From positions 11,183 to 75,182 of the forward strand of contig CALXPK010000024.1 in assembly GCA_944390265.1 (NCBI GenBank): a stretch of DNA of 64,000 nt. Reading direction: 5' to 3'. This document shows positions 1 through 64,000 of the stretch, piece after piece. The translations under genes were made by a program, and so were the position numbers. The stretch is from an uncultured Alphaproteobacteria bacterium (GTDB lineage Bacteria; Pseudomonadota; Alphaproteobacteria; RF32; CAG-239). Under the pieces are notes generated by a model that did not search any database, was not told the origin of the DNA, and saw only the letters and a list, made by a program, of their open reading frames with translations. Each line of letters begins with the position of its first letter. The first letter of the stretch is position 1.

Positions 1-1
1 G

Positions 2-154
2 GTGTCAATTTTTTCAACCTTAACCCCAATTCCGACGCTGATGTACATTTTGTTGCCTTTTTCTTTTTCCGGAATTGTCGGGCTTTTCTTCGGGCTTTAT
101 CCCGCCTACAAAGCGTCGCTGTTAAACCCGATTAATGCACTCCGCTACGAATAA
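2..154 (+). CDS. C-terminal end of an FtsX-family ABC transporter permease (MacB/LolE-like), 5'-partial
   Basis: Frame ending TAA at 152-154 translates to ...GIVGLFFGLYPAYKASLLNPINALRYE*, the characteristic FtsX C-terminal motif. Confidence 0.6.
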   Translation: MSIFSTLTPIPTLMYILLPFSFSGIVGLFFGLYPAYKASLLNPINALRYE

Positions 155-463
155 AATGGTTTCTACGGGGAACTAATACAGAAACTGCGAATAAAATTTT
201 TCGGTCATTTACTAATATGCACCAATTCCGACTAAGGCTTTGCTGCGAAAGCTGTCGCCTTCTTTCAAAGCCAAGTCTCATTGCGTCTCCTTAAAGAAAG
301 CACATTTAAGGTGCTTTCTTTGGCGGCCGTCCTCACAATTTTTTCTTGTTTCTTATTATTTCCCTCGTATAAACCATTTTCTTATTTATTATTTTCACAA
401 TTTTCCTTAAATCTTATTATCTTTCACATATAAAAAACTAACTTCAAATGGTTTCTACGGGGA
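154..463. repeat. Intergenic repeat element, copy A (conserved core 223..372) bounded by 18-bp direct repeats aaatggtttctacgggga at 154-171 and 446-463
   Basis: Core is roughly 85% identical by eye to 39446..39610; contains hairpin aagcac-N7-gtgctt followed by a T-run; flanks are copy-specific. Confidence 0.6.
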
Positions 464-521
464 TATCGCGATGCGATTTCCTTATCTCGGCGGGGCTTTG
501 CTCTTTGTTCAAAAAAAATAT

Positions 522-549
522 TTGCATTTTTCTTTATTATCTCTACAAT
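522..549 (+). promoter_or_regulatory. Candidate sigma70-type promoter (TTGCAT-N16-TACAAT) driving a structured leader or small RNA that ends at a hairpin+T7 (687-719) just upstream of the XRE gene
   Basis: Hexamer match and spacing read directly from the sequence; hairpin ccgcc...ggcgg followed by ttttttt. Confidence 0.3.
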
Positions 550-755
550 GCTCCTTGCAGGTTAGAGATAGCCTGTGGTGTCTGAAAAACATCACCATAA
601 TAAGTCCACTTTTAGGGTGGAGTATCCGATATAAGCACTTCGTGTCGAATAAGGATGACTGATATTATGGCAGTTTTTCAGCTCCACCGCCTTGAGATTC
701 TTCTCTCGGCGGTTTTTTTCAAGCTGTCATATAAACAGATAAAAGGAGTTGAAAT

Positions 756-995
756 ATGCTAAACAAAAAACAAGCTCGTCTTAATCTTAAACAGACCAAA
801 CTTACCCTTGCCGAACAAATTGTCGCGTTGAGACGCTTGCACCGTATGACTATTCTTGATTTGGCCACGCAAACAGGTGTGTCTTCCGCTTATTTGGAAA
901 AACTGGAACTCGGTCTTGCCGAGCTTCATCTCGGTAATTTGCACCAAATTGCACGGGCTTTTGATATGAAAATTGATGTCTCTTTGGAAATATAA
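756..995 (+). CDS. XRE-family helix-turn-helix transcriptional regulator (79 aa)
   Basis: RBS aaaaggag 8 nt upstream of the ATG; HTH-like segment LATQTGVSSAYLEKLELG. Confidence 0.8.
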   Translation: MLNKKQARLNLKQTKLTLAEQIVALRRLHRMTILDLATQTGVSSAYLEKLELGLAELHLGNLHQIARAFDMKIDVSLEI

Positions 996-1000
996 TCATT

Positions 1001-1036
1001 AAAAAAAAGGCTGTTTTTTGCAACAGCCTTTTTATC
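1001..1036. terminator. Bidirectional intrinsic terminator between the XRE gene (+) and trxB (-)
   Basis: aaggctgtt-ttttgc-aacagcctt stem with an A-run on the left and a T-run on the right. Confidence 0.7.
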
Positions 1037-1969
1037 TTATTTATTCAAAAACTTTTCGGCTTCCAGCGAGGCAATGCAACCTGAACCTGCGGCCACAACA
1101 GCTTGGCGGAAGTTGGGGTTTTGCACGTCGCCGGCGGCAAAAACGCCTTCAATGTTGGTTTGACAACTGTTCGGTTTGGTGATTAAATAGCCTTCCGCGT
1201 CAATATCCAAAATGCCTTTGAACAAATCGGTGTTGGGGTGGTGGCCGATGGCAATGAAGATGCCGTCAACTTTAATCTCTTTCTTTTCTCCGGTTTTGAC
1301 GTTTTTCAAAACCGCGCCGGTCACGCCTTTGGGCATTTCTCCCAAAACCTCATCAACCACGGAGTTCCACTCAACTTTGATTTTTTCATTTTTCAGAACA
1401 CGTTCCTGCATGACCTTATCGGCGCGCAGTTCATCGCGGCGGTGGATGAGGGTAACAGATTTGGCAATGTTTGACAGATACAGAGCTTCTTCAGCAGCCG
1501 TATTGCCGCCGCCAACCACAGCTACATCGCGGCCGCGATAGAAAAAGCCGTCGCAGGTGGCGCAACCTGATACACCAAAGCCCAAAAACTTCTTTTCACT
1601 TTCCAAACCCAACCAGCGGGCAGAGGCGCCGGTGGCAATGATGACCGTGTCTGCCACAAAAGTGTTGCCGTTTTCTGAGCTGCAAACAAACGGGCGGGTG
1701 CTGAAATCTACATGGCGGATGAGGTCAGAAACTAAAGTGACGCCCACATTTTGAGCTTGTTGCTTCATGCGTTGCATCAGCTCCAAACCGCCGATGGGTT
1801 CCGGAAAACCGGGGAAATTTTCAATTTCGGTGGTGATGGTTAACTGTCCGCCTTCCTGATTGCCAGATACCAAAATCGGGTTCAAACCCGAGCGGGCGGC
1901 ATAGATGCCCGCGGTATAGCCGGCCGGACCCGAGCCGATGATTAACATTTTGGTCTTATATTCGGTCAT
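1037..1969 (-). CDS. trxB: Thioredoxin-disulfide reductase
   Basis: 310 aa; GSGPAGYTAGIYAARSGL FAD motif, redox-active CATCDG, NAD(P)H GGGNTAAEEA motif. Confidence 0.95.
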   Translation of the reverse strand: MTEYKTKMLIIGSGPAGYTAGIYAARSGLNPILVSGNQEGGQLTITTEIENFPGFPEPIGGLELMQRMKQQAQNVGVTLVSDLIRHVDFSTRPFVCSSENGNTFVADTVIIATGASARWLGLESEKKFLGFGVSGCATCDGFFYRGRDVAVVGGGNTAAEEALYLSNIAKSVTLIHRRDELRADKVMQERVLKNEKIKVEWNSVVDEVLGEMPKGVTGAVLKNVKTGEKKEIKVDGIFIAIGHHPNTDLFKGILDIDAEGYLITKPNSCQTNIEGVFAAGDVQNPNFRQAVVAAGSGCIASLEAEKFLNK

Positions 1970-2052
1970 GTTTTTTCTCCAAAAATTTATCTTTGCGCCT
2001 AAAGTAGTGTTTTAATTTTGCTTTTGCAAGTGTTATGTCTGAGTTATAAAAA

Positions 2053-2088
2053 TAAAAAAAAGCTGCCTTGAAAGACAGCTTTTTTATC
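2053..2088. terminator. Intrinsic terminator downstream of greA, bidirectional A/T flanks
   Basis: agctgcc-ttgaaag-acagct hairpin flanked by A8 and T6. Confidence 0.6.
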
Positions 2089-2103
2089 TTTAGGTTTTGC
2101 TGA

Positions 2104-2577
2104 CTAAATATAATCAATTTCCAAAATTTCAAAAGATTTTTTGCCGCCGGGAGCCATATATTCGGCCACGTCACCGACTTCTTTGCCAATCAAGGCTTTG
2201 GCTAAAGGTGAAGACAGGGAGATTTTGTTTCTATCAATATCTGCTTCATAATCGCCAACGATTTGATATTTCTTTTCAGCATCGGTATCTTCATCGGCAA
2301 CCAAAACGGTGGCGCCAAAACGGACAACGTCACATTTGCTTTCTTTGGGGTCAATCACTTGTGCACGGCTGATGACAGCTTCCAAATCTTGGATGCGACC
2401 TTCAATAAAACTTTGTTTTTCTTTGGCGGCAGAATATTCGGCATTCTCTGACAAGTCACCATGTGAGCGAGCCTCGGCAATGGCGGCGATGATGTTCGGG
2501 CGGTCAACGGCTTTTAAGTGTTTTAATTCTGCTTCAAGCTCAATATAGCCCTGTTTGGTCAAAGGAAACTTTTCCAT
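2104..2577 (-). CDS. greA: Transcription elongation factor GreA
   Basis: 157 aa, typical GreA length; N-terminus MEKFPLTKQGYIELEAELKHLK. Confidence 0.95.
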   Translation of the reverse strand: MEKFPLTKQGYIELEAELKHLKAVDRPNIIAAIAEARSHGDLSENAEYSAAKEKQSFIEGRIQDLEAVISRAQVIDPKESKCDVVRFGATVLVADEDTDAEKKYQIVGDYEADIDRNKISLSSPLAKALIGKEVGDVAEYMAPGGKKSFEILEIDYI

Positions 2578-2625
2578 TTTCTCACCTCAACTAAAAATTA
2601 CGGATTGTGTATAAAATAAAAATTA

Positions 2626-2664
2626 AACTGCGACAGAGGCTCCGTCACAGCTTAATTTTTGTTT
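2626..2664 (-). promoter_or_regulatory. Intrinsic-terminator-like hairpin within the greA 5' leader (minus-strand sense); GraL-like leader attenuator
   Basis: Minus-strand reading gctgtgacggag-cc-tctgtcgcag (11-bp stem with 2 GU pairs) followed by tttaatttttatttta, 50-90 nt upstream of the greA start. Confidence 0.4.
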
Positions 2665-2811
2665 GTCTGCCTATCTATATAGCATCAATCTTTAAAGAAT
2701 GCAAGCGTTTTTCAATTTTGTTTGTTTTTCTGGGAAAAACTATAATTTGTACTATACAAAACTTTAGGCTATGCTATTTTATAAACGTTATTTTATATAC
2801 GGAGGTTTTTT

Positions 2812-3267
2812 ATGAAAAAAGTTGTTTTAGCATGCGCTGCCGCCGGAATGATGGCTTTGGCTTCCAATGCTCAGGCCATTGACAGTACCGGTTGCGGTTT
2901 GGGTTCTATGGCTTGGCGTGGTCAAAGCGGAATCGCTCCGCAGGTTTTGGCCGTTACCACCAACAATATTTTCTTTACCCAAACTTTCGGTATCACTTTC
3001 GGTACTTCAGGTTGCGACCCGAACGGTCGTGTGACCGGCGGTACCGGCAGAATGGTTTTGGCTTTTATGGAAAATAATATGGAGCAATATGCGCTTGATG
3101 CGGCGGCCGGTCGCGGTGAAACCATTGATACTTTGGCCGGTATCTTGAACATGGACAGCGCAAAACTCGGTGAAATCTCCAAACAAAATTTTGCTTATAT
3201 GTTTGAAGATGAAAATGTTGATGCCGTTAATGTTACTTTGAAATTGATGGAAGTGACCAAGGCTTAA
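2812..3267 (+). CDS. Secreted protein with signal peptide, tentatively DUF3015-like
   Basis: MKKVVLACAAAGMMALASNAQA signal peptide; RBS ggagg before the ATG; strong terminator follows. Confidence 0.6.
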   Translation: MKKVVLACAAAGMMALASNAQAIDSTGCGLGSMAWRGQSGIAPQVLAVTTNNIFFTQTFGITFGTSGCDPNGRVTGGTGRMVLAFMENNMEQYALDAAAGRGETIDTLAGILNMDSAKLGEISKQNFAYMFEDENVDAVNVTLKLMEVTKA

Positions 3268-3283
3268 GACTTTGTTTGTCCCG

Positions 3284-3325
3284 AAAAGCGGTTCGGAATT
3301 ATCTTTTTCGAGCCGCTTTTTGTTT
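3284..3325 (+). terminator. Intrinsic terminator
   Basis: aaaagcggttcg...cgagccgctttt stem followed by tgttt. Confidence 0.7.
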
Positions 3326-3330
3326 AGGAG

Positions 3331-5145
3331 TTGATGCGGTTGAAAAAAATTGTCTGTTTTGGGTTGTTGCTTATGTCGGCAACGCCGGCTTATGCCGGAT
3401 TTGAAAGCTCGCCCGAGTGGCTGGCCGTGGTGCATTATCAGGAAGAAAACGGGGAATATGTCAGCACGATTGACTCCGAGCCTTTTTTCTTATCAAAGGA
3501 AGGTAAAACCAATCCGCAAGCCGAATTGCAAGCCACGATTAATTTGTTTGAAAATACCGAGGATACCGAAAAGAAATGCCTCTTTCCGGCACGTTATAAG
3601 CTTTTGCAAAAAAACGGGCTCGTTTCCAAACCTTATCCTAAATGCAAAGATTTAGAGCAATTTTATGATGATTTGCGCCCCGCCGGCGTAACACTTCTGT
3701 TTACCGATGCTTATATGAACAATCCGTCCTCACTTTTCGGGCATACGTTGCTTAGAATCGATACCGCACGCAAGGGAACGCAACTTCTGGCGCATGGTGC
3801 CAACTACGGTGCCTTCACGGCGGGACAAGAAAACAGCGTGCTGTTTGCGATTTGGGGTTTGACCGGCGGTTATTACGGCGGGGTTACCGTTAAGCCTTAT
3901 TATGACATCATCCATATCTATAACAACATTGAAAACCGCGATATTTGGGAATTTAACCTTGATTTTACGCCGCAAGAACTGGACTTTTTGGTGGCGCATT
4001 TGTGGGAAGTGGGGCACTCTCAAACCAGATATTATTTCTTTACGCAGAATTGCTCTTATATGCTGATGGAAGTGCTGGATGCGGTGCGCCCATCAATGCA
4101 ACTCTCTCAGCAGTTTCCGGTACAGACCATTCCGCTTGATACCATTAAAGCGGTGTTGCAACGTCAAGGTTTGGTCAAAGATATTCATTATCGTCCCTCT
4201 AGGCAAGCCAAAATCAGGTATCGTTACAAGATGATGAATGACAAGCAAAAAGAGCAATATTTGGAAATCATTCACGAGCAAGAATATGATTTAACCGATT
4301 TATCCGAGCCGGAAAAAGCCGATGTGTTGGAAACGGCTTACCAGTTTGTGCAATATCAATATGTGGCCAAAAATTTGGAGCTTGCCGATTATCGCAAGCA
4401 AAGTTTCAAGCTCCTGATGGCGCGCAACAAAGTGACAGAGCAGGGAAGTATTGCCGAGCTCGACAAGGGTAAAGAGCCATATCTTACCCATGATTCCATG
4501 CGCTCGGAAATCGGCACCGGTTTTAGAAACGGGGAGGCTTTTCAGGAAATATCCTACCGGCCGGCTTATCATTCTTTGACCGATGATAACTATGGTTTTT
4601 TGCGCGGGGCAGAAATTAATTTCCTCAACACAACTTTGCGCCACTATGACGAACAAAACAAAACCGTGTTGCAGAAGTTTGATATTGTCGGCATCAAATC
4701 CATCTCGCCGATGGATGCGATGTTTCGACCTTTTTCGTATGAAATCAGATGGGATGTGGCGCGCGAATATAATCCCGATACACAAGATGAGGGCTATGTG
4801 ACCAACCTCAAGGTTGGAACCGGCGTTAGCTATGCTTTGACTGATGAGGTTTGGACTTATGCGCAGCTCAACAGCTATGTGGCATATGGCGGATTTTTGC
4901 CGGATAATGCTTATCTCGGTATGGGCGGAGCGGTCGGTGTGTTTGCCGATTTTGATAAATGGCGCTTGTTTACCGAAGCCGAGCAAGTCTATGCCACCGA
5001 CAAATTCGGCGAAAAGACCAAGCTCAATGTTGAAGGGGCCTATACACTCAATCGAAACAATGCTTTGGCCTTGCGTTATGTCAAAGAATGGCGCAGCGGC
5101 AAGGATATGGAAGAGAGTTTGCTCTCTTGGCGGCATTATTTTTAG
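3331..5145 (+). CDS. Exported DUF4105 (Lnb-like N-terminal domain) family protein with a C-terminal beta-rich region
   Basis: Signal peptide ...MSATPAYAGF; LLFTDAYMNNPSSLFGHTLLRID motif typical of DUF4105; 604 aa. Confidence 0.7.
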   Translation: MMRLKKIVCFGLLLMSATPAYAGFESSPEWLAVVHYQEENGEYVSTIDSEPFFLSKEGKTNPQAELQATINLFENTEDTEKKCLFPARYKLLQKNGLVSKPYPKCKDLEQFYDDLRPAGVTLLFTDAYMNNPSSLFGHTLLRIDTARKGTQLLAHGANYGAFTAGQENSVLFAIWGLTGGYYGGVTVKPYYDIIHIYNNIENRDIWEFNLDFTPQELDFLVAHLWEVGHSQTRYYFFTQNCSYMLMEVLDAVRPSMQLSQQFPVQTIPLDTIKAVLQRQGLVKDIHYRPSRQAKIRYRYKMMNDKQKEQYLEIIHEQEYDLTDLSEPEKADVLETAYQFVQYQYVAKNLELADYRKQSFKLLMARNKVTEQGSIAELDKGKEPYLTHDSMRSEIGTGFRNGEAFQEISYRPAYHSLTDDNYGFLRGAEINFLNTTLRHYDEQNKTVLQKFDIVGIKSISPMDAMFRPFSYEIRWDVAREYNPDTQDEGYVTNLKVGTGVSYALTDEVWTYAQLNSYVAYGGFLPDNAYLGMGGAVGVFADFDKWRLFTEAEQVYATDKFGEKTKLNVEGAYTLNRNNALALRYVKEWRSGKDMEESLLSWRHYF

Positions 5146-5217
5146 ATAATTTGCCTTGCAATTTTGCGCCCATGTGTTTATTCTCAAAACAATTGTTTTA
5201 CCTTAAGGAGAAAAAAG

Positions 5218-5670
5218 ATGTTAAGAGATGATTTGCAAAACACTTTGAAAGAATCGATGAAAAATCGCGATATGACCACCGTGTCTGCCGTGCGTTTGAT
5301 TATTGCCGCCATGAAAGAAAAAGATGTTGATGCACGTGGCCGCGGTCAAGAAAAAGCGACCGATGCCGAACTCTTATCCATGATGCAAGGCATGATTAAA
5401 CAACGCAAAGATTCCATCAAAATGTATTTGGACGGCAATCGTCAGGATTTGGCAGATAAAGAACAATCCGAAATTGACATTATTGAAAAATTCTTGCCCA
5501 AACAATTAAGCGGTGCCGAAATGGAAAATGCCATTAAAGCCGTGATTGCCGAAACAGGAGCTCAATCGATGAAAGATATGGGCAAAGTTATGGGTGCTTT
5601 GAAAGCAAAATATGCCGGTCAAATGGATATGGGTGCCGCCAACGGTGTGATTAAAAATTTGCTTGGCTAA
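5218..5670 (+). CDS. yqeY: GatB/YqeY domain protein
   Basis: RBS aaggag 7 nt upstream; 150 aa; lies upstream of dnaG-rpoD. Confidence 0.85.
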   Translation: MLRDDLQNTLKESMKNRDMTTVSAVRLIIAAMKEKDVDARGRGQEKATDAELLSMMQGMIKQRKDSIKMYLDGNRQDLADKEQSEIDIIEKFLPKQLSGAEMENAIKAVIAETGAQSMKDMGKVMGALKAKYAGQMDMGAANGVIKNLLG

Positions 5671-5692
5671 TTGATTAAGTTTTCTATAATAA

Positions 5693-7564
5693 ATGGCTGA
5701 TTTACAAAAGTTTTGCGATGAATTGCGCGCGAAGGTGTCGATTGTTGATGTGGTCGGCGCCAAGGTTAAACTCGTGCGCAAAGGGCGTGAATATCAGGCT
5801 TGTTGTCCGTTTCATAATGAAAAGACACCGTCTTTTACCGTGAATGAAAGCAAAGGTTTTTACCATTGCTTTGGGTGCGGTGCGCATGGTGATATCATCA
5901 AATTTGAGATGGAAGCCAATAATCTGTCATTTATGGAAGCCTTGGAAAAACTGGCGGATAAAGCCGGTTTGCAAGTGCCGCGGGATTCTTATGCCAAGCC
6001 GGAAGAGGTGGAACGCCGTAACTCGCTCTATGATATTATGGAGCTGGCTTGCAAGTTTTTTGAAAAATCATTGCGGATGCCGGAAGGAGCACGGGCGCTG
6101 GATTATTTATCTTACCGTGGTTTCGGTGATGATATCATCCAAAAATTTCGCTTAGGTTACGCGCCGAACAATAATGGGCTGAAGACTTATCTTTCCTCTA
6201 AAGGGGTGAAAGAAAATGAGATGCACGAGCTTGGGCTTTTGACCATCCCCGAAGATAAAACCCGTCGTCCGCATGACTTTTTCCGCGATCGTGTGATGAT
6301 TCCGATTATGGATAAACGCGGCAAGGTGATTGCCTTTGGCGGGCGTATTATGGGTGACGGCCAGCCCAAGTATCTGAACTCGCCGGAAACACCGGTTTTT
6401 AACAAACGTCGCGTGCTTTATAACCTTAACAATGCCAAAGATGCCGGATATCAGGAGAAAAAACTCATCATCTGCGAGGGGTATATGGATGTTATCGGCA
6501 TGGATAAATACGGCATTCATTATGCCGTGGCGCCCCTCGGAACGGCTTTGACCGAAGACCAAATTCAAGAGGCTTGGCGGGTGGTGGATGTGCCGACCTG
6601 TTGCTTTGACGGCGATTTGGCGGGGCGACGTGCCGCGGTGCGTTCGGTGGACCGCGTGTTGCCGATTTTGAAAGCCGGAAATTCCCTGCAATATGTTTTT
6701 TTGACCGGCGCCAAAGACCCTGATGAATTTTTGAAAACACTCGGCAGAGAGGCTTTTGATAAGGCTATATCTGAAGTTGTTCCGCTTAAAGATTTGATTT
6801 GGCAAAAAAACATCGAAGGAAGAGACGTTTCGACGCCGGAACAAAAAGCCTTGATTGAAAAAAATATCAAGGAAGAAGTGGCCAAAATCAGCGACGAAAC
6901 GGTGCGCAATTATTATATTCAAGAAATGCAAGATAAAATCTACAACGAGCTCGGCAAGGGAGCCAGCTGGCGCAAGCGTCAACAGGCGGTGCAGAGCGGG
7001 GCGCCGACTTATACCAAAGAGTTTGGGCGCAATTATCTGCAAAAATCTCGTTATGCGGCTAAAAATGACAGTGTTTCCGTGCGTCAGGCTCAGCTCGCCA
7101 CACCCAAAGTGCATTTGGACGAGCTGGTGGCAAAATATGTGGTTTCGGCTTTGGTTTTGTATCCGAATCTTGTGGACGAATATGAGGAAAAAATATCTAA
7201 TTTCAATATAAAAAATCCGCAACTTAATGCCTTACTTGAAAATATTATCTCCCTTAATGAGGATGAAAAAGTTGAGGATTTTGCCGCTATGTATGACAAA
7301 CTCAAACAGCGTGGTTTGCAAAAAGATGTTGATACGCTGTTGGAGTTTAAAATGCTTAAATTGCAGAACCCTAACGATGCTCGTATGCGCGAGAATTTGG
7401 ATTTGCGGATTTTGGAATCTCAGCTCAAACAGCTTGATGCCGAAATTAAGGAATGTTTGCGGGTGATGGAAACTTCCGACTCGCTTTCCGACGAGGTCTA
7501 TAAACGCTACGAGTCGCTCAAAAAAGAAAAAGAAAATTTGCTCGCGGCACAAGAATTTGATTGA
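5693..7564 (+). CDS. dnaG: DNA primase
   Basis: Zinc ribbon CCPFHNEKTPSFTVNESKGFYHCFGCGAHG; TOPRIM segment LIICEGYMDVIGM; 623 aa. Confidence 0.95.
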   Translation: MADLQKFCDELRAKVSIVDVVGAKVKLVRKGREYQACCPFHNEKTPSFTVNESKGFYHCFGCGAHGDIIKFEMEANNLSFMEALEKLADKAGLQVPRDSYAKPEEVERRNSLYDIMELACKFFEKSLRMPEGARALDYLSYRGFGDDIIQKFRLGYAPNNNGLKTYLSSKGVKENEMHELGLLTIPEDKTRRPHDFFRDRVMIPIMDKRGKVIAFGGRIMGDGQPKYLNSPETPVFNKRRVLYNLNNAKDAGYQEKKLIICEGYMDVIGMDKYGIHYAVAPLGTALTEDQIQEAWRVVDVPTCCFDGDLAGRRAAVRSVDRVLPILKAGNSLQYVFLTGAKDPDEFLKTLGREAFDKAISEVVPLKDLIWQKNIEGRDVSTPEQKALIEKNIKEEVAKISDETVRNYYIQEMQDKIYNELGKGASWRKRQQAVQSGAPTYTKEFGRNYLQKSRYAAKNDSVSVRQAQLATPKVHLDELVAKYVVSALVLYPNLVDEYEEKISNFNIKNPQLNALLENIISLNEDEKVEDFAAMYDKLKQRGLQKDVDTLLEFKMLKLQNPNDARMRENLDLRILESQLKQLDAEIKECLRVMETSDSLSDEVYKRYESLKKEKENLLAAQEFD

Positions 7565-7701
7565 TATATTATTTTAAGTATAAAATTTGTCTTTTTTTGT
7601 TCTTTTTTTTCTTTCTTACCCTTGACAAATCGGTCAGAAATCTATAGATAGTTCTACAGCTAGCAATTTTATGAATTAAAATCGATTTTAGAGGAATATT
7701 C

Positions 7702-9771
7702 ATGTCAGATATAGATAGTCCGGACCTGTATGAAGGTACTGCCAATGACACACCTTTGATTGATAATCTCGGCAGTGCCGTCAAACGCCTGATTGATAAA
7801 GGTCGCGTCAGAGGCTTTATTACGGTTGAAGAACTGAACAGAGCTTTGCCTCCCGAAAAAGAGTCTTCCGAAAATATTGAAGATATTATGACCAGTATCT
7901 CCGATATGGGAATCAGCATTATCAACGAGTCGGATGCTGATGACTTCAATGGTGAAGAAGAGGAAGATGTTGAAGATTTTGACGATGAGGATGACAGCGG
8001 CAATTTTGATGAAAGAGAACTCGGCCGCAGTGATGATCCGGTCAGAATGTATCTGAAAGAAATGGGCACGGTTGAGCTTTTGTCCCGCGAAGGTGAAATT
8101 GCCATTGCCAAACGTATTGAAGCCGGCAAAACCGTGATGATTGACGGTTTGTGCTAAAGCCCGTTGACCCTGAAAGCCATTGCCGGTTGGCGCGATGATT
8201 TGGTTGAAGGCCGTATGCAACTTCGAGATATCGTCGATTTGGAAATGATGTACGGTGATGATGCCGATGCTCTGGCTTTTGAAGAAGATGTGGCTTCTGC
8301 CGCGGATGACGACTTTGAAAAAGTGGCCGAGGAAATTGAAGAAAAAGACAGCCTCGATGATATTGACGATGATTTGACCGACGATATTGAGCTCGAAGAT
8401 GCCGAAGATGATGTCGATGAAGCTGAAGATGATGCCGATGCCGACGGGCAAGGTGATGCTTCCGGCGACGGCGATGATGATGAAAACGGATCCGGTCGAA
8501 TTTCGGCTTCGGTTTCTTCTATGGAAGAGGCTTTGATGGAGCCGGTGTTGGAAATTTTGAACAAAATCTCCAGCTATTATGATGATTTGAAAAAAATTCA
8601 AAGCCAACGCGTGGCCGCCATTATTGCCGGTAAAAACGTTGCGCCTTCGGTTGAGAAAAAATATGTTCAGGTGAAAAAAGAGCTCGTGGAGTTGATGAGC
8701 TCAATTCACCTCAATGCCGTGCGCGTGGAGCAATTGGTGGAGCAACTTAACGAAATTAACCGCCGCTTGATGGGCTTGGAAGGCAAACTCTTGCGTTATG
8801 CTCTTTCTTGCAAAATTAAACGTGAAGATTTCTTGGCTGCATACCAAAAGTCGGAACTTGATCCGAACTGGCTTGAGAAAATTTCTAAGAAAACCGACAA
8901 ACACTGGAAAAACTTTGTCGAGAAATATGGTACGGAAATTAAAGAATTGCGCGAAAATATTGCGCAAATGGCCACTGAATGCGGTTTGCCCATCAGCGAA
9001 TATCGTCGCATGGTAGACACCATTAAAAAAGGTGAACGTGAGGCCGAGCGTGCTAAAAAAGAGATGATTGAAGCCAACTTGCGTTTGGTTATCTCCATTG
9101 CCAAGAAATATACCAACCGCGGTCTGCAGTTCTTGGATTTGATTCAGGAAGGTAACATCGGTTTGATGAAGGCCGTCGATAAGTTTGAATATCGCCGTGG
9201 TTATAAGTTTTCTACCTACGCCACATGGTGGATCAGACAAGCTATTACCCGTTCGATTGCCGATCAGGCACGCACCATTCGTATTCCGGTTCATATGATT
9301 GAAACGATTAATAAATTGGTTCGCACATCACGCCAAATGTTGGCCGAAATGGGCCGTGAGCCGGTGCCTGAGGAATTGGCCAAACGCTTGTCCATGCCGC
9401 TTGAAAAAGTGCGTAAGGTTATGAAAATTGCCAAAGAGCCGGTTTCTTTGGAAGCTCCGGTCGGTGATGAAGAAGATTCTTCTTTGGGCGATTTCATTGC
9501 TGATGAAAGCGCTTTGCAGCCGTTGGATTCTGCCATCCATTCCAACTTGAAAGAAACCTGCACCCGCATTTTGTCCTCGTTGACACCGCGTGAAGAGCGC
9601 GTGTTGCGTATGCGTTTCGGTATCGGTATGAACACCGACCATACTTTGGAAGAAGTTGGTCAGCAGTTCAACGTGACGCGTGAAAGTATTCGTCAGATTG
9701 AGGCCAAGGCCTTGCGTAAGCTCAAACACCCGAGCCGGTCACGTAAGCTGCGTTCTTTCTTGGATAACTAA
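7702..9771 (+). CDS. rpoD: RNA polymerase sigma-70 RpoD; single reading frame interrupted by an in-frame TAA at 8155-8157 (codon 152)
   Basis: Region 1.1 acidic N-terminus and the IAKRIEAG...DGLC segment, then TAA, then the same frame continues [15 protein letters not shown]... through the acidic insert and regions 2-4 ([30 protein letters not shown]). Confidence 0.85.
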
Positions 9772-9775
9772 AGCA

Positions 9776-9804
9776 AAAACCCTCCCAAACGGAGGGTTTT
9801 TTTA
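9776..9804 (+). terminator. rpoD intrinsic terminator
   Basis: ccctcc-caaac-ggaggg followed by T7. Confidence 0.7.
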
Positions 9805-9873
9805 TGTTGACTTCTGCTTCCGGCCTTTGTATCTTGCAGCCATAATTGTATTATTAATTTTAAATTTTTATAT

Positions 9874-10134
9874 ATGGAACTTAATGAATTTATTTGGAAA
9901 AGAGCAGAGCAATCTTTTGTCAATGCTTATGATCTCGGTGAAAGTGTTTTACGCGAAAATGTTTTTCTTTCTACGGCAGATAAGGAACGTTTGCATCAGA
10001 TTTTGAAGTTGTGGATTGAGGCATTGGAAAGAATGAGTGAACTTGCCAGTGATGTTGAAATGGCTAGAGATTATCAAACTTATTGGCAGGGTTTGAAAGA
10101 GATTTTGCTCAATTTTGAAAAAAAGTTTTGCTAA
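9874..10134 (+). CDS. Hypothetical small alpha-helical protein (86 aa)
   Basis: Candidate promoter TTGACT-N17-TATCTT at 9808-9836; strong terminator immediately downstream. Confidence 0.5.
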   Translation: MELNEFIWKRAEQSFVNAYDLGESVLRENVFLSTADKERLHQILKLWIEALERMSELASDVEMARDYQTYWQGLKEILLNFEKKFC

Positions 10135-10176
10135 AAAAAAGAACACTCAGGCGATTTTGGATTGAGTGTTTTTTGA
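10134..10176 (+). terminator. Intrinsic terminator
   Basis: aacactcag...ttgagtgtt stem followed by ttttt. Confidence 0.7.
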
Positions 10177-10216
10177 TTTTAAATTATAAAAGCAAAAAAA
10201 ATTTAGGAGAAAAAGC

Positions 10217-10657
10217 ATGACACATTATACGGCACAAGATAAACATGACATGGAAGTGGCTTTTGATGCCAGAAATCCGTCTCGGTTGCAAGAACTGATT
10301 GATTTTTGCAAGATTTCCGGTTTCAAAAAAATCGGGGTGGCCAATTGCAAAGGGGTGCAGGAATATGCCGAAAAATTTGTAAAAAAATTGCAAGATGCCG
10401 GATTTGAGGTTTGTGCCATCAACTGCAAACAAAGTGGTTTGGACGGAGCTGAAATTTGTGAGAAAATGGCCGGTCCGAGTTGCGATCCGATTTCGCAAGC
10501 CAATTTTTTGAACGAATGTCAGACCGATTTTAACATCAATTTCGGTTTGTGTTTGGGACATGGCTTGTTGTTTCAAAAATATTCCAAAGTGCCGGTGACA
10601 ACGTTTTTGGTGAAATCTATGGGCAATAATCATAATATTTTGGAATTGCTTGATTAA
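10217..10657 (+). CDS. Cysteine-rich hypothetical protein (possible metal-binding; DUF1847-like is a guess)
   Basis: RBS taggag 7 nt upstream; 8 Cys in 146 aa. Confidence 0.55.
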   Translation: MTHYTAQDKHDMEVAFDARNPSRLQELIDFCKISGFKKIGVANCKGVQEYAEKFVKKLQDAGFEVCAINCKQSGLDGAEICEKMAGPSCDPISQANFLNECQTDFNINFGLCLGHGLLFQKYSKVPVTTFLVKSMGNNHNILELLD

Positions 10658-10748
10658 TTTTTTGTTTGACAAAAAAAATAATCGGATTAATGTCTTTTCT
10701 TATGCGATTATTTTTTATATATTATTGTTTAACCAAAATTTTTGTCCT

Positions 10749-11189
10749 ATGAAGAAAAGAGAATTGATTGTAGACAATGCCGAAAAAGCATTAAAGTCTA
10801 TGTTGGCTATGTTGGCTGCAAATATGATTGACAATGAGTTGGATAATTGTGAGGCAACCGAGAAAGGGGTTGAGTTGCAAGGAGTTAAATATCCGGTCAA
10901 ATTGGTTTGGTTGGAAAGAGGCGATAATGATTTGGTTGGTTGTCCTTGCTTTGCTTGCAATTTTAACGGAATGTTGCCTACGGGAGCTCATATTAAAGCA
11001 GTGGTTTATGTGAAGGCATTTGCGGCTCGGACTTTTACCATGTGCAAAATGCATATGTTAAAAGATGAAGGTAATGTAAAATGTCGAGAAATTGCTGACG
11101 GAGATTCGTTTGTGATGAACGACAACAGTAAGGGATACGGCGAAGAGACGTATCTTTACAAAAATGGCAAGATTTCTTTTGTGAAATAG
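10749..11189 (+). CDS. Hypothetical protein with CPCFAC and C-X-C zinc-ribbon-like motifs
   Basis: ORF followed by a terminator; the start position is uncertain. Confidence 0.45.
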   Translation: MKKRELIVDNAEKALKSMLAMLAANMIDNELDNCEATEKGVELQGVKYPVKLVWLERGDNDLVGCPCFACNFNGMLPTGAHIKAVVYVKAFAARTFTMCKMHMLKDEGNVKCREIADGDSFVMNDNSKGYGEETYLYKNGKISFVK

Positions 11190-11203
11190 GCTTTTTGATA
11201 GAT

Positions 11204-11238
11204 CTCGATAGATGGAATGTCTATCGGGATTTTTTTTG
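11204..11238 (+). terminator. Intrinsic terminator
   Basis: cgataga-tggaatg-tctatcg followed by ggattttttttt. Confidence 0.6.
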
Positions 11239-11305
11239 TTCAGGCGTTGAAAATAGGGCTTGACTATATGGTATGAATCGCCTATTTTCATAGCTGTCAA
11301 CTGGC

Positions 11306-11382
11306 GGGCCCATAGCTCAGTTGGTTAGAGCAGGCCGCTCATAACGGTCTGGTCGTTGGTTCGAGTCCATCTGGGCCCACCA
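11306..11382 (+). tRNA. tRNA with CAU anticodon, strongly resembling the lysidine-type tRNA-Ile2 (ileX); elongator Met is the alternative
   Basis: Cloverleaf folded by hand: acceptor GGGCCCA/TGGGCCC, D-arm GCTC-AGTTGGTTA-GAGC, anticodon arm GGCCG-CTCATAA-CGGTC, T-arm GTTGG-TTCGAGT-CCATC, ACCA end. Confidence 0.9.
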
Positions 11383-11383
11383 T

Positions 11384-11420
11384 AAAAAAATCCCCTCCCA
11401 AAGCGGAGGGGATTTTTTTA
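11384..11420 (+). terminator. Terminator directly after the tRNA
   Basis: atcccctcc-caaagc-ggaggggat followed by T7. Confidence 0.6.
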
Positions 11421-11619
11421 TGGTGAGAAGAAAGACAGCTCGAACCAACGAGGTCGTCGGGCTCGCAGGAACAAAAAATGTTTGGGAAACATTTTTTGCC
11501 GAGAGCTATAGCAGCGGTTAGGCGGCGACTTGCCGACAGGCAATTAAGCCGGTGTTACCGCTGGCTTGCCCGAAGCGGAGTTGTTGAGCGCTTTAAAAAG
11601 CGCGAAATTTACGAAGCAA

Positions 11620-11696
11620 GAAGAGTCCATCTGGGCCCACCATAAAAAAATCCCCTCCCAAAGCGGAGGGGATTTTTTTTATGGTGAGAAGAAAGA
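11620..11696 (+). repeat. Direct repeat of the tRNA 3' end (gagtccatctgggcccacca) plus terminator plus atggtgagaagaaagaca, a second copy of 11362..11437; att-like duplication
   Basis: About 76-bp near-identical direct repeat bracketing about 182 bp that includes an inverted partial T-arm copy (11441-11460, cgaaccaacgag). Confidence 0.7.
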
Positions 11697-11781
11697 CATT
11701 TTTTTTATGGTGAGAAGAAAGACATTTTTTTTATGGTGAGAAGAAAGACATTTTTTTTATGATGAGAAGAAAGATATTTTT
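11681..11781. repeat. Tandem repeat, 26-bp unit atggtgagaagaaagacatttttttt, 4 copies (last one degenerate)
   Basis: Read directly from the sequence; no unique spacers between units. Confidence 0.8.
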
Positions 11782-11865
11782 GGCGTGAGGGAAAAGATAT
11801 GATTGACAGCAGAACAAAAATGAATTTTACTCATCTGCAGATTTTATTTATGCGGTGGAGATAAT

Positions 11866-13026
11866 ATGAAAAAAATATTTTTGGCTTTGTTTTTCTTATT
11901 GTGCTCGGCAAACGCTGCCTCAGCCATGCAGATTTTTATTTTCACTTTGAACTCAAAACATATCACTCTGGAAGTTGAGCCTACGGATAAAGTGGAAGAT
12001 ATTAAACTGAAAATTTTGGATAAAGAAGGGGTGCCGGTCGATCAACAGCAATTAACTTTTGACGGCAAGGTGTTGAAAGATGGCTATACTTTGCAAGATT
12101 ATAGCATTCAAAAAGATTTTACTCTGAATTTGGTTTTGAAAAGTGAACTTAATATTGAGGCTTATCAGCTCAACTTTAATCCGGTTAATGTTGTCAGACA
12201 GAATACAGATATGTTGTTGAATACCATATCTTCTCGCACCACCGGCGGTATTCAGGCCTCAGCGGGCGGGGAGCAGATAAACCCCAAGGATAATTCATCT
12301 CTTTGGGTGAACAGCTTGACCGGACATTCCGAATATGCGGGAACAAATAGTAATGGTTTGGTCATGGGTTTTGAGAAAAAAACTTCGGCTTTTAAATATG
12401 GTTTGGGATATGGTTATTTGGAAAATGATATTGACGGCTTAAACTATGGTGCAGAAGCCAAAACACATTCCGGTTTTGTTTATGGTGAATATAAGCCTTC
12501 TTCTTGGTATGCTCATGCCATGCTGACCTATTCTCATTCGCGGTTTGAGGAAAATGATTTGAGCAAATATAATTTTCAGGCCGTCAGTTCTCAGATTATG
12601 AGCGGATATGATTTTGGCAATATAACGCCGGAAGCCGGTTTTAGATATATGCATATTTGGAATGATGATTATAGAGATGCAAAAAATGTTTATCTGTTTG
12701 AAAATGACGAAAATTTTTTGACGGGAATTGTCAGTGCCAAAGCGGACAAAGAGATAAAACTTGATAATGGATATCTCCTTGTGCCGCAGATTAAGGTTTC
12801 TGCCTTGTATGACTTGATGCAGGCAAATACTGATACGGGAGTTTTGATTTATGGGAATTATTATCAAATCAATACCGACAAAATTTCAAAATATGGTACG
12901 GAAATCAACCTCGGCGTTGAGCTGGCCAAGCAGAATCTTTGGTCCGCATATCTGGGTTATTACGGCCAGTTGAGAAATAATTATAATATGCATTCTGCGG
13001 TTTTGAATTTTCAATATGATTTTTAA
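11866..13026 (+). CDS. Autotransporter whose passenger is a eukaryote-like ubiquitin domain (signal peptide + Ubl + linker + C-terminal autotransporter beta-barrel)
   Basis: Signal peptide [20 protein letters not shown]; residues 21-92 [72 protein letters not shown], about 46/72 identical to ubiquitin by hand alignment; C-terminal about 250 aa with [13 protein letters not shown]... and terminal NFQYDF typical of autotransporter beta-domains. Confidence 0.85.
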
Positions 13027-13258
13027 TTGCTTTTGGATTAAATTCAACTTTGATAAATTGGAACATTGTGAAAAGCATCGGAGATTAATTTAAAGTCAAC
13101 AGTTTTCGGAAGAAGTCGGTGTTTATATGATTTGGTGCTTGTGTTTTGCGGCAATAGATATATTTGATGTTTCTAATATTCAATTATAAAAAATAAGTGC
13201 ACAAAAGGCAAAAAAACTATTTTCTTTTATAAAATTTGTGTTATAACGCTGTCGTTAT

Positions 13259-13335
13259 GGGCGTGTAGCTCAGGTGGTTAGAGCGCTACGTTCACATCGT
13301 AGAGGTCACAAGTTCGAGTCTTGTCACGGCTACCA
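13259..13335 (+). tRNA. tRNA-Val (anticodon CAC)
   Basis: Cloverleaf folded by hand: D-arm GCTC-AGGTGGTTA-GAGC, anticodon arm CTACG-TTCACAT-CGTAG, T-arm ACAAG-TTCGAGT-CTTGT, ACCA end; one G-G mismatch at pair 3-70. Confidence 0.85.
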
Positions 13336-13340
13336 ATTTA

Positions 13341-13378
13341 TAAAACGGACTCCAAATTTTCGGAGCCCGTTTTTTTTG
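13341..13378 (+). terminator. Terminator-like hairpin after the tRNA
   Basis: acggactcc...ggagcccgt followed by T8. Confidence 0.5.
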
Positions 13379-13738
13379 AGCCTTTATTCAATGGCGAAAA
13401 ATATACATTTATCGACAGATGTTTAAAGTTTGTAATACATAACTTATTGTTACTTATAATTCTTTGTTTTTTTTAGTGTTTTTTACAAAATAAAAGTTGA
13501 CTTTGTGTTTTGTGTTGCTACTATTGTGGTCAACCATTAACCAAGACTTTTGTATTGTGAATATCATATGTCTGAATGCCTGTTCAAAATGTTACAACTG
13601 ACGGAGTTTGCCTGTGATTGATACCAAAATTGCCGCTTGTTGTCCTTTGTTTTGTTTTGAAACGTGGCAGAATTTATCTCCTACTGCAACTATTTGCAAA
13701 AATTGTCAAAAAATCTTCAGAAGACAAAGGAAAAATCA

Positions 13739-15037
13739 ATGAAAATCGGAATTATCGGAACAGGCTACGTGGGGCTGCCGACCGGTGTCGGTTTGGCCGA
13801 ACTTGGCAACGAGGTGATGTGTATTGACCGAGAACCAACCAAAATCAACGCTTTGAAAGCCGGCAAAATTACTCTCTATGAGGCCGGATTGGAAGACTTG
13901 TTCCACAAAAATGTCAATGAAGGGCGTTTGCATTTTACCACCTCCATGAAAGAGGGTGTGGAAAATGCCGATATAGTGATTATTGCCGTCGGAACCCCGC
14001 CGCATCCGGTGACAAAAGAGGCTGATATGAAATATATTCATGCGGCCGCTACCGAACTGGCCGAATATTTGACCGGATATACCGTGGTGGCCGTGAAATC
14101 GACCGTGCCCGTCGGTACCGGTGATGATGTCGAGGCTCTTATTGCCAAAAAGAATCCGCATGCCGATTTTGATGTGATTTCTTTGCCTGAGTTTTTGCGC
14201 GAAGGTTTTGCCGTGCATGACTTTTATCATCCCGACAGGGTTGTGGTCGGTGCCGATAGCCCCAAAGCCAGACAACTTATTCAGAAATTGTATCAGCCGT
14301 TTGAAGGTCAGACTTCCGTTTTGTTTGTTAAACGTCGTTCCAGCGAAACCATTAAATATGCCTCCAATGCCTTTTTGGCGATGAAAATTCATTATATCAA
14401 CGAAATGGCTGATTTTTGCGAAAAAACCGGCGCCGATATTTATGAAGTGGCCAAAGGAATGGGCTTGGACAGCCGAATCGGGCCAAAATTTTTGAATCCG
14501 GGGCCGGGGTATGGCGGTAGTTGTTTTCCCAAAGATACTATGGCGATGTCTTATATGGCTCGGCAAAACGGCGTTAATATGACGCTGATTAATGCCGCTA
14601 TTGAAGGGAATCGGAACCGCAAAAAACAGATGGCAAAACGGATTTTGGATGCGGCTAAAGGAATTGAAAAACCGCGAATCGGCGTTTTGGGTTTGGCTTT
14701 CAAAAACGGAACCGATGATTGTCGGGAGAGTCCGGCCATTGAAATCGTGAGTGAGCTGATTAATCACGGGGCTTTGGTGACGGCTTATGACCCCAAAGCC
14801 ATGAATACGGCGCAAAAACTGCTCGGAGATAAGATAAGCTATGCTTCGGATATGTATCAAGCACTTGAAAAAGCCGACGTCTTGGCTGTTTTGACCGAAT
14901 GGGATGAGTTCAGAACTTTGGATTTGACCAAAGCGGCGCAGGTTATGAATCATAAAAATATTGTAGATTGCCGAAATTTGATTTGTCCCGATGAGGCCAA
15001 AAAATCAGGCTTTGCATATGAGGGAATCGGTCGATGA
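13739..15037 (+). CDS. ugd: UDP-glucose 6-dehydrogenase (nucleotide-sugar dehydrogenase family)
   Basis: RBS aaagga 7 nt upstream; MKIGIIGTGYVGLPTG Rossmann motif; GYGGSCFPKD active site. Confidence 0.9.
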   Translation: MKIGIIGTGYVGLPTGVGLAELGNEVMCIDREPTKINALKAGKITLYEAGLEDLFHKNVNEGRLHFTTSMKEGVENADIVIIAVGTPPHPVTKEADMKYIHAAATELAEYLTGYTVVAVKSTVPVGTGDDVEALIAKKNPHADFDVISLPEFLREGFAVHDFYHPDRVVVGADSPKARQLIQKLYQPFEGQTSVLFVKRRSSETIKYASNAFLAMKIHYINEMADFCEKTGADIYEVAKGMGLDSRIGPKFLNPGPGYGGSCFPKDTMAMSYMARQNGVNMTLINAAIEGNRNRKKQMAKRILDAAKGIEKPRIGVLGLAFKNGTDDCRESPAIEIVSELINHGALVTAYDPKAMNTAQKLLGDKISYASDMYQALEKADVLAVLTEWDEFRTLDLTKAAQVMNHKNIVDCRNLICPDEAKKSGFAYEGIGR

Positions 15038-15897
15038 ACAAAAAAATTGTTTATACTTGCATTTGCGGCGATTATGATAGCTTGGTCAAACAAAAATATG
15101 TGGCCGAAGATTATACTTATGTTTGTTTTACCGATAATCCGGATTATTTGAAAAAAGGTAGGGTTTTCAACTGGATTATTCGGCCGCTGGTTTTTGACAA
15201 ACTTGATGCTACCCACAACAATCGGTGGCACAAACTGCATCCGCATCTCTTGTTTCCCGACTGCGAAATCAGCATTTATATTGATGCCAATATCAATATT
15301 CTTTCACCTTATCTTTTTGAAAAAATTGAGGCCACCGATAAAGATTTGCTTATCCATAAACATTATGACCGAGATTGCGTTTTTGATGAAGCGCAAAAGA
15401 TTAAAAGTTTGCACAAAGACAGTGATGAAAATATTGATAAGATGCTGGCCTTTTTGGAGCAAGAGAAAATGCCCAGACATTACGGCCTGACCGAAAATAA
15501 TGTTTTGTGTCGCAAAAATACGCCGCTGTGCCGCAAAATTATGGAAGAATGGTGGTATTTTGTTCTCAACTATACCAAACGTGACCAAATGTCTTTGATG
15601 TATGTGTTGTGGAAAAACGGTCTCAAAGCTACCGATGTTTATTGGGAAGGCGACCGCAAAAATATTTATCGCTCCCAAAATCATGTAACTTATATTCCCA
15701 ATAATATGAAAATTTTCAACTTCGTGAAGCAAAAAGAATATGATATTTTTTATTTGTTGCGGGTTCCGGTTTTTAAAATTCGCAATAAGCCAAACAAAAA
15801 ATATGTATATCTTTTGGGTGTGAAAGTTTTATCCATTTCACCAAAGAAGGTTATGTTGTTTGGCATGATTCCACTCTATTATAAAATATTCAAATGA
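15034..15897 (+). CDS. DUF616-type (TOD1/MUCI70-like) glycosyltransferase
   Basis: 4-nt overlap with ugd; family call based on my recollection of the DUF616 architecture. Confidence 0.65.
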   Translation: MNKKIVYTCICGDYDSLVKQKYVAEDYTYVCFTDNPDYLKKGRVFNWIIRPLVFDKLDATHNNRWHKLHPHLLFPDCEISIYIDANINILSPYLFEKIEATDKDLLIHKHYDRDCVFDEAQKIKSLHKDSDENIDKMLAFLEQEKMPRHYGLTENNVLCRKNTPLCRKIMEEWWYFVLNYTKRDQMSLMYVLWKNGLKATDVYWEGDRKNIYRSQNHVTYIPNNMKIFNFVKQKEYDIFYLLRVPVFKIRNKPNKKYVYLLGVKVLSISPKKVMLFGMIPLYYKIFK

Positions 15898-15907
15898 GGA
15901 AAAGACA

Positions 15908-16852
15908 ATGAAAGCATTGATAACAGGCGGCGCCGGTTTTATCGGTTCAACCCTTGCGGATAAACTTTTGGCCGAAGGTCACGAGGTGATTGTTGTTGAT
16001 AACTTCAGCGACTATTATGATGTGAAACTCAAATGGCAAAATGTGGCGGCCAATATGAATAATCCGCATTATAAACTTTATGTGACCGATATTGAAAATA
16101 AGACGGCGTTGCGCAAGGTTTTTGAAGAAAACAACATAGATTGCGTTGTCCATTTTGCCGGAAGAGCCGGGGTCAGACCTTCTATTGAAATGCCGGAAGA
16201 ATATGTGAAGGCAAATATTTTGGGGGCGGTTCATGTTTTTGAACTGATGAAAGATTTTGGGGTGAAAAAAATTGTTTTTGCCTCTTCTTCTTCCGTTTAC
16301 GGAAATTGCAAGGCAGAAAAATTTTCCGAAGATTTAAATGTGCGTGAGCCCATTTCTCAATATGCGGCCAGCAAATCGGCCGATGAGCAATTTGCCTATA
16401 CTTATTCAAAATTGTATGGAATCAACGTTGTTTGTTTGCGCTTTTTTACGGTATACGGCCCGCGTCAGAGACCGGATTTGGCCATTAGAAAATTTATTGA
16501 ACTGATTGAACAGGACAAGCCTATCCAGATGTATGGCGATGGCAGCAGTATGCGCGATTATACCTATGTGGATGATATTGTGGCCGGTGTTCGTGCCGCT
16601 ATGGATTATGACAAAACGGCTTATGAAATTATTAATATCGGGGGAAGCTCTCCGGTGACTTTGCGCCAAATGATTGCCACGATTGAAAAAGTTTTGGGTA
16701 AAAAAGCCAAAATTGAACAACTCCCGATGCAAAAAGGCGATGTTGACAAAACCGTTTCCGACATATCCAAAGCCGCCAGACTTTTGGGTTATGCCCCACA
16801 AACCAGTTTTGAAGAAGGTATACAAAAGTTTGTTAAATGGAGAAAGCAATGA
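15908..16852 (+). CDS. NAD-dependent nucleotide-sugar epimerase, probably UDP-glucuronate 4-epimerase
   Basis: MKALITGGAGFIGSTL motif; YAASK catalytic pair; follows ugd. Confidence 0.85.
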   Translation: MKALITGGAGFIGSTLADKLLAEGHEVIVVDNFSDYYDVKLKWQNVAANMNNPHYKLYVTDIENKTALRKVFEENNIDCVVHFAGRAGVRPSIEMPEEYVKANILGAVHVFELMKDFGVKKIVFASSSSVYGNCKAEKFSEDLNVREPISQYAASKSADEQFAYTYSKLYGINVVCLRFFTVYGPRQRPDLAIRKFIELIEQDKPIQMYGDGSSMRDYTYVDDIVAGVRAAMDYDKTAYEIINIGGSSPVTLRQMIATIEKVLGKKAKIEQLPMQKGDVDKTVSDISKAARLLGYAPQTSFEEGIQKFVKWRKQ

Positions 16853-17922
16853 GCTTTTTTCAAAAAATAAGATATCCTAACGGGAAAAGAAAAGTCTTAT
16901 TCTTGGGTAAGAAAATTTTTTCTTATAGGGTCAAAAAAAATGAAAATGCAAAAGTTTTTTTACCTGATAGTTGCTTTGAAAAAAACGATATTTCCGCGGA
17001 ATCAATAAAGGTGGTTTATAAGCCTTTTATTAGTTTAAGTTTAGTTCCTGATTTTATTGCAAATAAAGATATTTATTATAATGAAGATAAACCCAATTTA
17101 TTAGCTAATTTGGACTCAGAATCCTATCGTACAATAATGACGGTATTAAATAAATATGAATATTTGTCCAATGGAGGAAGTAAAGATTTATTAGAAACAT
17201 CGGCGCAAATTCGATATAATAATACAGTTGTTAAGTCGTTTCTAAATAGCATTGAAAAACAAAAAGATGGAACTTATAAGTATAAAGATTTTATCTTGCC
17301 CGAAAATCATTTTGAAACTTCGGTTTTTTTAGATGAACATGGTTTGAATAAAATAAACAAAAAGTTTGTAAATGGTATAATTATTGACGTTGGTAGTTAT
17401 ATTGGTGATTCTATTCTAATTTTTAGAAAACATTTTCCGGATAATCAGATTATTGGTTTTGAAGCAACGACATGTAATTATGAGATGGCTTTGCAAACTC
17501 TAAAGTTAAATAATCTTAAAAATGTTCTGGTAGAAAATTTAGCACTTGGAGATAAAGAAGGAAGTTTAACTTTATCAACCGATCAAGGAAGCGGTAATAG
17601 TTGGGAATTTTCGTATTTATCTGAAAAAGTTGAACATTGTAAAATGGAGACATTTGATAATTATGTTAAAAAGCACAAGATAAAAAAAGTTGGTTTGATA
17701 AAAGTTGATATTGAAGGTGCGGAACAACTTTTTATTCGAGGGGCATTAGAAACAATTAAACGAGATAAGCCCATTATATTGATGAGTATTTATCATAATT
17801 ATGATGATTTGATGCATATTAAACCTTTTTTTGAAAAATTGAATCTTGGCTATACATTCAAAATTCACAAGCCGATAGATACTATTTTTAATGAAATATT
17901 GCTTATATGCCTACCTTTATAA
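16849..17922 (+). CDS. FkbM-family SAM-dependent methyltransferase with an N-terminal extension that begins with a shared leader motif
   Basis: GIIIDVGSYIGDS methyltransferase motif I; N-terminus MSFFQKIRYPNGKRKVLFLGKKIFSY aligns with the N-terminus of 21367..23853; very AT-rich. Confidence 0.8.
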   Translation: MSFFQKIRYPNGKRKVLFLGKKIFSYRVKKNENAKVFLPDSCFEKNDISAESIKVVYKPFISLSLVPDFIANKDIYYNEDKPNLLANLDSESYRTIMTVLNKYEYLSNGGSKDLLETSAQIRYNNTVVKSFLNSIEKQKDGTYKYKDFILPENHFETSVFLDEHGLNKINKKFVNGIIIDVGSYIGDSILIFRKHFPDNQIIGFEATTCNYEMALQTLKLNNLKNVLVENLALGDKEGSLTLSTDQGSGNSWEFSYLSEKVEHCKMETFDNYVKKHKIKKVGLIKVDIEGAEQLFIRGALETIKRDKPIILMSIYHNYDDLMHIKPFFEKLNLGYTFKIHKPIDTIFNEILLICLPL

Positions 17923-17940
17923 ATGCTAAAAAAATTTTAA

Positions 17941-18636
17941 TTGGAAAAGTTGATGAAAAAAATTTTTGTTGAGACAGATTTTGCAAAATTGGATGTTGCT
18001 CGAAAACAACGAACCGGTTTTCCTGAGACGGTTTTTTGTTTGGGAAAGAGTAAAGAGCAAGTTGCTGATATCTTGCAGAATTTTGCATCGGTCGGGCAAA
18101 ATGTTTTGGGAACAAAATGTTCTCCTGAACAATTTGATTTTGCTTTGAAAAAAGGCTTGCCGGTTAAATATGATTCTTTATCACGAGTGATAAGCCTCGG
18201 GCAAAAAGAGACTAATCCTTTTAGGGGAAACATTGCCGTGTGCTGTGCAGGTACATCTGATTTGCCGATTTTGGAAGAAGCTGCTCAAGTTGCCGAATTT
18301 TTTGGAGCTGTTGTTGAAAGGTATGTTGATATCGGTGTTGCCGGAATCCAGCGTTTGTTTGCACAAATTGATAATATTCAAAAGGCTGACGTTGTTATTG
18401 CCGTGGCCGGAATGGAAGGGGCTTTGGCCAGCGTGTTGGCCGGTTTGGTCAGAACTCCGGTGATTGCCGTTCCGACATCGGTGGGATATGGCGCCTCTTT
18501 TCATGGTTTGGCGGCCATGCTTGCCATGCTTAATTCATGTGCCGAAGGCGTGTCGGTTGTTAATATTGATAATGGGTTTGGCGCTGCGGTTCAGGCTTGT
18601 CGAATCTTAGCACTAAAAGGAAGGATGAATGACTAA
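17941..18636 (+). CDS. larB: LarB, nickel-pincer nucleotide biosynthesis carboxylase/hydrolase (PurE-like)
   Basis: AVAGMEGALASVLAGLVRTPVIAVPTSVGYGASFHGLAAMLAMLNSCAEGVSVVNIDNGFGAA matches the LarB/PurE-like core. Confidence 0.85.
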   Translation: MEKLMKKIFVETDFAKLDVARKQRTGFPETVFCLGKSKEQVADILQNFASVGQNVLGTKCSPEQFDFALKKGLPVKYDSLSRVISLGQKETNPFRGNIAVCCAGTSDLPILEEAAQVAEFFGAVVERYVDIGVAGIQRLFAQIDNIQKADVVIAVAGMEGALASVLAGLVRTPVIAVPTSVGYGASFHGLAAMLAMLNSCAEGVSVVNIDNGFGAAVQACRILALKGRMND

Positions 18637-19855
18637 ATATTTATATTTTGACGGGTCTTGCGGTATTGCAGGAGATATGACAGTGGCGGCTCTGTTGGAT
18701 TTGGGTGCTCGTCGTGAAAAGTTGCAACAGGTTTTGGAAAGCCTAAAGTTGGATGGTGTGCATTATCATATTTCTCAAAAGTCTTCTTATAGTATTTTCG
18801 GGTGCGATTTTGATGTCCATCTTCTGCAGAAAACAGATTCTCATGAAGAAGAATATCTTATGAATGCACATCATCATGAACATCGTCATCATGAACATCG
18901 TCATTTGTCTGATGTGTATGAAATTATTGACCGTGGAAAAATGAGCGAAAGGGCACGCCTTTTGGCTAAAAAAATATTTGAAATAGTGGCACAGGCCGAA
19001 GCTAAAGCTCATGGCGTGAAGGTTGAAGATGTGCATTTTCATGAAGTGGGGGCTTTAGATTCAATTGTTGATATTGTTTCGGTTGCCGTGTTGATTGATG
19101 ATTTGGGTATTGAAAACTGTATTGTTACCGGTTTAAATGAAGGGCATGGCTTTGTTACTTGTCAGCATGGAAGTCTGCCGGTTCCGGTTCCTGCTGTTTT
19201 GAATATTGCCGAAAAATATGGCTTGATTTTGCGGCCGACCTCGGTTGAAGGTGAGATGGTGACACCTACCGGTATTGCCGTTGTTGCCGCTTTGAAAACA
19301 GATGCAAAACTTCCTCCTGCTTATAAAATTTTGAAGTCTGGTGTCGGGTTGGGAAAAAGAGATTTTGGTCGAGCTAATTTTTTGCGAGTTCAAATTATTG
19401 AAGATGTGGCTGACGAGAAACAAATTTTTGTAATTGAGAGTAATATTGATTATACCAGTGCCTAAGAATTGGGCTTTGCTCAAGAAAAACTGTTTGCTGC
19501 AAGTGCTTTGAATGTGCAGTTTGATCAAAAAAAAAAAAAAAAATGCCGACCGGCTTATCTGTTACGAATCATTTGCTCGGCTGATAAAGTTTCTGCTTTG
19601 GAAAAAGTTCTTTTTGAAAATACCTCGTCTATCGGTTGTCGGAAATATGTCGTGGAAAGAACAGTTATGACGCGTGAAAATATTTTAGTGCAGCTTGATT
19701 ACGGTCAAGTTAGCGTAAAAAAGTGTTGCTATTTGGATTTGGTGCGTTTTTATCCAGAATTTGAAAGTGTTAGACAATTGGCTTTGCAAACAGGTTTGTC
19801 TTTTCGAAAAATTTTTGATGATGCAAAATTGAAAGCTGAAGAAAACAAATGTTAG
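18629..19855 (+). CDS. larC: LarC nickel insertase (DUF111): the N- and C-terminal parts are in the same frame, separated by a single TAA at 19463-19465; an A17 tract lies at 19527-19543
   Basis: N-terminal part MTKYLYFDGSCGIAGDM... with His-rich HHHEHRHHEHRH; C-terminal part ...GCRKYVVERTVMTRENILVQLDYGQVSVKK... typical of the LarC C-terminal domain; both parts in frame 2. Confidence 0.75.
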
Positions 19856-20667
19856 ATAAGCTACAAAATTATCTGAAAAAAATGTCTGATGACGGAATTG
19901 CTTTGGCATATTCCGGTGGTGTCGATAGTTCTTTATTGCTAAAAATTTTGGCAGATTTGCATCGACAGAAAGATTTTCCTTTGGCCATATTGACCATGAA
20001 AACGGTTTTGCAAAGTTCCGAAGAAATTTCTGAGGCGGAATGTTTTGCCCGTACTTTAGGACTCAATATCAAAATATTGGTTTTTAATCCACTTTCTATA
20101 TCAGAAGTACACCATAATTCAGCTGATCGTTGTTATTTTTGTAAAAAAGCAATGTTTCAAAAATTTGCAGATTATGCCAAAGAGAATAACCTTCGTTATT
20201 TGATTGACGGAACCAATGCCGATGATGGAGACGAATATCGTCCGGGGTTGCGAGCTTTGTATGAGTTGGGTGTAATTTCTCCTCTGGCGGAACTTGGTAT
20301 TAATAAAGCCAATATTCGTCAAATGTCTCAAATTTTGGGACTAGCTTCGGCAACAAAGCCTTCCGTGCCATGTTTGGCTACAAGATTTGAATACGGAACT
20401 TGTTTGAATGAGATGCTGATTCAGCGTGTGGCGCAGGGAGAAGCTCTTATTAGACAAATGTTTCCCAATATGAAAAATTTGCGATTGCGTGTTCATTGCT
20501 GTGGTCGCTTAGCACGAATTGAGGTTGCTAATGAATATATAGGCGAGGTTTGTTCTTTGGCTCAAAATTTGGTTTTGAAATTGAAAAATTTGGGTTTTGA
20601 ATTTGTAACACTGGATTTGGAAGGATTTCGTTCCGGAAGTTTTGATGGACAGAAAAAGGGAAAATAA
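19849..20667 (+). CDS. larE: LarE, ATP-dependent sulfur transferase (PP-loop ATPase)
   Basis: PP-loop SGGVDSS; 272 aa. Confidence 0.85.
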   Translation: MLDKLQNYLKKMSDDGIALAYSGGVDSSLLLKILADLHRQKDFPLAILTMKTVLQSSEEISEAECFARTLGLNIKILVFNPLSISEVHHNSADRCYFCKKAMFQKFADYAKENNLRYLIDGTNADDGDEYRPGLRALYELGVISPLAELGINKANIRQMSQILGLASATKPSVPCLATRFEYGTCLNEMLIQRVAQGEALIRQMFPNMKNLRLRVHCCGRLARIEVANEYIGEVCSLAQNLVLKLKNLGFEFVTLDLEGFRSGSFDGQKKGK

Positions 20668-21329
20668 TGATGACTACAACAATTTTTATGCTCTGGACAA
20701 CAGCTTTTTTGACCGCGGTTATTCATACAATTGCCGGACCGGACCACTATTTGCCGTTTATTGCCATTGCTAAAAGTAAAAATTTTAGCCTTAAAAAGAC
20801 GTTGGTTTGGACGTTTGTTTGTGGACTCGGACATATCGGCAGTGCTTTGCTAATTGCTTTAGCTTTTATTTATTTTTCTCATTGGCTGAGCCAAGAAAAT
20901 TTTGAATGGATTGAGAAAAATCGCGGAGATGTGGCCGCATATGCCCTTATCGGTTTAGGTGCTGCTTATCTTTTGTGGGCTTTGCGGCATCGCTGGCAGC
21001 ATCGGCACGGCTTGGCTCATCAGCATCATTATTTGCCCGATGGTGACCAGCCAAATGTTACCGTTTGGGTCGTTTTTATTATATTCGTGTTTGGTCCTTG
21101 TGAAGCCTTGTTGCCGATTTTGACTGCTTCTAGTGTGTTGGGTGCTTCAGCTATTATTTCCAGCACGATTATTTTTTCATTGGCCACTATCGGTACAATG
21201 ATGCTGACTGTCACTCTTGGCTTGTTGGGAATGAAGGCTTTTCATTTTCAAAAAATGGAAAAATATGCTCATGAAATTGCCGGCGGAACAATCATGACTT
21301 GCGGTATGGCAATTTTGTGTGGACTGTGA
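20667..21329 (+). CDS. Putative nickel/cobalt transporter (NicO/HoxN-like membrane protein)
   Basis: 6-7 TM segments; HTIAGPDH motif in TM1; adjacent to larBCE. Confidence 0.55.
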   Translation: MMTTTIFMLWTTAFLTAVIHTIAGPDHYLPFIAIAKSKNFSLKKTLVWTFVCGLGHIGSALLIALAFIYFSHWLSQENFEWIEKNRGDVAAYALIGLGAAYLLWALRHRWQHRHGLAHQHHYLPDGDQPNVTVWVVFIIFVFGPCEALLPILTASSVLGASAIISSTIIFSLATIGTMMLTVTLGLLGMKAFHFQKMEKYAHEIAGGTIMTCGMAILCGL

Positions 21330-21366
21330 CTTTTGGGTTATTGTTATATAGATGAGGGGACAATAA

Positions 21367-23853
21367 ATGAAACTTATTGAAAAGAAAAAATATTCAGACG
21401 GTCGTCGCAAAGTTTATGTCTTGGGCAAAAAAGTTTTGAGTTATAAACGCAAAAAAGCTCAAGAGGTGCTTGGCGCCGAAGAGAACGGCAAACCCAGTGA
21501 ATATGATATGATTTTTGCCAAAAGATTTTCAGGGCTGAATTTGTCTGAAAAGAGATTTATTTTGGAAAAACAATTTCGTTTTTATGCCGGTTATGATTTA
21601 AACCTCAATAATCCGCAGACCTTTAATGAGAAAACTCAATGGTATAAACTTTATTATTGTCATCCCTTAATGAAAGTTTGTGCTGATAAAGTTTTGGTTA
21701 GGGATTATGTTAAAGAAAAAATCGGCGAGAAATATTTGGTAGACATCATTGGGGTTTATGATGATGTGGAAAAAATTGACTGGGACAAACTTCCAGACCA
21801 GTTTGTTTTGAAAGTTAATCACGGCAGCGGGCAAAATCTTATTTGCAAAGATAAGAAACAGTTTGATATTGCTCAGGCCAAGGCCAAACTTGCCGAGTGG
21901 ATGGATCCGAAAAATAATCATGCATATAATTATTTGGAATATGCTTATAAAAATATTGAACCGAAAATTGTGGCTGAAAAATATATCAAACAAATGGATG
22001 GCAATTTGCTCGACTATAAATTTTTCTGTTTTGACGGCAAAGCCCAATATGTGCAGATTGATCTTGACCGATATACGCATCATACACGTTGCTTTTATGA
22101 TATGGATTTTAAAAAACAAGAATTTACAACTTGTTATCCTTTTTATACCGGTGAGGTTGAAAAGCCAGAAGCCTTTGATGAAATGAGAAAAATTGCTGAG
22201 ACTTTGGCGCATGGCTTTCCTTTTGTGCGGGTTGATTTGTATAATTTGGACGGAAAAGTTAAGTTTGGGGAGATGACTTTTTATCACGGAAACGGAACCG
22301 AACATTTTGAACCCCAAGAATGGGATTTGAAATTGGGCAAACTTTTCAAACTCCCAAAATTTCCCTATATGGCTGATGATGCAACCAAGCGTTCAGTTGG
22401 GGTTTATTATCGCGATGTTTTTACTTATCCTGACAAAAAATATAATTTTCGCCCCTCAAAGGCTTATCCGGAATATCCGTTTCAGAATGAAATTTCTTCC
22501 GAACCTAATGAGGTTTATGATATGGTCAGAGAGAATTTTCATTTGATGAAAATGGATGAAGAAAATTTTGGAACAGCAAAATGGAACCCTCTGAAAGAGA
22601 TTGTTCATCCCGGAGATAAGGTCTTGCTTAAGCCCAATCTGGTTTTGCATCACAATCTTTTGGGCTTGGGCGAGGATTGTCTCTATACACAGCCTTCGGT
22701 GACGGCGGCCGTGATTGATTATGTGCTGATTGCTCTGCAGGGAAAAGGGTCTATCATTGTCGGCGATGCGCCTTTGCAAGAATGTGTCTTTGACACTTTG
22801 GTCCAAGAAAGCGGCTATGATCAGTTGATTGCATATTATCAAAACAAAGGTGTGGATATTCAGCTTAAAGATTTTAGAAACGTGAAAACTTATGTCGGAA
22901 AAGACGGTATTCACTATACGCAAGATGACAGCCAAAACCATAAAGATGAAGGTTTGGTAGTGCATTTGGATGCTTATAGCAGTTTTTATGGTTTGGATGA
23001 GGAAAGAATATCGCGAATGCGCATTACCAACTATGATCCGCGTATTTTGCAAAAACACCATTCTTCGCAAAAACATGAATATAAGGTTTCAAAATATATT
23101 CTTGAGGCAGATGTGATTATCAATCTTCCCAAACCCAAAACACACCGAAAAGCCGGTGCTACTTCTGCCTTAAAAAACTTGGTCGGAATTAATGCCAATA
23201 AAGAATTTTTGCCTCATCATACCAATTTGAGCAAGCAAGAAGGCGGTGATGCCTATTTTCATAAGTCACAAGCCTTGCAAATTGCAAATGAATGGTTAGA
23301 TAAAATGAATATCTTTACCGCAGAAGGTAAGGTTGAAGAGGCACAGAAAGCAAAAGCAATGTATTATCAATATTCAGATTTTGGCAAAGCTGAGTCCGGT
23401 GAGATTTATTGGGAAGGAAGTTGGTATGGTAATGATACCATTTGGAGAACTTTGTTCGATTTGAACAAAATTCTGTTCCATGCCGATAAAAACGGAATCA
23501 TCAGAGCCAATAAGCAAAGAAGATATTTTGTGGTGGCTGACATGATTGTTTCCGGCGAAAAAGAAGGCCCTCTTGAGCCGACACCCAGACCGGTCGGAAT
23601 GATTGCCATGGGCTATGATCCTTGTTGCTTTGATCAGGCCATTGTTTCTATGATGGGGTTTGATTATCGGCTTTTGCCTTCCGTTTATGAGATAAAAAAC
23701 AGAAAAGGCGGTGTTTGCGAGATTACGTCCGGTGCAGAACCTTTGTTGTTGAGCAATGTTCCGCAATGGCAAGGAAAAAGCGTTGATGAAATTAAGCAAA
23801 CTTGTTCTTTGCAATTTTATCCAACCAACGGATGGAAAAAAGTTTTATGGTAA
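21367..23853 (+). CDS. 828-aa fusion protein: shared N-terminal leader motif + TupA-like ATP-grasp amidoligase + C-terminal DUF362-like domain
   Basis: RBS gagggga before the ATG; N-terminus MKLIEKKKYSDGRRKVYVLGKKVLSY; ATP-grasp-like middle; C-terminal region with the PKPKTHRKAGATSALKNLVG motif. Confidence 0.75.
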   Translation: MKLIEKKKYSDGRRKVYVLGKKVLSYKRKKAQEVLGAEENGKPSEYDMIFAKRFSGLNLSEKRFILEKQFRFYAGYDLNLNNPQTFNEKTQWYKLYYCHPLMKVCADKVLVRDYVKEKIGEKYLVDIIGVYDDVEKIDWDKLPDQFVLKVNHGSGQNLICKDKKQFDIAQAKAKLAEWMDPKNNHAYNYLEYAYKNIEPKIVAEKYIKQMDGNLLDYKFFCFDGKAQYVQIDLDRYTHHTRCFYDMDFKKQEFTTCYPFYTGEVEKPEAFDEMRKIAETLAHGFPFVRVDLYNLDGKVKFGEMTFYHGNGTEHFEPQEWDLKLGKLFKLPKFPYMADDATKRSVGVYYRDVFTYPDKKYNFRPSKAYPEYPFQNEISSEPNEVYDMVRENFHLMKMDEENFGTAKWNPLKEIVHPGDKVLLKPNLVLHHNLLGLGEDCLYTQPSVTAAVIDYVLIALQGKGSIIVGDAPLQECVFDTLVQESGYDQLIAYYQNKGVDIQLKDFRNVKTYVGKDGIHYTQDDSQNHKDEGLVVHLDAYSSFYGLDEERISRMRITNYDPRILQKHHSSQKHEYKVSKYILEADVIINLPKPKTHRKAGATSALKNLVGINANKEFLPHHTNLSKQEGGDAYFHKSQALQIANEWLDKMNIFTAEGKVEEAQKAKAMYYQYSDFGKAESGEIYWEGSWYGNDTIWRTLFDLNKILFHADKNGIIRANKQRRYFVVADMIVSGEKEGPLEPTPRPVGMIAMGYDPCCFDQAIVSMMGFDYRLLPSVYEIKNRKGGVCEITSGAEPLLLSNVPQWQGKSVDEIKQTCSLQFYPTNGWKKVLW

Positions 23854-23865
23854 GAAAGGAAAAAA

Positions 23866-24888
23866 ATGCAAACGAAAACTTCTATAGTTGTTAATTCTGA
23901 TAATAATTTAGCTTTTGCCGTAGCTACATTATTTGTTAATTTGTTGGAAACTAAGAAAAATGAAAATTTTCTGGATTTGAACGTTTTGGTTACTCCGGAT
24001 TTTGATGATGAGTATATCAAAAAAATAAAGTCCATAGAGCAACAATATGAGGGGCAGTGTTCGGTTAATGTTATAAAAATGGATCACCGATTTGACAATA
24101 TTCGCAATAAGACAGGATATATTACAAATTGTGCTGCCTATAGAATGTGTGTTGCAGAGATGTTTCCCTCGCATCATAAAATGTTGTATATTGACACGGA
24201 TGTCGTCGTCTTTGATGATTTGTACGAGCTCTTTAATACGGATATTAACGGATATTATATTGGAGGCGTGTTTAGTATTGAGCATTATATTTATAGAAAT
24301 GAATTGATAGAAAAATTATCCATTCCCGATTTATCTCAATATGTTAATTCCGGAGTTCTTTTATTGAATTTGGATGAGATAAGAAAAGATAATGTTGAAG
24401 CTAAATTGCACGCGTTGCTCGGCTCATATGATGATTCTGTTGATCAACATATTTTTAATAAGGTTTGTTACGGGCATATAAAGCTGTTGCCTTTTAAATA
24501 TAATGTTTTTCAATCTTCAGAATGGATGTATGAAAGCAAAAAAGCGTTGGTTGAGATGACTGAAGCGGAGTTGGAAGAAGTTATTAAAAGGCCGGTAATT
24601 TATCATTATACGGGAACTGTTAAGCCGTGGCTTGTGGCGGATAAAAAATATGCCTTAAGATGGATGAGATATTATAAAAAATCGCCGTTTGCAACAGAAA
24701 AATTACCACTACATTTCATGGATGAACATGTGTATCTTATGCCCAAATTGACTTTTTGGCAAAAAATATTTTCTATTAATTTAATTTCCAATAAAAATAA
24801 TACTAAGAGCAAATATAAAGTTTTTCTATTGGGTATGCAAATAAATTACAGAAAAAAGAAGAAACAGAAACAGCAAGGAGAAAATTAA
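23866..24888 (+). CDS. Family 8 glycosyltransferase (LgtC/RfaJ-like)
   Basis: YIDTDVVVFDD DxD motif; GYITNCAAYRM. Confidence 0.85.
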   Translation: MQTKTSIVVNSDNNLAFAVATLFVNLLETKKNENFLDLNVLVTPDFDDEYIKKIKSIEQQYEGQCSVNVIKMDHRFDNIRNKTGYITNCAAYRMCVAEMFPSHHKMLYIDTDVVVFDDLYELFNTDINGYYIGGVFSIEHYIYRNELIEKLSIPDLSQYVNSGVLLLNLDEIRKDNVEAKLHALLGSYDDSVDQHIFNKVCYGHIKLLPFKYNVFQSSEWMYESKKALVEMTEAELEEVIKRPVIYHYTGTVKPWLVADKKYALRWMRYYKKSPFATEKLPLHFMDEHVYLMPKLTFWQKIFSINLISNKNNTKSKYKVFLLGMQINYRKKKKQKQQGEN

Positions 24889-25877
24889 TGATTCCAATAG
24901 TTGCAATATCTGATGCCAAGCAGGCATTTGCTTTGGCAACATTGTTTGTTAATTTGATGGAAACTAAGGCAAAAGAAACTGTTTATGAACTCAATGCTTT
25001 GGTCGCACCGGATTTTACCGATGAGGATGTGGCAAAAATAAAATCTCTTGAGCATAGTTATCAGGATTGCAAAATCAATATTATCAAGATGGATAATCGC
25101 TTTGATCATATCAAAAACGGAACCGGTTATATTGCCAATTGTTGTGCTTATAAAATGTGTATGGCGGAGATGTTTCCGCAATATGATAAAATTTTGTATC
25201 TGGATACGGATATGCTTGTTTTTGAAGATTTGAGCCCGCTTTATAATACGGATATGTCCGATAATTATATCGGTGGGGTCTTTTCTATTGATCATTATCT
25301 TAATCGGCGTGAGTTGATTGAAAAACTTAATATTCCCGATATGACGGACTATGTGAATGCCGGAATGCTGTTGATGAATTTGGCGGAAATCAGAAAAAAC
25401 AGAATTGAAGAAAAATTGCAAGCCTTAATCGGCTCGTATAATGATTCGGTTGATCAGCATATTTTTAACAAGGTTTGCTATGGGCATATTAAGCATTTGC
25501 CTTTCAAATATAATGTCTTTAAATCTTCCGAGTGGATGTATGATAACAAGGAGGCTTTGGTCTGCATGACCGGAGAAGAGCTTGATGAAATAATCAACAG
25601 TCCGGCTATTTATCATTATACCGGTAAAGAAAAGCCTTGGAACACACTGAAAATTAAATATGGTGTGCGGTGGATTTGGTATTATAAAAAGACGGCTTAC
25701 AAAGATTTAAAGTTGATTTTGGCCGAAGTCAAAAAAATAGAAACGACAACACCGCAAAAAGTTAAAATGCGTTTAATCGACTATGTTTTTTCAATTAAAA
25801 AATATAAAAAACAAGGTAAATCTTTTAAACAATTGACCATTTTAGGGCTTAAGCTGAAATTGCAAAAAAATAAATAA
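24888..25877 (+). CDS. Family 8 glycosyltransferase, tandem paralog of the preceding gene (about 70% aa identity by eye)
   Basis: YLDTDMLVFED DxD motif; colinear similarity to 23866..24888. Confidence 0.85.
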   Translation: MIPIVAISDAKQAFALATLFVNLMETKAKETVYELNALVAPDFTDEDVAKIKSLEHSYQDCKINIIKMDNRFDHIKNGTGYIANCCAYKMCMAEMFPQYDKILYLDTDMLVFEDLSPLYNTDMSDNYIGGVFSIDHYLNRRELIEKLNIPDMTDYVNAGMLLMNLAEIRKNRIEEKLQALIGSYNDSVDQHIFNKVCYGHIKHLPFKYNVFKSSEWMYDNKEALVCMTGEELDEIINSPAIYHYTGKEKPWNTLKIKYGVRWIWYYKKTAYKDLKLILAEVKKIETTTPQKVKMRLIDYVFSIKKYKKQGKSFKQLTILGLKLKLQKNK

Positions 25878-25901
25878 TTTGCTTTTGAGGAAATGTGAAA
25901 A

Positions 25902-26873
25902 TTGATTAAAATAAATTTTATTGTTTTATCTTCTGCAGATCGAGGATCAACCCGAATCAGAGTGTTTAATCTGGTTAATGCTTTGAAACGCTATGACGTT
26001 GATGTCAGAATCAATGCGCCGCTTTATTGGGGTGATATTTGTGCTTTTCATAAAGAGTTAAAACCCAACAAACTGGAACGGCGTTTGCGTCTTGCCAATT
26101 TGCTGGGAAAATTTACTTGTTTTGATATTGATGACTATTTTGAGGATTATAAAAAGGTTGTTAAGGCGGCGGATTTGTGCATTAACAGTACCGCATATTT
26201 GCAGAAGATAAACAGTCAATATAATCTGCATGATATTGTGGTGGACAATAGTCTTGACGTGGATGATGTCAATATCAAACTCAAACAAGATTGTTCTGCG
26301 CATCAAAAGGTTTGTTGGTACGGTTGCCATGTTAATGCTTATATTTTGGATAAGTTTAATATCAAAAACGTGACCATTATTTCTGAAAAAGGAGATATTA
26401 TTTGGCACAAAGAAACCATAGACCAAGATTTGCAAAAATTTGATTTGACGATTATTCCGCAAGAAAAAACACCGCATACTCTGGCTAAGACACATTGCCG
26501 AATGTTGAAGGCTTTGTATTTGGGCGTGCCGGTGATGGTTACGGATATGCCGGAATATGTGGACTTGGCTCAATATCTCAATTATCCCAAAGAATTTATT
26601 GTGACCAATTCGCAAGATTGGAATCAAAAAATTGAAGATTTTAAGTCCGGAAAGTTGAAATTTAGCTTTGATTTTGAACAGGCACGCAAGAAAATATTGC
26701 AGAGATACGCGCCTGCTGTTATTGCCGATAGCTGGATTAAACAAGTGAAAGCTGAATATTTGCAGTATCAAAAACACAAAATCAGAAATTGGTTTAAGAA
26801 AAACAGCCTTAAAAATCTATATAGATTGCTTAAAATAACAATACGTATCAGACATGGAAAGCACGCCAGATAA
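25902..26873 (+). CDS. Putative glycosyltransferase-like protein (TTG start)
   Basis: Long AT-rich ORF in line with the glycan locus; family is uncertain. Confidence 0.45.
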   Translation: MIKINFIVLSSADRGSTRIRVFNLVNALKRYDVDVRINAPLYWGDICAFHKELKPNKLERRLRLANLLGKFTCFDIDDYFEDYKKVVKAADLCINSTAYLQKINSQYNLHDIVVDNSLDVDDVNIKLKQDCSAHQKVCWYGCHVNAYILDKFNIKNVTIISEKGDIIWHKETIDQDLQKFDLTIIPQEKTPHTLAKTHCRMLKALYLGVPVMVTDMPEYVDLAQYLNYPKEFIVTNSQDWNQKIEDFKSGKLKFSFDFEQARKKILQRYAPAVIADSWIKQVKAEYLQYQKHKIRNWFKKNSLKNLYRLLKITIRIRHGKHAR

Positions 26874-26948
26874 AAGTTTAAGGGTTTAATGACACAAAAA
26901 ACAGGTGCCAAAATTTTGACACCTGTTTTTTGTTGGCCTAAAGGTTTG

Positions 26949-28423
26949 TCAGATTTTGACAATGCCATGGGCAAAGGCATAAATGGCCCAAAGTGAAAGA
27001 ATAATAAAGATGGTTACAGCGGCATATTCACGAGCCGTAAAGAGCTTCTCATTTGGCTCAGACTCTTTTCTGGCCCAGATATAAACCGGAATACCCAAGG
27101 TGACAATCACAACCGCCATCAGCAAATAATTTAAGCCGGCGGCATAAATCAGCCAAAGAGCATAGATTGAGCCGAAAACCGAGGTAAACAAAGCCGAAGA
27201 GCGTTTGACCGGTAAGCCGCTCGGATATTCGCCGTCTTCACAAAGTTTCCATAAATAAGCGCAGGAGGCAAAATAGGCCGGCAATACCATGACGCTGGTG
27301 ATGCTCAACATGGTGTTCCAGGCGTTGTTGGAGAAATAGACCAACAAGATGAAAATTTGCATCATGGCTGAGGTGACCCAAAGTGAAACGCTCGGTGAAC
27401 CGGCTTCATTCTCTTTGGTGAAGGCTTTGGGAAAAGTACCGTTTTCAGCAGCAGCTTGCGGAATTTGTGCGGTGACGATTGTCCAGGCCAGCCAGCTGGT
27501 CAACACCGAAAGAACCAAGCCGATGTTCATAATCCAAGCGCCCCAAGGTCCGACAACTTTTTCCAAAATGCCGGCGGTGGACGGAGGTGGAACAGCAGCG
27601 AGTTCGGGTTGTGACATCAATCCATAAGGCAGTAATGAGAGCAACAGATAAATGACTAAGCAACCGATGAAGCCCAAAAACGTTGCTTTGCCGATTTCTT
27701 GAACATTTTTGGCGCGGTTAGACATGACAACGGCACCTTCAATACCAATAAATGCCCACAAGGTGACCAACATGGTCGATTTGATTTGGGTTTCCAAACC
27801 GCCGAGTTTGGCTTTGGTTTCAATGGCTTCGCCCCAGAAGTCAAAGTCAAAATGAGCAAATTTGAACACAAACAGCATTATCAAAATGAACAAAACCAAC
27901 GGGACAACCTTAACAACCGTGCCGATGGTGTTGATGACGGAGGCTTGTTTGATGCCTTTCAAGACCAAAAAGTTGAAGCCCCAAATGATGATTGAGCCCC
28001 GATGATGGAGGCGAGGTTGTTGCCGCCGGCAAAGTAGGGCGGAAAGAAGTAGTTCAACGCATCCATCGTGATGACGGCATAACCGACATTGCCGCAAACC
28101 TGACAAAGCCAATAGGACCAGCCGATGGTGAATCCGGCAAAGGGGCCGAAACCTTCACGGCTGTACATATAAATACCGGTGGTTAAATCCGGCTTGGCCA
28201 TGGACAAGATGCTGAAGGTGTTGGCAATGAAATAGATACCGATACCGGTGATGACCCAAGCCAGCAAAACGGCTCCGGCAGAAGCATGCGAGGCCATGTT
28301 TTGCGGCAAGGAATAAATGCCGCCGCCAATCATGGAGCTGACAACAATCGCGGCTAAGGCCAGAACACCCAAGCCGTTGGGGTTGTTTTTCAGCGGTGCG
28401 GCAGAAGTTTTTTTATCAGCCAT
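26949..28423 (-). pseudogene. APC-family basic amino acid antiporter (arginine:agmatine or arginine:ornithine, AaxC/ArcD-like) disrupted by a -1 frameshift at a C4 (minus-strand G4) tract 27996-27999
   Basis: N-part [11 protein letters not shown]...GGNNLASII in one frame, C-part [19 protein letters not shown]... in another; adding one G gives a contiguous ...[19 protein letters not shown]. Confidence 0.8.
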
Positions 28424-28499
28424 AATTTTTTTTCCTTAATTAACAAAATAAAACAAAACTTGCCCCTTTACTCAAAGAGGCAAGTCTTTTGTCTGAAAA

Positions 28500-29111
28500 T
28501 TACAATTTTTTAGGCGGAACTGGCGTGAATTTTGCCGGTTCGGCGTGTTCAAAATTGAGGAAGCCCAAAGCAGTTAAGCAATAGCCAAACTGTTGGGTGA
28601 TGTTAATGTAATTGTGCCACATTTGAAATTCGGAGTGTTTTTCAACACCACGGAGGGACAATTCATGGTTTAAAGATTTTTTGAGCCACATTTCAGCGTG
28701 ACCTTGAGCGATTTCATCATCAATAAAGGTGTCAAAATATTCAACATATTCTGCGGCCCAACCGCCAATCAGTTCACCTTTTTTGTTTTTGCCCCAGCAA
28801 ATGCCCAAGCCGGTGGCAATGGCTTTGTAATCATCGCGGCTGGCGCCGTTGCCGGCCATAATCACTTCCAAAACCGCACCGTGGTGGAACTGTTTGACGA
28901 TTTTATCATCAAGCGGAACGATGTTGCCGTAAATTTCTTTGGGCAAAACTGAAGTGTAGGGAATGACGTTGAAGTTTTCAATGCGGGCTTGCATTAAAGC
29001 CGAATCATAGCAGAAGGTTTCAAATGGTTGCGGGGGAATGCCCTCATCTGCTTGGCCGGCACCGCCGGTGATGAAAGCCATGGTTGGGTAACGTACACCT
29101 TGAGTTGTCAT
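28500..29111 (-). CDS. pdaD: Pyruvoyl-dependent arginine decarboxylase (PdaD/AaxB family)
   Basis: RBS aaaggag 8 nt upstream of the ATG giving [33 protein letters not shown]...; about 203 aa. Confidence 0.8.
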
Positions 29112-29291
29112 ATTTTTTTCTCCTTTTATTTTGTTAGACATAACAAACAACTGAGATGTAATCTTAAAAGTTGTATTTTCAACGGGTATAGGTATAAATA
29201 TTTTTTGTTTTTCACAGAGGAAAAAATAGAGCTATAAAATTTGGAAAAAAGAAACTATATATAAAGTAGTTATATTTTGAGGAGAACGGAT

Positions 29292-29687
29292 ATGAAAAAA
29301 CTTTTATCTCTTATGTTGGCTTTAACTTTGACGGCGGCTTGCTCATCGTCCGAAAATTCTTTCAAAGGCAAAGAATATAAAATGCAAGATGCTGCTAACA
29401 ACGCCGAGATTACTTTGGGTTTTGACGAGGCAGAAAATAATTATCACGGCCAAATCGTCAATAATTATTTCGGACAATATGAAGTTGATGGCAACAACAT
29501 TAAATTCGGCCCTGCCGGTGCAACCATGATGGCCGGACCGGAAAATTTGATGAAAGCCGAAAGCCAATATTTGCTGACTTTGCCGACCATTACCAGTTTT
29601 ACATTGGATGGCAAAAAACTTACCTTCAAAACCGCTGAAGGAAAAGAGTTGGTTTTTGAAGAAGTTGAAACAGCTCAAGAAAAATAG
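29292..29687 (+). CDS. META/HslJ-like lipoprotein
   Basis: RBS gaggag; lipobox LTAAC; NNIKFGP...MMAGPE pattern. Confidence 0.65.
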   Translation: MKKLLSLMLALTLTAACSSSENSFKGKEYKMQDAANNAEITLGFDEAENNYHGQIVNNYFGQYEVDGNNIKFGPAGATMMAGPENLMKAESQYLLTLPTITSFTLDGKKLTFKTAEGKELVFEEVETAQEK

Positions 29688-29695
29688 GCCCAAAT

Positions 29696-30028
29696 ATGCT
29701 GAAACTTTTGTCGGTCTTTTGCATTTTGTTTGCTTTTGAGGCGCAGGCGTTGGTTAATACCAGCACGCTTAAGGGAAAAATGCGGCAGTTGGATAAAATT
29801 TGCTGGGAAATCGGGCGGACGGCCTCTTTTCCGTCTATGTGCAAAAGCCCGACAAGGGTGGTCTATAAAAATGTGCTTTGCTGGGGGTGTCCGGAAGCCA
29901 CACGTTGTAATCCGGCTTGCAAAGGCGGCAAAGTTTGCATGAACCAAAAATGCGTTTGTCCGCCCAACCAACTTTTGTATGATTGCAACGGACGTTGTCT
30001 TCCGCCAACGGTGCCTTGTACAAAATAA
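29696..30028 (+). CDS. Small secreted cysteine-rich protein (110 aa, 12 Cys)
   Basis: Signal peptide MLKLLSVFCILFAFEAQA; CNPACKGGKVCMNQKCVCPPNQLLYDCNGRCLPPTVPC; locally GC-richer than its neighbours. Confidence 0.55.
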   Translation: MLKLLSVFCILFAFEAQALVNTSTLKGKMRQLDKICWEIGRTASFPSMCKSPTRVVYKNVLCWGCPEATRCNPACKGGKVCMNQKCVCPPNQLLYDCNGRCLPPTVPCTK

Positions 30029-30118
30029 AAAATAGTTGACAAAAGGTTAAAATGAGAATATGCCATTAGTCATCAAGTGAATTATTTTCTTTTTTATTAA
30101 CTATTAAATTATTAAGTT

Positions 30119-31297
30119 ATGGAAACAGTTGTATTGTCCAATGGAATGCGAGTTGCTGTAGCTCAGGTTAGAGCAAGTGTATGTACCGTATCGGTTACCG
30201 TAAATGTAGGGCATATTAATGAGCCTAAGTTAGGCATTGCCGCTCTTTATGAGAAAATGTTGTTAAAGAAAGTGCCGTTTGTACAGGCTATCTATGGCGG
30301 AACGATTACCTCTTTTTTAACGGATTGTCCTAAAGAGGAGCTTGCCGCAACTATGGAAAAAATGGCAAATTTAATCAAAACGCCGGAGTTGTCTGAGCTT
30401 TTGCTTGATGTTGCCAAAAAGGAGATTGTTGAGAGAACGCTGCAGTCGGCTGATATGCCTTCAAGACAATCTAAATTGGCTTATAAGCATACGGCTTTTT
30501 CTCAAAACAATGTTGTTTGGGATACGCAAAAATATATTGATTCCGTGAAGTCTATTTCGCTTGAAGATTTGAAATCTTTGCGGGAGAAATATTATACCGG
30601 TAAAAATTTGGTGCTTTGCGTGGCGGCTCAAAATCTGGATGCTTCGGAAATTGAGGCTTTGGCCAAAAAATATTTTGAAGATATTCCGGACGGGATTTTC
30701 CATAGAGTAAAACAGGAACTTTATACCGGTGGGTATACGCATATTCCGGCTGTGGTTGACTATCAGCGGGTTATATTCGGTTGGGATGTTACTTCTTTGT
30801 CCAATGTGGCCGAGGCTAATGTATTGATGTCGGCTTTGAACGGACGTTTGGAACATGCTTTTGCTTCAACCTCCTGCACGGCAGCCTTGAAAATTGCCGG
30901 ATATTTCGGTGGTATGCGGACATTGCGAATTTCGGTGGAGACGTTGTCTTCTCAGAAAAGTTTGAATGATATCATTCAAACCGTGGCCGCTATTGTGAAA
31001 AATTTGCAAACCGAGAAACTGGACAACAATGCTCTGGAATCGGCTCGCCAATGGGCTATGACCGAAAAACTGTTCAAATTTGCCTCGCCTAACGATGCTT
31101 CGGTTGAAGCGGCATGGCAAATTTTGGGTCGGGAACATATGTATAACATTGATGAAAGAATCATCGCAACATGGCGTGTTTCTGCGCGTGATGTGCAAGA
31201 GATTGCGCAAGAGATTTTCTCAACACCGTTAACTTATGTGACTTATACCAATCAGCCGCATTATTCTTATAATGAAGTTGTGGCCATGATGCATTGA
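30119..31297 (+). CDS. M16 (pitrilysin) family pseudo-peptidase with the HxxEH zinc site replaced by AxxEK
   Basis: GIAALYEKMLLKK aligns to the canonical GIAHFLEHMLFKG with both His ligands lost. Confidence 0.65.
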   Translation: METVVLSNGMRVAVAQVRASVCTVSVTVNVGHINEPKLGIAALYEKMLLKKVPFVQAIYGGTITSFLTDCPKEELAATMEKMANLIKTPELSELLLDVAKKEIVERTLQSADMPSRQSKLAYKHTAFSQNNVVWDTQKYIDSVKSISLEDLKSLREKYYTGKNLVLCVAAQNLDASEIEALAKKYFEDIPDGIFHRVKQELYTGGYTHIPAVVDYQRVIFGWDVTSLSNVAEANVLMSALNGRLEHAFASTSCTAALKIAGYFGGMRTLRISVETLSSQKSLNDIIQTVAAIVKNLQTEKLDNNALESARQWAMTEKLFKFASPNDASVEAAWQILGREHMYNIDERIIATWRVSARDVQEIAQEIFSTPLTYVTYTNQPHYSYNEVVAMMH

Positions 31298-31305
31298 TAA
31301 TTGCC

Positions 31306-31345
31306 ATCGAAAGGTCTGTATTTGTGAAAATACAGGCCTTTTTTG
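31306..31345 (+). terminator. Intrinsic terminator
   Basis: aggtctgtatt-tgtgaaa-atacaggcct followed by T6. Confidence 0.6.
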
Positions 31346-31374
31346 TTGACAAAAGTTACAGACTTTCCTATCAA
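31346..31374 (+). promoter_or_regulatory. Candidate sigma70 promoter for rnhB (TTGACA-N17-TATCAA)
   Basis: Hexamers and spacing read directly from the sequence. Confidence 0.35.
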
Positions 31375-31404
31375 AAAAGGGGATAAAACAAAGAGAGACA
31401 AAGG

Positions 31405-32025
31405 ATGCCGGATTTTTCTTTTGAAGATAAATATGCCGAGGAAGTGGTCGGTATTGATGAGGCAGGACGCGGGCCTTGGGCCGGACCGGTGGTGGCCGGT
31501 GCGGTGGTTTTTCATAACCGCAACGAAAGTGCCGAACTTTTGCAAGAGCTGAATGACTCGAAAAAACTTTCTGCCAAAAAGCGTGAAAAACTCTATGCCC
31601 TGTTGCAGGAAGAGCAGGCTAAGGGCAATGTTTCTATCGGGATTGGCGAAGCCAGTGCGCAAGAGATTGATGATTTGAACATTTTGCAAGCCACTTTTTT
31701 GGCGATGAAGCGGGCTTATCAAAATTTGGATGCAAAACCCAAACATGCCCTGATTGACGGCAACCAAAAGCCCAAAGATTTTCCTTGTGCCACGCAAACC
31801 ATTATCAAGGGCGATGCTTTGTCCATGTCGGTTTCGGCAGCCTCAATTGCGGCCAAAGTTTATCGTGACCATTTGATGCAAAATTTGGCACAAAAATATC
31901 CGTATTACGGTTTTGAAAAAAATGCCGGTTATGGCACAAAGCTGCATATTGACGGTTTGAAAGCGCACGGAATCTGCCCTGAGCATCGGAAATCTTATAA
32001 GCCGATACAAGAGTTGCTCAAATGA
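31405..32025 (+). CDS. rnhB: Ribonuclease HII
   Basis: VVGIDEAGRGPWAGPVVAGAVVF catalytic motif. Confidence 0.9.
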   Translation: MPDFSFEDKYAEEVVGIDEAGRGPWAGPVVAGAVVFHNRNESAELLQELNDSKKLSAKKREKLYALLQEEQAKGNVSIGIGEASAQEIDDLNILQATFLAMKRAYQNLDAKPKHALIDGNQKPKDFPCATQTIIKGDALSMSVSAASIAAKVYRDHLMQNLAQKYPYYGFEKNAGYGTKLHIDGLKAHGICPEHRKSYKPIQELLK

Positions 32026-32037
32026 GCCAAAATTGTT

Positions 32038-32072
32038 AACAAAAAGCATTCTTTGGAATGCTTTTTTTGTAT
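32038..32072 (+). terminator. Intrinsic terminator
   Basis: aaagcattc-tttg-gaatgcttt followed by T7. Confidence 0.6.
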
Positions 32073-32226
32073 TTTATTCTGAAAAAATTGTCTAAAAACG
32101 AAAAATACCATATTTTATCTACTTGATTTTACGTAGTTTTTAAAATATTTTTTAAAATTGTGCACTTTTTTTGTCAATGTTAATAATTTTATAACTAAAT
32201 TCGCCGATACTGTCTTCATCAGATAA

Positions 32227-33351
<1,125 letters not shown>

Positions 33352-33360
33352 TTTGAAAAA

Positions 33361-33392
33361 AAGTCGGGGTGTTGCCCCGATTTTTTTTACAA
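33361..33392 (+). terminator. Intrinsic terminator
   Basis: aagtcggggtg-ttg-ccccgatt followed by T8. Confidence 0.6.
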
Positions 33393-33481
33393 AAATCTTA
33401 AAAAAATGCTTGCTCTTGAAACAAAAATTGGACATTATGAAAGCAATAGTATTTTATAATTAACTAATGAATTGAAAATTA

Positions 33482-34591
33482 ATGCAAAAATGGCGAAAAA
33501 AACAAAATAATACAAAGCCATACAGCGATAGAAAAAATAGCCCGTCTTTTTTGGAACCCAAAAATTATGCGGCTATTGATTTGGGAACAAACTCTTGTCG
33601 ATTGGTGATTGCCACGCCGACGCCCAGTTCTTTCAGAATTGTGGAAACTTTCTCTCGAATCACTCGTTTGGGTGAGGGCATCATCAAAGATAACGAACTT
33701 TCCCGTCCGGCCATCAAACGCACCATCGGTGCTTTGAAAGTTTGTGCCGGTGTGTTGGCGGAATATGCGCCGATTTATAAAGGACGCTATGTGGCAACGG
33801 CAGCTTGCCGTAGGGCGGTGAACTGCAAAGAGTTTATTGATGCGGTCAAACGCGAAACCGGCTTGAATATTGAGATTATTTCTTCCAAGGAAGAATCTCG
33901 ACTGGCGGTTGTCGGCTGTATTCCGCTCTTAAACCGCAATATTAAACGTGCTTTGGTGTTTGATATCGGCGGCGGTTCTTCGGAAATTTCTTTGGCAAGG
34001 GTGACCAACAGCGGCAAAACTTTTATTGAAGGTTTTGTCTCTCTGCCCTATGGTGTGGTGACCATTTCCGAGGCTTTTCCGGCTCAAGAAATGACCGATT
34101 TGGCTTATGATACCATTATTGAACGCACGCATAAGATTTTGTCTGAATTTGAAGAAAAATATCAGATTACCGATGCCATTCGCAATCAAGAGATTCAGGT
34201 TATCGGAACTTCCGGCACGGTTACGGTTTTGGGTGCCGTTCACCTCAATTTGCCGCGTTATAATCGCTCCGCCGTGGATGGTTTGTCTATCAGCCGACAA
34301 GATATTGAACGCGCCATTGCCAAAATCAAACGCATGGGGGATGAGGGCCGGCGCAAACATGCTTGTATCGGTGCACAAAAGGCCGATTTGACTATGGCCG
34401 GTTGCGCCATTATTGAGGCACTTTGTTCTTTTTGGCCGATTGCCGAAATTACTGTTGCCGACAGAGGAATCAGAGAGGGAATTTTGCTTGATTTGATGCA
34501 TGCGCAAAATGCAAACCGCAAACCGATGAACAAGAAAAGACGTTATCCTTTTGCAAGAAAGGGAAGGAAGTATAATCATGAGCAGAAATAA
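33482..34591 (+). CDS. Ppx/GppA-family phosphatase (exopolyphosphatase / pppGpp phosphohydrolase)
   Basis: AAIDLGTNSCRLVIA; second phosphate motif VFDIGGGSSE. Confidence 0.85.
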   Translation: MQKWRKKQNNTKPYSDRKNSPSFLEPKNYAAIDLGTNSCRLVIATPTPSSFRIVETFSRITRLGEGIIKDNELSRPAIKRTIGALKVCAGVLAEYAPIYKGRYVATAACRRAVNCKEFIDAVKRETGLNIEIISSKEESRLAVVGCIPLLNRNIKRALVFDIGGGSSEISLARVTNSGKTFIEGFVSLPYGVVTISEAFPAQEMTDLAYDTIIERTHKILSEFEEKYQITDAIRNQEIQVIGTSGTVTVLGAVHLNLPRYNRSAVDGLSISRQDIERAIAKIKRMGDEGRRKHACIGAQKADLTMAGCAIIEALCSFWPIAEITVADRGIREGILLDLMHAQNANRKPMNKKRRYPFARKGRKYNHEQK

Positions 34592-35603
34592 GTGTTTTGC
34601 CGCTATTGATTTGGGAACAAACTCTTGCCGGTTGCTGATTGCCAATCAACACAAAAAATATTTGTTCAGCGAGGCTTATTCGGTCAAACTCGGCGAGGGT
34701 ATGTATGAACATATGAAATTTACGCCCGAAGCCATTGAGCGGGGTTTGGAGTGTTTTTATAAACTCAAACAGATTATGGACAGATTTCATATTGTCAAAA
34801 CGCGTGCCATTGCCACGGCCTCTTGCCGCATGGCCAAAAATGCGCAGGAGTTTATTGATAAAGTTTATCATGAATCGATGATAAAACTGGAAGTGATTGA
34901 CGGCTATGAAGAAGCACGCCTCAATTTGAAAGGTGCTTTGGAGCATGTGTGCGGCAAAACCGAATATGTGGTTTTGTATGATTTGGGCGGCGGTTCGACC
35001 GAAATCACTTTGGCTACCAATACCAAAGACCCAAAAATCATTCATACCATATCTATTCCGTGGGGGGCGCGCAATGCTTCCGAAGCCTTTGATTTGGTGG
35101 AATATGAGCCGGAAAAAGCGCAAAAACTGCATGATGAGATTGCCCGCTATGCCAACGACTTTGTCAAAGATTCTCATTTGAAAGAGATTAAGGACAAGGT
35201 TTGTTTTGTGGCCACATCCAGCACGCCGCTGCGCTATGTTTCCATGATTGAAAAATTTGGCAAATATGACCGCGATAAGGCGGACGGTCATGTTATTCAA
35301 TGCAAGGATATTGACGCGCAAATAGAAGGTGTTTATAAGCTCACCCGTGCACAGATGATGGAAAATTTGTATATCGGACAAAAACGCTCCTCTATTTTTA
35401 CGGCGGCCTGCGTCATTTTCAAAACCATTTATGATTGTTTGGGCGCCAAAGAAATTACCGCTTCGCTTAAAAGCGCCAAAGACGGCATTGTTTCTGAATT
35501 GATTGATGAATATTATAAAGAACATAATAGGGAAAATAATGGGCAAATTAACAAAATCAGCCAAAGAAATCCGCGGACGCCATCAATTGACCGTTCGCGT
35601 TAA
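34578..35603 (+). CDS. Ppx/GppA-family phosphatase, tandem paralog
   Basis: AAIDLGTNSCRLLIA; LYDLGGGSTE. Confidence 0.8.
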   Translation: MSRNKCFAAIDLGTNSCRLLIANQHKKYLFSEAYSVKLGEGMYEHMKFTPEAIERGLECFYKLKQIMDRFHIVKTRAIATASCRMAKNAQEFIDKVYHESMIKLEVIDGYEEARLNLKGALEHVCGKTEYVVLYDLGGGSTEITLATNTKDPKIIHTISIPWGARNASEAFDLVEYEPEKAQKLHDEIARYANDFVKDSHLKEIKDKVCFVATSSTPLRYVSMIEKFGKYDRDKADGHVIQCKDIDAQIEGVYKLTRAQMMENLYIGQKRSSIFTAACVIFKTIYDCLGAKEITASLKSAKDGIVSELIDEYYKEHNRENNGQINKISQRNPRTPSIDRSR

Positions 35604-36240
35604 AACGGCAAAATATCGAGATAAATCATCCAATCGTTGGCTGGCTCGTCAGCTCAATGACCCGTATGTGGCTGAATCTAAACGCTTGGGATATCGTTCT
35701 CGCGCGGCATTTAAGCTGATTCAGCTGGATGAAAAATTTCATTTTTTAGGCAAGGGAAAAACCATTGTCGATTTGGGTTGTGCCCCCGGTGGTTGGACCC
35801 AAGTTGCGGTGGAACGCAACAAAGGCACCGGTAAGGTTGTGGGTATAGATATTTTGGAAGCAGAACCGATTAAAGGCGCCACACTTATTTGTCAAGATTT
35901 TACCGAACCGGAAGCGGCAGACCGCTTGAAAGAGCTTTTGAACGGCGAGGCGGATATTGTGATGAGCGATATGGCGGCCAACACTACCGGACATCAGCAA
36001 ACCGACCATTTACGCACGATTGCTTTGGTGGAAATTGCTTATGACTTTGCCAAAGAAGTTCTGTCTGAAGGTGGTATTTTTATTGCCAAAGTGTTCAAAG
36101 GCGGGGCGGAATCAGGCTTGCTCAATGATATTAAAAAACGCTTCAAAAAAGTTTCTCATGCCAAGCCGGATGCCAGCCGTCAGGGATCGCCGGAGGAATA
36201 TTTGGTGGCTATCGGTTTCAAAAAAGATGTTGAGGAGTGA
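35539..36240 (+). CDS. rlmE: 23S rRNA 2'-O-ribose U2552 methyltransferase RlmE (FtsJ)
   Basis: RBS agggaaaa 6 nt upstream; SSNRWLARQLNDPYV; VVDLGCAPGGWTQV SAM motif. Confidence 0.9.
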   Translation: MGKLTKSAKEIRGRHQLTVRVKTAKYRDKSSNRWLARQLNDPYVAESKRLGYRSRAAFKLIQLDEKFHFLGKGKTIVDLGCAPGGWTQVAVERNKGTGKVVGIDILEAEPIKGATLICQDFTEPEAADRLKELLNGEADIVMSDMAANTTGHQQTDHLRTIALVEIAYDFAKEVLSEGGIFIAKVFKGGAESGLLNDIKKRFKKVSHAKPDASRQGSPEEYLVAIGFKKDVEE

Positions 36241-36246
36241 AAAATT

Positions 36247-36453
36247 ATGGTACATCGCGGGCAAATTTATAAGCACTATAAAGGCAACCTCTATTTGGTT
36301 TTGGAGGTGGCTACGCATACCGAAACCAAAGAAGAGTTGGTTATCTATTGCAATGTTAAAAACAAAGCCCAAATTTGGGCGCGTCCTTTGGTCATGTTTG
36401 AAGATACGCTTCCCAACGGCAAACCGCGTTTTGAGCTTTGGGAAGACAGATAG
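36247..36453 (+). CDS. DUF1653 family protein
   Basis: YKHYKGNLYLVLEVATHTETKEELVIY...WARPLVMF pattern. Confidence 0.65.
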   Translation: MVHRGQIYKHYKGNLYLVLEVATHTETKEELVIYCNVKNKAQIWARPLVMFEDTLPNGKPRFELWEDR

Positions 36454-36464
36454 GAGCTATCTCT

Positions 36465-37688
36465 ATGCAACAAGGGGCGCGCTATCAAGCCGTTTTGGAA
36501 CTTATCAGCGAGATTTTTAAAGACCTCAAGCCGGCGGATGGGATTATTGACGCTTACTTGAAAGCTCGTAAATATATCGGTTCCAAAGACCGTCGTTTTA
36601 TTACCGATACGGTCTGGACGATTATTCGCAATCGGATGAAGTTGGAATTTGACGCGCGCTCCAAAGAATATCGCAAAATTTTGCTGACCTATCTCAAGCA
36701 CAAAGGCGAAAATGTGGATGAAATTTTCAGCGGCTTGCAATATTGTCCGTCAGCTTTGACCGAAGAAGAAAAGGCTTGGCTGAAAGAAGACAATGACGAA
36801 GTTTATCCGCCCTTTGTCGAAGCAGAAACGCCGGAGTGGCTTTATAAAAAAGTGCAAGACGTGCGGTTGCTCAAATCTTTAAATGAGCCGGCAGAAGCTG
36901 ATTTTCGCATCAATGTCAAAAATCGGGATATGGTTTTAGAAAAACTCAAAGCCGAAGGGTTCGAGGTGGTGCCGACGCCTTATTCGCCTTACGGCATCCG
37001 CTCGCTCAAACGTATTCCCTTGGGCAACTGCATTGCCTATCAAGAAGGCGAGATTGAGGTTCAAGACGAGGCTTCGCAAATTGCGGCGATTTTATGTGAT
37101 GTGAAGCCCGAACATAAAATTATTGACTATTGTTGCGGGGCAGGCGGCAAAAGTTTGGCTATGGCCTATATGTTGCAAAACAAAGGTCATATTTTGGCGC
37201 ATGATATTGAAAAAAAGCGCTTAATGGCCATCAAACCCCGTATGGAACGCTTGCATATCAACAATATTGAGCTGCTTGATTTTGTGGCAACCTCGGATAA
37301 CAATTTTGACCGCTTTGTGGTGGATGCGCCATGCTCGGGAACCGGCACATGGCGGCGCGCTCCCGATGCCAAATTCCGCCTTAATCAAAACATGGTGGAC
37401 AAGCTCAACTGCATTCAGATTGACATTTTGCAAACCGCTTTTGAAAAGACTAAAGTTGGCGGACGAATCATCTATATCACTTGCTCGATTTTGAATGAGG
37501 AAAATGAGGAAATTATTGCCGCTTTTCTGCAAAACAACCCCAGCATGCAAACGGTGAACATGAAAAAACTTTGGGAGAGCAAAATTGAGGCGCCGTATCC
37601 GTATCATTCGGAAAAATATTTGCGACTTTCACCCTTGACCACCGGAACTGACGGATTTTTTATCTGCGTGATGGAAAAACTGGCTTAA
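36465..37688 (+). CDS. rsmB: 16S rRNA m5C methyltransferase of the RsmB/Sun family
   Basis: RBS aggag 7 nt upstream; DYCCGAGGKS SAM motif; catalytic DAPCSGTG...TCS. Confidence 0.85.
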   Translation: MQQGARYQAVLELISEIFKDLKPADGIIDAYLKARKYIGSKDRRFITDTVWTIIRNRMKLEFDARSKEYRKILLTYLKHKGENVDEIFSGLQYCPSALTEEEKAWLKEDNDEVYPPFVEAETPEWLYKKVQDVRLLKSLNEPAEADFRINVKNRDMVLEKLKAEGFEVVPTPYSPYGIRSLKRIPLGNCIAYQEGEIEVQDEASQIAAILCDVKPEHKIIDYCCGAGGKSLAMAYMLQNKGHILAHDIEKKRLMAIKPRMERLHINNIELLDFVATSDNNFDRFVVDAPCSGTGTWRRAPDAKFRLNQNMVDKLNCIQIDILQTAFEKTKVGGRIIYITCSILNEENEEIIAAFLQNNPSMQTVNMKKLWESKIEAPYPYHSEKYLRLSPLTTGTDGFFICVMEKLA

Positions 37689-38008
37689 TCTTTGTTTATC
37701 TCTTTGCCGTTTTGCTTGTAAATATAAGAAATGATTTCGGCCACGGCAGAAAAAGCCTCAATCGGAATTTCGCTATCAATATCCACGGCTTTCAAAATTT
37801 GCAACAAATCGGCATCTTTTCTGATTTCAATGCCTTCATCAATGGCAATTTGGATGATTTTTTGCGCCACATGACCTTGCCCTTTGGCCAAAACTTTCGG
37901 TGCGTTGTCTTTTTCCGGCTCATAACCCAAAGCAACAGCATAATCTGTGGACAAGCTGTTTTCTTGATTGCTATTTGTTAATCTTTCATTAATATCTTTT
38001 TCAGACAT
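37685..38008 (-). CDS. FlhB C-terminal-domain-like small protein (EscU/YscU family); the ORF can extend to 38068
   Basis: AVALGYEPEKDNAPKVLAKGQGHVAQKIIQIAIDEGIEI...IPIEAFSAVAEII matches the FlhB C-terminal fold pattern. Confidence 0.55.
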   Translation of the reverse strand: MSEKDINERLTNSNQENSLSTDYAVALGYEPEKDNAPKVLAKGQGHVAQKIIQIAIDEGIEIRKDADLLQILKAVDIDSEIPIEAFSAVAEIISYIYKQNGKEINKD

Positions 38009-38146
38009 GGGCTTTGCCTTTTTTGTGGTTTCTTGCTTGAGTATAAACTTTTGGGGAAAAGTTGGCAAGAACTTTATAATTAAGGCACGGTTTTTGCATT
38101 AGATTTTTGTATGGGAAACAAAATCTTCATGTTTGGGGAATGAAAA

Positions 38147-38572
38147 ATGGATTTAAATAATCTGCAAGTTGTTGATTTAATTAAGAAAAACATGCGTTAT
38201 CAAACAGCTAAAGAACGCGTGATTTCTGAGAATCTGGCCAACTCGACCACCCCGAATTATTTGGCCAAAGATGTGGCTTTGCCCGATTTTAAAAATGCGC
38301 TGGCTGCAGAACAGACGCCAAAACTGGAGATGGTGACCACCAATCCCAAACATTTGACCCATGATGATGCTGTGAAAAAATCTGCCGATGGCGAGTTTGT
38401 TGTCTATACGCCAAAGCCGACATCGCCGCTCACCATAGACGGCAACGGCGTGATTGTGGAAGACCAACTCAACCAAGCCAGCAAGGCCAGTGGCGAATAT
38501 AACCGCATGATTACCATTTATGGCAAATATATGGACATGCTCAAACTTGCCAATACAAAAATCAATGCGTGA
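38147..38572 (+). CDS. flgB: Flagellar basal-body rod protein FlgB
   Basis: ISENLANSTTPNY rod-protein motif. Confidence 0.85.
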   Translation: MDLNNLQVVDLIKKNMRYQTAKERVISENLANSTTPNYLAKDVALPDFKNALAAEQTPKLEMVTTNPKHLTHDDAVKKSADGEFVVYTPKPTSPLTIDGNGVIVEDQLNQASKASGEYNRMITIYGKYMDMLKLANTKINA

Positions 38573-38587
38573 CGGAGTTTTTAACTG

Positions 38588-38998
38588 ATGAGTGATTTGT
38601 CTGTAACATCTGATATTGCCGTTTCCGGTATGAAAGCACAAAGCGAGCGTTTGCGCATCATCTCCGAAAATATGGCTAATGCCGAATCGGTCGGCATCCG
38701 CCCTGGAGAGGAGCCGTATCGCCGTCAGGTTGTCACTTTCAAAAACTATGTTGATAAACAGACCGGTGCCGAAATGGTCAAGGTGGACAAGGTGGTTAAA
38801 GATCAATCGCCGTTTGTTAAAAAATATGCTCCCAATCATCCGGCGGCTGACGCTCAGGGCTATGTTTCCATGCCCAATGTCAACACCCTTGTCGAGATGA
38901 TGGATATGAAAGAAGCCCAACGCGCCTATGAAGCAAATCTTACCATGGTGCAAACCGCGCGTGACATGAATTCTAAGGTTTTGGATATTTTGAAATAA
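38588..38998 (+). CDS. flgC: Flagellar basal-body rod protein FlgC
   Basis: SGMKAQSERLRIISENMANAES; C-terminal EMMDMKEAQRAYEANL. Confidence 0.9.
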   Translation: MSDLSVTSDIAVSGMKAQSERLRIISENMANAESVGIRPGEEPYRRQVVTFKNYVDKQTGAEMVKVDKVVKDQSPFVKKYAPNHPAADAQGYVSMPNVNTLVEMMDMKEAQRAYEANLTMVQTARDMNSKVLDILK

Positions 38999-39013
38999 TA
39001 AGGAGTTATAATC

Positions 39014-39334
39014 GTGGTTAGTAATATTTCAAGTGCTCTCAATGCTTATCAAGCCGCTCTCAGCAGAATAGGGGCGCCAACTCCTGCCAAAGAATCGGCT
39101 CCGGTTCAGGTGACCGGTTCTACTTTTTCCGATATGGTCAAGTCCAGCATTGAAGAAGCTCAAGATTTGGGCACCAAAGCTGAGCAAACAACGCTTGCCG
39201 CCATTCAAGGCAAAGCCAGTGCGCAAGATGTTGTCTTGGCCGTTTCCAACGCCGAGCTTGCTCTTGATACGGTCGTTGCTTTCCGCGACACCGCGATAAA
39301 GGCTTATCAGTCTATATTTAATATGCAAATCTAA
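39014..39334 (+). CDS. fliE: Flagellar hook-basal body protein FliE
   Basis: 106 aa; C-terminal LALDTVVAFRDTAIKAYQSI; completes the flgB-flgC-fliE order. Confidence 0.8.
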   Translation: MVSNISSALNAYQAALSRIGAPTPAKESAPVQVTGSTFSDMVKSSIEEAQDLGTKAEQTTLAAIQGKASAQDVVLAVSNAELALDTVVAFRDTAIKAYQSIFNMQI

Positions 39335-39343
39335 ATTTAAAAT

Positions 39344-39645
39344 GTGTATAATGGAAATCAGAAAAGATTATGCGTCGGCTCGAAAAATTCATGTACTTCT
39401 ATGTACATTAGGATTTTTCTCGCTCCTAAAATCACTCTATCTTCCCAATTCCGACTAGGCTTTGTTACGAAAGCTATCGCATTCTGCCAAAGCCAAGTCT
39501 CATTGCGTCTCCTTAAAAAAAGCACATTTAGGTGCTTTTTTTTGCGGCCGTCTCCGAACTTTTATACACTCTCTCATATTTTTGCTGGTTTCTTATTATT
39601 ACGCTCATAAAAAAGAAATTTGTGAAAGTTCGTATAATGGAAAGC
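39344..39645. repeat. Intergenic repeat element copy B (core 39446..39610) flanked by direct repeats gtataatggaaa at 39346-39357 and 39634-39645
   Basis: Core aligns to 223..372, including the aagcacattta(a)ggtgctt hairpin; the flanking repeats differ from those of copy A. Confidence 0.6.
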
Positions 39646-39801
39646 TGTTGGTTCATTTTAGTTTGGTGCAAATCCATGTTGATGTAATAAGAGCCTTGTT
39701 TGGGCTCTTTTTTTGTGCTATAATCATCTTGTTAAAAAAATTATTAAGAGGCTATTATTCACGCGGTATTTGCCTCATACTGCACTTAAAATATTTTATT
39801 T

Positions 39802-40008
39802 ATGGGATGGTTAGAGTTAATCATTGCCGTGATACTTTTTATTATCCTTGCCGCTATTTTTATTAAAATAATAGCTATTGCTGTTATCTTAATATTCGCC
39901 GCCGCAGTTTGCTGGCTGCTTTGGTGGGGAATCTCATCATTGTTTGCCTATATCGGCTGGTGGGTCATTTTGGTGATTGTAATTGTTATAATAATATTAA
40001 AAAAATAG
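39802..40008 (+). CDS. Putative small hydrophobic membrane peptide (68 aa)
   Basis: Two predicted TM helices; sits between the repeat element and a terminated downstream gene. Confidence 0.3.
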   Translation: MGWLELIIAVILFIILAAIFIKIIAIAVILIFAAAVCWLLWWGISSLFAYIGWWVILVIVIVIIILKK

Positions 40009-40011
40009 CGT

Positions 40012-40365
40012 ATGGAACTAATAATTAGTATCATCACAGTCATACTTTGCTTGGTATACTGTATCTTTATGCTTGCTTTCTATCTTCAACTCATTGGAGT
40101 TGTTCTTGGGGCAACAAAAGGCAAATATCTGTGGATTCCGGCAATCATCGGTTTGTCAATTTATGCCATTCTGATGTGCTCTGAAGATTCTTGGATGTGG
40201 GTTTTCCCTAAAACTCTGGGATTTATCCTTGATTGGGGCGGCGGTTTATTCTGTATGGTCGCCGGAATTTATTTGACCTGGAAAACTTTCACCAGTTGGA
40301 AGTTTTTCTTAGGTATGACAGGCGTAAGCGCGGTTATCTTCTTGATTGCATTTATGCTTGGCTAA
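40012..40365 (+). CDS. Putative membrane protein (117 aa, about 4 TM)
   Basis: Strong intrinsic terminator immediately downstream. Confidence 0.4.
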   Translation: MELIISIITVILCLVYCIFMLAFYLQLIGVVLGATKGKYLWIPAIIGLSIYAILMCSEDSWMWVFPKTLGFILDWGGGLFCMVAGIYLTWKTFTSWKFFLGMTGVSAVIFLIAFMLG

Positions 40366-40398
40366 GGCAATAGTTTTCAGACTATTGCCTTTTTTTTG
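40365..40398 (+). terminator. Intrinsic terminator
   Basis: ggcaatagt-tttcag-actattgcc followed by T8. Confidence 0.7.
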
Positions 40399-40460
40399 TG
40401 GCATATCTGATAAAATTGGATTATATTCTGATAAAAATTTTTTACAAAAAGGATATGTCC

Positions 40461-42050
40461 ATGCTCAGAATTAATAATATCAAAGTGCCGTTGTCGGTTT
40501 CTTTGTCTGATTTGCCCGAATATGTCAAAAAAGAAATCGGCTATTCCGGAGTGTGGCTTTCTTTTAAAATCATCAAACAGGCGATAGATGCCCGCCGCAA
40601 GTCTGATGTGCATTACGTCTATGGTTTTGATGTTGAAGTAGAAGATGAACAAAAATTTTTATCTCATTATAAATCAAAAGATATTTTTGTTTTAGATGTG
40701 GAAGAAAAATATATCTTGCCAAAAACAAAATCACGCCTCAGACCGGTGATTGTCGGGAGTGGGCCGGCCGGAATGCTCGCCGGAATTGCGCTGGCCGAAG
40801 CCGGTTTAAAACCGATTATTCTCGAGCGCGGGCGCAAGGTGCCGGAGCGGCAAAAAGATGTGCAGGCTTTTTGGCAAGGCGGCGAACTTAATCCGGAATC
40901 TAACGTTCAGTTTGGGGAAGGCGGTGCCGGCACTTTTTCCGACGGTAAGCTGATGAGTGGTATCAAAAAAGACAAATACACCGCCAAAGTGTTGCAAGAG
41001 CTGGTTTCTGCCGGTGCACCGGAAGAGATTACATATTTAGCCAAACCCCATGTCGGTACCGATATTTTGGCGCGCGTGGTGCAAAATATTCGCTATAAGA
41101 TAGAAAGTTTGGGCGGTGAATATCGCTTTGAAAACAAACTTGAACATATTGTCATTAAAAATCAGCAAATTAGCGCGCTTAAAATTCGTGATGCACAAGG
41201 TCAAATCTATGAGCAAGCGGCGGATTCCGTTATTTTGGCGATTGGACACAGCGCGCGCGATACGTTTGAAATGCTTTATCGCGCCGGCTTTATGATAGAG
41301 CCCAAGCCTTTTGCTGTCGGAGTTCGTGTGGAACATAAACAAAGTCTGATAAGTACTGCACAATACGGAAAATTTTCAGCGAAACTCGGCGCGGCAGATT
41401 ATAAAATGGCGTACCATGCCGCCAACGGTCGCTCGGCTTTTACCTTCTGTATGTGTCCGGGCGGTGAGGTGATTGCCGCGGCTTCCGAGAAAAATCGGGT
41501 TGTGACCAATGGTATGAGCGAACATGCCCGCAACAAAGAAAATGCCAATGCCGCGCTTCTGGTTGGGGTTACGCCGCAAGATTTTGGCGGCAGCCATCCT
41601 CTGCAAGGAATGTATTGGCAGCGCGAACTTGAGGAAAAAGCCTTTACCGCCGGCGGGCGCAACTATCATGCACCGGCGCAACTGGTCGGCGATTTCTTGA
41701 AAAACAAAGATTCCAAACAAGCTGGCGATGTCAAACCCAGCTATACCCCAGGGGTGACCTTTGGTAACATGGCCGCGGTTTTGCCGCCATATATTCTGGA
41801 AACCATGCGCTTGGCGATTGTCGATATGGATAAAAAGCTCCATGGCTTTGCATCATATGATGCCGTGATGACCGGTGTGGAAAGCCGCAGTTCTTCTCCC
41901 ATTCGCATTTATCGCGATGCCACTTTGCAAAGCTCGGTTAAAGGCCTTTATCCTTGCGGCGAAGGTGCCGGTTATGCCGGCGGAATTATGTCGGCGGCAG
42001 TGGATGGGCTGAAATGTGCCGAAAAAATTGCAAACACATATAAATCGTAA
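40461..42050 (+). CDS. FAD-dependent oxidoreductase (COG2509-type uncharacterised dehydrogenase)
   Basis: VIVGSGPAGMLAGIALAEAG dinucleotide motif; C-terminal PCGEGAGYAGGIMSAAVDG. Confidence 0.8.
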   Translation: MLRINNIKVPLSVSLSDLPEYVKKEIGYSGVWLSFKIIKQAIDARRKSDVHYVYGFDVEVEDEQKFLSHYKSKDIFVLDVEEKYILPKTKSRLRPVIVGSGPAGMLAGIALAEAGLKPIILERGRKVPERQKDVQAFWQGGELNPESNVQFGEGGAGTFSDGKLMSGIKKDKYTAKVLQELVSAGAPEEITYLAKPHVGTDILARVVQNIRYKIESLGGEYRFENKLEHIVIKNQQISALKIRDAQGQIYEQAADSVILAIGHSARDTFEMLYRAGFMIEPKPFAVGVRVEHKQSLISTAQYGKFSAKLGAADYKMAYHAANGRSAFTFCMCPGGEVIAAASEKNRVVTNGMSEHARNKENANAALLVGVTPQDFGGSHPLQGMYWQRELEEKAFTAGGRNYHAPAQLVGDFLKNKDSKQAGDVKPSYTPGVTFGNMAAVLPPYILETMRLAIVDMDKKLHGFASYDAVMTGVESRSSSPIRIYRDATLQSSVKGLYPCGEGAGYAGGIMSAAVDGLKCAEKIANTYKS

Positions 42051-42106
42051 ATTCAAATGATAAAATTATTATGTTAAATAAAAACTTTAACTTTAAGGAG
42101 AGAGAT

Positions 42107-42964
42107 ATGGAAGAAAAAAAGACTTGTTCTTGCGGTCCCGATTGCACTTGCGGATGTAATGAAGGCAAGCCTTGCACTTGCGGATGTTCAGATGAAAAAA
42201 ATTGTTCATGCGGTTGTAAATGCGGTGAAAATTGCAAATGTGGTAAAGGAATGACACGCATCTTTTCCGCTTTGCTGATTGGTGCCGGTTTGTGTGCCGG
42301 TGGCTTTTTTCCGGGATATTATTACTATCAAACCAAGATGAACTCAAACTATGTAACGGTTAAAGGTTTGTCCGAAATGCCGGTGCGGGCTGATTTGGCG
42401 GTTTGGGATTTGAAGTTTGTGGTGACTAATAACGATTTGTCGATTGCGCAGCAGGAAATTGCCCAAAAAGCGCAAACCATTATTGCTTTTTTGAAAGAGC
42501 AAGGCTTCACCGATGACGAGATTGTGGCTGAATCTATCAACACCAACGATTTGATGGCTAATCCGTATCGTAGTGATGGTGCGGCAACCTCGCGTTATAT
42601 TTTGAACCAAACAATTAAAGTTCGGTCGCAAAAGGTTGATTTGGTGGCGCAAAGTTTGGGTAAAACCGGAAGTTTGATTGCGCGAGGCGTTGTTTTTGAT
42701 AATCAATATGGTTCACCGGTTTCATACGTTTTTACCAAACTTAATGAAATTAAGCCGAAGATGTTGCAAGAAGCCACTGAAAATGCTGAGGCTTCGGCGC
42801 AAGAATTTGCCAAAAGTTCAAATTCTGCCGTTGGCAAGATTAAATATGCCAATCAGGGTGTCTTTTCCATTTTGCCGGCCGAACAAACCGGCGGAGATTC
42901 CGAGGCATCGCAAATTGAAAAGAAAGTCAGAGTGGTTTCGACTATTGAATATTGGTTGAAATAG
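42107..42964 (+). CDS. Fusion of a metallothionein-like Cys-rich N-terminus (16 Cys in about 42 aa), a TM helix and a periplasmic SIMPL/BP26-like domain
   Basis: RBS aaggagag 6 nt upstream; CSCGPDCTCGCNEGKPCTCGCSDEKNCSCGCKCGENCKCGKG; TM RIFSALLIGAGLCAGGFF; SIMPL-like remainder. Confidence 0.75.
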   Translation: MEEKKTCSCGPDCTCGCNEGKPCTCGCSDEKNCSCGCKCGENCKCGKGMTRIFSALLIGAGLCAGGFFPGYYYYQTKMNSNYVTVKGLSEMPVRADLAVWDLKFVVTNNDLSIAQQEIAQKAQTIIAFLKEQGFTDDEIVAESINTNDLMANPYRSDGAATSRYILNQTIKVRSQKVDLVAQSLGKTGSLIARGVVFDNQYGSPVSYVFTKLNEIKPKMLQEATENAEASAQEFAKSSNSAVGKIKYANQGVFSILPAEQTGGDSEASQIEKKVRVVSTIEYWLK

Positions 42965-42979
42965 GCGATTTTGATAAAC

Positions 42980-43015
42980 AAAAAAAAGCTCTCGGTTTCG
43001 AGAGCTTTTTCTTTT
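42980..43015. terminator. Bidirectional intrinsic terminator (SIMPL gene + / nagB -)
   Basis: agctctcg-gttt-cgagagct with A8 on the left and T5 on the right. Confidence 0.7.
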
Positions 43016-43030
43016 GCCTTATATCCAAAA

Positions 43031-43828
43031 CTATTTTCTCATTTTGGAGCCTTCAATCTCTTTGAAATATTTGACCGTGTCGGCTTTGAGCTCGCTGGTG
43101 GCATCGTCATCGCAGACAATGATGCCGTGTTGGTGCATTTGCAAAATGCTGACCGGCCACATGTGGTTGATGCTGCCTTCTATGGCATGATGTATGGCGC
43201 GGGCTTTGTTGGAGCCGCTGGCAACAATCATGACTTCTTCCGCATCCATAATGGTGCCGATGCCTACCGTTAAGGTGGTTCCGGGGACTTTGCTGACGTC
43301 ATTGTCAAAAAAGCGCGAGTTGGCTTTGATGGTTTCTTGCGTTAAGGTTTTGATTCGGGTGCGAGAGCTCAAAGATGACCCCGGTTCGTTGAAGGCAATG
43401 TGCCCATCCGAGCCAACCCCGCCCAAGAACAAATGAACGCGGCCATAGCTTTTGATGGCATCTTCATAATCTTGGCATTCTTTGACATAGTTTTTGGTCA
43501 TGCCGTCCAGCATATGAACATTGGCTTTTTTGATGTCAATATGCGAGAAAAAATTGTCCCACATATAGCGATGATAGCTCTGCGGATGTTTGGCATCCAG
43601 CCCGATATATTCATCCATGCTGAAGGTGACCACATTGGCAAATGAAACTTTGCCTTTTTTGAACATTTCTATCAGTTCTTTATATATACCCAAAGGGGTG
43701 GAACCGCTCGGCAAGCCCAAGACAAAAGGTCTTTCCGCCGTGGGGCGAAAGCGTTTGATTTTGTCGGCAATGTAGATGGCTGCCCATTTGGCACATTCTT
43801 CATAATTTTTTTTGATGATAACGCGCAT
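43031..43828 (-). CDS. nagB: Glucosamine-6-phosphate deaminase
   Basis: 265 aa; [24 protein letters not shown]; [19 protein letters not shown]. Confidence 0.95.
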
Positions 43829-44997
43829 TATTTTTCTCCCTCATAGAGTTTTCCGTTGATGATGGTGTTGATGTTACTGAAATCTTCGTTAAAAATTATT
43901 AAATCGGCATCAAAGCCGGGGGCAACATAGCCCTTGTTTGGAATCTTTAATATTTCGGCCGGACTTGGGGCGGAAACATGAATGGCTTCTTCCAGACTTA
44001 GCCCCCAATCAACCAGATTTTTTACACTTTCTATCATGGTCATGGCTGAGCCGGCGATTACATTGTCTGATTTGCGATAAAAACATTTGTCAAAGTATAC
44101 TTCTTCATTGTTGGCATATAGCTTTGTGGCCTTTTGTTTGGTCGGCTTGAGCGAATCGGTCACCATAACCAATTTATCCAGCGGTTTGAACTGGAACAAA
44201 AGTTTGATTAAGTTGGGGTCAATATGGATGCCGTCGGCAATAAACTCACAAGACATTTCCGGATGAATGAACACGGCGCCAACGGCTCCGGGGTCGCGGT
44301 GGTGCATGCAACTCATGGCATTGAACAGGTGTGTGGTGTGCATGATTCTGGTTTGCATCCCTTCAAGCATTTGGGCATAGGTGGCGTTGGTGTGTCCGGC
44401 TTGCAAGATGATGCCTTTGGCTATGCACCAAAGCGCCAGTCCGCGCATGGACGGAAGCTCGGGGGCGACCGTCATGTTGATGATGTGACCTTTGGAGGCA
44501 GCGTATAATTTTTCCATGAGTTTGATATCTACCGGACTGGCGGCGTTTTTGTTTTGGGCGCCCAATCTTTCCGGTGAGATGAACGGGCCTTCAAGGTGCA
44601 TTCCCAAAATGTGAGCGCCTTTTTCTTTGCCCATGGCTTTGACAATGGCTTTGATGTTTTTTATCATCTCGTCGGGTTTGGCGGCATAAATGGTGGGGAT
44701 GAACGAGGTGACACCGTAGCGGGGCAAAATTTCCGACATTTTTAATATCGAATCGGTTTGTCCGTCATCAGTGCCGAATCCGCCAATGCCGTGAATGTGG
44801 GTGTCTATCAACCCCGGGGCGATGTAGGAGCCGTTGACGTTGATGATTTGTACCTTGCGAGAAAATTGTTTTTCTTGAAAGCGATTTTCACTGAAAACAT
44901 CTGCTATCTTGTTGTTTTTTATATAGACCGCACAATTTTCCATGACCGAAAAACCGGTCAAAATTGTTGCATTGTGAAGACAAATTCCACTGTCCAT
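43828..44997 (-). CDS. nagA: N-acetylglucosamine-6-phosphate deacetylase
   Basis: 389 aa; amidohydrolase [11 protein letters not shown] metal motif. Confidence 0.95.
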
Positions 44998-45140
44998 TTA
45001 AGCATTCCTTAAGTTTTGTTTTGTATGGCACATAGTCTAAAAACAAAAAGTAAAGATAGTGTATAAATCAAAAGTTTTTATACACTTATTATACATATCT
45101 TGTATTTTTTGAAAAGACAAATTTGTTTAAGGATTGAAAA

Positions 45141-46766
45141 ATGCGCTTTTTTTCTAAAATATCATCTTTGTTTGCCAAAGATTTTTGGTGGCAGATAAAG
45201 TCTTATCAATTCAACGCTATTTTTTCTTTGTTCACGTTGTTTGCCTATAACAAACTTTTTTTTGAAAAACTTTGGAATATCTATCCGAGCTTGCTGTTTG
45301 TGAGCCTGCTCACCTTGGTGTTGTTTTTGCTCTTGAATGCGGCTTGTGCTCTTTTGTTTTGGCCGAGAATGACCAAGTTTTTGGCAATTGTTCTCACGCT
45401 TATCAACGGCGGCGTTTTTTATTTTATGTACGTTTATAACGTGGCATTTGATAAAGTGATGTTGATGAACGTTTTGGAAACAGATGTGCAGGAAGTGGCC
45501 GCTTTGCTCAGCTGGGATATGGTTTGGATGTATTTTCTGTTGGCGATTTTGCCCTCAATTTTGATTTATAAAACCAAAATTGTTTATAATACGCCCAAAA
45601 AATTAATCTTGCACAAAATCGGGTTGATTTTGGGGGCGTTTCTTATCTCGGCCGCCATTATCGCGGGCGGCTATAAAGAAACGGCTCAATTCTTGCGCAA
45701 CAATAAGCCGATTAAATATTTGTTGGTGCCGGTCAACTATTTCAGTGCCGTGATTTCGGTTGCCAAAAAACAATTGCGCTCCCGCCCCAAAGAGTTGATA
45801 AAAGTTGGGAAAGATGCCGTGCTTCAGCCTTATTGGCAAAACAACGGCAAGCCCAACTTGTTTGTTTTTGTGGTGGGAGAAACCGCCCGTGCCGCCAATT
45901 TTTCTCTCAACGGCTATGAACGCGATACTAACGCGCCCTTAAAGCCTTTTAAGGCTGATTTGCTCAGCTACAAGAATGTTTATTCTTGCGGAACGTCTAC
46001 CGCAATCTCGCTTCCGTGCATTTTTTCTGCTCGGGGAAGAAATGATTTTGACAAGGTGGAATCCCGCTATCATGAAAATCTTTTAGATGTTGTGCAACGC
46101 GCCGGATACAAAGTTTGGTGGCGCGGCAATGTGACCGGTTGTAAGGGAATTTGCACCCGCGTGGAAACGCAGATGCTTTGTGACAAAGATACCTGCTTTG
46201 ATGATATTTTGAACAAAGGTTTGAATGAGCGTGCCTTAAAAGAAAACAAAGATATGTTTGTGGTTTTGCATCAGCTCGGCAGTCACGGCCCGACTTATTA
46301 TAAACGCTATCCTAAGTCGGCCGAAAAGTTTGCGCCGAATTGCATGACCGAACGCTTGGATAAATGCTCGCGCGAAGAGATTGTGAATGTGTATGATAAC
46401 ACCATTTATTATACTTCTGACAATTTGGCCGATTTAATTAAACAACTTGAGTCTTTGAAGGGAAAATATAACACCTTTATGCTCTATGTTTCCGACCATG
46501 GCGAATCTTTGGGCGAAAACAACATTTATCTGCATGCCGCGCCTTATATGGTGGCGCCGGATGAGCAAATCCACGTGCCGATGATTGTGTGGTTTGATGA
46601 TGAATTTGCGCAAAAATTTCATCTCGACAGAAACTGTCTGAAAACAAAACTTGAAAACGAATATTCTCATGATAATTTGTTTCATTCGTTTTTGGGGCTG
46701 ATGGGTATTAAAACTTCCGTCTATAATGCGGAGCTGGATATTTTTAATCAATGTCAACAAAAATAA
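45141..46766 (+). CDS. eptA: Phosphoethanolamine transferase (EptA/LptA family, lipid A/LOS)
   Basis: N-terminal 5-TM region followed by a sulfatase domain; FVFVVGETARAANFSLNGY and CGTSTAISLPC motifs. Confidence 0.9.
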   Translation: MRFFSKISSLFAKDFWWQIKSYQFNAIFSLFTLFAYNKLFFEKLWNIYPSLLFVSLLTLVLFLLLNAACALLFWPRMTKFLAIVLTLINGGVFYFMYVYNVAFDKVMLMNVLETDVQEVAALLSWDMVWMYFLLAILPSILIYKTKIVYNTPKKLILHKIGLILGAFLISAAIIAGGYKETAQFLRNNKPIKYLLVPVNYFSAVISVAKKQLRSRPKELIKVGKDAVLQPYWQNNGKPNLFVFVVGETARAANFSLNGYERDTNAPLKPFKADLLSYKNVYSCGTSTAISLPCIFSARGRNDFDKVESRYHENLLDVVQRAGYKVWWRGNVTGCKGICTRVETQMLCDKDTCFDDILNKGLNERALKENKDMFVVLHQLGSHGPTYYKRYPKSAEKFAPNCMTERLDKCSREEIVNVYDNTIYYTSDNLADLIKQLESLKGKYNTFMLYVSDHGESLGENNIYLHAAPYMVAPDEQIHVPMIVWFDDEFAQKFHLDRNCLKTKLENEYSHDNLFHSFLGLMGIKTSVYNAELDIFNQCQQK

Positions 46767-46782
46767 AAGAATAGGAAAAATA

Positions 46783-47742
46783 ATGGAAAAACTACAATAT
46801 TTATTTACGCATCATGCGGTTTTGCCCGAATCTTGGCTTTGGGTGATTTTTGGCATTGCCGTGATTGTGCTCTTGATGTGGGATTTGCTCTTTTTTAACC
46901 GCAAAAACGAAGTGCCGAATTTTATGCATACGCTTATTTTGTGCATTATTTACATTCTGGCGGCTTTGCTTTTCGGTGTGTTTGTGATGTATGAAGAGGG
47001 CGTGGACAAAGGAATGCTCTTCTTTACCGGATTTTTGGTGGAGAAAAGTTTGTCTTTGGATAATATTTTCATCATGTCTATCATCTTCACTTCTCTCGGG
47101 GTGCCGCGTATGTATCAACACCGTGTGTTGTTCTGGGGTATTTTAGGGGCTCTTATCATGCGCGCCATCCTTATCTTCCTCGGTGAAGCCTTGATTTCAA
47201 ACTTCCACTGGATTTTGTATATTTTCTCGGCATTTTTGGTTTATACCGGTGCCAAGATGGTTTTGCCCGAAAAAGAAATTAAAAAAGAACTGAAAGACAC
47301 CAAACTTTATGCCGTGCTTTCTAAAATCTTTCATGTGACGCATGAGATTAGAGGCGAGCATTTCTTTGTTAAAGAAAACGGCAAGCACTATATCACGCCG
47401 CTCTTCTTTGCACTTTTGATTATTGAAACCATGGATGTGATTTTTGCTCTTGACAGCATTCCGGCCATTTTCTTGATTACGCAAGATGTGTTTATTGTTT
47501 ATACCAGTAACATTTTTGCCATTTTGGGCTTGCGTGCTTTGTATTTTCTGTTGGAAGCGGCCGTTCACAAGTTTGTATATTTGAAACAGGCCTTGTCGAT
47601 TATATTAATCTATATCGGCTTGAAGATTTTCTTGCCATATTGCGGCATCAATATTCAGCCATGGCACTCACTTTGCGTGACGTTCTCAATTTTGTTTATC
47701 GGAATTGCGGCATCATTAATCAAGTCAAGAAAGGCGGCTTAA
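46783..47742 (+). CDS. TerC/Alx-family integral membrane protein
   Basis: RBS aggaaaaa; FLVEKSLSLDNIFIMS TerC motif. Confidence 0.85.
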   Translation: MEKLQYLFTHHAVLPESWLWVIFGIAVIVLLMWDLLFFNRKNEVPNFMHTLILCIIYILAALLFGVFVMYEEGVDKGMLFFTGFLVEKSLSLDNIFIMSIIFTSLGVPRMYQHRVLFWGILGALIMRAILIFLGEALISNFHWILYIFSAFLVYTGAKMVLPEKEIKKELKDTKLYAVLSKIFHVTHEIRGEHFFVKENGKHYITPLFFALLIIETMDVIFALDSIPAIFLITQDVFIVYTSNIFAILGLRALYFLLEAAVHKFVYLKQALSIILIYIGLKIFLPYCGINIQPWHSLCVTFSILFIGIAASLIKSRKAA

Positions 47743-47758
47743 AAGGCACAAAAAAAAT

Positions 47759-47798
47759 CCCTCGGAAAAGTCCGAGGGATTTTTTTTGTGGGGGATAT
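47759..47798. terminator. Bidirectional intrinsic terminator
   Basis: atccctcgga-aaag-tccgagggat with A8 and T8 flanks. Confidence 0.7.
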
Positions 47799-48397
47799 TA
47801 TTTTATGATATGCTCAATCAGAACCGTGATGTTGGTGGTGAACAGTTTGACTGAGATGGCCAGCAAGATGATGCCAAAGAACTTTTGCAACATATAAATG
47901 ACCCCGTTGCCCAAAATGAGGTTGAGCTTTTTGGCCATTTTGATAACAGCATAAATAACCGCAATGTTGGCAACAATGGCAGTTAAAATGTTGATGTCAT
48001 CAAATTGGGCGCGAATGGAAAGCAGGGTGGTTAATGCGCCGGCGCCGGCAAAAAGCGGAAAAACAATCGGAATGAAGGTGGCATCTTTGGGCATATCCGG
48101 ACGCTCGTGAAAAATATCAATATCCAAAATCATTTCCAAAGCCATGATGAAGATGATTAATGAACCGGCCACGGCGAATGATGAAATGTCCAATTTGAAC
48201 AAGTTTAGAAAAGCCTCTCCGACATAGAAAAAGCCTAAAAACATGATGAGTGAGAGCAGGACTGCTTTTTCGGCATGGACGGTTTTGCCGCCGCGTTTTA
48301 ACTTCAAAATTACCGGAATCGAGCCTGGGGCATCAATCACCGCAAACAAAACGACAAAAGCACTGATAAACTGACGTAAGTTAAATTCTTCAAACAT
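47798..48397 (-). CDS. MarC-family (UPF0056) membrane protein
   Basis: 199 aa, 6 TM; FAVIDAPGSIP motif. Confidence 0.85.
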   Translation of the reverse strand: MFEEFNLRQFISAFVVLFAVIDAPGSIPVILKLKRGGKTVHAEKAVLLSLIMFLGFFYVGEAFLNLFKLDISSFAVAGSLIIFIMALEMILDIDIFHERPDMPKDATFIPIVFPLFAGAGALTTLLSIRAQFDDINILTAIVANIAVIYAVIKMAKKLNLILGNGVIYMLQKFFGIILLAISVKLFTTNITVLIEHIIK

Positions 48398-48570
48398 TTT
48401 TTCCTCTTTATATAATGAAGGGTTGGATAAAAAACTGCTTAGGTAGTAGCACGTTTTTTGTGCCTGTCAATCTAAAAAACATTATTGTTTTATGTCTTTA
48501 TAACTTGATTAGAACAAAAAAAGTTCCTATCTTATTTGTATGTTTGTAACTATCGCCAGAGGATTTGAAA

Positions 48571-48825
48571 ATGAGAAATATAAATGATTGGTTGGTCTTG
48601 GTTTTTTGGGCAGCATTGGGTATGTTTGCGATAGTTTTTGCTTTCTATGTGGCATCTATTCTTATTCCGATTTTGCTCTTTGTGATTGCCGTTTCCGGCT
48701 TGGCTAATTTTATTTTCGGATTAGTCAAACGCAACCGCGCAACCAAAGTAAAAATTGAAACGCATTCAACGCCGCGTCAATCTAAGATTATTGATGCCGA
48801 ATATGAAATTATTGATGAAAAATAA
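48571..48825 (+). CDS. Small membrane protein (84 aa, 2 TM)
   Basis: RBS agagga 8 nt upstream; ends 10 nt before the ROK gene. Confidence 0.45.
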   Translation: MRNINDWLVLVFWAALGMFAIVFAFYVASILIPILLFVIAVSGLANFIFGLVKRNRATKVKIETHSTPRQSKIIDAEYEIIDEK

Positions 48826-48834
48826 TAGAGAAAA

Positions 48835-49710
48835 ATGATGAAAATATTGTCTTTTGATATTGGCGGAACAAAAATTGCTTTTGCGCTTGTGGATGAAGCG
48901 GGAAAACTCCTTACGCAGCCGGTGAAATATTCAACACCGGCCAGCAAAGAGGCTATCGAATCCTTGTTGAAAAAGATTATTGCTCAACATGAAAACGAGA
49001 TTGATGCCGTTGCCATTTCTACCGCCGGAACGGTTGATATTTGTAACCAAAAAATCACCGGTTCGGTCGGAAATTTGCCGGAAGGTTATGGCAAAATTGA
49101 TTTCCAAGCGCTTTCCAAGAAAAAAGTTTTTGTGGTCAATGACGCCAATGCCGCAGTGTGGGCCGAATATAAGGTTGGGCATGCGCAGGGTATGGATAAT
49201 GTGGTGTTGTTGACGCTCGGTACCGGCGTTGGGGTCGGAATCATTATAGATGGGCATTTACTAAAAGGAAAATCCGGTGCGGCCGGAGAGGTGCATTTTC
49301 CGGTCAGACAAGATAATCATCGTCGTTGCGGGTGTGGAAATTATGATTGTTTGGAAGTCTATATGTCCGGAACGGCGCTTAATTTGGATGCTAAAGAAGC
49401 CTATAAAGATGATAATATGACTAGCCATGACATTATTGCCGGTTTAAAAGAAAATGATGCCAAAGCCTTGAGCGTTTTTGAGCGCTGGGAGAGTATGGTG
49501 GAGACAGGAGTTCGAATTTTTGCCAGTATTTTTGATCCGGATATTATTTTGCTCGGCGGATCGATGGCGCATTTTATCAATTATCCGATGATGGAAAAAC
49601 ATGTTAATGAGGCGATTGTGACTTCTCCAATCAAACTTAAAGAGGCTGAGTTTGAAAACAATGCCGGCATTATCGGCGGGGCTTTGCTTTGTGCCGAGAG
49701 TTTGAAGTGA
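48835..49710 (+). CDS. ROK-family sugar kinase (plausibly an N-acetylglucosamine kinase)
   Basis: ILSFDIGGTKIAFALV; zinc motif CGCGNYDCLEVYMSG. Confidence 0.85.
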   Translation: MMKILSFDIGGTKIAFALVDEAGKLLTQPVKYSTPASKEAIESLLKKIIAQHENEIDAVAISTAGTVDICNQKITGSVGNLPEGYGKIDFQALSKKKVFVVNDANAAVWAEYKVGHAQGMDNVVLLTLGTGVGVGIIIDGHLLKGKSGAAGEVHFPVRQDNHRRCGCGNYDCLEVYMSGTALNLDAKEAYKDDNMTSHDIIAGLKENDAKALSVFERWESMVETGVRIFASIFDPDIILLGGSMAHFINYPMMEKHVNEAIVTSPIKLKEAEFENNAGIIGGALLCAESLK

Positions 49711-49713
49711 GTG

Positions 49714-49790
49714 CAAATCCCTACGTGACTTTTAAAATGAAAAAAGACAGCTTTCGCTGTCTTTTTTGTATGGTAGCGAGAGAGGGATGG
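49714..49790. repeat. Direct repeat of 49909..49985: caaatccctacgtgac + terminator hairpin + an 18-nt copy of the tRNA-Met 3' end (tggtagcgagagagggat)
   Basis: Two near-identical roughly 77-bp units about 195 bp apart; an inverted partial T-arm copy at 49897-49916. Confidence 0.6.
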
Positions 49791-49970
49791 GCTAAAAACT
49801 TTTTATATAAAAAGTTTTCTTAACGCCGACCTTGAAAGATTTTGCCTAAAGGCAAAACCGGCATACTCCCGTCTGCCTTCTTTCAGCGGTTCAAACCCAC
49901 GCCTCGTGGGTTCAAATCCCTACGTGACTTTTAAATATGAAAAAGGCGGTAAGAATACCGCCTTTTTGTA

Positions 49971-50046
49971 TGGTAGCGAGAGAGGGATTCGAACCCACGA
50001 CACAAGGATTATGATTCCTCTGCTCTACCGACTGAGCTATCCCGCC
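49971..50046 (-). tRNA. tRNA-Met (CAU), elongator-like
   Basis: Reverse complement GGCGGGATAGCTCAGTCGGTAGAGCAGAGGAATCATAATCCTTGTGTCGTGGGTTCGAATCCCTCTCTCGCTACCA folds as a cloverleaf with a CAT anticodon. Confidence 0.9.
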
Positions 50047-50207
50047 ATCAAATTCATGTCTTTAATAATCTTTATTCCCTCATTTGTCAATCATTATTTT
50101 GCTTGTTGATTATTTTTTTTATTTTATCCCAAATATAGGAATAAATTCCTTGACAAGGGGTTTTATTTTTGTTAAATGTTCAATATCACTTGGGATAAGT
50201 GTATTTA

Positions 50208-50283
50208 AAAAGAGCTTCTCTGCAGAGAGGCTCTTTTTTTTGTTTTAACAATCTCATTGCACAAAAGCAGTGAGATTTTTTTT
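50208..50283 (+). terminator. Two tandem terminator-like hairpins immediately upstream of the tail-fibre gene
   Basis: gagcttctctgcagagaggctc followed by T8; ctcattgcacaaaagcagtgag followed by T10. Confidence 0.5.
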
Positions 50284-50298
50284 TTGGAGATTTAATCT

Positions 50299-52056
50299 AT
50301 GGTTGAAAATGCCAGACAAACTACGGTTGTACATTTTATTGCCGACGGAGAAGTGAAAGAATTTAACTTTAACTTCCAAATTTTTGAGGCCGGCGATGTG
50401 GATGTCTACCTTGATGAAACGTTGACCGATACCGGTTATAACGTATCGATTGATGAAAATATCGGCGGTAAGGTGATTTTTAGTCAGCCGCCGGTTAACG
50501 GAACGCGAATCACCATTATTCGCAATTTGGATATCAAAAGAACTTCTGATTTTCAGGAAGGCGGAGCTTTTCGGGCTAAAGTGATTAATCATGAATTGGA
50601 CTATCAGGTGGCTACGCTCCAACAGTTGGATGAAAAAATCGGCCGCTCCATGATTTATCCGCCCTATGTGCAAGACGGGGTCAGTATGCAACTTCCGCTT
50701 CCGTCTGCCGGAAAAGCTCTGGTTTGGAATCAGCAGGCAACGGCATTGGAAAATTCTTCGGCTGTTGTGGATGATTTGCAAAATGTTACGCAACAATATC
50801 GCGATGCGGCCAAACAAGCTCAAATTGCGGCGGAAAGCAGCAAAAATGAGGCAGCTCAGGCGGCTTTGGCTTCGTCTGACAGTGCCGGACAAGCCGAAAC
50901 TTTTGCACAATTGGCTCAAGATTGGGCGAATAAGTTGGGCGATACGGTCGATGGAATTGAATATTCTGCCAAAAAATATGCTCAAGAGGCTAAATCTTAT
51001 GCTCGGCAGGCAAATGTTGCCTCCATTCAGGCCAACTGCATTACGGCCATACCTCAAGACATAAACCTTGAGTTAAACAACGGCACACTGACACTTAAAG
51101 CTGGTAGCAAGGTCTATGTGCCAAACGGTGTTGGTGTGTTTGATGAATATGTTGTCGAAAGCGATATTTCAAGAGATGCTTGGAGCTCTATAAACGGTAG
51201 CTATTTGGTTCTTTTACAGCCTACAGACTCTGGTTATGCGTTTGGTTTTAGCAATAATGCGACATCTGGAACAACTCCTCCTCAAAGCGGTGTTTTTTTT
51301 AACACGGAGACAAATATTATATCAAACTATTCCGGTGGTTCTATCTCAACTCAAGGTTGGAGTTTGCCCCTCTGTGTCGGTACTTTCAGTAACGGTGTTA
51401 TCACTTCAATCGACCAAGTCTTTAACGGATTTGGTTATATCGGAAGTACGATTTTTGCTTTGCCGGGGGTTGAAGGTTTGATTCCTAACGGCAGAAATGC
51501 TGATGGGAGCCTGAATAATACCAAGTTTGTGACAACAAGCATTCTCAGTAAAACATATCCTATAAATGTAAAAACAGGTACAGTATTTTTAACATCAATT
51601 AGTATTGGTGCTGTCCCTGAATGGTATTATGATTCAGACAAGAATATAATTACAGATGGCTCAGATGTTTATGAATATGTTGAGGCGGGATATTGCATTG
51701 TCGACTCAACCGGCAGAGTGACTTCGTTTAAGCCTAAGCAGGTGTTTCGTGCCGTTGATGTTAATGATTTGGATGATGTTAAATATGCTGTCGAAAGCGG
51801 AAATAATTATATTTACTTCCCGGATAAAACCCTCATCCAGTGGGGACAGGCGGGTGCAGGTTCAAGTGTTAACGTTACTTTGCCAAAACCGTTTGTAAAT
51901 ACAAGTTATTCCGTAACGGCTTTGTCAACAAATGATGGCGGAACTTCGAATCCTTATAGAATTTCTGTATATAACCGAACAGCAACAAACTTTAATCTTG
52001 TTTGCACGGCTGCAACTATCGGTAAAGATTGGATTGCCATTGGGAAAGGAGCATAA
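50299..52056 (+). CDS. Phage tail-fibre protein (585 aa)
   Basis: Conserved phage tail-fibre-like N-terminus TTVVHFIADGEVKEFNFNFQIF; coiled QAQIAAESSKNEAAQAALASS segment; Gly/Ser-rich beta-rich C-terminus. Confidence 0.75.
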   Translation: MVENARQTTVVHFIADGEVKEFNFNFQIFEAGDVDVYLDETLTDTGYNVSIDENIGGKVIFSQPPVNGTRITIIRNLDIKRTSDFQEGGAFRAKVINHELDYQVATLQQLDEKIGRSMIYPPYVQDGVSMQLPLPSAGKALVWNQQATALENSSAVVDDLQNVTQQYRDAAKQAQIAAESSKNEAAQAALASSDSAGQAETFAQLAQDWANKLGDTVDGIEYSAKKYAQEAKSYARQANVASIQANCITAIPQDINLELNNGTLTLKAGSKVYVPNGVGVFDEYVVESDISRDAWSSINGSYLVLLQPTDSGYAFGFSNNATSGTTPPQSGVFFNTETNIISNYSGGSISTQGWSLPLCVGTFSNGVITSIDQVFNGFGYIGSTIFALPGVEGLIPNGRNADGSLNNTKFVTTSILSKTYPINVKTGTVFLTSISIGAVPEWYYDSDKNIITDGSDVYEYVEAGYCIVDSTGRVTSFKPKQVFRAVDVNDLDDVKYAVESGNNYIYFPDKTLIQWGQAGAGSSVNVTLPKPFVNTSYSVTALSTNDGGTSNPYRISVYNRTATNFNLVCTAATIGKDWIAIGKGA

Positions 52057-52057
52057 A

Positions 52058-52546
52058 ATGCAAATAAACGATATTTTTGATTTGAGCCAATATGATGAGG
52101 CTTATAAATTTGTTCAAGAAAACTCAGGTGCAACGATTGTAGATTTGGGTGAGGGAAAATATCAAATTGTTGAATTGCCCAAGCCAAATCTTGATGAACT
52201 CAAACTTGCCAAGCGGACAGAGATTAATGCTGCACGCGATGCTGCCGAACAAGGCGGCTTTTTTTATATGGGGAAAACCTTTGACAGCGATATTGTTTCT
52301 TGTATCCGCATTCAAGGAGCGGCACAGTCCATGCAGGCGGCAACCATGGCCGAAGATGTGCCGACCATCACATGGACGTGTCAAGACAACACTACAATTG
52401 AACTCACGGCACAAGAATTATTGGGCTTGAGCGTGGCTCTTGCCGAATGGTCTAACACTTGCCACCAAAAAGCGACCGCACTTAAAGCTCAGATAGAATC
52501 AGTAACCTCAGAAGAAGAATTGGAGAAAATAAAATGGAACGCATAA
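52058..52546 (+). CDS. Phage tail-fibre assembly protein (Tfa, DUF4376-like)
   Basis: RBS gggaaagga; starts 1 nt after the tail-fibre stop; FDLSQYDEAYKF...KRTEINAARDAAEQGGFFYMGKTFDSD pattern. Confidence 0.7.
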   Translation: MQINDIFDLSQYDEAYKFVQENSGATIVDLGEGKYQIVELPKPNLDELKLAKRTEINAARDAAEQGGFFYMGKTFDSDIVSCIRIQGAAQSMQAATMAEDVPTITWTCQDNTTIELTAQELLGLSVALAEWSNTCHQKATALKAQIESVTSEEELEKIKWNA

Positions 52547-52896
52547 AAAGAAAATATACACGTCATAAGGTTTATGACTTTGCCGTAGAGGGTATTAATT
52601 ATATCACCTTAAGAGAGCAAACTTTTGAAAACATCACCGTGCCGAAAGATTTTGTTTTTGACGGGGTGACGGTGCCGGCGCCTTTTACGCTGCTTTTTTC
52701 TAACAAAGATTTGCGCCAGGGAATTAAGGCCGCTTGTTTTCATGACTATATGTGCCAAAACAAAAATCTTTATACCCGCAAGCAGGCAACCGATATTTTG
52801 ATGAAAATTTGGCAAGAAAACGGCCTTAACAAATTCAAAGCCGTGATTGCCAAGACAAGCGTGAATATCTATCAGATGCTCAAAGGCTGGAAATAA
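52534..52896 (+). CDS. DUF1353-family (phage-associated) protein
   Basis: VPKDFVFDGVTVPAPF and CFHDYMC motifs. Confidence 0.65.
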   Translation: MERIKRKYTRHKVYDFAVEGINYITLREQTFENITVPKDFVFDGVTVPAPFTLLFSNKDLRQGIKAACFHDYMCQNKNLYTRKQATDILMKIWQENGLNKFKAVIAKTSVNIYQMLKGWK

Positions 52897-52990
52897 TTAC
52901 TATGCAAATGTAACGAATTGGGTTTGACATCATTTTACCTTAATATTACTAATAAATTATTGTGTTTACCAAAAAAGAAAGATACAACCG

Positions 52991-54454
52991 ATGAGAAACT
53001 TATATAACAAAAATTTGCTCATATTCCTTTCAATACACTTCCTGGTATGGTTTATTGTGCCGTTGATGCGCCAAAGTTTGCCTTTGGACTCGGTTGAGGC
53101 TATTACTTGGGGCAGATATTGTGACTTTGGTACCAATAAACATCCGCCTTTGTCCGGTTTTCCGGCTGAGTGGTTTTATCAGCTTTTCGGACAGGCCGGT
53201 ATTTATCTGCTCAATCAAGTTCTGGTTCTCATCGGTTTTATCTTTATTTATAAACTTACCAAATGCTTTTTGAGTGAAGGCAAAGCCGTTTTATCGGTTA
53301 TGCTTTTGGAAGGCGTGATTTATTACGGTTTCAGCGCACAAGAATATAACGTCAATGTGGTGTCTTTGGCTTTGTGGCCGCTCACCGCTTATTATTTTTA
53401 CATCGCTTTGAGCAAAAACACCATGAGCGCTTGGGTCTTGACCGGTTTGTTTGCCGGTTTGAATATGCTCAACAAATATGTCGGCGGCATTGAGCTCTTG
53501 TGTATGGTTCTTTATTTGTTCTTTACCAAAGAGGGGAGAGCTCAGTTCAAAAAAGTCGGCCCTTATATCACCTTTATTTTGTTCCTTGTTGTTATAGCAC
53601 CGCACGTTTGGTGGCTCTATCAGCATGATTTTTATTCTTTTGAATATCTGATGGGGCGTGCCGGAAACGGAGCACAAACGCTGGGTGCTAAAATTTGGGC
53701 GCATTTCTTCTATCCCATTAAGTTTTTAGGCTCGCAGATTTTGTTTACCCTCATGGCAGTTTTGCTTTTTTATTTAAGCTATCGCCGTGATGCCAAAGAA
53801 GCTGATTATTTGACCAAAGATAAAAAACAATTTCTTTTCTATATGGGAATTTTGCCGGTATTTTTATTTGCGGCCGTGGCTCTTATCAGCGGAAGCAAAC
53901 TCAAGAGCATGTGGGGTTTTCCGACCATGTATATGCTCGGTATCGTTCTTTTTGCTTATTTTCCGTATAAACTTTCCGATATCAATTTCCGTAAGACTGT
54001 CAAGTCGGTTTATGTGGCCATGGTATTATTTGCCGTTGCGGCTTTGTCGATTATTGTCTTTGATAAGAGTGAAAAAATCAATTTTCCTTATCAGAAGTTT
54101 GCTCAAGATATGTCTTATGCTTGGAAACTCCATACCGACAAACCTTTCAAATATGCCGGCGGCGAGATTTGGTATGTGGCCAACTTGTCCATTTTTGCCG
54201 ATGCACAACCCAAACCGGTGGCCGGTATGAAACCCGAACACAGCCCGTGGTTTGATAAAGAAGATATTTTATCAAGCGGGGCGCTGGTGGTCTTTCCAGA
54301 CAAAGGCGCTTATATGGCTCTCAAAAATATTTATCCGAATATGAGCGAGCCGAGTGAATATAGGCTTGAATTTAAAAATCGAATTGGTAAGCTAAAGAGC
54401 AAGGTGATTTATTATGGCTTTTTTGAGCCGGTATCAGAGGTGAACCATGACTAA
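52991..54454 (+). CDS. ArnT/PMT-like (GT39/GT83) polytopic membrane glycosyltransferase
   Basis: About 11 TM helices; first-loop LPLDSVEAITWGRY resembling the DE-type motif of ArnT/PMT enzymes. Confidence 0.8.
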   Translation: MRNLYNKNLLIFLSIHFLVWFIVPLMRQSLPLDSVEAITWGRYCDFGTNKHPPLSGFPAEWFYQLFGQAGIYLLNQVLVLIGFIFIYKLTKCFLSEGKAVLSVMLLEGVIYYGFSAQEYNVNVVSLALWPLTAYYFYIALSKNTMSAWVLTGLFAGLNMLNKYVGGIELLCMVLYLFFTKEGRAQFKKVGPYITFILFLVVIAPHVWWLYQHDFYSFEYLMGRAGNGAQTLGAKIWAHFFYPIKFLGSQILFTLMAVLLFYLSYRRDAKEADYLTKDKKQFLFYMGILPVFLFAAVALISGSKLKSMWGFPTMYMLGIVLFAYFPYKLSDINFRKTVKSVYVAMVLFAVAALSIIVFDKSEKINFPYQKFAQDMSYAWKLHTDKPFKYAGGEIWYVANLSIFADAQPKPVAGMKPEHSPWFDKEDILSSGALVVFPDKGAYMALKNIYPNMSEPSEYRLEFKNRIGKLKSKVIYYGFFEPVSEVNHD

Positions 54455-55430
54455 AGATTCTATCAGTATTGTTGTTTCTGCCTATAATGAAGAAGGCAAT
54501 GTTGAGGCTTTGTACAAAGAGCTGAAAAAGGTTTTGAAAGAAACGAACGTCAAAGATTATGAGATTATCTATGTCGATGACGGTAGTACGGACAAAACCC
54601 ATGCCAAATGTCAGGCTTTGCAAAAGAAAGATGAACACGTCAAAATCGTGCATCTCAAACGCAATTTCGGGCATGAGATTGCCATGACCGCCGGTATGGA
54701 CTATGCCAAAGGAGAGGCCGTTATCTTTATGGATTCTGATTTGCAACATCCGCCGGTTTATATCAAACAAATGGTGGAAGAATGGCAGAACGGATATGAT
54801 ATTGTCTTAACTCGCCGTGTGGATAATGTGGATACTTCGGCTTTTTACAAATTCTGTGCCAAAAGTTTTTATAAGATTTTGAATCTGTTATCTGATACAA
54901 AAATCCCTGAAAAAACACCGGATTTTCGCCTGATTGACCGCAAATATATTGACTTTTTGAAAAACTTTAATGAACAAGACAGATTGTTTCGCGGGTTGCT
55001 GAGCTGGATTATGCCCAACGACAAGGTCAAGGTTTTGGACTTTGTGGCACCGCAGCGTCATGCCGGCGAATCGAAGTATAATTTCCGCAAGAGCTTGCAA
55101 CTGGCCGTTAACTCAATTATTCAATTTTCAGTCAAGCCGTTGCGTTTTTCAACTTATTTAGGCATTATCACGGCTTTTGTTGCCGGATTGCTTGGTTTGT
55201 GGGTTATCGGTGAGCATTTTATCATGCACAAACCAACCCCCGGTTATGCTACCATTATGGTAACAATGATTTTCCTTGGCTCGGTGCAACTGATTGTTTT
55301 GGGAATTATCGGTGAATATATCGGCAAAATCCATATGGAAGTGAAAAAACGTCCGCTCTATATGGCAGATTATGAAACACAAGAAGAAGTGAAACAGGTG
55401 GTGCGTCATGGCTCTAAAAAAGATATTTAA
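54447..55430 (+). CDS. GT2 polyprenyl-phosphate glycosyltransferase (ArnC/GtrB/LgmA-like)
   Basis: ISIVVSAYNEEGN; DDGSTD; FMDSDLQHPP; two C-terminal TM helices. Confidence 0.9.
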   Translation: MTKDSISIVVSAYNEEGNVEALYKELKKVLKETNVKDYEIIYVDDGSTDKTHAKCQALQKKDEHVKIVHLKRNFGHEIAMTAGMDYAKGEAVIFMDSDLQHPPVYIKQMVEEWQNGYDIVLTRRVDNVDTSAFYKFCAKSFYKILNLLSDTKIPEKTPDFRLIDRKYIDFLKNFNEQDRLFRGLLSWIMPNDKVKVLDFVAPQRHAGESKYNFRKSLQLAVNSIIQFSVKPLRFSTYLGIITAFVAGLLGLWVIGEHFIMHKPTPGYATIMVTMIFLGSVQLIVLGIIGEYIGKIHMEVKKRPLYMADYETQEEVKQVVRHGSKKDI

Positions 55431-56235
55431 TGCCGATGATTTCGGTATGACCCCGGGGGTGAATCAAGCTATAGCCAAGGCTTATCATGAGGGAATCTTG
55501 AACTCGACAAGCATCATGATTAACTTGAACTTTGTCAAAGAGGCGCTTGAGTTAAAGAAAGATATGCCGAACTTGGATGTGGGCTTGCACCTCAATCTGA
55601 CCAACCAATATGCACTTTCGGTTCCGGAAAATATTCCCTTGCTGGTTGACGGTAACGGTGAGTTTAAAAACGGGTTTGTCAGCTTGTTTTTGCTTTCCTT
55701 ACGCCACCCCAAAGAGCTGGCGCGGCAGGTGGAGTTGGAAGCCAGAGCCCAAATTGAAAAAGCCTTGAGTCTCGGAATTAAACTTTCGCATATTGACAGC
55801 CATCGTCATATCCACCATATTCCGGTGATTTTCAAAGTGGTGAAAAAGCTGGCGGAAGAATATAAAATCCCGAGAATCCGCGTGATGAACGAAAACATTT
55901 TTAACACGCTTAAATATAATGATGACAAGTGCTTTCTCCATGACGGCGGTTTGGTTAAATATTTGGTTTTGCGCTCGATGGTGATTTGGAATAATTATCC
56001 GACCGATACTTATTTTTACAGCATATTATATACATGCAAACTTTCAAAAAAACGCTTTAACGGTTTGAAAATGCCTGAAAAATATAAGGCGGTGGAAGTG
56101 GGTATCCATCCGGCAATGCCTGAGGTGGATAAAGAGCACATGGAAAATGTGTTTGATGAAAACGTGCTTTCTCCATGGCGTACCAAAGAGCTGGAAACCT
56201 TGCTTGACAAGAAAATAGCTGATGAAATTCAATGA
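55408..56235 (+). CDS. YdjC/ChbG/HpnK-family carbohydrate deacetylase
   Basis: NADDFGMTPGVNQAI family signature; HIDSHRHIHH. Confidence 0.8.
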   Translation: MALKKIFNADDFGMTPGVNQAIAKAYHEGILNSTSIMINLNFVKEALELKKDMPNLDVGLHLNLTNQYALSVPENIPLLVDGNGEFKNGFVSLFLLSLRHPKELARQVELEARAQIEKALSLGIKLSHIDSHRHIHHIPVIFKVVKKLAEEYKIPRIRVMNENIFNTLKYNDDKCFLHDGGLVKYLVLRSMVIWNNYPTDTYFYSILYTCKLSKKRFNGLKMPEKYKAVEVGIHPAMPEVDKEHMENVFDENVLSPWRTKELETLLDKKIADEIQ

Positions 56236-56651
56236 TAGTTGAGCTTTATAAAAAAATTGAGCGTATTTGGTTTACAATCAACCAAAAAATCCGCTTTCTT
56301 TTGGTGGGCGGATTTAATACCGTATTTGCCTACGGTGTGTTTGCGGCTTTGTTTGAACTTGTGAAAATTCCGTATAATCCGGCACTGATTTTGCAATATT
56401 TCATCACCGTCAACGTGTCTTTCATCACAATGCGGTATTATGTTTTTCAGAGCCACGGCAATATCAAAGCCGAATATTTTAAGGCTTGGACGGTTTATAT
56501 CGGGATGTATTTTTTCAATGCCTTTGCGCTTAATTTATTTGTGCGTGTGCTTGGCCTTTATCCTTTGGTCGGGCAGGCTGCATATTTGGTTATTTCTACC
56601 ATTTTGACCTATCTCTTGCATAAATATTTTTCTTTCCGCGAGAAAAAATAA
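56232..56651 (+). CDS. GtrA-family polyprenyl-phosphate-sugar flippase-like protein
   Basis: 139 aa, 4 TM; FLLVGGFNTVFAYGVF. Confidence 0.8.
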   Translation: MIVELYKKIERIWFTINQKIRFLLVGGFNTVFAYGVFAALFELVKIPYNPALILQYFITVNVSFITMRYYVFQSHGNIKAEYFKAWTVYIGMYFFNAFALNLFVRVLGLYPLVGQAAYLVISTILTYLLHKYFSFREKK

Positions 56652-56727
56652 TTTTTATTATATTTTAACTTGTATCTGCTAAAAAACATATCATATTAAT
56701 TTATATTATTTTTTTTCAGGAGAAAAA

Positions 56728-58620
56728 GTGATGCAAAAGCTGCTTTGTTTGTCTTGTTTGCTGATGTCCGGCACGGCTTTGGCTTTGGATGTGCCGTCCG
56801 GAACATCTAAAACGGGTCTGTCCGTTTCCAGCAACAATCCGTTGACGGTGGAAGGAACTGTGAGCAACACAACAGTTGGAACTTATGGCAAGATGACGGT
56901 GCAAAACGGTGGAACTGCCGATACCACAACGGTTGGCAGACGCGGCACATTGACGGTGACAGGAAGCGGAAGCTCTGCCGATAATACCATTCTTAACGGT
57001 GCGCAAATGAATGTGACTAATGCAGCTTCAGCAAACGGTATTGCCGTGAATTCTTCTTCCAAAGTTTATGTCGGGGATACCGCAACTATCAGTAATGCAA
57101 AAATAAACGGCGGCAACGTGGAAATTTTGAGCGGCGGCGAAGCAACCAACAGCGAAATTAATGACGGCTATATGTTTGTGGAAGATAAGGCTCTGATTAA
57201 TAACACAACCGTAAACGGTGGTTTGTTAGATGTTTTTGCCGGTGGTGCTGTCAGCGGTTTGACCTTGAACGGTGGAGAAACCGTTTTTGAAGGAGATATT
57301 GATGTTACCGGTATAACAGAGGTTAATGCCGGCAGTGCTTTATATTTGAACGGCGATACCAGTTTCGTTGAGCTGGATTTGAACGGCGGCGATATTTATT
57401 CGGTTTATAATGACGGATTTAAAAATATTGAGGTGACCAATTTAGACGGTAACGGAACTATTTATATGAACACAGATGTGGCTCAAAAAGGGCATGATAC
57501 CTTAAATGTGGAAAACGGCGGCAGCGGCAAAATCGGCTTGGCATTGACCGACTATAGTGCCACCCCCGTGTTTGCCCAAAATATGATTCTGATTGAAGGT
57601 TTGCCGGCAGAGAACTTTTATTTGGTTGGCGGTGCAGCTGATGTGGGCGCTTTTCACTATGATTTGCAAAAAGGAGCCGACGGTTGGTATTTGACCAAAA
57701 CCATGCAGCTCAGTGATACGGCGGTTCTGGCCAAAAATACATATTCAGCCATTCATTCGGTGATGTATGCGCATTTGGAAAATTTGAATAACCGATTGGG
57801 TGAAATTCATACCAACAAAAACGGCGGACTTTGGGTTAGGGGAATCCATCGTGAGCTGGATTTGGATTTTGATGATGCAAGTCAATCCGATGTGGATATG
57901 AACGGCGTGCAAGTTGGTTTTGACCATGCTTTGAAACAAAATATTTTCAACCGCTGGCTCATCGGTGTTTACGGCGGTTATTCCGACACCGACCAGAGCT
58001 TTGATCGCTCCGGTGACGGCTCGGCCGATACCTACAGCTTTGGTGCTTATACGACGATGATTGCACAAAACGGGCTTTATGCCGATGTGGCGATGGCTTA
58101 TTATCATCACAAACAAAAAATCACCAGCTATTTGCCGTTTGGGGCACAAGTTGACAGTGACTATGATGTGGACGGCTACACGCTTTCTTTGGAAGGCGGA
58201 AAACGCTTTGAACTTGACAACGGCTATTATGTCGAACCGCAAGCGCAAATCAGCTATCTTGATTTTGATAACGTTTCTTATCGCACTTCTTATAATACGC
58301 TGATTGATGCGGCCAATCAGGGAACATGGTTGGCAAGAGCCGGCATTATTTTGGGCAAAAGAATCGATGATTTTTACGATATGCCGTTGGATGTTTTTGT
58401 TCGCACCGATTTTTATTCGGAAATTGACAACGGGCATAAGGTGACCGTGGCCGGATATAAAATCGAAGAAGACCGGTCGGAAAATTTTGTGCGCTTGGGT
58501 ACCGGTTTTAACCTCAATACCAATGAAGGACAAGAGCTTTATTTTTCGCTTGGCACCATCATGGGCGGAAATGTTGAAATGCCTCTGGATTTGAGTTTGA
58601 ATGCGCGGTTTGAATTTTAA
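56728..58620 (+). CDS. Classical autotransporter (repetitive beta-helical passenger + C-terminal beta-barrel)
   Basis: Signal peptide MMQKLLCLSCLLMSGTALA; repeated TVxNGGxxxxTTV units; C-terminal barrel ending LSLNARFEF. Confidence 0.85.
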   Translation: MMQKLLCLSCLLMSGTALALDVPSGTSKTGLSVSSNNPLTVEGTVSNTTVGTYGKMTVQNGGTADTTTVGRRGTLTVTGSGSSADNTILNGAQMNVTNAASANGIAVNSSSKVYVGDTATISNAKINGGNVEILSGGEATNSEINDGYMFVEDKALINNTTVNGGLLDVFAGGAVSGLTLNGGETVFEGDIDVTGITEVNAGSALYLNGDTSFVELDLNGGDIYSVYNDGFKNIEVTNLDGNGTIYMNTDVAQKGHDTLNVENGGSGKIGLALTDYSATPVFAQNMILIEGLPAENFYLVGGAADVGAFHYDLQKGADGWYLTKTMQLSDTAVLAKNTYSAIHSVMYAHLENLNNRLGEIHTNKNGGLWVRGIHRELDLDFDDASQSDVDMNGVQVGFDHALKQNIFNRWLIGVYGGYSDTDQSFDRSGDGSADTYSFGAYTTMIAQNGLYADVAMAYYHHKQKITSYLPFGAQVDSDYDVDGYTLSLEGGKRFELDNGYYVEPQAQISYLDFDNVSYRTSYNTLIDAANQGTWLARAGIILGKRIDDFYDMPLDVFVRTDFYSEIDNGHKVTVAGYKIEEDRSENFVRLGTGFNLNTNEGQELYFSLGTIMGGNVEMPLDLSLNARFEF

Positions 58621-58673
58621 GCTTTTATAAAGCATATTTCTCTAAAATATCCATATTTTCGGGAGTGAAAAAT

Positions 58674-59252
58674 ATGGATATTTTTTTATTGTTGTTCGGT
58701 TGTGTTTTGGTGGTTCTTTGCCTTGCCTTTGAGCTTTATTTTCTTTATGCAATTTTTATTTCCAAAAACTGCAAATATCCGCCGGCTTTTCCTTCTTTCG
58801 GCAAGATGAAAAAAATTGCCTTAGCGGAAGCGGAGGCTTTTTTGACGCAAGCAGACCAACCCCTGACAATTGCTGATTTGGGCAGCGGAACCGGTGGCTT
58901 GCTGCTTCCTTTGGCCAAGAAATTTCCCGAGCATCAGTTTGTGGGCTATGATTGGGATTTTTTTGTTTGCAAAATTTTACAATGGCGGGCGCGCAAACTT
59001 TCTAATCTTTCGGTAGTTCATGGTGATTTTTTGAAAGCCGATTTAAGCAAATATGATTTGCTTTTGTGCTTTTTGGATACCAAAGCAGCCGAAGAATTAT
59101 CTTTGAAAGTGGCGCGAGAAATTAAGCCTGATGCCATGATTATTTCTTCGGCTTTTGAGCTCAAAGATTTGACACCGCAGAAGGTTTTTGATGCCAAGTC
59201 TTATGGTATGCCGTTGAAGGTTTTTGTTTATAAAAACCGTAATAATTTGTAA
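58674..59252 (+). CDS. Membrane-anchored class I SAM-dependent methyltransferase
   Basis: N-terminal TM; IADLGSGTGGLLLPLA motif I; a 16-bp inverted repeat spans its RBS and start. Confidence 0.6.
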   Translation: MDIFLLLFGCVLVVLCLAFELYFLYAIFISKNCKYPPAFPSFGKMKKIALAEAEAFLTQADQPLTIADLGSGTGGLLLPLAKKFPEHQFVGYDWDFFVCKILQWRARKLSNLSVVHGDFLKADLSKYDLLLCFLDTKAAEELSLKVAREIKPDAMIISSAFELKDLTPQKVFDAKSYGMPLKVFVYKNRNNL

Positions 59253-59325
59253 GTTTTTGTGTGTTTACATTAGAAATAAAAAAAATATTATATAAATAAA
59301 CTTAATTAACGAAAGGATTTTTACT

Positions 59326-60123
59326 ATGACAAATATTCACCCGACAGCTGTTATTGAAGATGGTGCTCAAATTGCCGCAAGTGCAAAAATCGGCCCTTTG
59401 TGCTGGATTAGTTCTCGAGCCAAAATCGGCGAAAACGTGCAACTTTTGGGTCGCGTTACCGTGATGGGCAATACCACCATCGGTGAAGGCACAATCGTTT
59501 TCCCCGGAGCTGTGTTGGGTGCCGGTCCGCAAGACCATGGTAATGAATTCAAAGAAGAAGCAAAACTCATTATCGGTAAACGTAATATCATCAGAGAAAA
59601 CGTGACCATGCATGCCGGAACTCCGAAAGAGCATTTTACAACCACGGTTGGTGATGACGGTATGTTTATGATTAACTCTCACATTGCTCATGACTGCGTG
59701 GTCGGCAATGGTGTGATTATGACCAACAATGCCGTTATCGGCGGTCACGTTCGTTTGGGTGATGGCGTTATCTTGGGTGGTAACTCAGCCGTTCACCAAT
59801 TCTGCCGTATCGGTCGCAAGGCCATGGTCGGCGGTTTGTCCGGTGTTGACCGCGATGTTATTCCGTTTGGTATTGTAACCGGTGACAGAGGCAAACTCCG
59901 CGGCTTGAACGTGGTTGGTTTGAAACGCAGCGGTTATGATGAACATACCATCAAATCCATTTCTCATGCTTTTATGTTCTTGTTCAAAGGCAAAGAAGGC
60001 ACTTTTGATGAGCGCTTGGCTCAAGCTAAAGAAAAGTTCAAAGACAATGAAATGGTTATGGAGCAATTGAAGTTCATTGATGAAGGACTTGAAGGCAGAC
60101 GCAAAATTATGATGGCTGACTAA
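59326..60123 (+). CDS. lpxA: UDP-N-acetylglucosamine O-acyltransferase
   Basis: MTNIHPTAVIEDGAQI hexapeptide repeats; 265 aa. Confidence 0.95.
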   Translation: MTNIHPTAVIEDGAQIAASAKIGPLCWISSRAKIGENVQLLGRVTVMGNTTIGEGTIVFPGAVLGAGPQDHGNEFKEEAKLIIGKRNIIRENVTMHAGTPKEHFTTTVGDDGMFMINSHIAHDCVVGNGVIMTNNAVIGGHVRLGDGVILGGNSAVHQFCRIGRKAMVGGLSGVDRDVIPFGIVTGDRGKLRGLNVVGLKRSGYDEHTIKSISHAFMFLFKGKEGTFDERLAQAKEKFKDNEMVMEQLKFIDEGLEGRRKIMMAD

Positions 60124-60226
60124 TTTGCCATAAGTTTTTATGTGATAACCGGCAAGGTTTTGCTTGAAAAAGTGGGCTTTGCCGGTTATTGTGATTTTAA
60201 GATAAACCAAAAAAGGATTTTGTTTG

Positions 60227-61081
60227 ATGTTTGAGCGCAAACTCGGTATTGTGGCCGGCGGCGGCGATATTCCCCAAATGTTGATTGAACATTGTCAACA
60301 ACAAAAACGTGATTTTTTTGTTTTGGCAATTGAGGGCAATGCCGATGAACATTTGGTTGATGATACCATTCCGCACGCGTGGATACGTTTGGGACAGGCC
60401 GGCAGCGGTTTTAAGCGCCTGAAAGATGAAAACGTGCAAGACGTGGTGATGATCGGCACCATCAAACGCCCGAGCTTCAAAGAGCTGGTGCCGGATTTGC
60501 GCACCACGGCTTTTTTTGCCAAAATCGGTATGAAATCATTGGGCGATGACGGCATTTTGCGTGCCGTGGTCAAAGAGTTTGAGCATGACGGTATGGTGGT
60601 GCGCGGAATCCACGAAGTGATGCCTGATTTGCTGGTTAAATCCGGCGTGTTGACCAAACATAAACCTGATAAAAAAGCGCTTGCCGATATTAAACGCGGT
60701 GTGGAAGTGGGCTTGGAGCTCGGCCGCTTGGATGTCGGACAATCGGTTGTTGTGCAACAAGGCTTGGTCTTGGGTGTGGAAGGCATTGAAGGAACCGACA
60801 AGCTCATCATTCGTTGCGGTGAATATAAACGCAAAGGTGAGGGCGGGGTTTTGGTCAAACTCAGAAAACCGCAACAAGATATGCGTATCGACTTGCCGAC
60901 GATTGGTATCCGGACCTTGCAAAATGCCAAAAATTCCGGTCTGCGCGGGGTGGCCGTCCATGCCGGCAATGCTTTGATTGTGGATGAAAAAAATGTGGTC
61001 GATTATGCCAACAAAGAAGGGCTGTTTATTATCGGAATCAATCCTGCCGATTATGTGAATGATGAGGGAGGAGAAAATTAA
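60227..61081 (+). CDS. lpxI: UDP-2,3-diacylglucosamine pyrophosphatase LpxI (DUF1009)
   Basis: LGIVAGGGDIPQML N-terminus; positioned between lpxA and lpxB as in alphaproteobacteria. Confidence 0.85.
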   Translation: MFERKLGIVAGGGDIPQMLIEHCQQQKRDFFVLAIEGNADEHLVDDTIPHAWIRLGQAGSGFKRLKDENVQDVVMIGTIKRPSFKELVPDLRTTAFFAKIGMKSLGDDGILRAVVKEFEHDGMVVRGIHEVMPDLLVKSGVLTKHKPDKKALADIKRGVEVGLELGRLDVGQSVVVQQGLVLGVEGIEGTDKLIIRCGEYKRKGEGGVLVKLRKPQQDMRIDLPTIGIRTLQNAKNSGLRGVAVHAGNALIVDEKNVVDYANKEGLFIIGINPADYVNDEGGEN

Positions 61082-62235
61082 TGAAAGTTTATTTGATTGC
61101 CGGAGAACCTTCGGGAGATTTATTGGGCTCACGTTTGATGCGTGCCATGCGCAAAAAAGACAAAAATGTTGAATTTTTCGGCGTGGGCGGAGATACGATG
61201 GAAGCCGAAGGTTTGCATTCGCTTTATGATATTTCCGATTTGGCCGTGATGGGCTTGACCGAGGTTATTCCAAGTATTCCGAAAATTTTGAAACATATCA
61301 AAGAAACCATTACCGACATTCAAAAAGTGCAGCCGGATGTGGTAGTAACCATTGATTCTTGGAGCTTTTCTTCTCGCATTCATAAGGCCTTGCGTAAGCT
61401 CAAAACAGGCATTCCGCAAGTGCATTATGTGGCGCCGCAAGTTTGGGCTTGGAAGAAAAAAAGAGCGCGCACCATGTATAAATATATTGATTGTTTGCTC
61501 ACACTTTTTCCCTATGAGCCAAAATATTTTACTCCTTACAAGCTTGATGCACGTTTTGTCGGGCATCCGGTGATTGAAAGCGAGGCGATTACGGCCAGCG
61601 GTGAGGCATTCCGCAAAAAATTCAATATTCCGGAAAGCAAAACCGTTATCACCATCTTGCCGGGGTCGCGCAAGAATGAGGTTTCGCGCCTTTTGCCGGT
61701 GTTTATGGAAGCTGCGGAAGAGCTGCACCAAGCTAATCAAGATTTTTATTTTGTTTTGCCAACCGTCAAAACCGTGGCTGATATGGTCAAAACTGAACTT
61801 AAAAATTATGAGCTTCCGGTGTTGGTGGTGGAAAATCAGCAAGATCGGTATGGGGCTTTTCGCGCCAGTTCGGCGGCCATTGCCGCTTCCGGTACGGTGG
61901 CTTTGGAATTGGCCATTTGCGATATTCCACATATTATTGCCTATAAAGTGGCGCCGTTAACCGCATTTTTGGCAAAAAGATTTTTGCATATTCAGTTTGT
62001 TAATCTTTCTAACATTTTGCTGGGGCGTGAGATTATTCCCGAGCTCCTTCAAGAGCGTTGTGTGAAGGGCAATATTCGTTCTTATATTTTGGAACTTTTA
62101 CGTCAGGGAGATTTGTATCATCGGCAGATGGACGGCTTTGTCAAGGTCCGCAAAATTTTAGGACAGGGCGAGCAAACCCCAAGCCAAAATGCCGCCGATA
62201 TCATTTTTGAGCTTATCAAAAACAAAAAAATGTAA
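61081..62235 (+). CDS. lpxB: Lipid-A-disaccharide synthase
   Basis: MKVYLIAGEPSGDLLGSRLMRAM N-terminus; 384 aa. Confidence 0.95.
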   Translation: MKVYLIAGEPSGDLLGSRLMRAMRKKDKNVEFFGVGGDTMEAEGLHSLYDISDLAVMGLTEVIPSIPKILKHIKETITDIQKVQPDVVVTIDSWSFSSRIHKALRKLKTGIPQVHYVAPQVWAWKKKRARTMYKYIDCLLTLFPYEPKYFTPYKLDARFVGHPVIESEAITASGEAFRKKFNIPESKTVITILPGSRKNEVSRLLPVFMEAAEELHQANQDFYFVLPTVKTVADMVKTELKNYELPVLVVENQQDRYGAFRASSAAIAASGTVALELAICDIPHIIAYKVAPLTAFLAKRFLHIQFVNLSNILLGREIIPELLQERCVKGNIRSYILELLRQGDLYHRQMDGFVKVRKILGQGEQTPSQNAADIIFELIKNKKM

Positions 62236-62459
62236 AAATTTGCTTGCAATTTAAGTTTTATGGTTATAGTCTGCTTCCACAATGTTATGTTTCTGGCTAT
62301 AATTATAAAACTTTCCGCACGTGAGTGTCGATTTTTTATGGTACGTTTATTGTACTTTATGTCTTTATAGTAAAAAAAGTTTTAACATGGTAGAAAACCG
62401 CCGTTGTGAAACGCTGGTTTTCTTTTTTTCTTTGCTGATGTCTTAAACTTTATATATAT

Positions 62460-62759
62460 ATGGAAAAAATTGACTTACAAAAGGTTGCCTCAATGATTGA
62501 CGGGGTAATCATTCGCGGTTGTTTGAATTATCAAATTAAAGGTATTACGGCGTTGGATTCGGCAAAAGCAAATGAGCTTTGTTTTTTGCGTAACGGTTTT
62601 GAAGCGCATCATCTTTCACCTGATGTGTGCGCCGTTGTTACCTTGCAAGAGTTGGGCCCGTATCTGAAAAGATATAATGTTCAAAACATTATTGTTGTTT
62701 CTGATATCAATGCGGCCGCAAAAAAATTGGAAAATGAGTTCACTCGTTTGAATTCATAA
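62460..62759 (+). pseudogene. lpxD: Fragment corresponding to the N-terminal (non-hexapeptide) domain of LpxD, ending where the beta-helix should begin
   Basis: LQKVASMIDGVIIRGCLNYQIKGITALDSAKANELCFLRN...CAVVT parallels the LpxD N-terminal domain; ORF stops at 99 aa and is followed by a terminator. Confidence 0.45.
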
Positions 62760-62769
62760 AATTATAAAA

Positions 62770-62812
62770 AAAATCCGTTACGTTCTGTTTGAACCTAACG
62801 GACTTTTTTTTA
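62770..62812. terminator. Bidirectional terminator
   Basis: tccgttacgttc...gaacctaacgga with A and T flanks. Confidence 0.55.
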
Positions 62813-63151
62813 TTTGCATTTTGAACAATGATAATTGCCGGGCTGAACCGCTATCGGACAATCTTTTAAGCTGAGGTCATAGCCCGGAGCACAAGGACTT
62901 TGTTCGCATTTGCGATATTCGGCGCAATTGGCCGCCTCGCAAGTCAAAAGCTCAAAACCTTCCGGACAATCGGTGACGGAAGAACTATATCCCGGACACA
63001 TTTGCAAACACATTTGATTTTCGGCGCTGCCGCTTCCGATGGCTTTGCCGAATTCATCAACCTTGCGGGCGGTGTTTTGAGCCAGTGCATTGTTGAGACC
63101 GCTCAAAAGCCCAAAACTCAAGGCTATGCTTAAAAAGAATATTTTTTTCAT
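62810..63151 (-). CDS. Small secreted cysteine-rich protein (113 aa, 12 Cys)
   Basis: Signal peptide MKKIFFLSIALSFGLLSGLNNALA; CPEGFELLTCEAANCAEYRKCEQSPCAPGY. Confidence 0.55.
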   Translation of the reverse strand: MKKIFFLSIALSFGLLSGLNNALAQNTARKVDEFGKAIGSGSAENQMCLQMCPGYSSSVTDCPEGFELLTCEAANCAEYRKCEQSPCAPGYDLSLKDCPIAVQPGNYHCSKCK

Positions 63152-63249
63152 CTTGTTGCTTCCTGTTTTTTTACTTTAATTTCTTTTATTTTAGTGGAAT
63201 AAAGATTAAATTTTTGCAAATATGCTAAAAATATTTTAGATTATCTTCC

Positions 63250-64000
63250 ATGATGAATAAGATTTTTGAATATATCAAAGCACAATTTGACGGAGAGCAA
63301 AATCGGTGGTTTTTGTGGATGCCGGTTTTGTTTGGTTTGGGTATTGCGCTTTATTTTCAACTGCCTGATGAGATTTCCATTTGGTGGACTTTGGGTATTT
63401 TGGAAACGCTTATCTTCCTTGCCATTTTGTTGCGGCATCATATCAAAGTTCTTATTTTTTTGATGATTGTCGGCGTGACGGTGCTCGGCTTTGCCAATAT
63501 TCAACTTAAAGCGACTTATCTCAACAAACAAAAAGAAATCAAAACACCGGAGCTGACCTATATCAGCGGGGTGATTAGCAAAATTGACTATAATTATCGC
63601 GGTTTTCAGCGCTTTTTGCTCAAAGATACTTCCAATTTTGAAGAGAATCGGAGCTTTGGCACGGTTAAAGTCAGCACCCGCATGAAGCAAAGCCACTTTA
63701 AGGTGGGGCAATGTGTGGAAATGGCGGCAAATTTGATGCCGGCGGGTAAGCCGGTGATTATCGGCGGGTATCAGTTTGACCGCAAAGCCTATTTTGAAGA
63801 GATTGATGCCAATGGTTTTGCCATGAGCTCGGTTTATGAAATTGATTGCAAAACCAAACCGAGTTTTGCCGAAAAATTTACTTTCTATATTGATGAGTTG
63901 CGGGCTAAAATCATCAACCATATTCGCAGCATCCTTCCTGCGGACGAAGCTTCAATTGCCGCGGCGATTGTGGCCGGAGAGCAGGGTGTTATCAGCCGCA
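63250..64000 (+). CDS. comEC: ComEC/Rec2-like competence membrane protein, N-terminal part (3'-partial)
   Basis: N-terminal TM helices followed by a DUF4131-like OB region; frame stays open to the window end. Confidence 0.6.
   Translation, partial: MMNKIFEYIKAQFDGEQNRWFLWMPVLFGLGIALYFQLPDEISIWWTLGILETLIFLAILLRHHIKVLIFLMIVGVTVLGFANIQLKATYLNKQKEIKTPELTYISGVISKIDYNYRGFQRFLLKDTSNFEENRSFGTVKVSTRMKQSHFKVGQCVEMAANLMPAGKPVIIGGYQFDRKAYFEEIDANGFAMSSVYEIDCKTKPSFAEKFTFYIDELRAKIINHIRSILPADEASIAAAIVAGEQGVISR

Follow-up and report, generated by a model that had tools for sequence, protein, structure and literature searches.

An in-frame TAA in the primary sigma factor gene rpoD of an uncultured alphaproteobacterium as a probable consensus error of a deposited contig

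Amber mutants of rpoD, the gene for the primary sigma factor, are conditional-lethal in Escherichia coli; they need a suppressor tRNA for growth and are known as laboratory mutants that are kept in suppressor strains. In Lactobacillus plantarum, the LarC protein is produced from two open reading frames (ORFs), larC1 and larC2, by programmed frameshifting. Stop codons have been reassigned in several bacterial groups, UGA to tryptophan in Mycoplasma and UGA to glycine in Gracilibacteria/SR1, and such reassigned codons recur over many genes and do not serve as terminators. Premature stops and frameshifts are also documented as the product of residual consensus errors, which fragment genes in draft assemblies; Kastor (PMC12007338) and Polypolish (PMC8812927) handle gene-fragmenting errors of this kind, mainly homopolymer indels in long-read assemblies.

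The DNA considered here (the window) is a 64-kb stretch from an uncultured alphaproteobacterium of gut or rumen, in which rpoD (7702..9771, + strand) is interrupted by an in-frame TAA at 8155-8157. The locus resembles the consensus errors of draft assemblies and MAGs in that a premature stop in a conserved gene is present in one assembly only, close relatives have the gene intact, and further local errors are found on the same contig; unlike the homopolymer indels that mainly concern the Kastor and Polypolish papers, the lesions in the window are A/T-biased substitutions and one run overwritten by A. With the amber mutants of E. coli the locus shares a nonsense codon in the single essential primary sigma gene, such that survival would need suppression, but the stop in the window is ochre (TAA), the window contains no suppressor, and the mutation itself probably does not exist. 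As with larC1 and larC2 of L. plantarum, LarC is encoded in the window by two consecutive ORFs; in this case, however, the break is an in-frame TAA set among 16 private substitutions rather than a conserved recoding site. An in-frame stop at a conserved sense position of an essential gene is also what stop reassignment would give, whereas TAA in the window ends 37 of 53 genes and is found in frame just twice, each time as a private change.

The TAA in rpoD is in frame with the ATG at 7702 and lies past region 1.2, where the window reads GGT TTG TGC TAA AGC CCG TTG ACC. The N-terminal part of the gene (7702..8154, + strand) consists of 151 codons for sigma-70 regions 1.1 and 1.2 (Pfam Sigma70_r1_1, E 6.5e-20; Sigma70_r1_2, E 9.7e-14) and is colinear with residues 1-151 of the full-length RpoD proteins P0001-P0007. 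The remainder (8158..9771, + strand) consists of 537 codons and a normal TAA terminator; it encodes the non-conserved region and regions 2, 3, and 4 (Pfam Sigma70_ner, r2, r3, and r4) and ends at the same residue as in relatives. The order of Pfam domains across both ORFs is the correct one for RpoD, a group 1 sigma-70 factor, and when the stop is replaced by Glu the resulting 689-aa product is colinear with the RpoD of a relative (P0001, full length, 689 aa) over 100% of its length at 99% identity, which rules out chance juxtaposition of two ORFs. The gene for DnaG (5693..7564) is directly upstream of rpoD, and the same gene order is found in the related contigs L081, L082, L083, and L144. 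The domains, the colinearity with RpoD, and the dnaG context together identify the interrupted gene as that for the primary sigma factor, although the uninterrupted frame of a group 1 sigma-70 gene is broken here by the TAA. Because P0001 has GAA (Glu) at codon 152, the lesion amounts to one G>T change at 8155. The initial annotation, which had placed this TAA in frame within rpoD and read it as a one-nucleotide change from GAA, is supported in the former claim by sequence, Pfam, and full-length alignment, and in the latter by the GAA of the relatives.

GAA is present at codon 152 in every relative compared. The same-species contigs L081 (98.8% identical in nucleotides) and L144 (98.9%) contain an uninterrupted rpoD of 689 aa with GAA at this codon, and GAA is also found there in the sister species L082 and L083. 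A scan of public metagenomes, with the flanking 23-mer as query and its two variable bases left open, gives GAA in 60 of 60 matching contigs; tblastn against alphaproteobacterial loci gives Glu at residue 152 in 144 of 144. When about 15 billion predicted proteins were queried for exact matches, the 151-aa and 535-aa RpoD fragments were each found in one copy, both on the 79,637-bp NCBI contig from which the window comes, together with the other proteins of the window. The TAA in rpoD is private to one deposited record, and no other assembly has TAA at that position. Replacement of N or IUPAC codes during preprocessing was considered as a source of the lesions and rejected, since the proteins of the NCBI record already show both the lysine run and the split. 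The same 90% cluster as the RpoD C-terminal fragment includes a 446-aa protein from another assembly (P0123, on a JGI contig of 2,050 bp), in which an unrelated Cys-rich, membrane-protein-like N-terminus is joined to the C-terminal half of RpoD at a shared AILAGKS stretch; P0123 probably stems from chimeric misassembly of a public metagenome.

Differences in rpoD were polarised with the two same-species contigs and the two sister species, which places four derived changes on the window's own branch, one synonymous transition (T>C at 9600) and three first-position transversions. The transversions are G>T at 8155 (E152*), A>T at 8164, nine bases farther on (ATG>TTG at 8164..8166, M155L), and C>A at 9685 (CGT>AGT at 9685..9687, R662S), all on the + strand. 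R662 lies in region 4, in the TRERIRQIE stretch, where Arg is invariant (119 of 119 loci); we take it to be equivalent to R586 of E. coli, in the -35 recognition helix. Residue 155 varies among relatives (M72/L64/I8), such that M155L is conservative in itself; the same change, however, turns the earliest codon at which translation could restart past the stop from ATG into the weaker TTG and so does not appear compensatory. Of the remaining 14 differences between this rpoD and that of L081, 12 are synonymous and two are replacements in variable regions. Given that three of the four private changes are first-position transversions in a highly constrained gene, they look unfiltered by selection, as mutations or errors before the action of selection would.

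A second lesion on the same contig provides a much denser pattern. The larC gene (18629..19855, + strand), which encodes a nickel insertion protein, is split by an in-frame TAA at 19463-19465 into two ORFs that correspond to positions 1-254 and 260-374 of Pfam Ni_insertion; in same-species relatives larC is a single ORF of 403-408 aa and otherwise identical. Alignment to two of these relatives, L146 (99.0% nucleotide identity over 17 kb) and L147 (99.3% over 14 kb), delimits an artefact-like cluster at 19451..19543 (+ strand). Within 87 bp (19451-19537) the window has 16 private substitutions, which become denser from left to right up to a run of 17 A (A17, 19527-19543), the only A run of at least nine in the window. 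Ten bases of a 13-base stretch, at 19527-19537, are overwritten by A to produce this run, which stands in place of CCTTGTTATATG... one base for another, so that the length is unchanged; beyond it the sequence is identical to that of the relatives. The cluster contains a second GAA>TAA change, at 19463, and shares the change types G>T, T>A, and C>A with rpoD. Such a cluster is what a degraded read or stretch of consensus leaves behind once it has been taken into the assembly, and no mutational process explains the pattern.

Two of the larC errors, G19451 and T19454, fall inside a GATTC site (GANTC, 19451-19455), the CcrM motif and expected target of a CcrM-like methylase encoded at 32254..33351; this overlap may hint at modification-related base-calling errors, but a methylation motif as cause of the errors was dropped because the rpoD sites are not in GANTC. 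Elsewhere in larC, a His-rich stretch (18871-18885) has a 15-bp in-frame length polymorphism (HHEHRHHEHR versus HHEHR), with the long form in the window and L146 and the short form in L147 and P0128.

TAA terminates 37 of the 53 Pfam-supported genes of the window, including rpoD itself (9769-9771, at the end position of the relatives), and the only in-frame TAAs in the window are those of rpoD and larC, both private to this record and both GAA in relatives. Because TAA is in ordinary use as a terminator, its reassignment is excluded, as the initial annotation had also concluded.

The TAA in rpoD is very probably a consensus error, introduced in base-calling, assembly, or polishing, of the deposited MAG contig. 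This reading draws together the restriction of the TAA to one record, the GAA of the relatives, the larC artefact on the same contig, and the unfiltered appearance of the private changes; the variant is private to a single record in the face of agreeing assemblies, and a further non-biological pattern is present on the contig. The actual rpoD would then almost certainly have GAA (Glu) at codon 152 and encode an ordinary, uninterrupted primary sigma factor of 689 aa; M155L and R662S would probably be errors of the same kind, and the rpoD changes would share their origin with the larC cluster. Against an error stands the form of the rpoD lesion, which consists of only two changes 9 nt apart and one 1.5 kb away and is much less dramatic than that of larC. 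In addition, coverage over a contig of 79.6 kb ought to be reasonable, enough for random errors to be outvoted, and an error here would thus need some systematic or local source; nor does the window look like the usual product of noisy long reads, as its homopolymer frameshifts are few.

A real stop would mean that the bacterium lives with a nonsense codon in the sole gene for its primary sigma factor, which would demand an unusual rescue by suppression, restart, or a split sigma factor. The nonsense mutation could be recent and private to the strain, either in a defective or minority lineage or rescued from elsewhere in the genome, for example by an ochre suppressor tRNA; the base is already in the deposited record, where the proteins of the NCBI contig show the split, three of the four private rpoD changes are non-synonymous, as very young unpurged mutations would be, and G>T and C>A fit mutagenesis of the oxidative-damage type. 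A mutation of this kind is nevertheless unlikely: rpoD encodes the single primary sigma factor, and the stop removes every core- and promoter-binding region; the tRNA genes in the 64-kb window are those for tRNA-Met (two genes) and tRNA-Val, with no UUA anticodon among them; an efficient ochre suppressor would be costly where TAA ends most genes; the larC cluster in the same record is beyond any mutational process; and the allele was seen in no other assembly. The pairing of a nonsense change with a damaging missense change (R662S) is also what relaxed constraint would give, in which case this copy would be a decaying pseudogene and an intact second primary sigma gene would lie elsewhere in the genome. 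That possibility is very improbable, given that the conserved dnaG-rpoD context is common to all relatives, that no second sigma-70 gene is found in the 64-kb window while the close relatives examined keep an intact copy at this locus, and that the gene is 99% identical to intact orthologues, with 12 of the 14 non-private differences from L081 being synonymous; identity and synonymous share together point to strong purifying selection on rpoD until the very tip of the branch. A search of the window for a donor sequence for gene conversion or misassembly gave no other copy of the mutated 19-mer (allowing up to 3 mismatches).

The stop falls where two domains meet, with region 1.2 ending before it and the non-conserved region beginning after it, and a TTG lies 6 nt downstream; both would suit programmed recoding or a split sigma factor, with either readthrough of the stop or restart at TTG 8164. 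In a related reading a living strain does have the TAA and would obtain its sigma-70 by rare readthrough or from two polypeptides that reassemble on RNA polymerase, in the latter case the 151-aa fragment of regions 1.1-1.2 and a 535-aa fragment from TTG 8164, which would make it a naturally split primary sigma factor. Both readings are very improbable, the first slightly more so. TTG 8164 has no Shine-Dalgarno sequence before it and is itself the product of the private change that replaced ATG with a weaker start. A later ATG, at 8215, has a weak GAAGG upstream, but its product would lose still more of the protein, and the 518-aa and 508-aa restart variants are absent from the collection of about 15 billion proteins. 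No stimulatory RNA structure was found past the stop, as the segment 8140-8260 folds no better than its shuffles (-27.4 kcal/mol, against -30.1 on average for the shuffles; z = +0.76). Termination at TAA is the norm here, and any product restarted past the stop would be missing regions 1.1 and 1.2 while still carrying R662S, which would damage the product in any event. Stop conservation, RNA structure, in-window tRNAs, and restart codons thus give no positive evidence of readthrough or re-initiation; and since even contigs of the same species lack the stop, programmed recoding at this site is to be regarded, from the sequences compared, as excluded.

The initial annotation had offered a sequencing or assembly error, a second intact rpoD, or a true nonsense codon as options and had leaned towards the last, in a decaying genome that tolerates the stop by readthrough or re-initiation, with the larC TAA, an antiporter frameshift, and an lpxD fragment as support. 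Its error option is the one favoured by the evidence, and the lean towards decay is not sustained. The window holds about 55 intact genes and three broken ones (rpoD, larC, and an amino-acid permease gene). In a tally over the 18.6 kb of the window that is covered by two same-species contigs, private changes include 38 synonymous transitions and 20 non-synonymous transversions, 14 of which are in the rpoD and larC spots; outside these spots, synonymous transitions make up most private changes and divergence is normal. Contigs around fliE (852-3,216 bp) show ordinary polymorphism only. With some 55 genes intact and mostly synonymous transitions elsewhere, the window does not appear to be that of a decaying genome, as it has neither the many lesions nor the relaxed constraint of one. 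The rpoD stop is not conserved, and the larC TAA, which is indeed present in the sequence, loses its value as a sign of decay because it lies within the artefact cluster and LarC is intact in relatives. The frameshift ascribed to an antiporter is likewise present, in the amino-acid permease gene (27998..27999, - strand), where one G is missing relative to L146 (GAGCCGCCG in L146, GAGCCCCG in the window) and Pfam AA_permease_2 is split between the ORFs 27959..28423 and 26949..28112; this frameshift could be real or an error. The lpxD fragment was not found among the ORFs scanned, and lpxA, lpxI, and lpxB, at 59.3-62.2 kb, are intact.

If the lesions are consensus errors, as is very probable for rpoD, local errors of this contig create false pseudogenes of rpoD, larC, and possibly the permease gene, and signals of decay or recoding from the contig are not to be trusted without reads. 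Comparison with same-species contigs, together with a count of private non-synonymous changes, provides a cheap means to recognize such cases.

Several other features of the window were recorded. Relative to the sister species L082, the region 11.8-29.2 kb contains about 17 kb of extra genes between a DUF1847 region and a gene for a META-domain protein, including genes for polysaccharide biosynthesis, larB/larC/larE, and glycosyltransferases, and within it an amino-acid permease gene adjoins that of a pyruvoyl-dependent arginine decarboxylase; the region is a strain- or species-variable island. At 11866-13026 (+ strand) is a gene, conserved in L146, whose 386-aa product has at its N-terminus what appears to be a signal-like hydrophobic segment, a strong match to the Pfam ubiquitin family (residues 23-92, E 8e-21), and a long C-terminal part with a final QYDF, as in outer-membrane beta-barrels; a ubiquitin-like protein that is secreted or exposed at the surface, as these features would suggest, is unusual in a gut alphaproteobacterium. 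An intergenic tandem repeat at 11690-11790, with a unit of about 25 bp (ttttttatggtgagaagaaagaca), is present in the window in a higher copy number than in L146, a case of copy-number variation within the species.

The segment 49971-52896 contains a tRNA-Met gene and, after it, genes with domains like those of phage tail fibres (Gp53-like_C, DUF4376, and DUF1353); it may be a prophage remnant or a tailocin-like cluster that integrated beside the tRNA. Synteny with the same-species contigs L148, L149, and L151 breaks just past fliE, from 39445 onward; the window has two small hypothetical genes at 39462-40365 that these contigs lack at that position, and a small intergenic cluster of differences from the same three contigs is found at 39358-39365.

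Follow-up and report, generated by a model that had tools for sequence, protein, structure and literature searches.

The window, by which we mean the whole 64,000-nucleotide stretch of DNA that was analysed, carries a tRNA(CAU) gene followed by a terminator, a GC-rich spacer, a second copy of the tRNA 3′ end with its own terminator, a 26-bp tandem array and a ubiquitin-autotransporter gene (Table 1). ARAGORN labels this tRNA as Met because its anticodon reads CAT. Judging from its close alignment with ileX and its position downstream of dnaG-rpoD, it is almost certainly a lysidine-type tRNA-Ile; the dnaG-rpoD-...-tRNA linkage is that of Escherichia coli ileX.

Table 1. Coordinates of the features at the two tRNA(CAU) genes of the window.
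Feature	Position	Strand	Basis or remark
tRNA(CAU), ileX-like tRNA-Ile2	11306..11382	+	ARAGORN, Rfam; alignment with E. coli ileX
Repeat copy A1: tRNA positions 58-76, terminator, ATGGTGAGAAGAAAGACA	11363..11437	+	
Terminator t1, 21-bp perfect hairpin	11378-11398 / 11405-11425	+	stem takes in the tRNA CACCA
Segment y (ATGGTGAGAAGAAAGACAG)	11420..11438	+	comparison of 12 loci
Inverted arm, 13 nt, perfect reverse complement of 11353-11365 (tRNA positions 47-59, TCGTTGGTTCGAG)	11439..11451	+	
GG spacer and degenerate direct copy of the T-arm 5′ half (TCGTCGGGCTCG vs TCGTTGGTTCGAG)	11452..11465	+	read from the sequence
GC-rich insert I with several hairpins	11466..11622	+	
b′, copy of the last 20 nt of the tRNA (T-loop G57 to CCA)	11623..11642	+	hallmark of TLRs (tRNA-linked repeats)
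Repeat copy A2: b′, terminator t2, first y unit	11623..11698	+	
Terminator t2, hairpin and T-run	11638..11686	+	
26-bp tandem array	11672..11781	+	Tandem Repeats Finder: period 26, 4.2 copies, 97% matches
Old degenerate unit (TTTTTGGCGTGAGGGAAAAGATATG), then possibly a decayed inverted arm (CAGAACAAAAATGA)	11776..11823	+	
Promoter-like TTGACA-17-TTTACT, ubiquitin-autotransporter gene	11803..11831	+	by eye; putative
Second tRNA(CAU), Met type	49971..50046	-	
Second module, probably TLR-type	49707..49970	-	built from the T-arm and 3′ end of its own tRNA (49971-50046)
Met module, inverted arm GGGATTTGAACCCACGA	49920-49904	-	preceded by t1, then GG
Met module, direct copy CGTGGGTTTGA	49901-49891	-	
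Met module, insert I	49890-49789	-	
Met module, b′ ATCCCTCTCTCGCTACCA, 18 nt	49788-49771	-	then t2, y′
Met module, decayed next inverted arm	49721-49707	-	

The recurrence of the tRNA 3′ end and its terminator had been noticed in the initial annotation, with coordinates 1-3 nt off, and was borne out as 11363-11437 against 11623-11698. The two copies, A1 and A2, match exactly over 57 nt (11363-11419 and 11623-11679), differ by an extra T in the second T-run, and match exactly again over 18 nt; the spacer between them is present as first described, with a length of 185 nt (11438-11622) rather than 182. The T-run of terminator t1, a strong terminator, covers 11413-11419, the design of its hairpin is that of the t1 hairpins of related loci, and a promoter scan found no promoter inside the unit. 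Segment y, whose position mirrors the tRNA 3′ end across the terminator, has the conserved form ATGGTRAGAWNAAGACMG in related modules and is the source of the 18-nt part of the 26-bp array unit. The inverted copy of the T-arm, initially placed at 11441-11460, which is slightly too long, is perfect over 13 nt, and the same motif is found at the same place in loci L094-L104, described below. Since the direct copy of the T-arm that follows (11454-11465) is degenerate in the window, the ileX-type unit may be decaying here. Independent metagenome assemblies carry the same arrangement, L090 covering all of it and L001, L002 and L091 parts, and therefore it is not an assembly artefact.

With a GC fraction of 0.52-0.56 the spacer stands out from its flanks, most of which lie at about 0.25-0.45. 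It had been described as looking non-coding, and this stood: its ORFs of 55 and 41 amino acids have no Pfam match, and a coding spacer was rejected on this ground and because the 93-aa "gene" of L002 runs past the end of its contig. A tmRNA or a second tRNA was likewise rejected, ARAGORN finding neither, as was a decayed convergent tRNA on the minus strand, of which only the T-arm half matches and for which Rfam gave no minus-strand tRNA match. No Rfam family scored above chance against the spacer. It folds better than shuffled sequences on both strands, and the insert has a z-score of -3.4 on the + strand. Nine substitutions separate the spacers of the window and L090; in the + strand fold six of them are unpaired and the other three preserve pairs (UA to UG, GU to GC, GC to GU), and in the - strand fold both substitutions that fall in paired positions break the pairs.

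Further copies of the spacer or of the 26-bp unit, which the initial annotation had suggested looking for, were found neither in the 64-kb window nor in 1.1 Mb of retrieved loci, and an exact 22-mer was absent from the metagenome and viral collections. A dispersed mobile element was rejected on the uniqueness of spacer and unit in the window and the 1.1 Mb of loci.

Strain variation of the 26-bp array

The array that had been annotated directly after the second copy was recovered by Tandem Repeats Finder (Table 1). Its unit consists of T8 plus y, its first unit overlaps A2, and A2 is followed by three perfect units and one variant unit. The 18-mer ATGGTGAGAAGAAAGACA occurs five times (allowing up to 3 mismatches) where 0.08 occurrences are expected, always at the ileX-like tRNA locus. 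In a shifted register, 11750-11801, the array matches a 52-nt reference copy at 69%. The old degenerate unit at its end is found in all strains, and the CAGAACAAAAATGA stretch behind it is possibly what is left of an inverted arm.

We compared the window with metagenome contigs of the same species, obtained by exact-protein look-ups; at a greater distance, gut and rumen MAGs of uncultured Alphaproteobacteria encode RpoD proteins with 75-82% identity to that of the window, rising to 89% in the conserved C-terminal part. The number of array units differs between these contigs: one in L090, three diverged units in L002 and L091, and at least four in the window and in L001, which matches the window and has a scaffold gap within the array. 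L002, whose arrangement is also that of L091 (three diverged units plus the old degenerate one), is 99.8% identical to the window when the array is set aside, with 3 SNPs over about 1350 nt. L090, about 95-97% identical to the window outside the array, keeps the tRNA, the repeat, the spacer and the second repeat, followed by a single unit and the old one. Because strains of one species carry 1, 3 or 4 units, the array is a variable-number tandem repeat, and the copy-number variation for which a check had been proposed is real. The array could have arisen by slipped-strand expansion of "terminator T-run plus y".

The second copy of the tRNA end is variable as well. In L090, L002 and L091 its first 15 nt match the tRNA end and are followed by GTGCAA; L002 and L091 read GGGCC-GTGCAA where the window reads GGGCC-CACCAT. 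Since the diverged form is that of most strains, the perfect 75-nt repeat of the window appears to be a derived state that reflects recent homogenisation, through conversion with the tRNA copy as donor or through a correction templated on ATGGTG within the hairpin. On the strain comparison, gene conversion would keep the downstream copy in register with the tRNA, with GTGCAA changed to CACCAT in the window strain. GTGCAA provides no ACCA end, which argues against a strict processing-mimic function in most strains. Thus the arrangement is identical between strains, as the initial annotation had allowed for the case that no mobile DNA was involved, and the lack of polymorphism that was part of that case is not seen, array and second copy both being polymorphic.

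Given its position, the array, perhaps with the module, might be a regulatory region upstream of the ubiquitin-autotransporter gene in which the number of units tunes or phase-varies the promoter. The array ends 22 nt before the TTGACA-17-TTTACT motif (which the promoter scan did not report) and about 85 nt before the ATG, and its unit number differs even between near-identical strains such as L002 and the window. An effect on this promoter is possible, as far as the sequence goes. Each unit copies the tail of the module's terminator, and related modules precede unrelated genes, some of them convergent; we consider a regulatory role very unlikely.

Related modules at other tRNAs and in other genomes

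A second module, on the minus strand, follows the Met-type tRNA(CAU) of the window (Table 1), and the tRNA-Val at 13259 has none. An exact search with the core of the Met insert, AGGCAGACGGGAGTATGCCGGTTT, gave matches downstream of tRNA-Pro(UGG) in two IMG/VR contigs (L105 and L106), where the arms of the module are copied from tRNA-Pro(UGG). The same core aligns to that of L097 with z = 11.8. Module ends are thus copied from the adjoining tRNA at Ile-CAU, Met-CAU and Pro-UGG, and the break in the copied tRNA sequence invariably falls between A58 and N59.

At the ileX-like tRNA, a weak blastn match led to L094 (MT837473.1), which has the same layout with a different filling. A scan of the metagenome collection with a pattern that required only the tRNA end and the inverted arm returned ten loci, all on gut or rumen metagenome contigs. 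Seven of the ten also have a direct T-arm copy, an insert, a copy of the tRNA end and a second terminator; of the remainder, L098 ends with its contig, and the modules of L103 and L104 are truncated. The order is terminator, inverted T-arm, 2-3 nt, direct T-arm to A58, GC-rich insert, positions 59-76 and second terminator, and this layout is clean in the Met unit and in L094-L105. In the complete scan loci the inverted arm is CTCGAACCAACGA, after y (ATGGTRAGAWNAAGACMG), the direct copy is GTTGGTT(C/T)GA and stops at A58 of the T-loop, the insert is GC-rich and 85-105 nt long, and the tRNA-end copy has 18-20 nt, from position 58/59 to CCA. In L099 the latter matches an acceptor variant of the host.

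The proximal terminator differs from an ancestral-type distal one in L094-L102, and L096, L100 and L102 have a second terminator similar to those found in the window, L003 and L008. L094 has, after its second terminator, the decayed start of a second module that is homologous to y, the inverted arm and the degenerate direct arm of the window (45 nt; z = 8.3; 0 of 1000 shuffles). As the distal decayed start in L094 matches the start of the window module, modules stack, the newest one adjoining the tRNA. The initial annotation had pointed to the same tRNA locus in relatives as the place to find an empty site. In other genera the module is absent: in L003 and L005 rpoD-...-tRNA(CAU) and the terminator are followed by unrelated genes, and neither spacer nor second copy is present. 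Within the species, the module is present in every contig that spans the locus. The duplicated tRNA tail is therefore not a one-off integration scar but a recurring module, found at three or more different tRNAs in a gut alphaproteobacterial clade.

We built a covariance model, R1, from the insert core (AGGCG..CGCCGGU) and its hairpin, with 11 sequences aligned. Six of its nine base pairs have changed on both sides, and 89.8% of the cells are paired, against 31-52% with the partner slid; none of 500 shuffles reached the observed values. These counts are biased toward the model because the alignment was fitted to its structure, and the score of the Met module, 56.4 bits, is that of a member of the training set. 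R1 gave no match at E up to 10 against the window spacer (11438-11622), and the ileX-type unit of the window has only the flanks and the positional hairpins in common with the R1 modules. Among the modules the arm hairpin varies from G-C to G-U only, which favours the + strand. Predicted minimum free energy folds of the Met, Pro, L097 and E. coli lysQ units have inverted and direct arms paired to each other; for the Met unit, the fold additionally joins the inverted arm to the beginning of the 3′ copy, the insert being looped out at 58/59.

Comparison with tRNA-linked repeats of Escherichia coli

E. coli TLRs were reportedly described by Egan and Landy in 1978 and by Rudd in 1999, and to our knowledge such descriptions are confined to enterobacteria and close relatives. 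Twenty-two E. coli units are recorded at ten tRNA or rRNA operons, and their defining trait is that the last 18-19 bp repeat, without mismatch, the 3′ end of the gene upstream (PMC8144298). The unit at rrnB (rrB) sits between terminators T1 and T2, is transcribed by read-through of T1 and then processed, and its repeated end has been proposed to be an RNase E processing signal; a 2021 review gives no known function for the family (PMC8144298).

Our reading of the E. coli tyrT and lysQ DNA, from which we took the inverted arm and the A58 boundary as elements of the layout, shows the same plan in both. In the tyrT units the T-arm region recurs in inverted form, followed by AAGGTTCGA, an insert and ATCCTTCCCCCACCACCA, with the split at A58|A59. 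At lysQ the terminator is followed by 19 nt, GATTCGAACCTGC (a 13-nt perfect inverted arm), AGC, AGGTTTGA, a 65-nt insert, the 18-nt tRNA end ATCCTGCACGACCCACCA and the same terminator again; tRNA end and terminator form an exact direct repeat of 54 nt. The internal units at lys and arg follow a shorter version of the plan. The inverted T-arm, the direct copy to A58, the GC-rich insert and positions 59-76 of lysQ and tyrT are also the layout of the alphaproteobacterial modules, and the lysQ unit agrees with that of the window point for point. Like TLRs, which lie on the same strand directly 3′ of a tRNA or rRNA gene, the window unit (11420-11698, +) and the Met unit (-) directly follow their tRNAs. 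The 18-19-bp identity of TLRs corresponds to 20 nt in the window and 18 nt in the Met unit (15 nt in the L090, L002 and L091 alleles), and the position between two terminators, seen in the rrnB (T1/T2) and lysQ units, to the hairpins with T-runs at 11378-11425 and 11638-11686.

There are also differences. The sister modules have a longer arm hairpin (10-11 bp) than E. coli, the first terminator of the ileX-type loci is a perfect palindrome with ACCAT/ATGGT, the window has the additional variable 26-bp array, and the host is an uncultured low-GC alphaproteobacterium. Nor did we detect similarity in sequence. The Rfam family RtT (RF00391), that of the tyrT/rtT repeats, gave no match to the modules at E up to 10 or 0.1; it also misses the rrB unit of E. 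coli itself and is therefore a narrow test. An HMM of the E. coli core did not match the alphaproteobacterial modules, R1 did not match the units of the E. coli tyrT locus, and pairwise comparison of the window spacer with E. coli or L097 yielded short hairpins only, with z of about 3. The HMM and covariance-model tests for sequence homology to E. coli TLRs thus failed in both directions, and we assign the modules to the TLR type by their architecture. The relation, drawn from position and architecture, could be convergent.

On this comparison we consider it probable that A1, the spacer and A2 constitute one unit of a TLR-type module. In such a unit the tRNA and its terminator are followed by the inverted 5′ half of the T-arm, the direct T-arm to A58, a GC-rich, hairpin-rich insert, a copy of positions 57/59-76 and the second terminator. 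Several observations weigh against this assignment: R1 fails on the window spacer, no significant sequence match ties the modules to E. coli TLRs, t1 is strong and no promoter was predicted inside the unit, most strains end the second copy in GTGCAA, and the direct arm of the window is degenerate.

Possible origins of the module

The initial annotation had seen in the duplication either the footprint of integrase-mediated insertion and excision or a miniature tRNA-targeting element. For the footprint only the geometry fits, since the repeat starts in the T-loop; there is no recombinase and no likeness to phages or plasmids, and the module is fixed in the strains. The miniature element fares better, in that we find a recurrent class of tRNA-associated modules that have ends copied from the tRNA and that stack; any mobility of these modules is putative.

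The geometry deserves closer consideration. P4-type integrase sites reportedly run from the T-loop through the tRNA end (Williams, 2002), as our repeat does, and the direct repeats of the tRNA 3′ end from the T-loop and the accretion by the tRNA that are typical of tyrosine-integrase att sites recur in the modules. The locus might therefore be the relic of an integrative element, or a miniature one (a genomic islet, CIME-like), left by a tyrosine integrase that acted in the T-loop and brought in DNA with a substitute tRNA 3′ end, and since deprived of its interior, with A1 as attL, A2 as attR and 185 bp between them. The different proximal and ancestral-type distal terminators in L094-L102, the stacking with the newest module next to the tRNA, the absence of the module from L003 and L005 and a spacer that is GC-rich relative to the genome are all in line with this explanation. 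The first three, together with the constant split point, speak for an insertional process of some kind. However, no recombinase gene or fragment lies in or beside the module at any of the loci whose ORFs were examined, the neighbours of L103 and L105 included, and the sole integrase seen, in L105, is at the neighbouring tRNA-Arg (Arg-TCT), outside the module. The T-arm-like left core is a whole insert away from the crossover point, unlike the core of an attP, and the insert core is conserved with covariation, which is unexpected of junk. A 185-bp interval with a conserved, structured insert, fixed in the species and devoid of a recombinase, is also unlike the remnants that tyrosine integrases leave. 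Apart from chromosomal records under a wrong label, nothing in the phage, plasmid and viral collections matched the spacer, the core or the E. coli TLRs. Taken together, we find an integrative relic unlikely.

An origin from a phage attP, which we also considered, was rejected. The single "phage" match, MT837473.1 (marked unverified), includes an entire tRNA with its module and resembles a piece of bacterial DNA, and the IMG/VR matches carry the module outside the prophage, whose integrase adjoins the next tRNA. The 18-nt copy of the tRNA end recalls a retroviral primer-binding site. A reverse-transcription origin was dropped because there is no reverse transcriptase nearby and, in E. coli, no modification of A58 that could set the boundary is known to us.

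The modules might alternatively be local rearrangements without function, that is, palindrome-driven direct-inverted-direct duplications of the tandem-inversion-duplication type that later decayed. A suitable palindrome exists: tRNA positions 47-76, the terminator and the next segment form a large interrupted palindrome, in which 11383-11451 matches 11353-11420, taken as reverse complement, at 79% identity. There are 1.3 copies of the unit, with distal partial copies that have decayed, as such a history would predict. A local rearrangement would explain neither why modules at three tRNAs have a conserved insert in common, nor why the A58|N59 split is constant, nor why the same layout occurs in E. 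coli, and we regard it as very unlikely.

Returning to TLR-type modules, we can also propose, as a model in which we place little confidence and which we think quite unlikely, that they are non-autonomous elements which enter the tRNA T-loop as folded single strands. Pairing of the inverted arm with the direct copy, and with the first part of the copied tRNA end, would restore a double-stranded likeness of the T-arm and leave the structured insert as a loop placed precisely where exchange would occur, at A58|N59. A host recombinase would make one strand exchange, and replication would follow and yield the observed order: intact tRNA, new terminator, inverted arm, direct arm, insert and the displaced original end. 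Such a route would explain why the 3′ copy always matches the host, why modules stack with the newest by the tRNA and why no recombinase travels with them, and also why the E. coli 5S-linked unit keeps a tRNA-like palindrome. In CTX-phage attP(+) and integron attC a folded inverted repeat similarly rebuilds a duplex target, and a segment is looped out where exchange occurs; in the modules, known here from sequence and predicted folds alone, the T-arm duplex is a prediction.

We would class the feature with the TLRs already known in E. coli, with a strain-variable 26-bp array in addition. That the detailed anatomy of a TLR recurs so far from E. coli, in uncultured Alphaproteobacteria of the gut, beside three species of tRNA and with an independent insert sequence, shows that the layout itself is either conserved or repeatedly generated. 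The modules also warn annotators that a duplicated tRNA 3′ end alone is not proof of an integrated island, and they offer comparative material for the rival ideas on these repeats, as a processing mimic, a sponge RNA or a tRNA-targeting element.

A second tRNA-linked module and its relation to E. coli repeats

The tRNA(CAU) of Met type in the window also carries, on its 3' side, a module of the tRNA-linked repeat (TLR) type. The arm sequences of this module derive from its own tRNA(CAU), and its insert core is also present in modules at tRNA-Ile and tRNA-Pro loci outside the window. The inverted arm reads GGATTTGAAC in the Met module (window 49920-49904), in the Pro module of L105, an IMG/VR contig, and in the 5S-linked unit of E. 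coli (L108 320-420, the rrnB locus); this reading has a T at a position for which the Met and Pro host tRNAs (TTCGAAT), when complemented, predict a C. Among the direct arms of the same comparison, GGTTTGA is a frequent reading. The Rfam RtT model gave no match, at E up to 0.01, to the TLR lying between rrnB T1 and T2 of E. coli, rrB. The curated family thus spans only part of the TLR class.

Features of the window and of a compared contig
Feature	Record	Positions	Strand	Remarks
TLR-type module 3' of the other tRNA(CAU)	window	49707-50046	-	arms and insert core compared
Secreted protein: signal peptide, ubiquitin domain, autotransporter-like C-terminal part	window	11866-13026		
Provirus integrase / tRNA-Pro module	L105	7662-8735 and 8910-9425		

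Modules and anomalies in the compared contigs

MT837473.1, named 'Bacteriophage sp.' (unverified) in GenBank, is probably a bacterial fragment; at its end (6307-6806) stand a bacterial-looking tRNA-Ile(CAU), a full module and a decayed one. In L105, an IMG/VR provirus, the integrase adjoins tRNA-Arg(TCT), and the TLR-type module lies at the adjacent tRNA-Pro, outside the prophage. Contig L008, whose DnaG identity (63%) makes it the closest relative, has ATGATTCGAACGTAACACTACCTGCG... 3' of the terminator (8020-8124), perhaps a variant module that has collapsed, and ends 100 nt past the tRNA. In contig L085, the sequence switches to unrelated GC-rich DNA immediately past the ORF that precedes the tRNA (1141-1288), and this scaffold is probably a chimeric assembly.

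In the window itself, rpoD contains an in-frame TAA (8155-8157; GLC*SPLT), either a nonsense mutation in this essential gene or an error in the consensus; two same-species contigs (L083 and L084), both encoding an intact RpoD of 689 aa, have GAA at the matching site.

The ubiquitin-autotransporter gene and mosaic identity within the species

The ubiquitin domain of the gene product (Pfam, E = 8e-21) is ~71% identical to eukaryotic ubiquitin across the domain, and Pfam Autotransporter (PF03797) is recorded in homologues, not in the window protein itself. The full-length homologues number about 25-30 (32-65% identity) and sit in varied genomic contexts; all whose records give a source name or a title come from uncultured Alphaproteobacteria.

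Compared with L090, a same-species contig spanning the whole tRNA-Ile module locus, window 10217-13026 is a mosaic of identity. DUF1847 is 85% identical and the ORF after it has been replaced, but identity rises to 95-100% over the block that starts at the tRNA promoter and runs through to the end of the ubiquitin-autotransporter gene; an additional OMP gene lies ahead of tRNA-Val in L090. The mosaic suggests that tRNA, module and gene were exchanged between lineages as one block.

Follow-up and report, generated by a model that had tools for sequence, protein, structure and literature searches.

The gene at positions 11866–13026 (+ strand) of the window, by which we mean the whole stretch of 64,000 nt that was analysed, appears to encode a minimal type Va (classical) autotransporter whose sole passenger is one eukaryote-derived ubiquitin domain. 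According to this reading, to which we give a probability of about 0.6, the domain would have been resident in gut bacteria for a long time, and in this particular copy its partner specificity would probably be altered or weakened. The first-pass annotation of the same DNA had placed here one gene for an autotransporter that displays ubiquitin, and the gene is present as called: a single continuous open reading frame of 386 aa, closed by a TAA stop codon (13024–13026, +) and preceded, 5 nt 5' of the ATG, by a Shine-Dalgarno-like GGTGGAG read from the sequence (11854–11860, +).

Residues 1–20 (11866–11925, +) have the sequence features of a Sec signal peptide: an initial MKK, a hydrophobic core of 10 residues (mean Kyte-Doolittle 3.2, residues 4–13), and ASA before M21, where signal peptidase I is predicted to cut. 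As had been reported before, MQIF follows the predicted signal peptide directly in the translation, although a cut between ANA and ASA, three residues earlier, is possible from the sequence. The junction of AxA with MQIF is kept throughout the aligned family, and about 100 further ubiquitin proteins of bacteria among the matches listed share it. The only cysteine of the protein, C13, lies inside the signal peptide, and the mature protein is devoid of cysteine. A lipoprotein reading of C13 was rejected, as the preceding F-L-L does not fit a lipobox and the cysteine is absent in the homologues.

Residues 21–92 (11926–12141, +) correspond to ubiquitin 1–72, without the LRGG tail, by PF00240, phmmer and the AlphaFold model. 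They are identical to human ubiquitin 1–72 at 46 of 72 positions (63.9%), which reproduces the earlier hand alignment, and to the ubiquitin of T. foetus at 52 of 72. In the Pfam scan, PF00240 matched residues 23–92 with 74 bits (cut-off 25.4, E 8e-21), and phmmer against human ubiquitin chains of the PDB gave E ~1e-24 per unit, a likeness well past what chance would give. In support of that, the predicted structure has the strand and helix order of ubiquitin, a beta-grasp, over residues 21–91, and Foldseek matched the modelled head to many ubiquitin chains with TM of at least 0.9 and an rmsd of 0.5–1.0 Å. A placement of residues 21–95 in a ThiS/MoaD family had been named beforehand as the outcome that would speak against ubiquitin; Pfam matched ubiquitin instead, and at E ≤ 1 the scan returned only ubiquitin, Rad60-SLD and DUF2604, and no ThiS/MoaD. 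Judged from its sequence, the stretch of residues 21–92 is eukaryotic ubiquitin proper.

The alignment also confirms what had been said of single residues. The equivalents of K48, K63, L8 and V70 are kept, as are those of K11, K27, K29 and K33, and I44 is replaced by T; further changes relative to human ubiquitin are K6F, R42Q, H68N and R72K, with SELN in place of LRGG. The C-terminal LRLRGG is indeed lost, positions 72–76 reading KSELN and the chain running on into the autotransporter, and with the Gly-Gly tail absent the domain cannot be conjugated. The I44 hydrophobic patch (L8, I44, H68, V70) is not intact: L8 and V70 are kept, I44 and H68 are changed. Its flanks are changed as well (K6F, R42Q, A46D, Q49V, R72K).

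Ubiquitin is joined to the rest of the protein by a short tether of 13 aa (residues 93–105; 12142–12180, +), a low-confidence non-regular segment in the model, whose length and sequence vary across the family. It leads to a linker alpha-helix (residues 106–122; 12181–12231, +; DSSP on the AlphaFold model), which would be expected from the model to be the pore-filling helix of a type Va autotransporter. The autotransporter translocator (residues 123–386; 12232–13023, +), delimited by TIGR01414, the model and Foldseek, consists of a pre-barrel segment and 12 long beta-strands (144–384). TIGR01414 (autotrans_barl) matched residues 108–386 with 37.3 bits against a curated cut-off of 16; the AlphaFold model of the full protein (pLDDT 85.3, pTM 0.70) contains the ubiquitin fold, the helix and the 12 long strands; and the best solved-structure matches of the barrel in Foldseek were EspP (TMt 0.63), AaaA and EstA. 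The alignments to EspP and EstA cover 302–319 columns, more than the 243 residues of the barrel, and thus extend into the helix region. The earlier assignment of the C-terminal ~250 aa to a 12-strand autotransporter translocator agrees with all three lines of evidence. The protein ends with VLNFQYDF, the last six letters being as claimed; with its terminal F and Y at −3 this end is beta-signal-like, and a terminal F, L or I is kept in nearly all aligned family members.

One expectation of the first-pass annotation failed, as a scan of the window protein gave no match to PF03797 at E ≤ 1. The same profile does match full-length homologues (L013 and L015 at 97–158 bits, and several clusters), and, given the null result, the barrel assignment rests on TIGR01414, on structure and on these homologues. 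When the barrel alone was searched with HMMER, 873 representatives matched, most of them long autotransporters. Neither the model nor Pfam showed a beta-helical stalk or an autochaperone segment, and an Asn-Asn pair of the EspP/SPATE type was absent from the linker, residues 93–143. Surface display of the window ubiquitin is well supported in silico; we infer that the domain would be exposed at the surface and would not be released.

The proposed mechanism would run as follows. The precursor would be exported by the Sec system, and signal peptidase I would cut after ASA, making Met1 of ubiquitin the mature N-terminus. The C-terminal 12-strand barrel would then be inserted in the outer membrane, its pore occupied by the linker helix, and the ~8-kDa ubiquitin domain would be left outside the cell on a tether of ~13 residues. 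There, the tail-less domain would act through non-covalent binding, as a fixed surface module. As to its history, ubiquitin of the trichomonad type may have entered gut bacteria long ago and would now head many surface proteins, nearly unchanged in most lineages. That most lineages carry near-unchanged copies suggests for those copies a partner able to recognise authentic ubiquitin, for which a protein of the animal host or of a gut protist is the most plausible candidate. Two general considerations count against the proposal. Ubiquitin folds fast and is very stable, and folded passengers are generally thought to be poorly tolerated in autotransporter secretion; moreover, classical ubiquitin-binding proteins are cytosolic, and so beyond reach in the extracellular setting of the gut.

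The window protein is not alone. Full-length homologues were found in at least 12 GTDB species of gut Alphaproteobacteria and form about 30 full-length clusters at 90% identity; long members have 881 aa (L015) and 870 aa (P0286), and ubiquitin is still their N-terminal tip. Mean identity within the family is 80% for ubiquitin versus 36% for the barrel. The relatives keep nearly every surface residue of ubiquitin, among them the seven lysines without exception and the eight lineage-specific sites described below, which differ among eukaryotes; the residues that vary are R42, R72, V70 and the tail, i.e., those most tied to the eukaryotic conjugation machinery. A complete LRLRGG, with an extension starting in DFD directly after it, is kept in the P0009 cluster (CAG:495-type) only.

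The claim that the domain was acquired from a eukaryote is supported and can be narrowed to trichomonad-type ubiquitin. The polyubiquitin unit of T. foetus differs from human ubiquitin at eight sites, at which the window domain has six trichomonad states and no human state. The P0009 protein is identical to the T. foetus unit at 76 of 76 positions, LRLRGG included. None of the named animals, plants, fungi and ciliates among the matches listed exceeds 89% identity to the T. foetus type, in a polyubiquitin search that ranked long polyubiquitins first and in which parabasalids other than T. foetus were not among the matches listed. Descent of the window ubiquitin from trichomonad-type (parabasalid) ubiquitin is supported by these sequence comparisons. 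Two family members, P0018 and P0165, carry non-trichomonad states, and the origin may therefore not be single.

Synonymous differences among the ubiquitin copies are saturated (median pS 0.89) and pN is low, 0.01–0.1 in the relatives; in the pair L005 and L007, pS is 0.88 and pN 0.012, and the barrels are only ~40% identical. By these values, the ubiquitin of the relatives is under extreme purifying selection. GC3 of ubiquitin follows host GC (r = 0.90 over 73 loci), and in the window gene it does not differ between ubiquitin and the remainder (0.39 in both), the codon composition also equalling that of the genome. Saturated synonymous sites together with GC3 matching the host indicate that the acquisition is old, and that the gene is not a recent island. 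A recent transfer from a protist was rejected, since no bacterial copy exceeds 79% nucleotide identity to the T. foetus units, the window copy has 62%, and synonymous sites are saturated. Repeated re-acquisition as the cause of the protein identity is unlikely, as GC3 tracks host GC.

The same observations bear on the suspicion of a chimera, formed in assembly from ubiquitin DNA of a eukaryote and an autotransporter gene of a bacterium, a suspicion that arises because the source is of the metagenome type and such samples contain ubiquitin DNA of gut eukaryotes. This reading is already refuted. The ORF is continuous, and its bacterial signal peptide runs in frame into Met1; ubiquitin shares its GC3 with the rest of the gene and has only 62% nucleotide identity to T. 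foetus ubiquitin; and a second assembly and many independent MAGs, with contigs of up to 1.9 Mb, have the same architecture. In that second assembly, the same gene (P0001, 100% identical in the search listing) has the same downstream neighbours, and the ubiquitin stretch of its contig, L001, differs from the window by one residue, D39N.

The gene is situated, as described earlier, in a 1.9-kb gap between two tRNA genes, which we measured as 1876 bp. The neighbours, given for context only, are tRNA-Met (CAT; 11306–11382, +; ARAGORN, and Rfam RF00005 at 65 bits) upstream and tRNA-Val (CAC; 13259–13335, +; ARAGORN and Rfam) downstream. The att-like duplications reported beside the gene exist as an exact 57-nt direct repeat, its copies 100% identical and spaced by 260 nt in the repeat search. 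Copy 1 (11363–11419, +) is made up of the last 20 nt of tRNA-Met, a G+C hairpin and a T run, and the att-like copy 2 (11623–11679, +) lies 5' of the gene; because both are upstream, the pair does not bracket the gene. The gene is AT-rich as stated, yet mildly so, with 37.7% GC versus 41.4% in the window and 31–50% in local windows of 500 bp. A reading of the locus as a recent island was rejected, as the 57-nt repeat does not flank the gene and neither GC nor GC3 is anomalous. The upstream (promoter) region contains a 26-nt tandem repeat, ATTTTTTTTATGGTGAGAAGAAAGAC, in ~4.5 copies (11672–11801, +; repeat search), whose length varies, being ~30 nt shorter in the second strain in the alignment with L001. 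An Rfam scan of 11000–13700 gave nothing above threshold except tRNA-Met and tRNA-Val, and a promoter and terminator scan gave one weak promoter-like site within the tandem repeat and called no terminator. Conserved synteny with the relatives was not found, indicating that the gene moved or that the genomes were rearranged. No E1- or E2-like gene was seen downstream, where the genes were annotated with Pfam, or in the ORFs directly upstream, which lay outside that scan.

Of the family copies whose DNA was compared, the window ubiquitin is the most diverged, with pN of 0.15–0.23 to the relatives. It has 20 changes from the trichomonad sequence, versus six in its nearest relative, P0002 (66/72), and compared with P0002 its ubiquitin is 69% identical, no higher than the barrel with 65%. 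Three changes (A46D, S65F, I23V) affect columns in which the other 18 members do not vary, and two more (H68N, N54Y) affect columns kept in 17 of those 18. All of this is what could be expected if the function of the family had been lost in the window lineage and the gene were a drifting remnant. We regard such decay as improbable. The ORF is unbroken, two independent assemblies agree on it almost fully, and the signal peptide, the junction, the fold and the barrel are all preserved. The changes in the hydrophobic core are conservative (V5I, I23V, V26I, I36V), and changes cluster on one face instead of being spread at random: the I44 face holds 9 of the 20 (Fisher p = 0.0016, with the set of face residues defined after the data had been seen). 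Moreover, the same positions of the face change step by step in the sister clusters P0002, P0003 and P0006 (I44V/M, R42K/T/I, H68N), which resembles a shift within a subclade and not a collapse. In the preferred reading, constraint on the ubiquitin of the window lineage appears to have been loosened or shifted and the I44 face rebuilt, so that the partner specificity of this copy is probably altered or weakened. The notion of a ubiquitin mimic, put forward from the sequence at first, is thus weaker for the window copy than for its relatives.

That the I44 face of the window copy has drifted while its fold is confidently predicted would also fit a purely structural role, in which the small, stable and protease-resistant ubiquitin nucleates folding and so draws the polypeptide across the outer membrane, or caps the tip as an inert module, and has no ubiquitin-specific partner. 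Ubiquitin always forms the extreme N-terminal tip, on minimal and long autotransporters and on unrelated Gram-positive anchors, and variation in the family falls on the residues linked to conjugation (R42, R72, V70, tail), as such a role would allow. Nevertheless, we consider it unlikely: exposed residues should then change freely, but the relatives keep nearly all of them over saturating synonymous divergence. In addition, ubiquitin is the sole passenger in the minimal members, which leaves nothing for it to cap.

The same head, a signal peptide plus ubiquitin, occurs in ~100 other surface proteins of gut bacteria among the matches listed, also on wall-anchored proteins of Gram-positive bacteria; the conservation seen in this wider set is partly a matter of ascertainment, as loci were fetched by the pattern QDYSIQKD and proteins by words shared with the query. 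A literature search, outside which most subscription-journal papers lay, found nothing on ubiquitin-autotransporters or on the wider set of signal-peptide-ubiquitin proteins. Tentatively, and with distinctly less confidence than for the gene itself, the window gene may belong to a large, hitherto undescribed class of surface proteins in gut bacteria, with tips of ubiquitin captured from trichomonads, kept nearly unchanged for engaging ubiquitin-recognising proteins of protists or hosts. Such a class might comprise autotransporters of Alphaproteobacteria and wall-anchored proteins of Clostridia, Bacilli, Bacteroidota, Actinomycetota and others. If it is real, the ubiquitin head may serve attachment to protists or the host, escape from digestion, or modulation, and a CAG:495-type protein with LRLRGG could release authentic ubiquitin on meeting a deubiquitinase. 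Most of the bacterial lineages conserve the domain about as tightly as eukaryotes do, although bacteria have no ubiquitin system. Heads that match the ubiquitin of trichomonads and not that of the host, conserved so tightly across gut bacteria, suggest a strong selective interaction at the bacterial surface. The pattern is a sign of genes having passed between gut protists and bacteria, and possibly of direct interplay; it also bears on the link that has been proposed between bacterial ubiquitin mimicry and anti-ubiquitin autoantibodies.

Among known proteins, the window protein can be likened to BfUbb and BoUbb of Bacteroides fragilis and B. ovatus, which are also eukaryote-derived, belong to a gut bacterium, and have a Sec signal peptide directly before Met1 and no Gly-Gly. 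These only characterised bacterial homologues of ubiquitin are Sec-exported, tail-less antibacterial toxins (PMC5705921, PMC11467351, PMC11901371), and the identity of BfUbb to human ubiquitin, ~63–64%, is like that of the window domain (PMC3352274). As the latter likewise starts right after the signal peptide and lacks Gly-Gly, it could be an interbacterial weapon of the same kind, freed from its barrel to enter competitors and poison a periplasmic target, e.g., a peptidyl-prolyl isomerase. We think this quite improbable. The activity of BfUbb needs a disulfide of its C-terminal cysteine (PMC11901371), and the mature window protein is cysteine-free. BfUbb is a free toxin of 76 aa, taken up via a Bacteroides SusCD transporter and directed at a PPIase, whereas the window domain belongs to an alphaproteobacterium and is fused in frame to a linker and barrel of 294 residues, i.e., covalently tied to a membrane barrel, with no EspP/SPATE-type Asn-Asn pair in the linker; moreover, the same head is found on wall-anchored proteins of Gram-positive bacteria. 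The window domain, which carries diagnostic residues of the trichomonad type, is identical at only 36 of 72 positions to a BfUbb sequence whose identity was checked only by its score of 166.7 bits against PDB 8hm3_A. Of the eight diagnostic sites, five (12, 22, 25, 54, 60) have canonical and not trichomonad states in that sequence.

ThiS/MoaD and the bacterial systems of ubiquitin-like conjugation share the beta-grasp fold with it, but the window domain scores as eukaryotic ubiquitin and lacks a C-terminal Gly-Gly. With eukaryotic polyubiquitin, UBA52 and RPS27A it shares a ubiquitin placed N-terminally on a longer polypeptide, and the P0009 protein, in which LRLRGG is followed by an extension, is arranged as are the natural precursors that deubiquitinases cleave (PMC10892293). 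The window protein differs from these in having KSELN for RLRGG, and thus no Gly-Gly cut site, and in its predicted destination, the bacterial surface, where a deubiquitinase is not expected. Finally, it resembles the type Va autotransporters EspP, EstA, AaaA and NalP in its predicted signal peptide, its passenger, linker helix, C-terminal 12-strand barrel and terminal aromatic residue. In contrast to them, its passenger is neither a beta-helix nor a large enzyme but a single eukaryotic beta-grasp domain of 72 residues, in a protein of 386 aa in total. Eukaryote-type ubiquitin in bacteria has so far been treated as a curiosity of Bacteroides; the window locus would represent a different use of it, as the sole cargo of an outer-membrane autotransporter.

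The gene at 11866-13026 on the forward strand is a single unbroken open reading frame running from ATG to TAA, with a Shine-Dalgarno-like GGTGGAG 5 nt upstream on the same strand, and encodes a protein of 386 amino acids. The sequence of this product bears out the first-pass annotation, which had predicted a signal peptide followed by MQIF: residues 1-20 are built like a signal peptidase I substrate, with MQIF directly behind them. A gap-free alignment of residues 21-92 with ubiquitin positions 1-72 gave the 46/72 identities to human ubiquitin (63.9%) that had been counted earlier, and the residue-level statements made then all hold in it. L8, K11, K27, K29, K33, K48, K63 and V70 are retained, whereas K6F, R42Q, I44T, H68N and R72K are changed and SELN stands in place of LRGG. 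With this tail, the domain is non-conjugatable. Its likeness to ubiquitin is far above chance, as the Pfam ubiquitin profile PF00240 matched the protein with 74 bits (E 8e-21) and phmmer against PDB ubiquitin chains gave E values of ~1e-24 per unit.

The ~250-residue C-terminal part had been read as an autotransporter translocator, which is supported by a sequence profile, the predicted structure and the homologues. The NCBIfam model of the autotransporter outer-membrane beta-barrel, TIGR01414, scored 37.3 bits (cut-off 16) over residues 108-386. The barrel profile suggested earlier, PF03797, had no match on the window protein at E<=1 in a Pfam scan, but it did match several full-length homologues, and related longer proteins scored 97-158 bits. 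The AlphaFold2 model (mean pLDDT 85.3, pTM 0.70), for which 19 family sequences were aligned, predicts a ubiquitin fold at 21-91, a helix at 106-122 and twelve long strands within 144-384. When this model was compared with the PDB by Foldseek, its head matched dozens of ubiquitin chains with an rmsd of 0.5-1.0 Å, and the best matches of its barrel were the EspP barrel (TM 0.63 on target), AaaA and full-length EstA. The C-terminal end, ...NFQYDF, is a typical outer-membrane beta-signal. Since profiles, predicted structure and homologues agree, an architecture of signal peptide, ubiquitin and autotransporter barrel is very probable; the finding is real, and the earlier interpretation was essentially right. 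By analogy with type Va secretion, Sec would export the precursor, which would be cut before ubiquitin Met1; the barrel would be inserted in a BAM-dependent manner with the helix in its pore, a geometry that we infer for residues 106-122 from homology, and the ubiquitin domain would come to lie outside the cell on a tether of ~13 residues.

The window protein does not stand alone but belongs to a family. In an independent ENA assembly, a nearly identical protein (P0001) is shown as 100% identical to it, with the ubiquitin stretch on its contig (L001) differing at one residue, D39N, and with the same downstream genes, UDP-glucose dehydrogenase and a polysaccharide-synthesis cluster. Metagenome data contained ~30 clusters of full-length homologues with 35-65% identity. 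Among uncultured gut Alphaproteobacteria, a full-length copy is carried by at least 12 species-level genomes, such as those of 'Proteobacteria bacterium CAG:495', HGM16787/8 and UMGS1296; besides these, a rumen MAG carries a partial ubiquitin copy. The AxA/MQIF junction occurs in all aligned members, and just one copy has been given a name, 'autotransporter domain-containing protein'. A search of 1.84 billion representatives with the barrel alone (residues 100-386 plus the stop, 100-387 of the translated reference) returned 873 relatives, mostly autotransporters of 600-1700 aa; an N-terminal ubiquitin was found in the top three matches and in 8 of the best 150 of these 873. In two long autotransporters, one at L015 4255-6900 (881 aa) and the other P0286 (870 aa), signal peptide and ubiquitin are followed by ~500 aa more of passenger and by the barrel, with a strong PF03797 match in the scan of L015; thus, some large surface proteins, too, have ubiquitin as their distal head. 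The nearest genomic relative, the human-gut MAG MGYG-HGUT-04400 (L014), in which neighbouring genes share 71-95% protein identity with those of the window, has two adjacent large autotransporters of 690 and 1171 aa at 1039-6879, one of which contains a Chlamydia PMP repeat. Their barrels are 29-32% identical to that of the window protein, and both are without ubiquitin.

As described before, the gene lies in a gap of 1.9 kb, measured here as 1876 bp, between tRNA-Met (11306-11382) and tRNA-Val (13259-13335). Of the att-like duplications reported beside it, an exact 57-nt direct repeat does exist (11363-11419 and 11623-11679; the last 20 nt of tRNA-Met, the downstream hairpin and a T run), but both copies are upstream of the gene and enclose only ~200 bp. 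The tRNA-linked island hinted at was therefore not borne out, as the repeats do not bracket the gene and local GC is unremarkable; the pair looks like a scar of integration or excision at the tRNA that does not enclose the ubiquitin gene. Between the two copies, these ~200 bp include a piece of the tRNA T-arm in inverted orientation (11439-11451 vs 11353-11365). A 26-nt tandem repeat (ATTTTTTTTATGGTGAGAAGAAAGAC) of ~4.5 copies lies at 11672-11801, with its end 65 nt ahead of the ATG; in the second strain, L001, this region is ~30 nt shorter and has several substitutions, and its varying length may tune expression of the gene. Downstream of tRNA-Val, 13664-19465 holds surface polysaccharide genes (UDP-glucose 6-dehydrogenase, a TOD1/MUCI70-type glycosyltransferase, an epimerase and a methyltransferase), followed by the Pfam families AIRC, Ni_insertion and ATP_bind_3/NAD_synthase, which we take to resemble LarB/LarC/LarE-type cofactor genes. 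No functional link of these genes to the ubiquitin gene is evident. The surroundings of the ubiquitin gene differed in each of the related species that were examined.

Acquisition from a eukaryote, proposed earlier, was supported and could be narrowed down. Among the matches listed, the best eukaryotic match to the window protein was the polyubiquitin of Tritrichomonas foetus, whose unit departs from the human sequence at eight sites (T12H, S20T, T22R, N25D, R54N, S57Q, N60S and E64D). Six of these sites are in the trichomonad state in the window domain and none in the human state, and the overall identity of the domain is 52/72 to the T. foetus unit vs 46/72 to human ubiquitin. In P0009, a CAG:495-type cluster of 176 sequences (L005 6061-6288) with one member found on 177 contigs, the ubiquitin is identical to the T. 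foetus unit at 76/76 positions and keeps LRLRGG, directly followed by the autotransporter linker (DFDSAMN...); in principle, this is a deubiquitinase-cleavable linear fusion. Among the matches listed for T. foetus polyubiquitin, identities were 77-89% for the named animals, plants, fungi and ciliates, for a dictyostelid and for an oomycete. In the homologue listing for the window protein, the sole other named 100% match came from a termite gut. Parabasalids are abundant in termite guts. On these grounds we call the putative donor trichomonad/parabasalid-type, T. foetus being the parabasalid compared. Two family members, P0018 and P0165, are canonical (animal/plant-like) at several of these eight sites, e.g., T22, N25, N60 and E64, possibly reflecting a second eukaryotic source or, with the barrel family unchanged, a swap of the ubiquitin module.

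Repeated recent capture could be ruled out as the cause of this protein identity. Nei-Gojobori counts on ubiquitin codons 1-69 of the bacterial copies (2346 pairs) gave a median pS of 0.89, which is saturated, and a median pN of 0.14; no copy exceeded 79% DNA identity to the T. foetus units, and ubiquitin GC3 (0.13 to 0.83) tracked the GC of flanking bacterial DNA (r = 0.90, 73 loci). In the window, GC3 is 0.39 both in ubiquitin and in the rest of the gene. The family copies L005 and L007 match T. foetus ubiquitin in protein across 69 codons (pS 0.88, pN 0.012 between them), with barrels only ~40% identical to that of the window. Mean identity in the family alignment was 80% for ubiquitin vs 36% for the barrel. 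Thus, purifying selection in bacteria can, on these counts, account for the identity; the ubiquitin of the relatives is a long resident under strong constraint, not a fresh island.

In the DNA-level comparison of family copies, the window copy is the most diverged; on the protein side, P0018 alone of the aligned sequences is farther from the trichomonad type. The window copy differs from that type at 20 positions vs 6 in its nearest relative P0002 (66/72), with which it shares 69% identity in ubiquitin and 65% in the barrel. Nine of the 20 changes (K6F, T9N, G10S, R42Q, I44T, A46D, Q49V, H68N and R72K) fall on the 14 positions of the I44 face and its rim (Fisher p 0.0016, with the face defined post hoc). 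Core changes are conservative (V5I, I23V, V26I and I36V), and AlphaFold2 predicts the fold with confidence. The I44 binding face has been rebuilt in this copy. At the changed positions, sister clusters show intermediate states (I44V or I44M, R42K/T/I, H68N). The most variable family positions are 40, 42, 44, 49, 70, 72 and the tail, and nearly all other surface residues, including the seven lysines and the eight lineage-specific sites, are retained in 15-18 of 18 sequences. A purely structural role of the domain is possible, but hard to square with such conserved exposed residues. Because of this constraint in the relatives, we favor recognition of the domain as ubiquitin by some partner in most lineages, most plausibly a protist or host protein. 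The full explanation, in which the domain is displayed on the surface and acts by binding, has in our estimate a probability of roughly 60%. One published lead for a host target might be CXCR4, to which ubiquitin minus the last two residues binds without causing activation (PMC10892293).

The matches listed also included ~100 bacterial proteins other than autotransporters (P0040-P0120; loci L016-L081), in nearly all of which a cleavage site of the AxA type immediately precedes ubiquitin. Their ubiquitin resembles that of trichomonads more than the human one, by ~eight of 72 residues; Gly-Gly is gone in almost all of them, and their C-terminal parts carry choline-binding, SLH, Listeria-Bacteroides (Flg_new) or other surface repeats. 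The pattern that retrieved the loci was the peptide QDYSIQKD, and the proteins came in via words shared with the query, so that conservation there is partly built in; diagnostic sites 12, 20, 22, 25 and 54 fall outside the pattern. The carriers, whose hosts include human, mouse, chicken, rabbit and ruminants, are mainly gut Clostridia, Bacilli, Bacteroidota, Actinomycetota and Selenomonadales; in the genome scan, such genes were located in Ruminococcaceae, Oscillospiraceae, Lachnospiraceae, Bacilli, Erysipelotrichaceae, Selenomonadales, Collinsella, Eggerthellaceae, Parabacteroides, Segatella copri and a Nomurabacteria MAG. In an uncultured Tenericutes MAG (L045 6049-6264), codon 24 of ubiquitin is an in-frame stop under table 11, reflecting either a pseudogene or codon reassignment.

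The eukaryote-type ubiquitins described in bacteria are BfUbb and BoUbb of Bacteroides (PMC3352274, PMC5705921, PMC6194340, PMC11467351, PMC11901371), and no others were found in the literature searched. That search, with most subscription journals outside it, found no description of ubiquitin-autotransporters or of the wider family. BfUbb is of a different ubiquitin lineage: the BfUbb sequence used for comparison, which scores 166.7 bits against PDB 8hm3_A, is identical to the window domain at 36/72 positions, and five of its eight diagnostic sites (12, 22, 25, 54 and 60) are canonical. A toxin role like that of BfUbb is unlikely for the window protein, whose ubiquitin is of another lineage than BfUbb and covalently anchored, and whose mature form is without cysteine. 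Taken together, the window protein joins two known kinds, the autotransporter and the bacterial ubiquitin homologue, in a new combination, and opens onto a larger, apparently undescribed phenomenon.

Follow-up and report, generated by a model that had tools for sequence, protein, structure and literature searches.

In Campylobacter, Cj1438C amidates glucuronate (PMC11800379). DUF362 proteins share Pfam clan CL0471 with the family of the LarA N-terminal domain (PMC11770544); enzymes other than LarA that use the nickel-pincer nucleotide (NPN) are now known, and many genomes carry lar genes without LarA (PMC13524815). Here we describe a locus of an uncultured gut alphaproteobacterium, lying in a window of 64 kb (the whole stretch of DNA analysed), in which an ATP-grasp domain and a DUF362 domain are joined in one protein of 828 aa. 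We read the region as a co-directional surface-polysaccharide operon of the LPS or capsule type, in which a short terminal tag would keep tailoring enzymes at the membrane and the DUF362 domain would use a nickel cofactor; the probability of this reading, given jointly for the operon, tag and nickel proposals, is about 0.5. Domain identities, the relation in fold, patterns of conservation and synteny are shown below, whereas the chemistry, the use of the cofactor and the placing of the tag are proposals. The genes are as follows.

13664-15037, +: UDP-glucose 6-dehydrogenase (Ugd), UDP-glucuronate supply; NCBIfam TIGR03026 nucleotide-sugar dehydrogenase subfamily, E 7e-138, above cut-off
15034-15897, +: TOD1/MUCI70-like glycosyltransferase, tag copy at C-terminus; Pfam PF04765, E 9e-14
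15908-16852, +: NAD-dependent sugar 4-epimerase; Pfam Epimerase/GDP_Man_Dehyd
16849-17922, +: FkbM-family methyltransferase, 357 aa; PF05050 (Methyltransf_21) E 5e-13, TIGR01444 E 4e-26
17941-18636, +: LarB, NPN cofactor biosynthesis; NCBIfam NF033503 equivalog, 284 bits against a cut-off of 175
18629-19465, +: LarC1 part of LarC, up to an in-frame TAA (19463-19465); TIGR00299, 202 bits against 90
19469-19855, +: LarC2 part of LarC, in the reading frame of LarC1, possible TTG restart; NF052512, 84 bits against 50
19849-20667, +: LarE, sacrificial sulfur transferase; TIGR00268 equivalog, 250 bits against 150
20667-21329, +: 220-aa hydrophobic protein with HTIAGPDH motif and His-rich loop (HRWQHRHGLAHQHHYLPDGD); start overlaps the larE stop
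21367-23853, +: 828-aa protein, tag plus TupA-type ATP-grasp plus long LarA-like DUF362; AlphaFold mean pLDDT 86.6
23866-24888, +: GT8 glycosyltransferase a (GT8a); PF01501, E 3e-38
24888-25877, +: GT8 glycosyltransferase b (GT8b); NCBIfam LPS galactosyltransferase-like, E 1.7e-13, far under the model's 461-bit cut-off
25902-26873, +: 323-aa protein, final gene of the co-directional block; kept in L031

The 4-epimerase, which attains the cut-off of no NCBIfam equivalog model and is 54-66% identical to the gene that directly precedes the tagged ATP-grasp in L011, L014, L022 and L024, is presumably a UDP-glucuronate 4-epimerase. The TOD1/MUCI70-like gene lies in a conserved neighbourhood with epimerase and ATP-grasp genes in L011, L014 and L029, and its domain is fused to epimerase/ATP-grasp partners in P0005, P0137 and L010. 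The FkbM start (ATG 16849) is shared by the database gene call P0124, GT8b has tblastn matches to GT8 genes of other loci, and the 323-aa protein, with no significant match in Pfam or NCBIfam, is not assignable to a family. Within the 828-aa protein we distinguish two domains and one segment.

21628-22350, +: TupA-like ATP-grasp domain, residues 88-328; PF14305 (ATPgrasp_TupA) E 1.6e-66, full-length, positions 1-241 of 241
22375-23853, +: long DUF362 domain with LarA-like fold, residues 337-828; PF04015, E 2.5e-27 to 1.3e-26
23122-23220, +: family-invariant PKPKTH593RKAGATSALK603NLVGINANKEFLPH617H618, candidate cofactor site; invariant in A5

A preliminary description of the locus had likened the C-terminal region to DUF362, and the PF04015 match bears this out. 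Orthologues P0002-P0004, at 53-63% identity, have the same architecture. ATP-grasp and long DUF362 form a conserved module found with uronic-acid genes, as neighbouring genes in Firmicutes loci and as a fusion in P0002-P0006. Of 80 metagenomic loci, 55 have an ATP-grasp no farther than 10 kb from the long DUF362 gene, and among the 65 with sufficient upstream sequence, 29 have it immediately upstream on the same strand. Ugd, epimerase and TOD1 recur next to the module.

The preliminary description had further proposed the DUF362 region as the NPN-binding partner of the adjacent lar genes, which is partly supported: the relation in fold stands, whereas the residue alignment is weak and the lar neighbourhood is not shared by other loci. 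The 17 best PDB matches retrieved by Foldseek with the AlphaFold model of the domain (pLDDT 93.7, pTM 0.93) are all LarA-family nickel-pincer enzymes (probability 0.9-1.0; TM-scores low, 0.24-0.35), which relates the domain structurally to NPN-binding folds, and the Pfam DUF362 model scores a genuine LarA at 25.8 bits against a gathering threshold of 24. Segment 23122-23220 is also conserved in 83 further distinct homologues; it aligns to LarA 156-200, a stretch that includes His174, Lys184 and His200, and the Pfam profile coordinates concur. However, DUF362 and LarA do not align significantly profile to profile (E about 0.2-0.3), and the register shifts with the settings. A segment test gave P about 0.04 with the LarA of L. 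plantarum and 0.17 with the enzyme of Thermoanaerobacterium, while that of Isosphaera gave no match, and no equivalent of LarA His108 was identified.

Directly upstream of the 828-aa gene, on the same strand and overlapping or tightly spaced, stand a complete, canonical larB, larC and larE set and the 220-aa gene, with larB, larC1, larC2 and larE all above the NCBIfam equivalog cut-offs. The 220-aa protein, which has no match in Pfam, NCBIfam or PHROG, is probably an integral-membrane protein and, judged from its sequence, a candidate nickel permease; it accompanies the lar block in L031 too. LarA was not found within the window, in which the DUF362 domain is the only LarA-like fold. Because the module shares its operon with larB, larC, larE and the His-rich, probable membrane protein, we propose the DUF362 domain as the NPN holder, a link that is plausible but unproven since lar genes are absent from some 90 other loci.

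We consider it an even bet that the DUF362 domain instead works without the nickel-pincer cofactor, the lar block being a lineage-specific insertion that serves another enzyme of the genome or none, and the invariant His/Lys/His performing different chemistry on the uronic-acid decoration. At about 90 other DUF362-family loci (orthologues at 51-63% identity in L001-L005, L029 and L030, Firmicutes pairs in L006-L009, and the 80 metagenomic loci, 55 of which have the ATP-grasp), no larB, larC or larE was found within 10 kb; the adjacency is seen in this species only, and even the close orthologues in L029 and L001-L005 have no lar genes beside them. The statistically weak residue-level alignment with LarA points the same way, as does the nonsense codon in larC, where 19463-19465 reads TAA here and GAA in the sister strain L031, in which LarC is a single 408-aa protein. 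Against this, the lar block sits inside the operon, with stop/start overlaps, immediately upstream of the DUF362 gene. The larC stop falls exactly at the LarC1/LarC2 junction, for which NCBIfam has two models and at which some species have two ORFs, and larC is intact in the sister strain. In the literature of Desguin and Hausinger, LarA homologues are often encoded apart from larBCE, so that non-adjacency elsewhere is weak evidence.

The FkbM and 828-aa proteins had been described as sharing a basic leader of about 30 aa from Met1 in spite of unrelated catalytic domains (Methyltransf_21 versus ATPgrasp_TupA plus DUF362), and we confirm both points. Five enzymes of the operon carry this tag, two at the N-terminus and three, which the preliminary description lacked, at the C-terminus.

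15763-15861, +: diverged C-terminal tag of the TOD1 glycosyltransferase (..KIRNKPNKKYVYLLGVKVLSISPKK..); regex scan
16849-16947, +: N-terminal tag of the FkbM methyltransferase (MSFFQKIRYPNGKRKVLFLGKKIFSYRVKKNEN); BLASTP and HMM
21367-21465, +: N-terminal tag of the 828-aa ATP-grasp/DUF362 protein (MKLIEKKKYSDGRRKVYVLGKKVLSYKRKKAQE); BLASTP and HMM
24775-24873, +: diverged C-terminal tag of GT8a (..NNTKSKYKVFLLGMQINYRKKKK..); regex, 38 bits with an HMM including it
25788-25874, +: diverged C-terminal tag of GT8b (..KKQGKSFKQLTILGLKLKLQKNK); regex, 30 bits with an HMM including it, positional alignment

By BLASTP, the leaders beginning at ATG 16849 and ATG 21367 share 15/32 identities and 22/32 positives, gapless from Met1 (pairwise E 2e-9). 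An HMM made solely from the leaders of the 828-aa protein and its orthologues P0002-P0004 was run against 1,950 six-frame ORF segments: it picked out the FkbM leader (E 1.4e-7), and its next unrelated match stood at E 0.08; this test is not circular, as the FkbM leader was left out of the model. The TOD1 copy scores 44.8 bits with an HMM including it; an independent HMM from 38 leaders gives it 14.5 bits. Those of GT8a and GT8b are recognised only via the regex, an HMM containing them and positional alignment, in which the GT8a tag matches, position for position, the canonical tag that follows the GT8 domain in P0135, P0146, P0153 and the GT8 of L027.

An exhaustive profile search of 1.84 billion representatives yielded 52 tag carriers at E<=1e-3, headed by the FkbM protein P0124 (55 bits); no entry of Pfam, NCBIfam or the PDB covers the tag, and a word-indexed search for the motif gave no database matches. 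The consensus, MKIFKKxKxPNGRRHIYLFGIKIFSYKKK, is ~30 residues long, with K6, G12, G20, S25 and Y26 invariant, a mean column identity of 63%, a near-fixed NGRR(H) turn, a mean net charge of +9.1 and 4.6 aromatic residues. Among the 52 carriers the tag mostly starts at residue 1, is internal or tandem in P0135, P0146, P0137, P0153 and P0177, and is C-terminal in P0160; fused proteins retain both tags within the linker, as in GT8-tag-tag-FkbM. The carriers spread over ~19 enzyme families, and those annotated all belong to families typical of surface-polysaccharide loci: Hexapep acetyltransferases, GT2, GT4, GT8, GT9, GT29-like, GT92, GT-D-like, TOD1/MUCI70, RgpF, Caps_synth, LicD, FkbM, class I methyltransferases, ATPgrasp_TupA, MptE-like, DUF1796, DUF6492 and a kinase-like protein. 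Of 19 genome loci with the tag, 17 belong to Alphaproteobacteria of the gut or rumen, Ca. Enterousia among them. In the AlphaFold model of the 828-aa protein the tag forms three short strands (5-8, 14-18 and 21-23) at low pLDDT (45-58), with no confident packing on the catalytic domain.

These features fit the shared docking or targeting segment suggested in the preliminary description. We picture the tag as a small, self-contained and portable module, cationic and aromatic, probably folded as a little beta-hairpin or a meander of three strands. It is added to the N-terminus, C-terminus or interdomain linker of otherwise soluble enzymes and most likely holds them to the inner membrane on its cytoplasmic side, the site of lipid-linked glycan assembly. 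If so, many unrelated tailoring enzymes would act at one site. A possible, though on balance unlikely, alternative is that the tag docks onto protein and not lipid, tags zipping together by beta-sheet pairing or all binding one scaffold (the machinery for export or polymerisation, for instance) to give a multi-enzyme complex. The very high conservation over unrelated carriers is more typical of specific recognition and exceeds what non-specific lipid binding needs, so that a specific partner is favoured; moreover, N- and C-terminal tags occur together in one operon, and the two tandem copies between domains of fused proteins would follow from the pairing of a C-tag with an N-tag. Nevertheless, no candidate receptor gene was found, and a charge of about +9 per tag disfavours direct pairing without counter-charge from lipid or glycan phosphate.

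That the tag is conserved for a role in DNA, as a recombination hotspot shuffling enzyme cassettes among polysaccharide loci, is very improbable: tags do lie at gene and domain boundaries, with fusions and fissions exactly there, but the DNAs of the two N-terminal leaders are identical at just 63/99 positions, many differences being synonymous or of codon choice, so that conservation acts on the peptide and the copies are not recent, and no long identical DNA tracts were seen at tag positions across loci. Still less credible is a secretion signal or transmembrane anchor; the N-terminal site and the basic then hydrophobic residues recall one, but apolar runs reach at most 7 residues (mean 5.9), broken by Gly and Lys, the same module is also C-terminal and interdomain, and the carriers would require cytoplasmic ATP, SAM, acetyl-CoA and nucleotide sugars. 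Chance likeness of Lys-rich, low-complexity N-termini on random proteins, which the short, Lys/Arg-rich tag and the empty word-indexed search might suggest, we reject, since a module with the same Gly/Ser/Tyr positions in 52 carriers, detected by an independent HMM and reused at termini and linkers of polysaccharide-locus enzymes, is specific.

On our reading, the 828-aa protein would act on a uronate residue supplied and installed by Ugd, the 4-epimerase and the TOD1/MUCI70-like transferase. Its TupA-type ATP-grasp domain would, by analogy with Campylobacter Cj1438C, amidate the glucuronate or galacturonate carboxylate. The DUF362 domain would hold NPN, tethered through Lys603 and with His618 as a ligand to the nickel, while His593 would serve as catalytic base; by hydride transfer the domain would epimerise or racemise the hydroxy-acid moiety of the uronic-acid decoration, or of the partner ligated to it. 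In the comparison with LarA, the family-invariant His593, Lys603 and His617-His618 align, weakly, with His174, Lys184 and His200.

The window holds a tightly packed gene block between 13.6 and 26.9 kb, encoded throughout on the + strand, in which stop and start codons overlap at several gene junctions.

Genes of the 13.6–26.9 kb block (position, strand, product; scores in bits against the cut-off)
13664-15037, +, Ugd
15034-15897, +, TOD1/MUCI70-like glycosyltransferase
15908-16852, +, NAD-dependent 4-epimerase
16849-17922, +, FkbM methyltransferase (PF05050, 49.9 against 22.7; TIGR01444, 92.2 against 37.7)
17941-18636, +, LarB (NCBIfam equivalog, 284 against 175)
18629-19465 and 19469-19855, +, LarC in two in-frame pieces (LarC1, 202 against 90; LarC2, 84 against 50)
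19849-20667, +, LarE (NCBIfam equivalog, 250 against 150)
20667-21329, +, 220-aa His-rich protein, probably a membrane protein, no family
21367-23853, +, 828-aa ATP-grasp/DUF362 protein
23866-24888 and 24888-25877, +, two GT8 glycosyltransferases
25902-26873, +, 323-aa protein, no family

A promoter and terminator consensus scan of the operon returned nothing above shuffled controls, and no terminators above chance inside the block. Outside the block the window codes for LpxB, an EptA-type transferase and autotransporters, indicating that the organism is Gram-negative.

Elsewhere in the window, a 386-aa protein (11866-13026, +) has a signal-peptide-like N-terminus, followed by a ubiquitin-like domain and then an autotransporter beta-barrel. 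The ubiquitin-like domain is 64% identical to eukaryotic ubiquitin over 72 residues and lacks the C-terminal Gly-Gly. The whole protein has the look of a ubiquitin mimic displayed at the cell surface, and it is conserved in L031, a locus from a sister strain of the same species. A likely integral-membrane transporter, amino-acid-permease-like by eye, is split into overlapping ORFs of 387 and 154 aa and adjoins a 216-aa ORF (26949-28423, -, and 28500-29150, -); the split could be a frameshift or mark a pseudogene. Amid otherwise chromosomal genes, the window encodes a 585-aa protein whose C-terminal domain resembles phage tail-fibre gp53 (50299-52056, +); it also encodes a 110-aa Cys-rich protein with a hydrophobic N-terminus (29696-30028, +) and two tandem, overlapping Ppx/GppA-family paralogues (33482-34591 and 34551-35603, +).

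The preliminary description had proposed that the FkbM methyltransferase and the 828-aa protein open with the same basic segment of about 30 residues (here termed the tag, and the leader when N-terminal) in front of unrelated catalytic domains. This proposal is confirmed and can be extended. Aligned from Met1, the two N-termini need no gaps and share 15/32 identities and 22/32 positives (pairwise BLASTP E 2e-9), while Pfam finds the catalytic domains to be unrelated. A non-circular HMM, built only from the leaders of the ATP-grasp protein and its orthologues P0002–P0004, all of which are leader-bearing, picked out the FkbM leader from 1,950 six-frame ORF segments at E 1.4e-7, the best of the remaining unrelated segments reaching E 0.08. 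This E-value, together with the fixed Gly, Ser and Tyr positions, leads us to reject a low-complexity chance match. The leader-coding DNAs are identical at only 63/99 positions, which rejects a recent DNA duplication, and since many of the differences are synonymous or a matter of codon choice, it is the peptide that is the conserved level.

A loose pattern with the core ..KVxxLGxKxxSY.. identified five real proteins, all in the operon, and no other real gene in the 64 kb; the three additional copies are C-terminal, one on the TOD1 glycosyltransferase and one on each GT8 enzyme. All three are diverged: an independent 38-leader HMM scores the TOD1 copy at only 14.5 bits and misses those of the GT8 enzymes. 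The GT8 copies nonetheless match, position by position, canonical tags that follow the GT8 domain in database proteins P0135, P0146 and P0153 and in a GT8 enzyme of locus L027.

Across 1.84 billion representatives, exhaustive searching with HMMER detected the tag in 52 proteins at E<=1e-3; a word-indexed homology search with the motif alignment gave no match, there being too few 5-residue words in common. As to which enzyme classes bear the leader, HMMER and Pfam together point not to one catalytic fold but to ~19 unrelated families: Hexapep acetyltransferases, GT2, GT4, GT8, GT9, GT29-like, GT92, GT-D-like, TOD1/MUCI70, RgpF, Caps_synth, LicD, FkbM, class I methyltransferases, ATPgrasp_TupA, MptE-like, DUF1796, DUF6492 and one kinase-like protein, all of them typical of polysaccharide loci. 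Instances of the tag are highly uniform (consensus MKIFKKxKxPNGRRHIYLFGIKIFSYKKK), with K6, G12, G20, S25 and Y26 invariant and a mean column identity of 63%. Copies begin at residue 1 in most carriers. Interdomain tags, sometimes in tandem, occur in P0146 (GT8-tag-tag-FkbM), P0135 (GT8-tag-tag-MptE-like), P0137, P0153 and P0177, and the kinase-like protein P0160 has the tag at its C-terminal end.

The tag is undescribed in the libraries searched. It has no Pfam match, either alone or across the tag region of 20 carriers, no NCBIfam model spans the tag residues of the window proteins, and no PHROG matches it; against the PDB it gave a single spurious expression-tag hit, and its consensus found only noise (E>=5) among plasmid records. 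A genome scan yielded 19 loci, 17 of which are in gut or rumen Alphaproteobacteria MAGs, including Ca. Enterousia, with one each in a Muribaculaceae and an Endomicrobiaceae MAG, where the tag is C-terminal; because the 9-sequence alignment used was biased to the NGRRHIY subtype, this taxonomic spread is a lower bound. Ca. Enterousia belongs to the order Rs-D84, whose genomes are mostly <1 Mb (PMC12306168). The window epimerase is 54–66% identical to the epimerases of four of these Alphaproteobacteria loci, and the window therefore probably comes from a gut alphaproteobacterium related to them.

Three further proteins of L001, an orthologue locus, open with looser tags, MKFIKKTKNGYHREITIFGFVKFKYK, MKFFGIKKHNDKKVLYFFGIKISLK and MSRLFGIQWLDTHKIVYFLGLKFKLK (851-1726, 7521-8390 and 10997-11947); they are a class I methyltransferase, a phosphoribosyltransferase-like protein and one protein without a family. 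The tag family probably extends well beyond the 52 strict matches. The linker ..MKKHYLTLFGIIRFPVFF.. at residues about 325–360 of P0103, a Firmicutes double ATP-grasp protein, is faintly like the tag core.

The tag has a mean net charge of +9.1 and 4.6 aromatics in 32 residues. Its longest apolar run is <=7 residues, too short for the core of a signal peptide (>=~10) or for a membrane helix (>=~18), and both are rejected, the more so as the tag also stands at C-termini and in linkers. AlphaFold models the tag of the 828-aa protein as three short strands (5-8, 14-18 and 21-23) at low confidence (pLDDT 45–58) and without confident packing on the ATP-grasp domain. TOD1-tag-ATP-grasp is a single ORF in L010 (9245-11014), whereas in the window TOD1, tagged at its C-terminus, and ATP-grasp, tagged at its N-terminus, are separate proteins; likewise, GT8 and FkbM form one fusion with two tags in P0146 and are separate in the window, with one tag each. 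In these proteins, gene fusions and fissions fall exactly at the tag.

A targeting or docking role for the tag seems reasonable. Its best reading, we believe, is as an autonomous cationic, aromatic beta-hairpin that would tether soluble tailoring enzymes to the cytoplasmic face of the membrane, the site at which lipid-linked glycans are built. The main rival is that the tag would be a specific docking element, acting tag-to-tag or tag-to-scaffold, and its unusually high conservation favours this. PKS/NRPS docking domains and dockerin-type tags are small, portable terminal modules that recur on varied catalytic units and are kept as linkers after fusion. The tag resembles PKS/NRPS docking domains in being portable, in its occurrence on different catalytic units and in its retention as a linker in fusions; unlike docking domains and dockerin tags, it is far more basic, and complementary tag classes are not evident. 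Within one polysaccharide locus in L006 and L007, Firmicutes pairs from Clostridia (L007 from GCA_949069315.1), the module PF22674 (C2185-like_N) recurs on a TylF methyltransferase, an ATP-grasp protein, GT2 proteins and some DUF362 proteins, which could represent a comparable use of a shared module outside this phylum.

The 828-aa protein matches PF14305 over its ATP-grasp domain (224.7 bits against a cut-off of 25), residues 88–328 corresponding to profile positions 1–241 of 241, and PF04015 over its C-terminal region (94–97 bits against a curated cut-off of 24), so that the earlier assignment of this region to DUF362 was correct. P0002–P0004 have the same architecture at 53–63% identity; the domain order is reversed in P0006, and P0005 (1,409 aa) has TOD1 and GT2 domains added. 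Stand-alone DUF362 homologues of ~485–590 aa number in the hundreds, the named ones being from Clostridia MAGs (Lachnospiraceae, Peptostreptococcaceae). In Firmicutes loci the gene directly upstream of DUF362 encodes a TupA-type ATP-grasp, and genes for Ugd and an epimerase lie close by. Among 80 metagenomic loci of long DUF362 proteins, ATP-grasp is present in 55, the epimerase in 34 and Ugd in 25, and ATP-grasp lies on the same strand directly upstream of DUF362 in 29 of the 65 with enough upstream sequence. The alphaproteobacterial loci L011 and L014 keep the order TOD1, epimerase, tagged ATP-grasp without DUF362, and L022 and L024 have the epimerase and then ATP-grasp, also without it.

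In the C. jejuni capsule, the characterised relative Cj1438C converts the C6 carboxylate of glucuronate to an amide (PMC11800379). From this chemistry and the DUF362/ATP-grasp neighbourhoods we infer a pathway of uronic-acid ligation, in which Ugd and the epimerase would make UDP-GlcA and UDP-GalA, the TOD1-like transferase would install the uronic acid, ATP-grasp would join the uronic-acid carboxylate to an amine, and DUF362 would carry out a coupled step. By analogy, the window ATP-grasp would be an amide ligase acting on a uronic-acid carboxylate; the Ugd/4-epimerase/TOD1 context is consistent with this.

The preliminary description had also put forward the DUF362 domain as the enzyme that uses the nickel-pincer nucleotide (NPN), the cofactor of LarA made by LarB, LarC and LarE. 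DUF362 and the LarA N-domain family, DUF2088, belong to one Pfam clan, CL0471 (PMC11770544), and the DUF362 Pfam model scores genuine LarA at 25.8 bits against a threshold of 24. AlphaFold models residues 337–828 with a pLDDT of 93.7 and a pTM of 0.93. In Foldseek the 17 best PDB matches to this model are all LarA-family entries (LarA, LarA-like NPN enzymes, malate racemase and 4NAR), with E from 1e-5 to 1.5e-2, probabilities of 0.9–1.0 and TM-scores of only 0.24–0.35. The modelled DUF362 domain is thus LarA-like in fold; it differs from LarA in a helical insertion of ~80–90 residues. The second-best structural match, 4NAR, is a Thermotoga maritima LarA-family protein deposited as a putative uronate isomerase, a label that is a notable coincidence with the uronic-acid context of the operon.

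The 828-aa protein had no match to Lar_N (PF09861) or LarA_C (PF21113) even at E<=10, only to DUF362, and a DUF362-family profile run against the PDB returned no LarA, only noise. The segment PKPKTH593RKAGATSALK603NLVG...LPH617H618 does not vary among 61 aligned homologues and is conserved in 83 more distinct sequences. A local hhalign alignment (E 0.28) places it on LarA 156–200, pairing His593 with His174, Lys603 with Lys184 and His618 with His200 (LarA sequence and numbering checked against 5HUQ); both share the pattern H-x2-A-G-x-[ST]-x3-K...H in matching order and spacing, and Pfam profile coordinates agree with the pairing to within 1–2 positions. An HMM of the segment found the identical LarA region and register in two LarA sequences (shuffle P ~0.04 and ~0.17) and gave no match in a third. 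With a single sequence, a 28-sequence profile or an enlarged profile plus two more PDB LarA sequences as input, hhalign never reached significance (E about 0.2–0.3), and one run was in a different register; we therefore do not claim the residue equivalence as established.

In LarA, NPN is tethered by Lys184 and the coordination of nickel is completed by a histidine; the two catalytic residues are His108 and His174 (PMC12611868). No counterpart of His108 was found in the DUF362 domain; LarA homologues with a single catalytic His exist (PMC12611868). The substrates of LarA homologues are 2-hydroxy acids, sugar acids among them (PMC11770544, PMC12611868).

The larB, larC1, larC2 and larE genes are canonical and are operon-mates directly upstream of the 828-aa protein, and no LarA gene was found in the window by Pfam on 20 further ORFs or by tblastn with the verified L. 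plantarum LarA. The lar genes adjoin the long-DUF362 family only in the window and in L031. That locus was reached through cluster member P0123, since exact matching of the 828-aa protein and of its identical database twin P0001 led to no contig. About 90 other loci, comprising orthologue loci, Firmicutes pairs and the 80 metagenomic loci, have no larB, larC or larE in their flanks. In the literature, the one paper found to mention both ‘DUF362’ and ‘nickel-pincer’ takes DUF362 simply as an outgroup. Of the earlier proposal, then, the structural relation to an NPN-binding fold stood up, its other support being synteny in one species and a weak residue alignment, and use of NPN by the DUF362 domain is a live prospect that falls somewhat short of an even chance.

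The larC reading frame is interrupted in the window by an in-frame TAA at 19463-19465, where L031 reads GAA and encodes LarC as one protein of 408 aa; two codons near the TAA also differ between the two. The TAA may be a strain defect or, alternatively, a sequencing error. Since the break lies at the LarC1/LarC2 boundary, for which separate NCBIfam models exist, it may be tolerated. The 220-aa protein (20667-21329, +) is hydrophobic, with an HTIAGPDH motif close to the N-terminus and a His-rich loop, and has no Pfam, NCBIfam or PHROG family match. Travelling with larBCE, it may be a nickel permease from a family not yet described.

The boldest reading, to which we assign a probability of roughly 0.35, is that DUF362 would be a second LarA-related NPN scaffold, serving in this operon the synthesis of cell-surface glycan, with ATP-grasp and a nickel-pincer epimerase/racemase acting jointly on a uronic-acid decoration, larBCE and a nickel permease in the same operon, and the enzymes held by an undescribed 30-residue cationic beta-hairpin tag. 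If true, PF04015, a large family of unknown function and the sister of the LarA N-domain family, would gain a function, and polysaccharide biosynthesis would have its first nickel-pincer enzyme. Many genomes make NPN yet have no LarA, and other users are actively sought (AKR family, ornithine cyclodeaminase, 2025–2026); the operon offers a concrete expressible case, in which native larBCE, a putative nickel importer and the DUF362 enzyme form a single transcription unit. The tag distribution suggests that the organism is a member of the small-genome gut lineage Rs-D84; if it is, passenger genes would be unlikely. The tag would be a portable address label by which one lineage gathers ~19 unrelated enzyme families at one work site, and would give an organising principle for glycan assembly lines. 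It would also help to locate tailoring enzymes in gut Alphaproteobacteria that have not been cultured, and might be used to co-localise engineered enzymes.

Peripheral glycosyltransferases such as MurG, TagF-type enzymes and the Campylobacter and Helicobacter transferases associate with the membrane through tails, basic amphipathic C-terminal helices in the last of these; such helices are family-specific and poorly conserved. The tag is like these tails in being a short basic/hydrophobic terminal segment on soluble enzymes of lipid-linked glycans; it is unlike them in being a highly conserved module of predicted beta-strands that occurs on ~19 unrelated families, at either end or as a linker.

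The DUF362 domain resembles LarA in its clan, in having LarA entries as its best and only strong structural matches, and in the adjoining larBCE genes of this operon. It differs in being paired with ATP-grasp in polysaccharide loci (55/80 metagenomic), and not with acid catabolism. NPN users outside LarA have recently been found by comparable synteny, as LarA-less lar clusters in which a neighbouring enzyme has a conserved Lys/His pair (PMC13524815), and the window likewise has a lar cluster without LarA beside an enzyme with conserved Lys/His. The folds of those enzymes are unrelated to LarA, and their cofactor binding was shown by experiment; LarA and NphT show a +450 Da adduct (PMC13524815). 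The DUF362 domain, a candidate NPN user, has a fold that is predicted to be LarA-like.

The ATP-grasp domain finds its closest parallel in the C-terminal domain of Cj1438, the HS:2 capsule amide ligase. Cj1438 has no DUF362 partner, and a basic tag is not reported for it. Both belong to PF14305, a profile that the window protein matches over its full length, and the window gene is surrounded, as in the Cj1438 locus, by uronic-acid supply genes and glycosyltransferases. Fusion of a PF14305 ATP-grasp to glycosyltransferase domains is common to Cj1438 (PMC11800379) and P0005.
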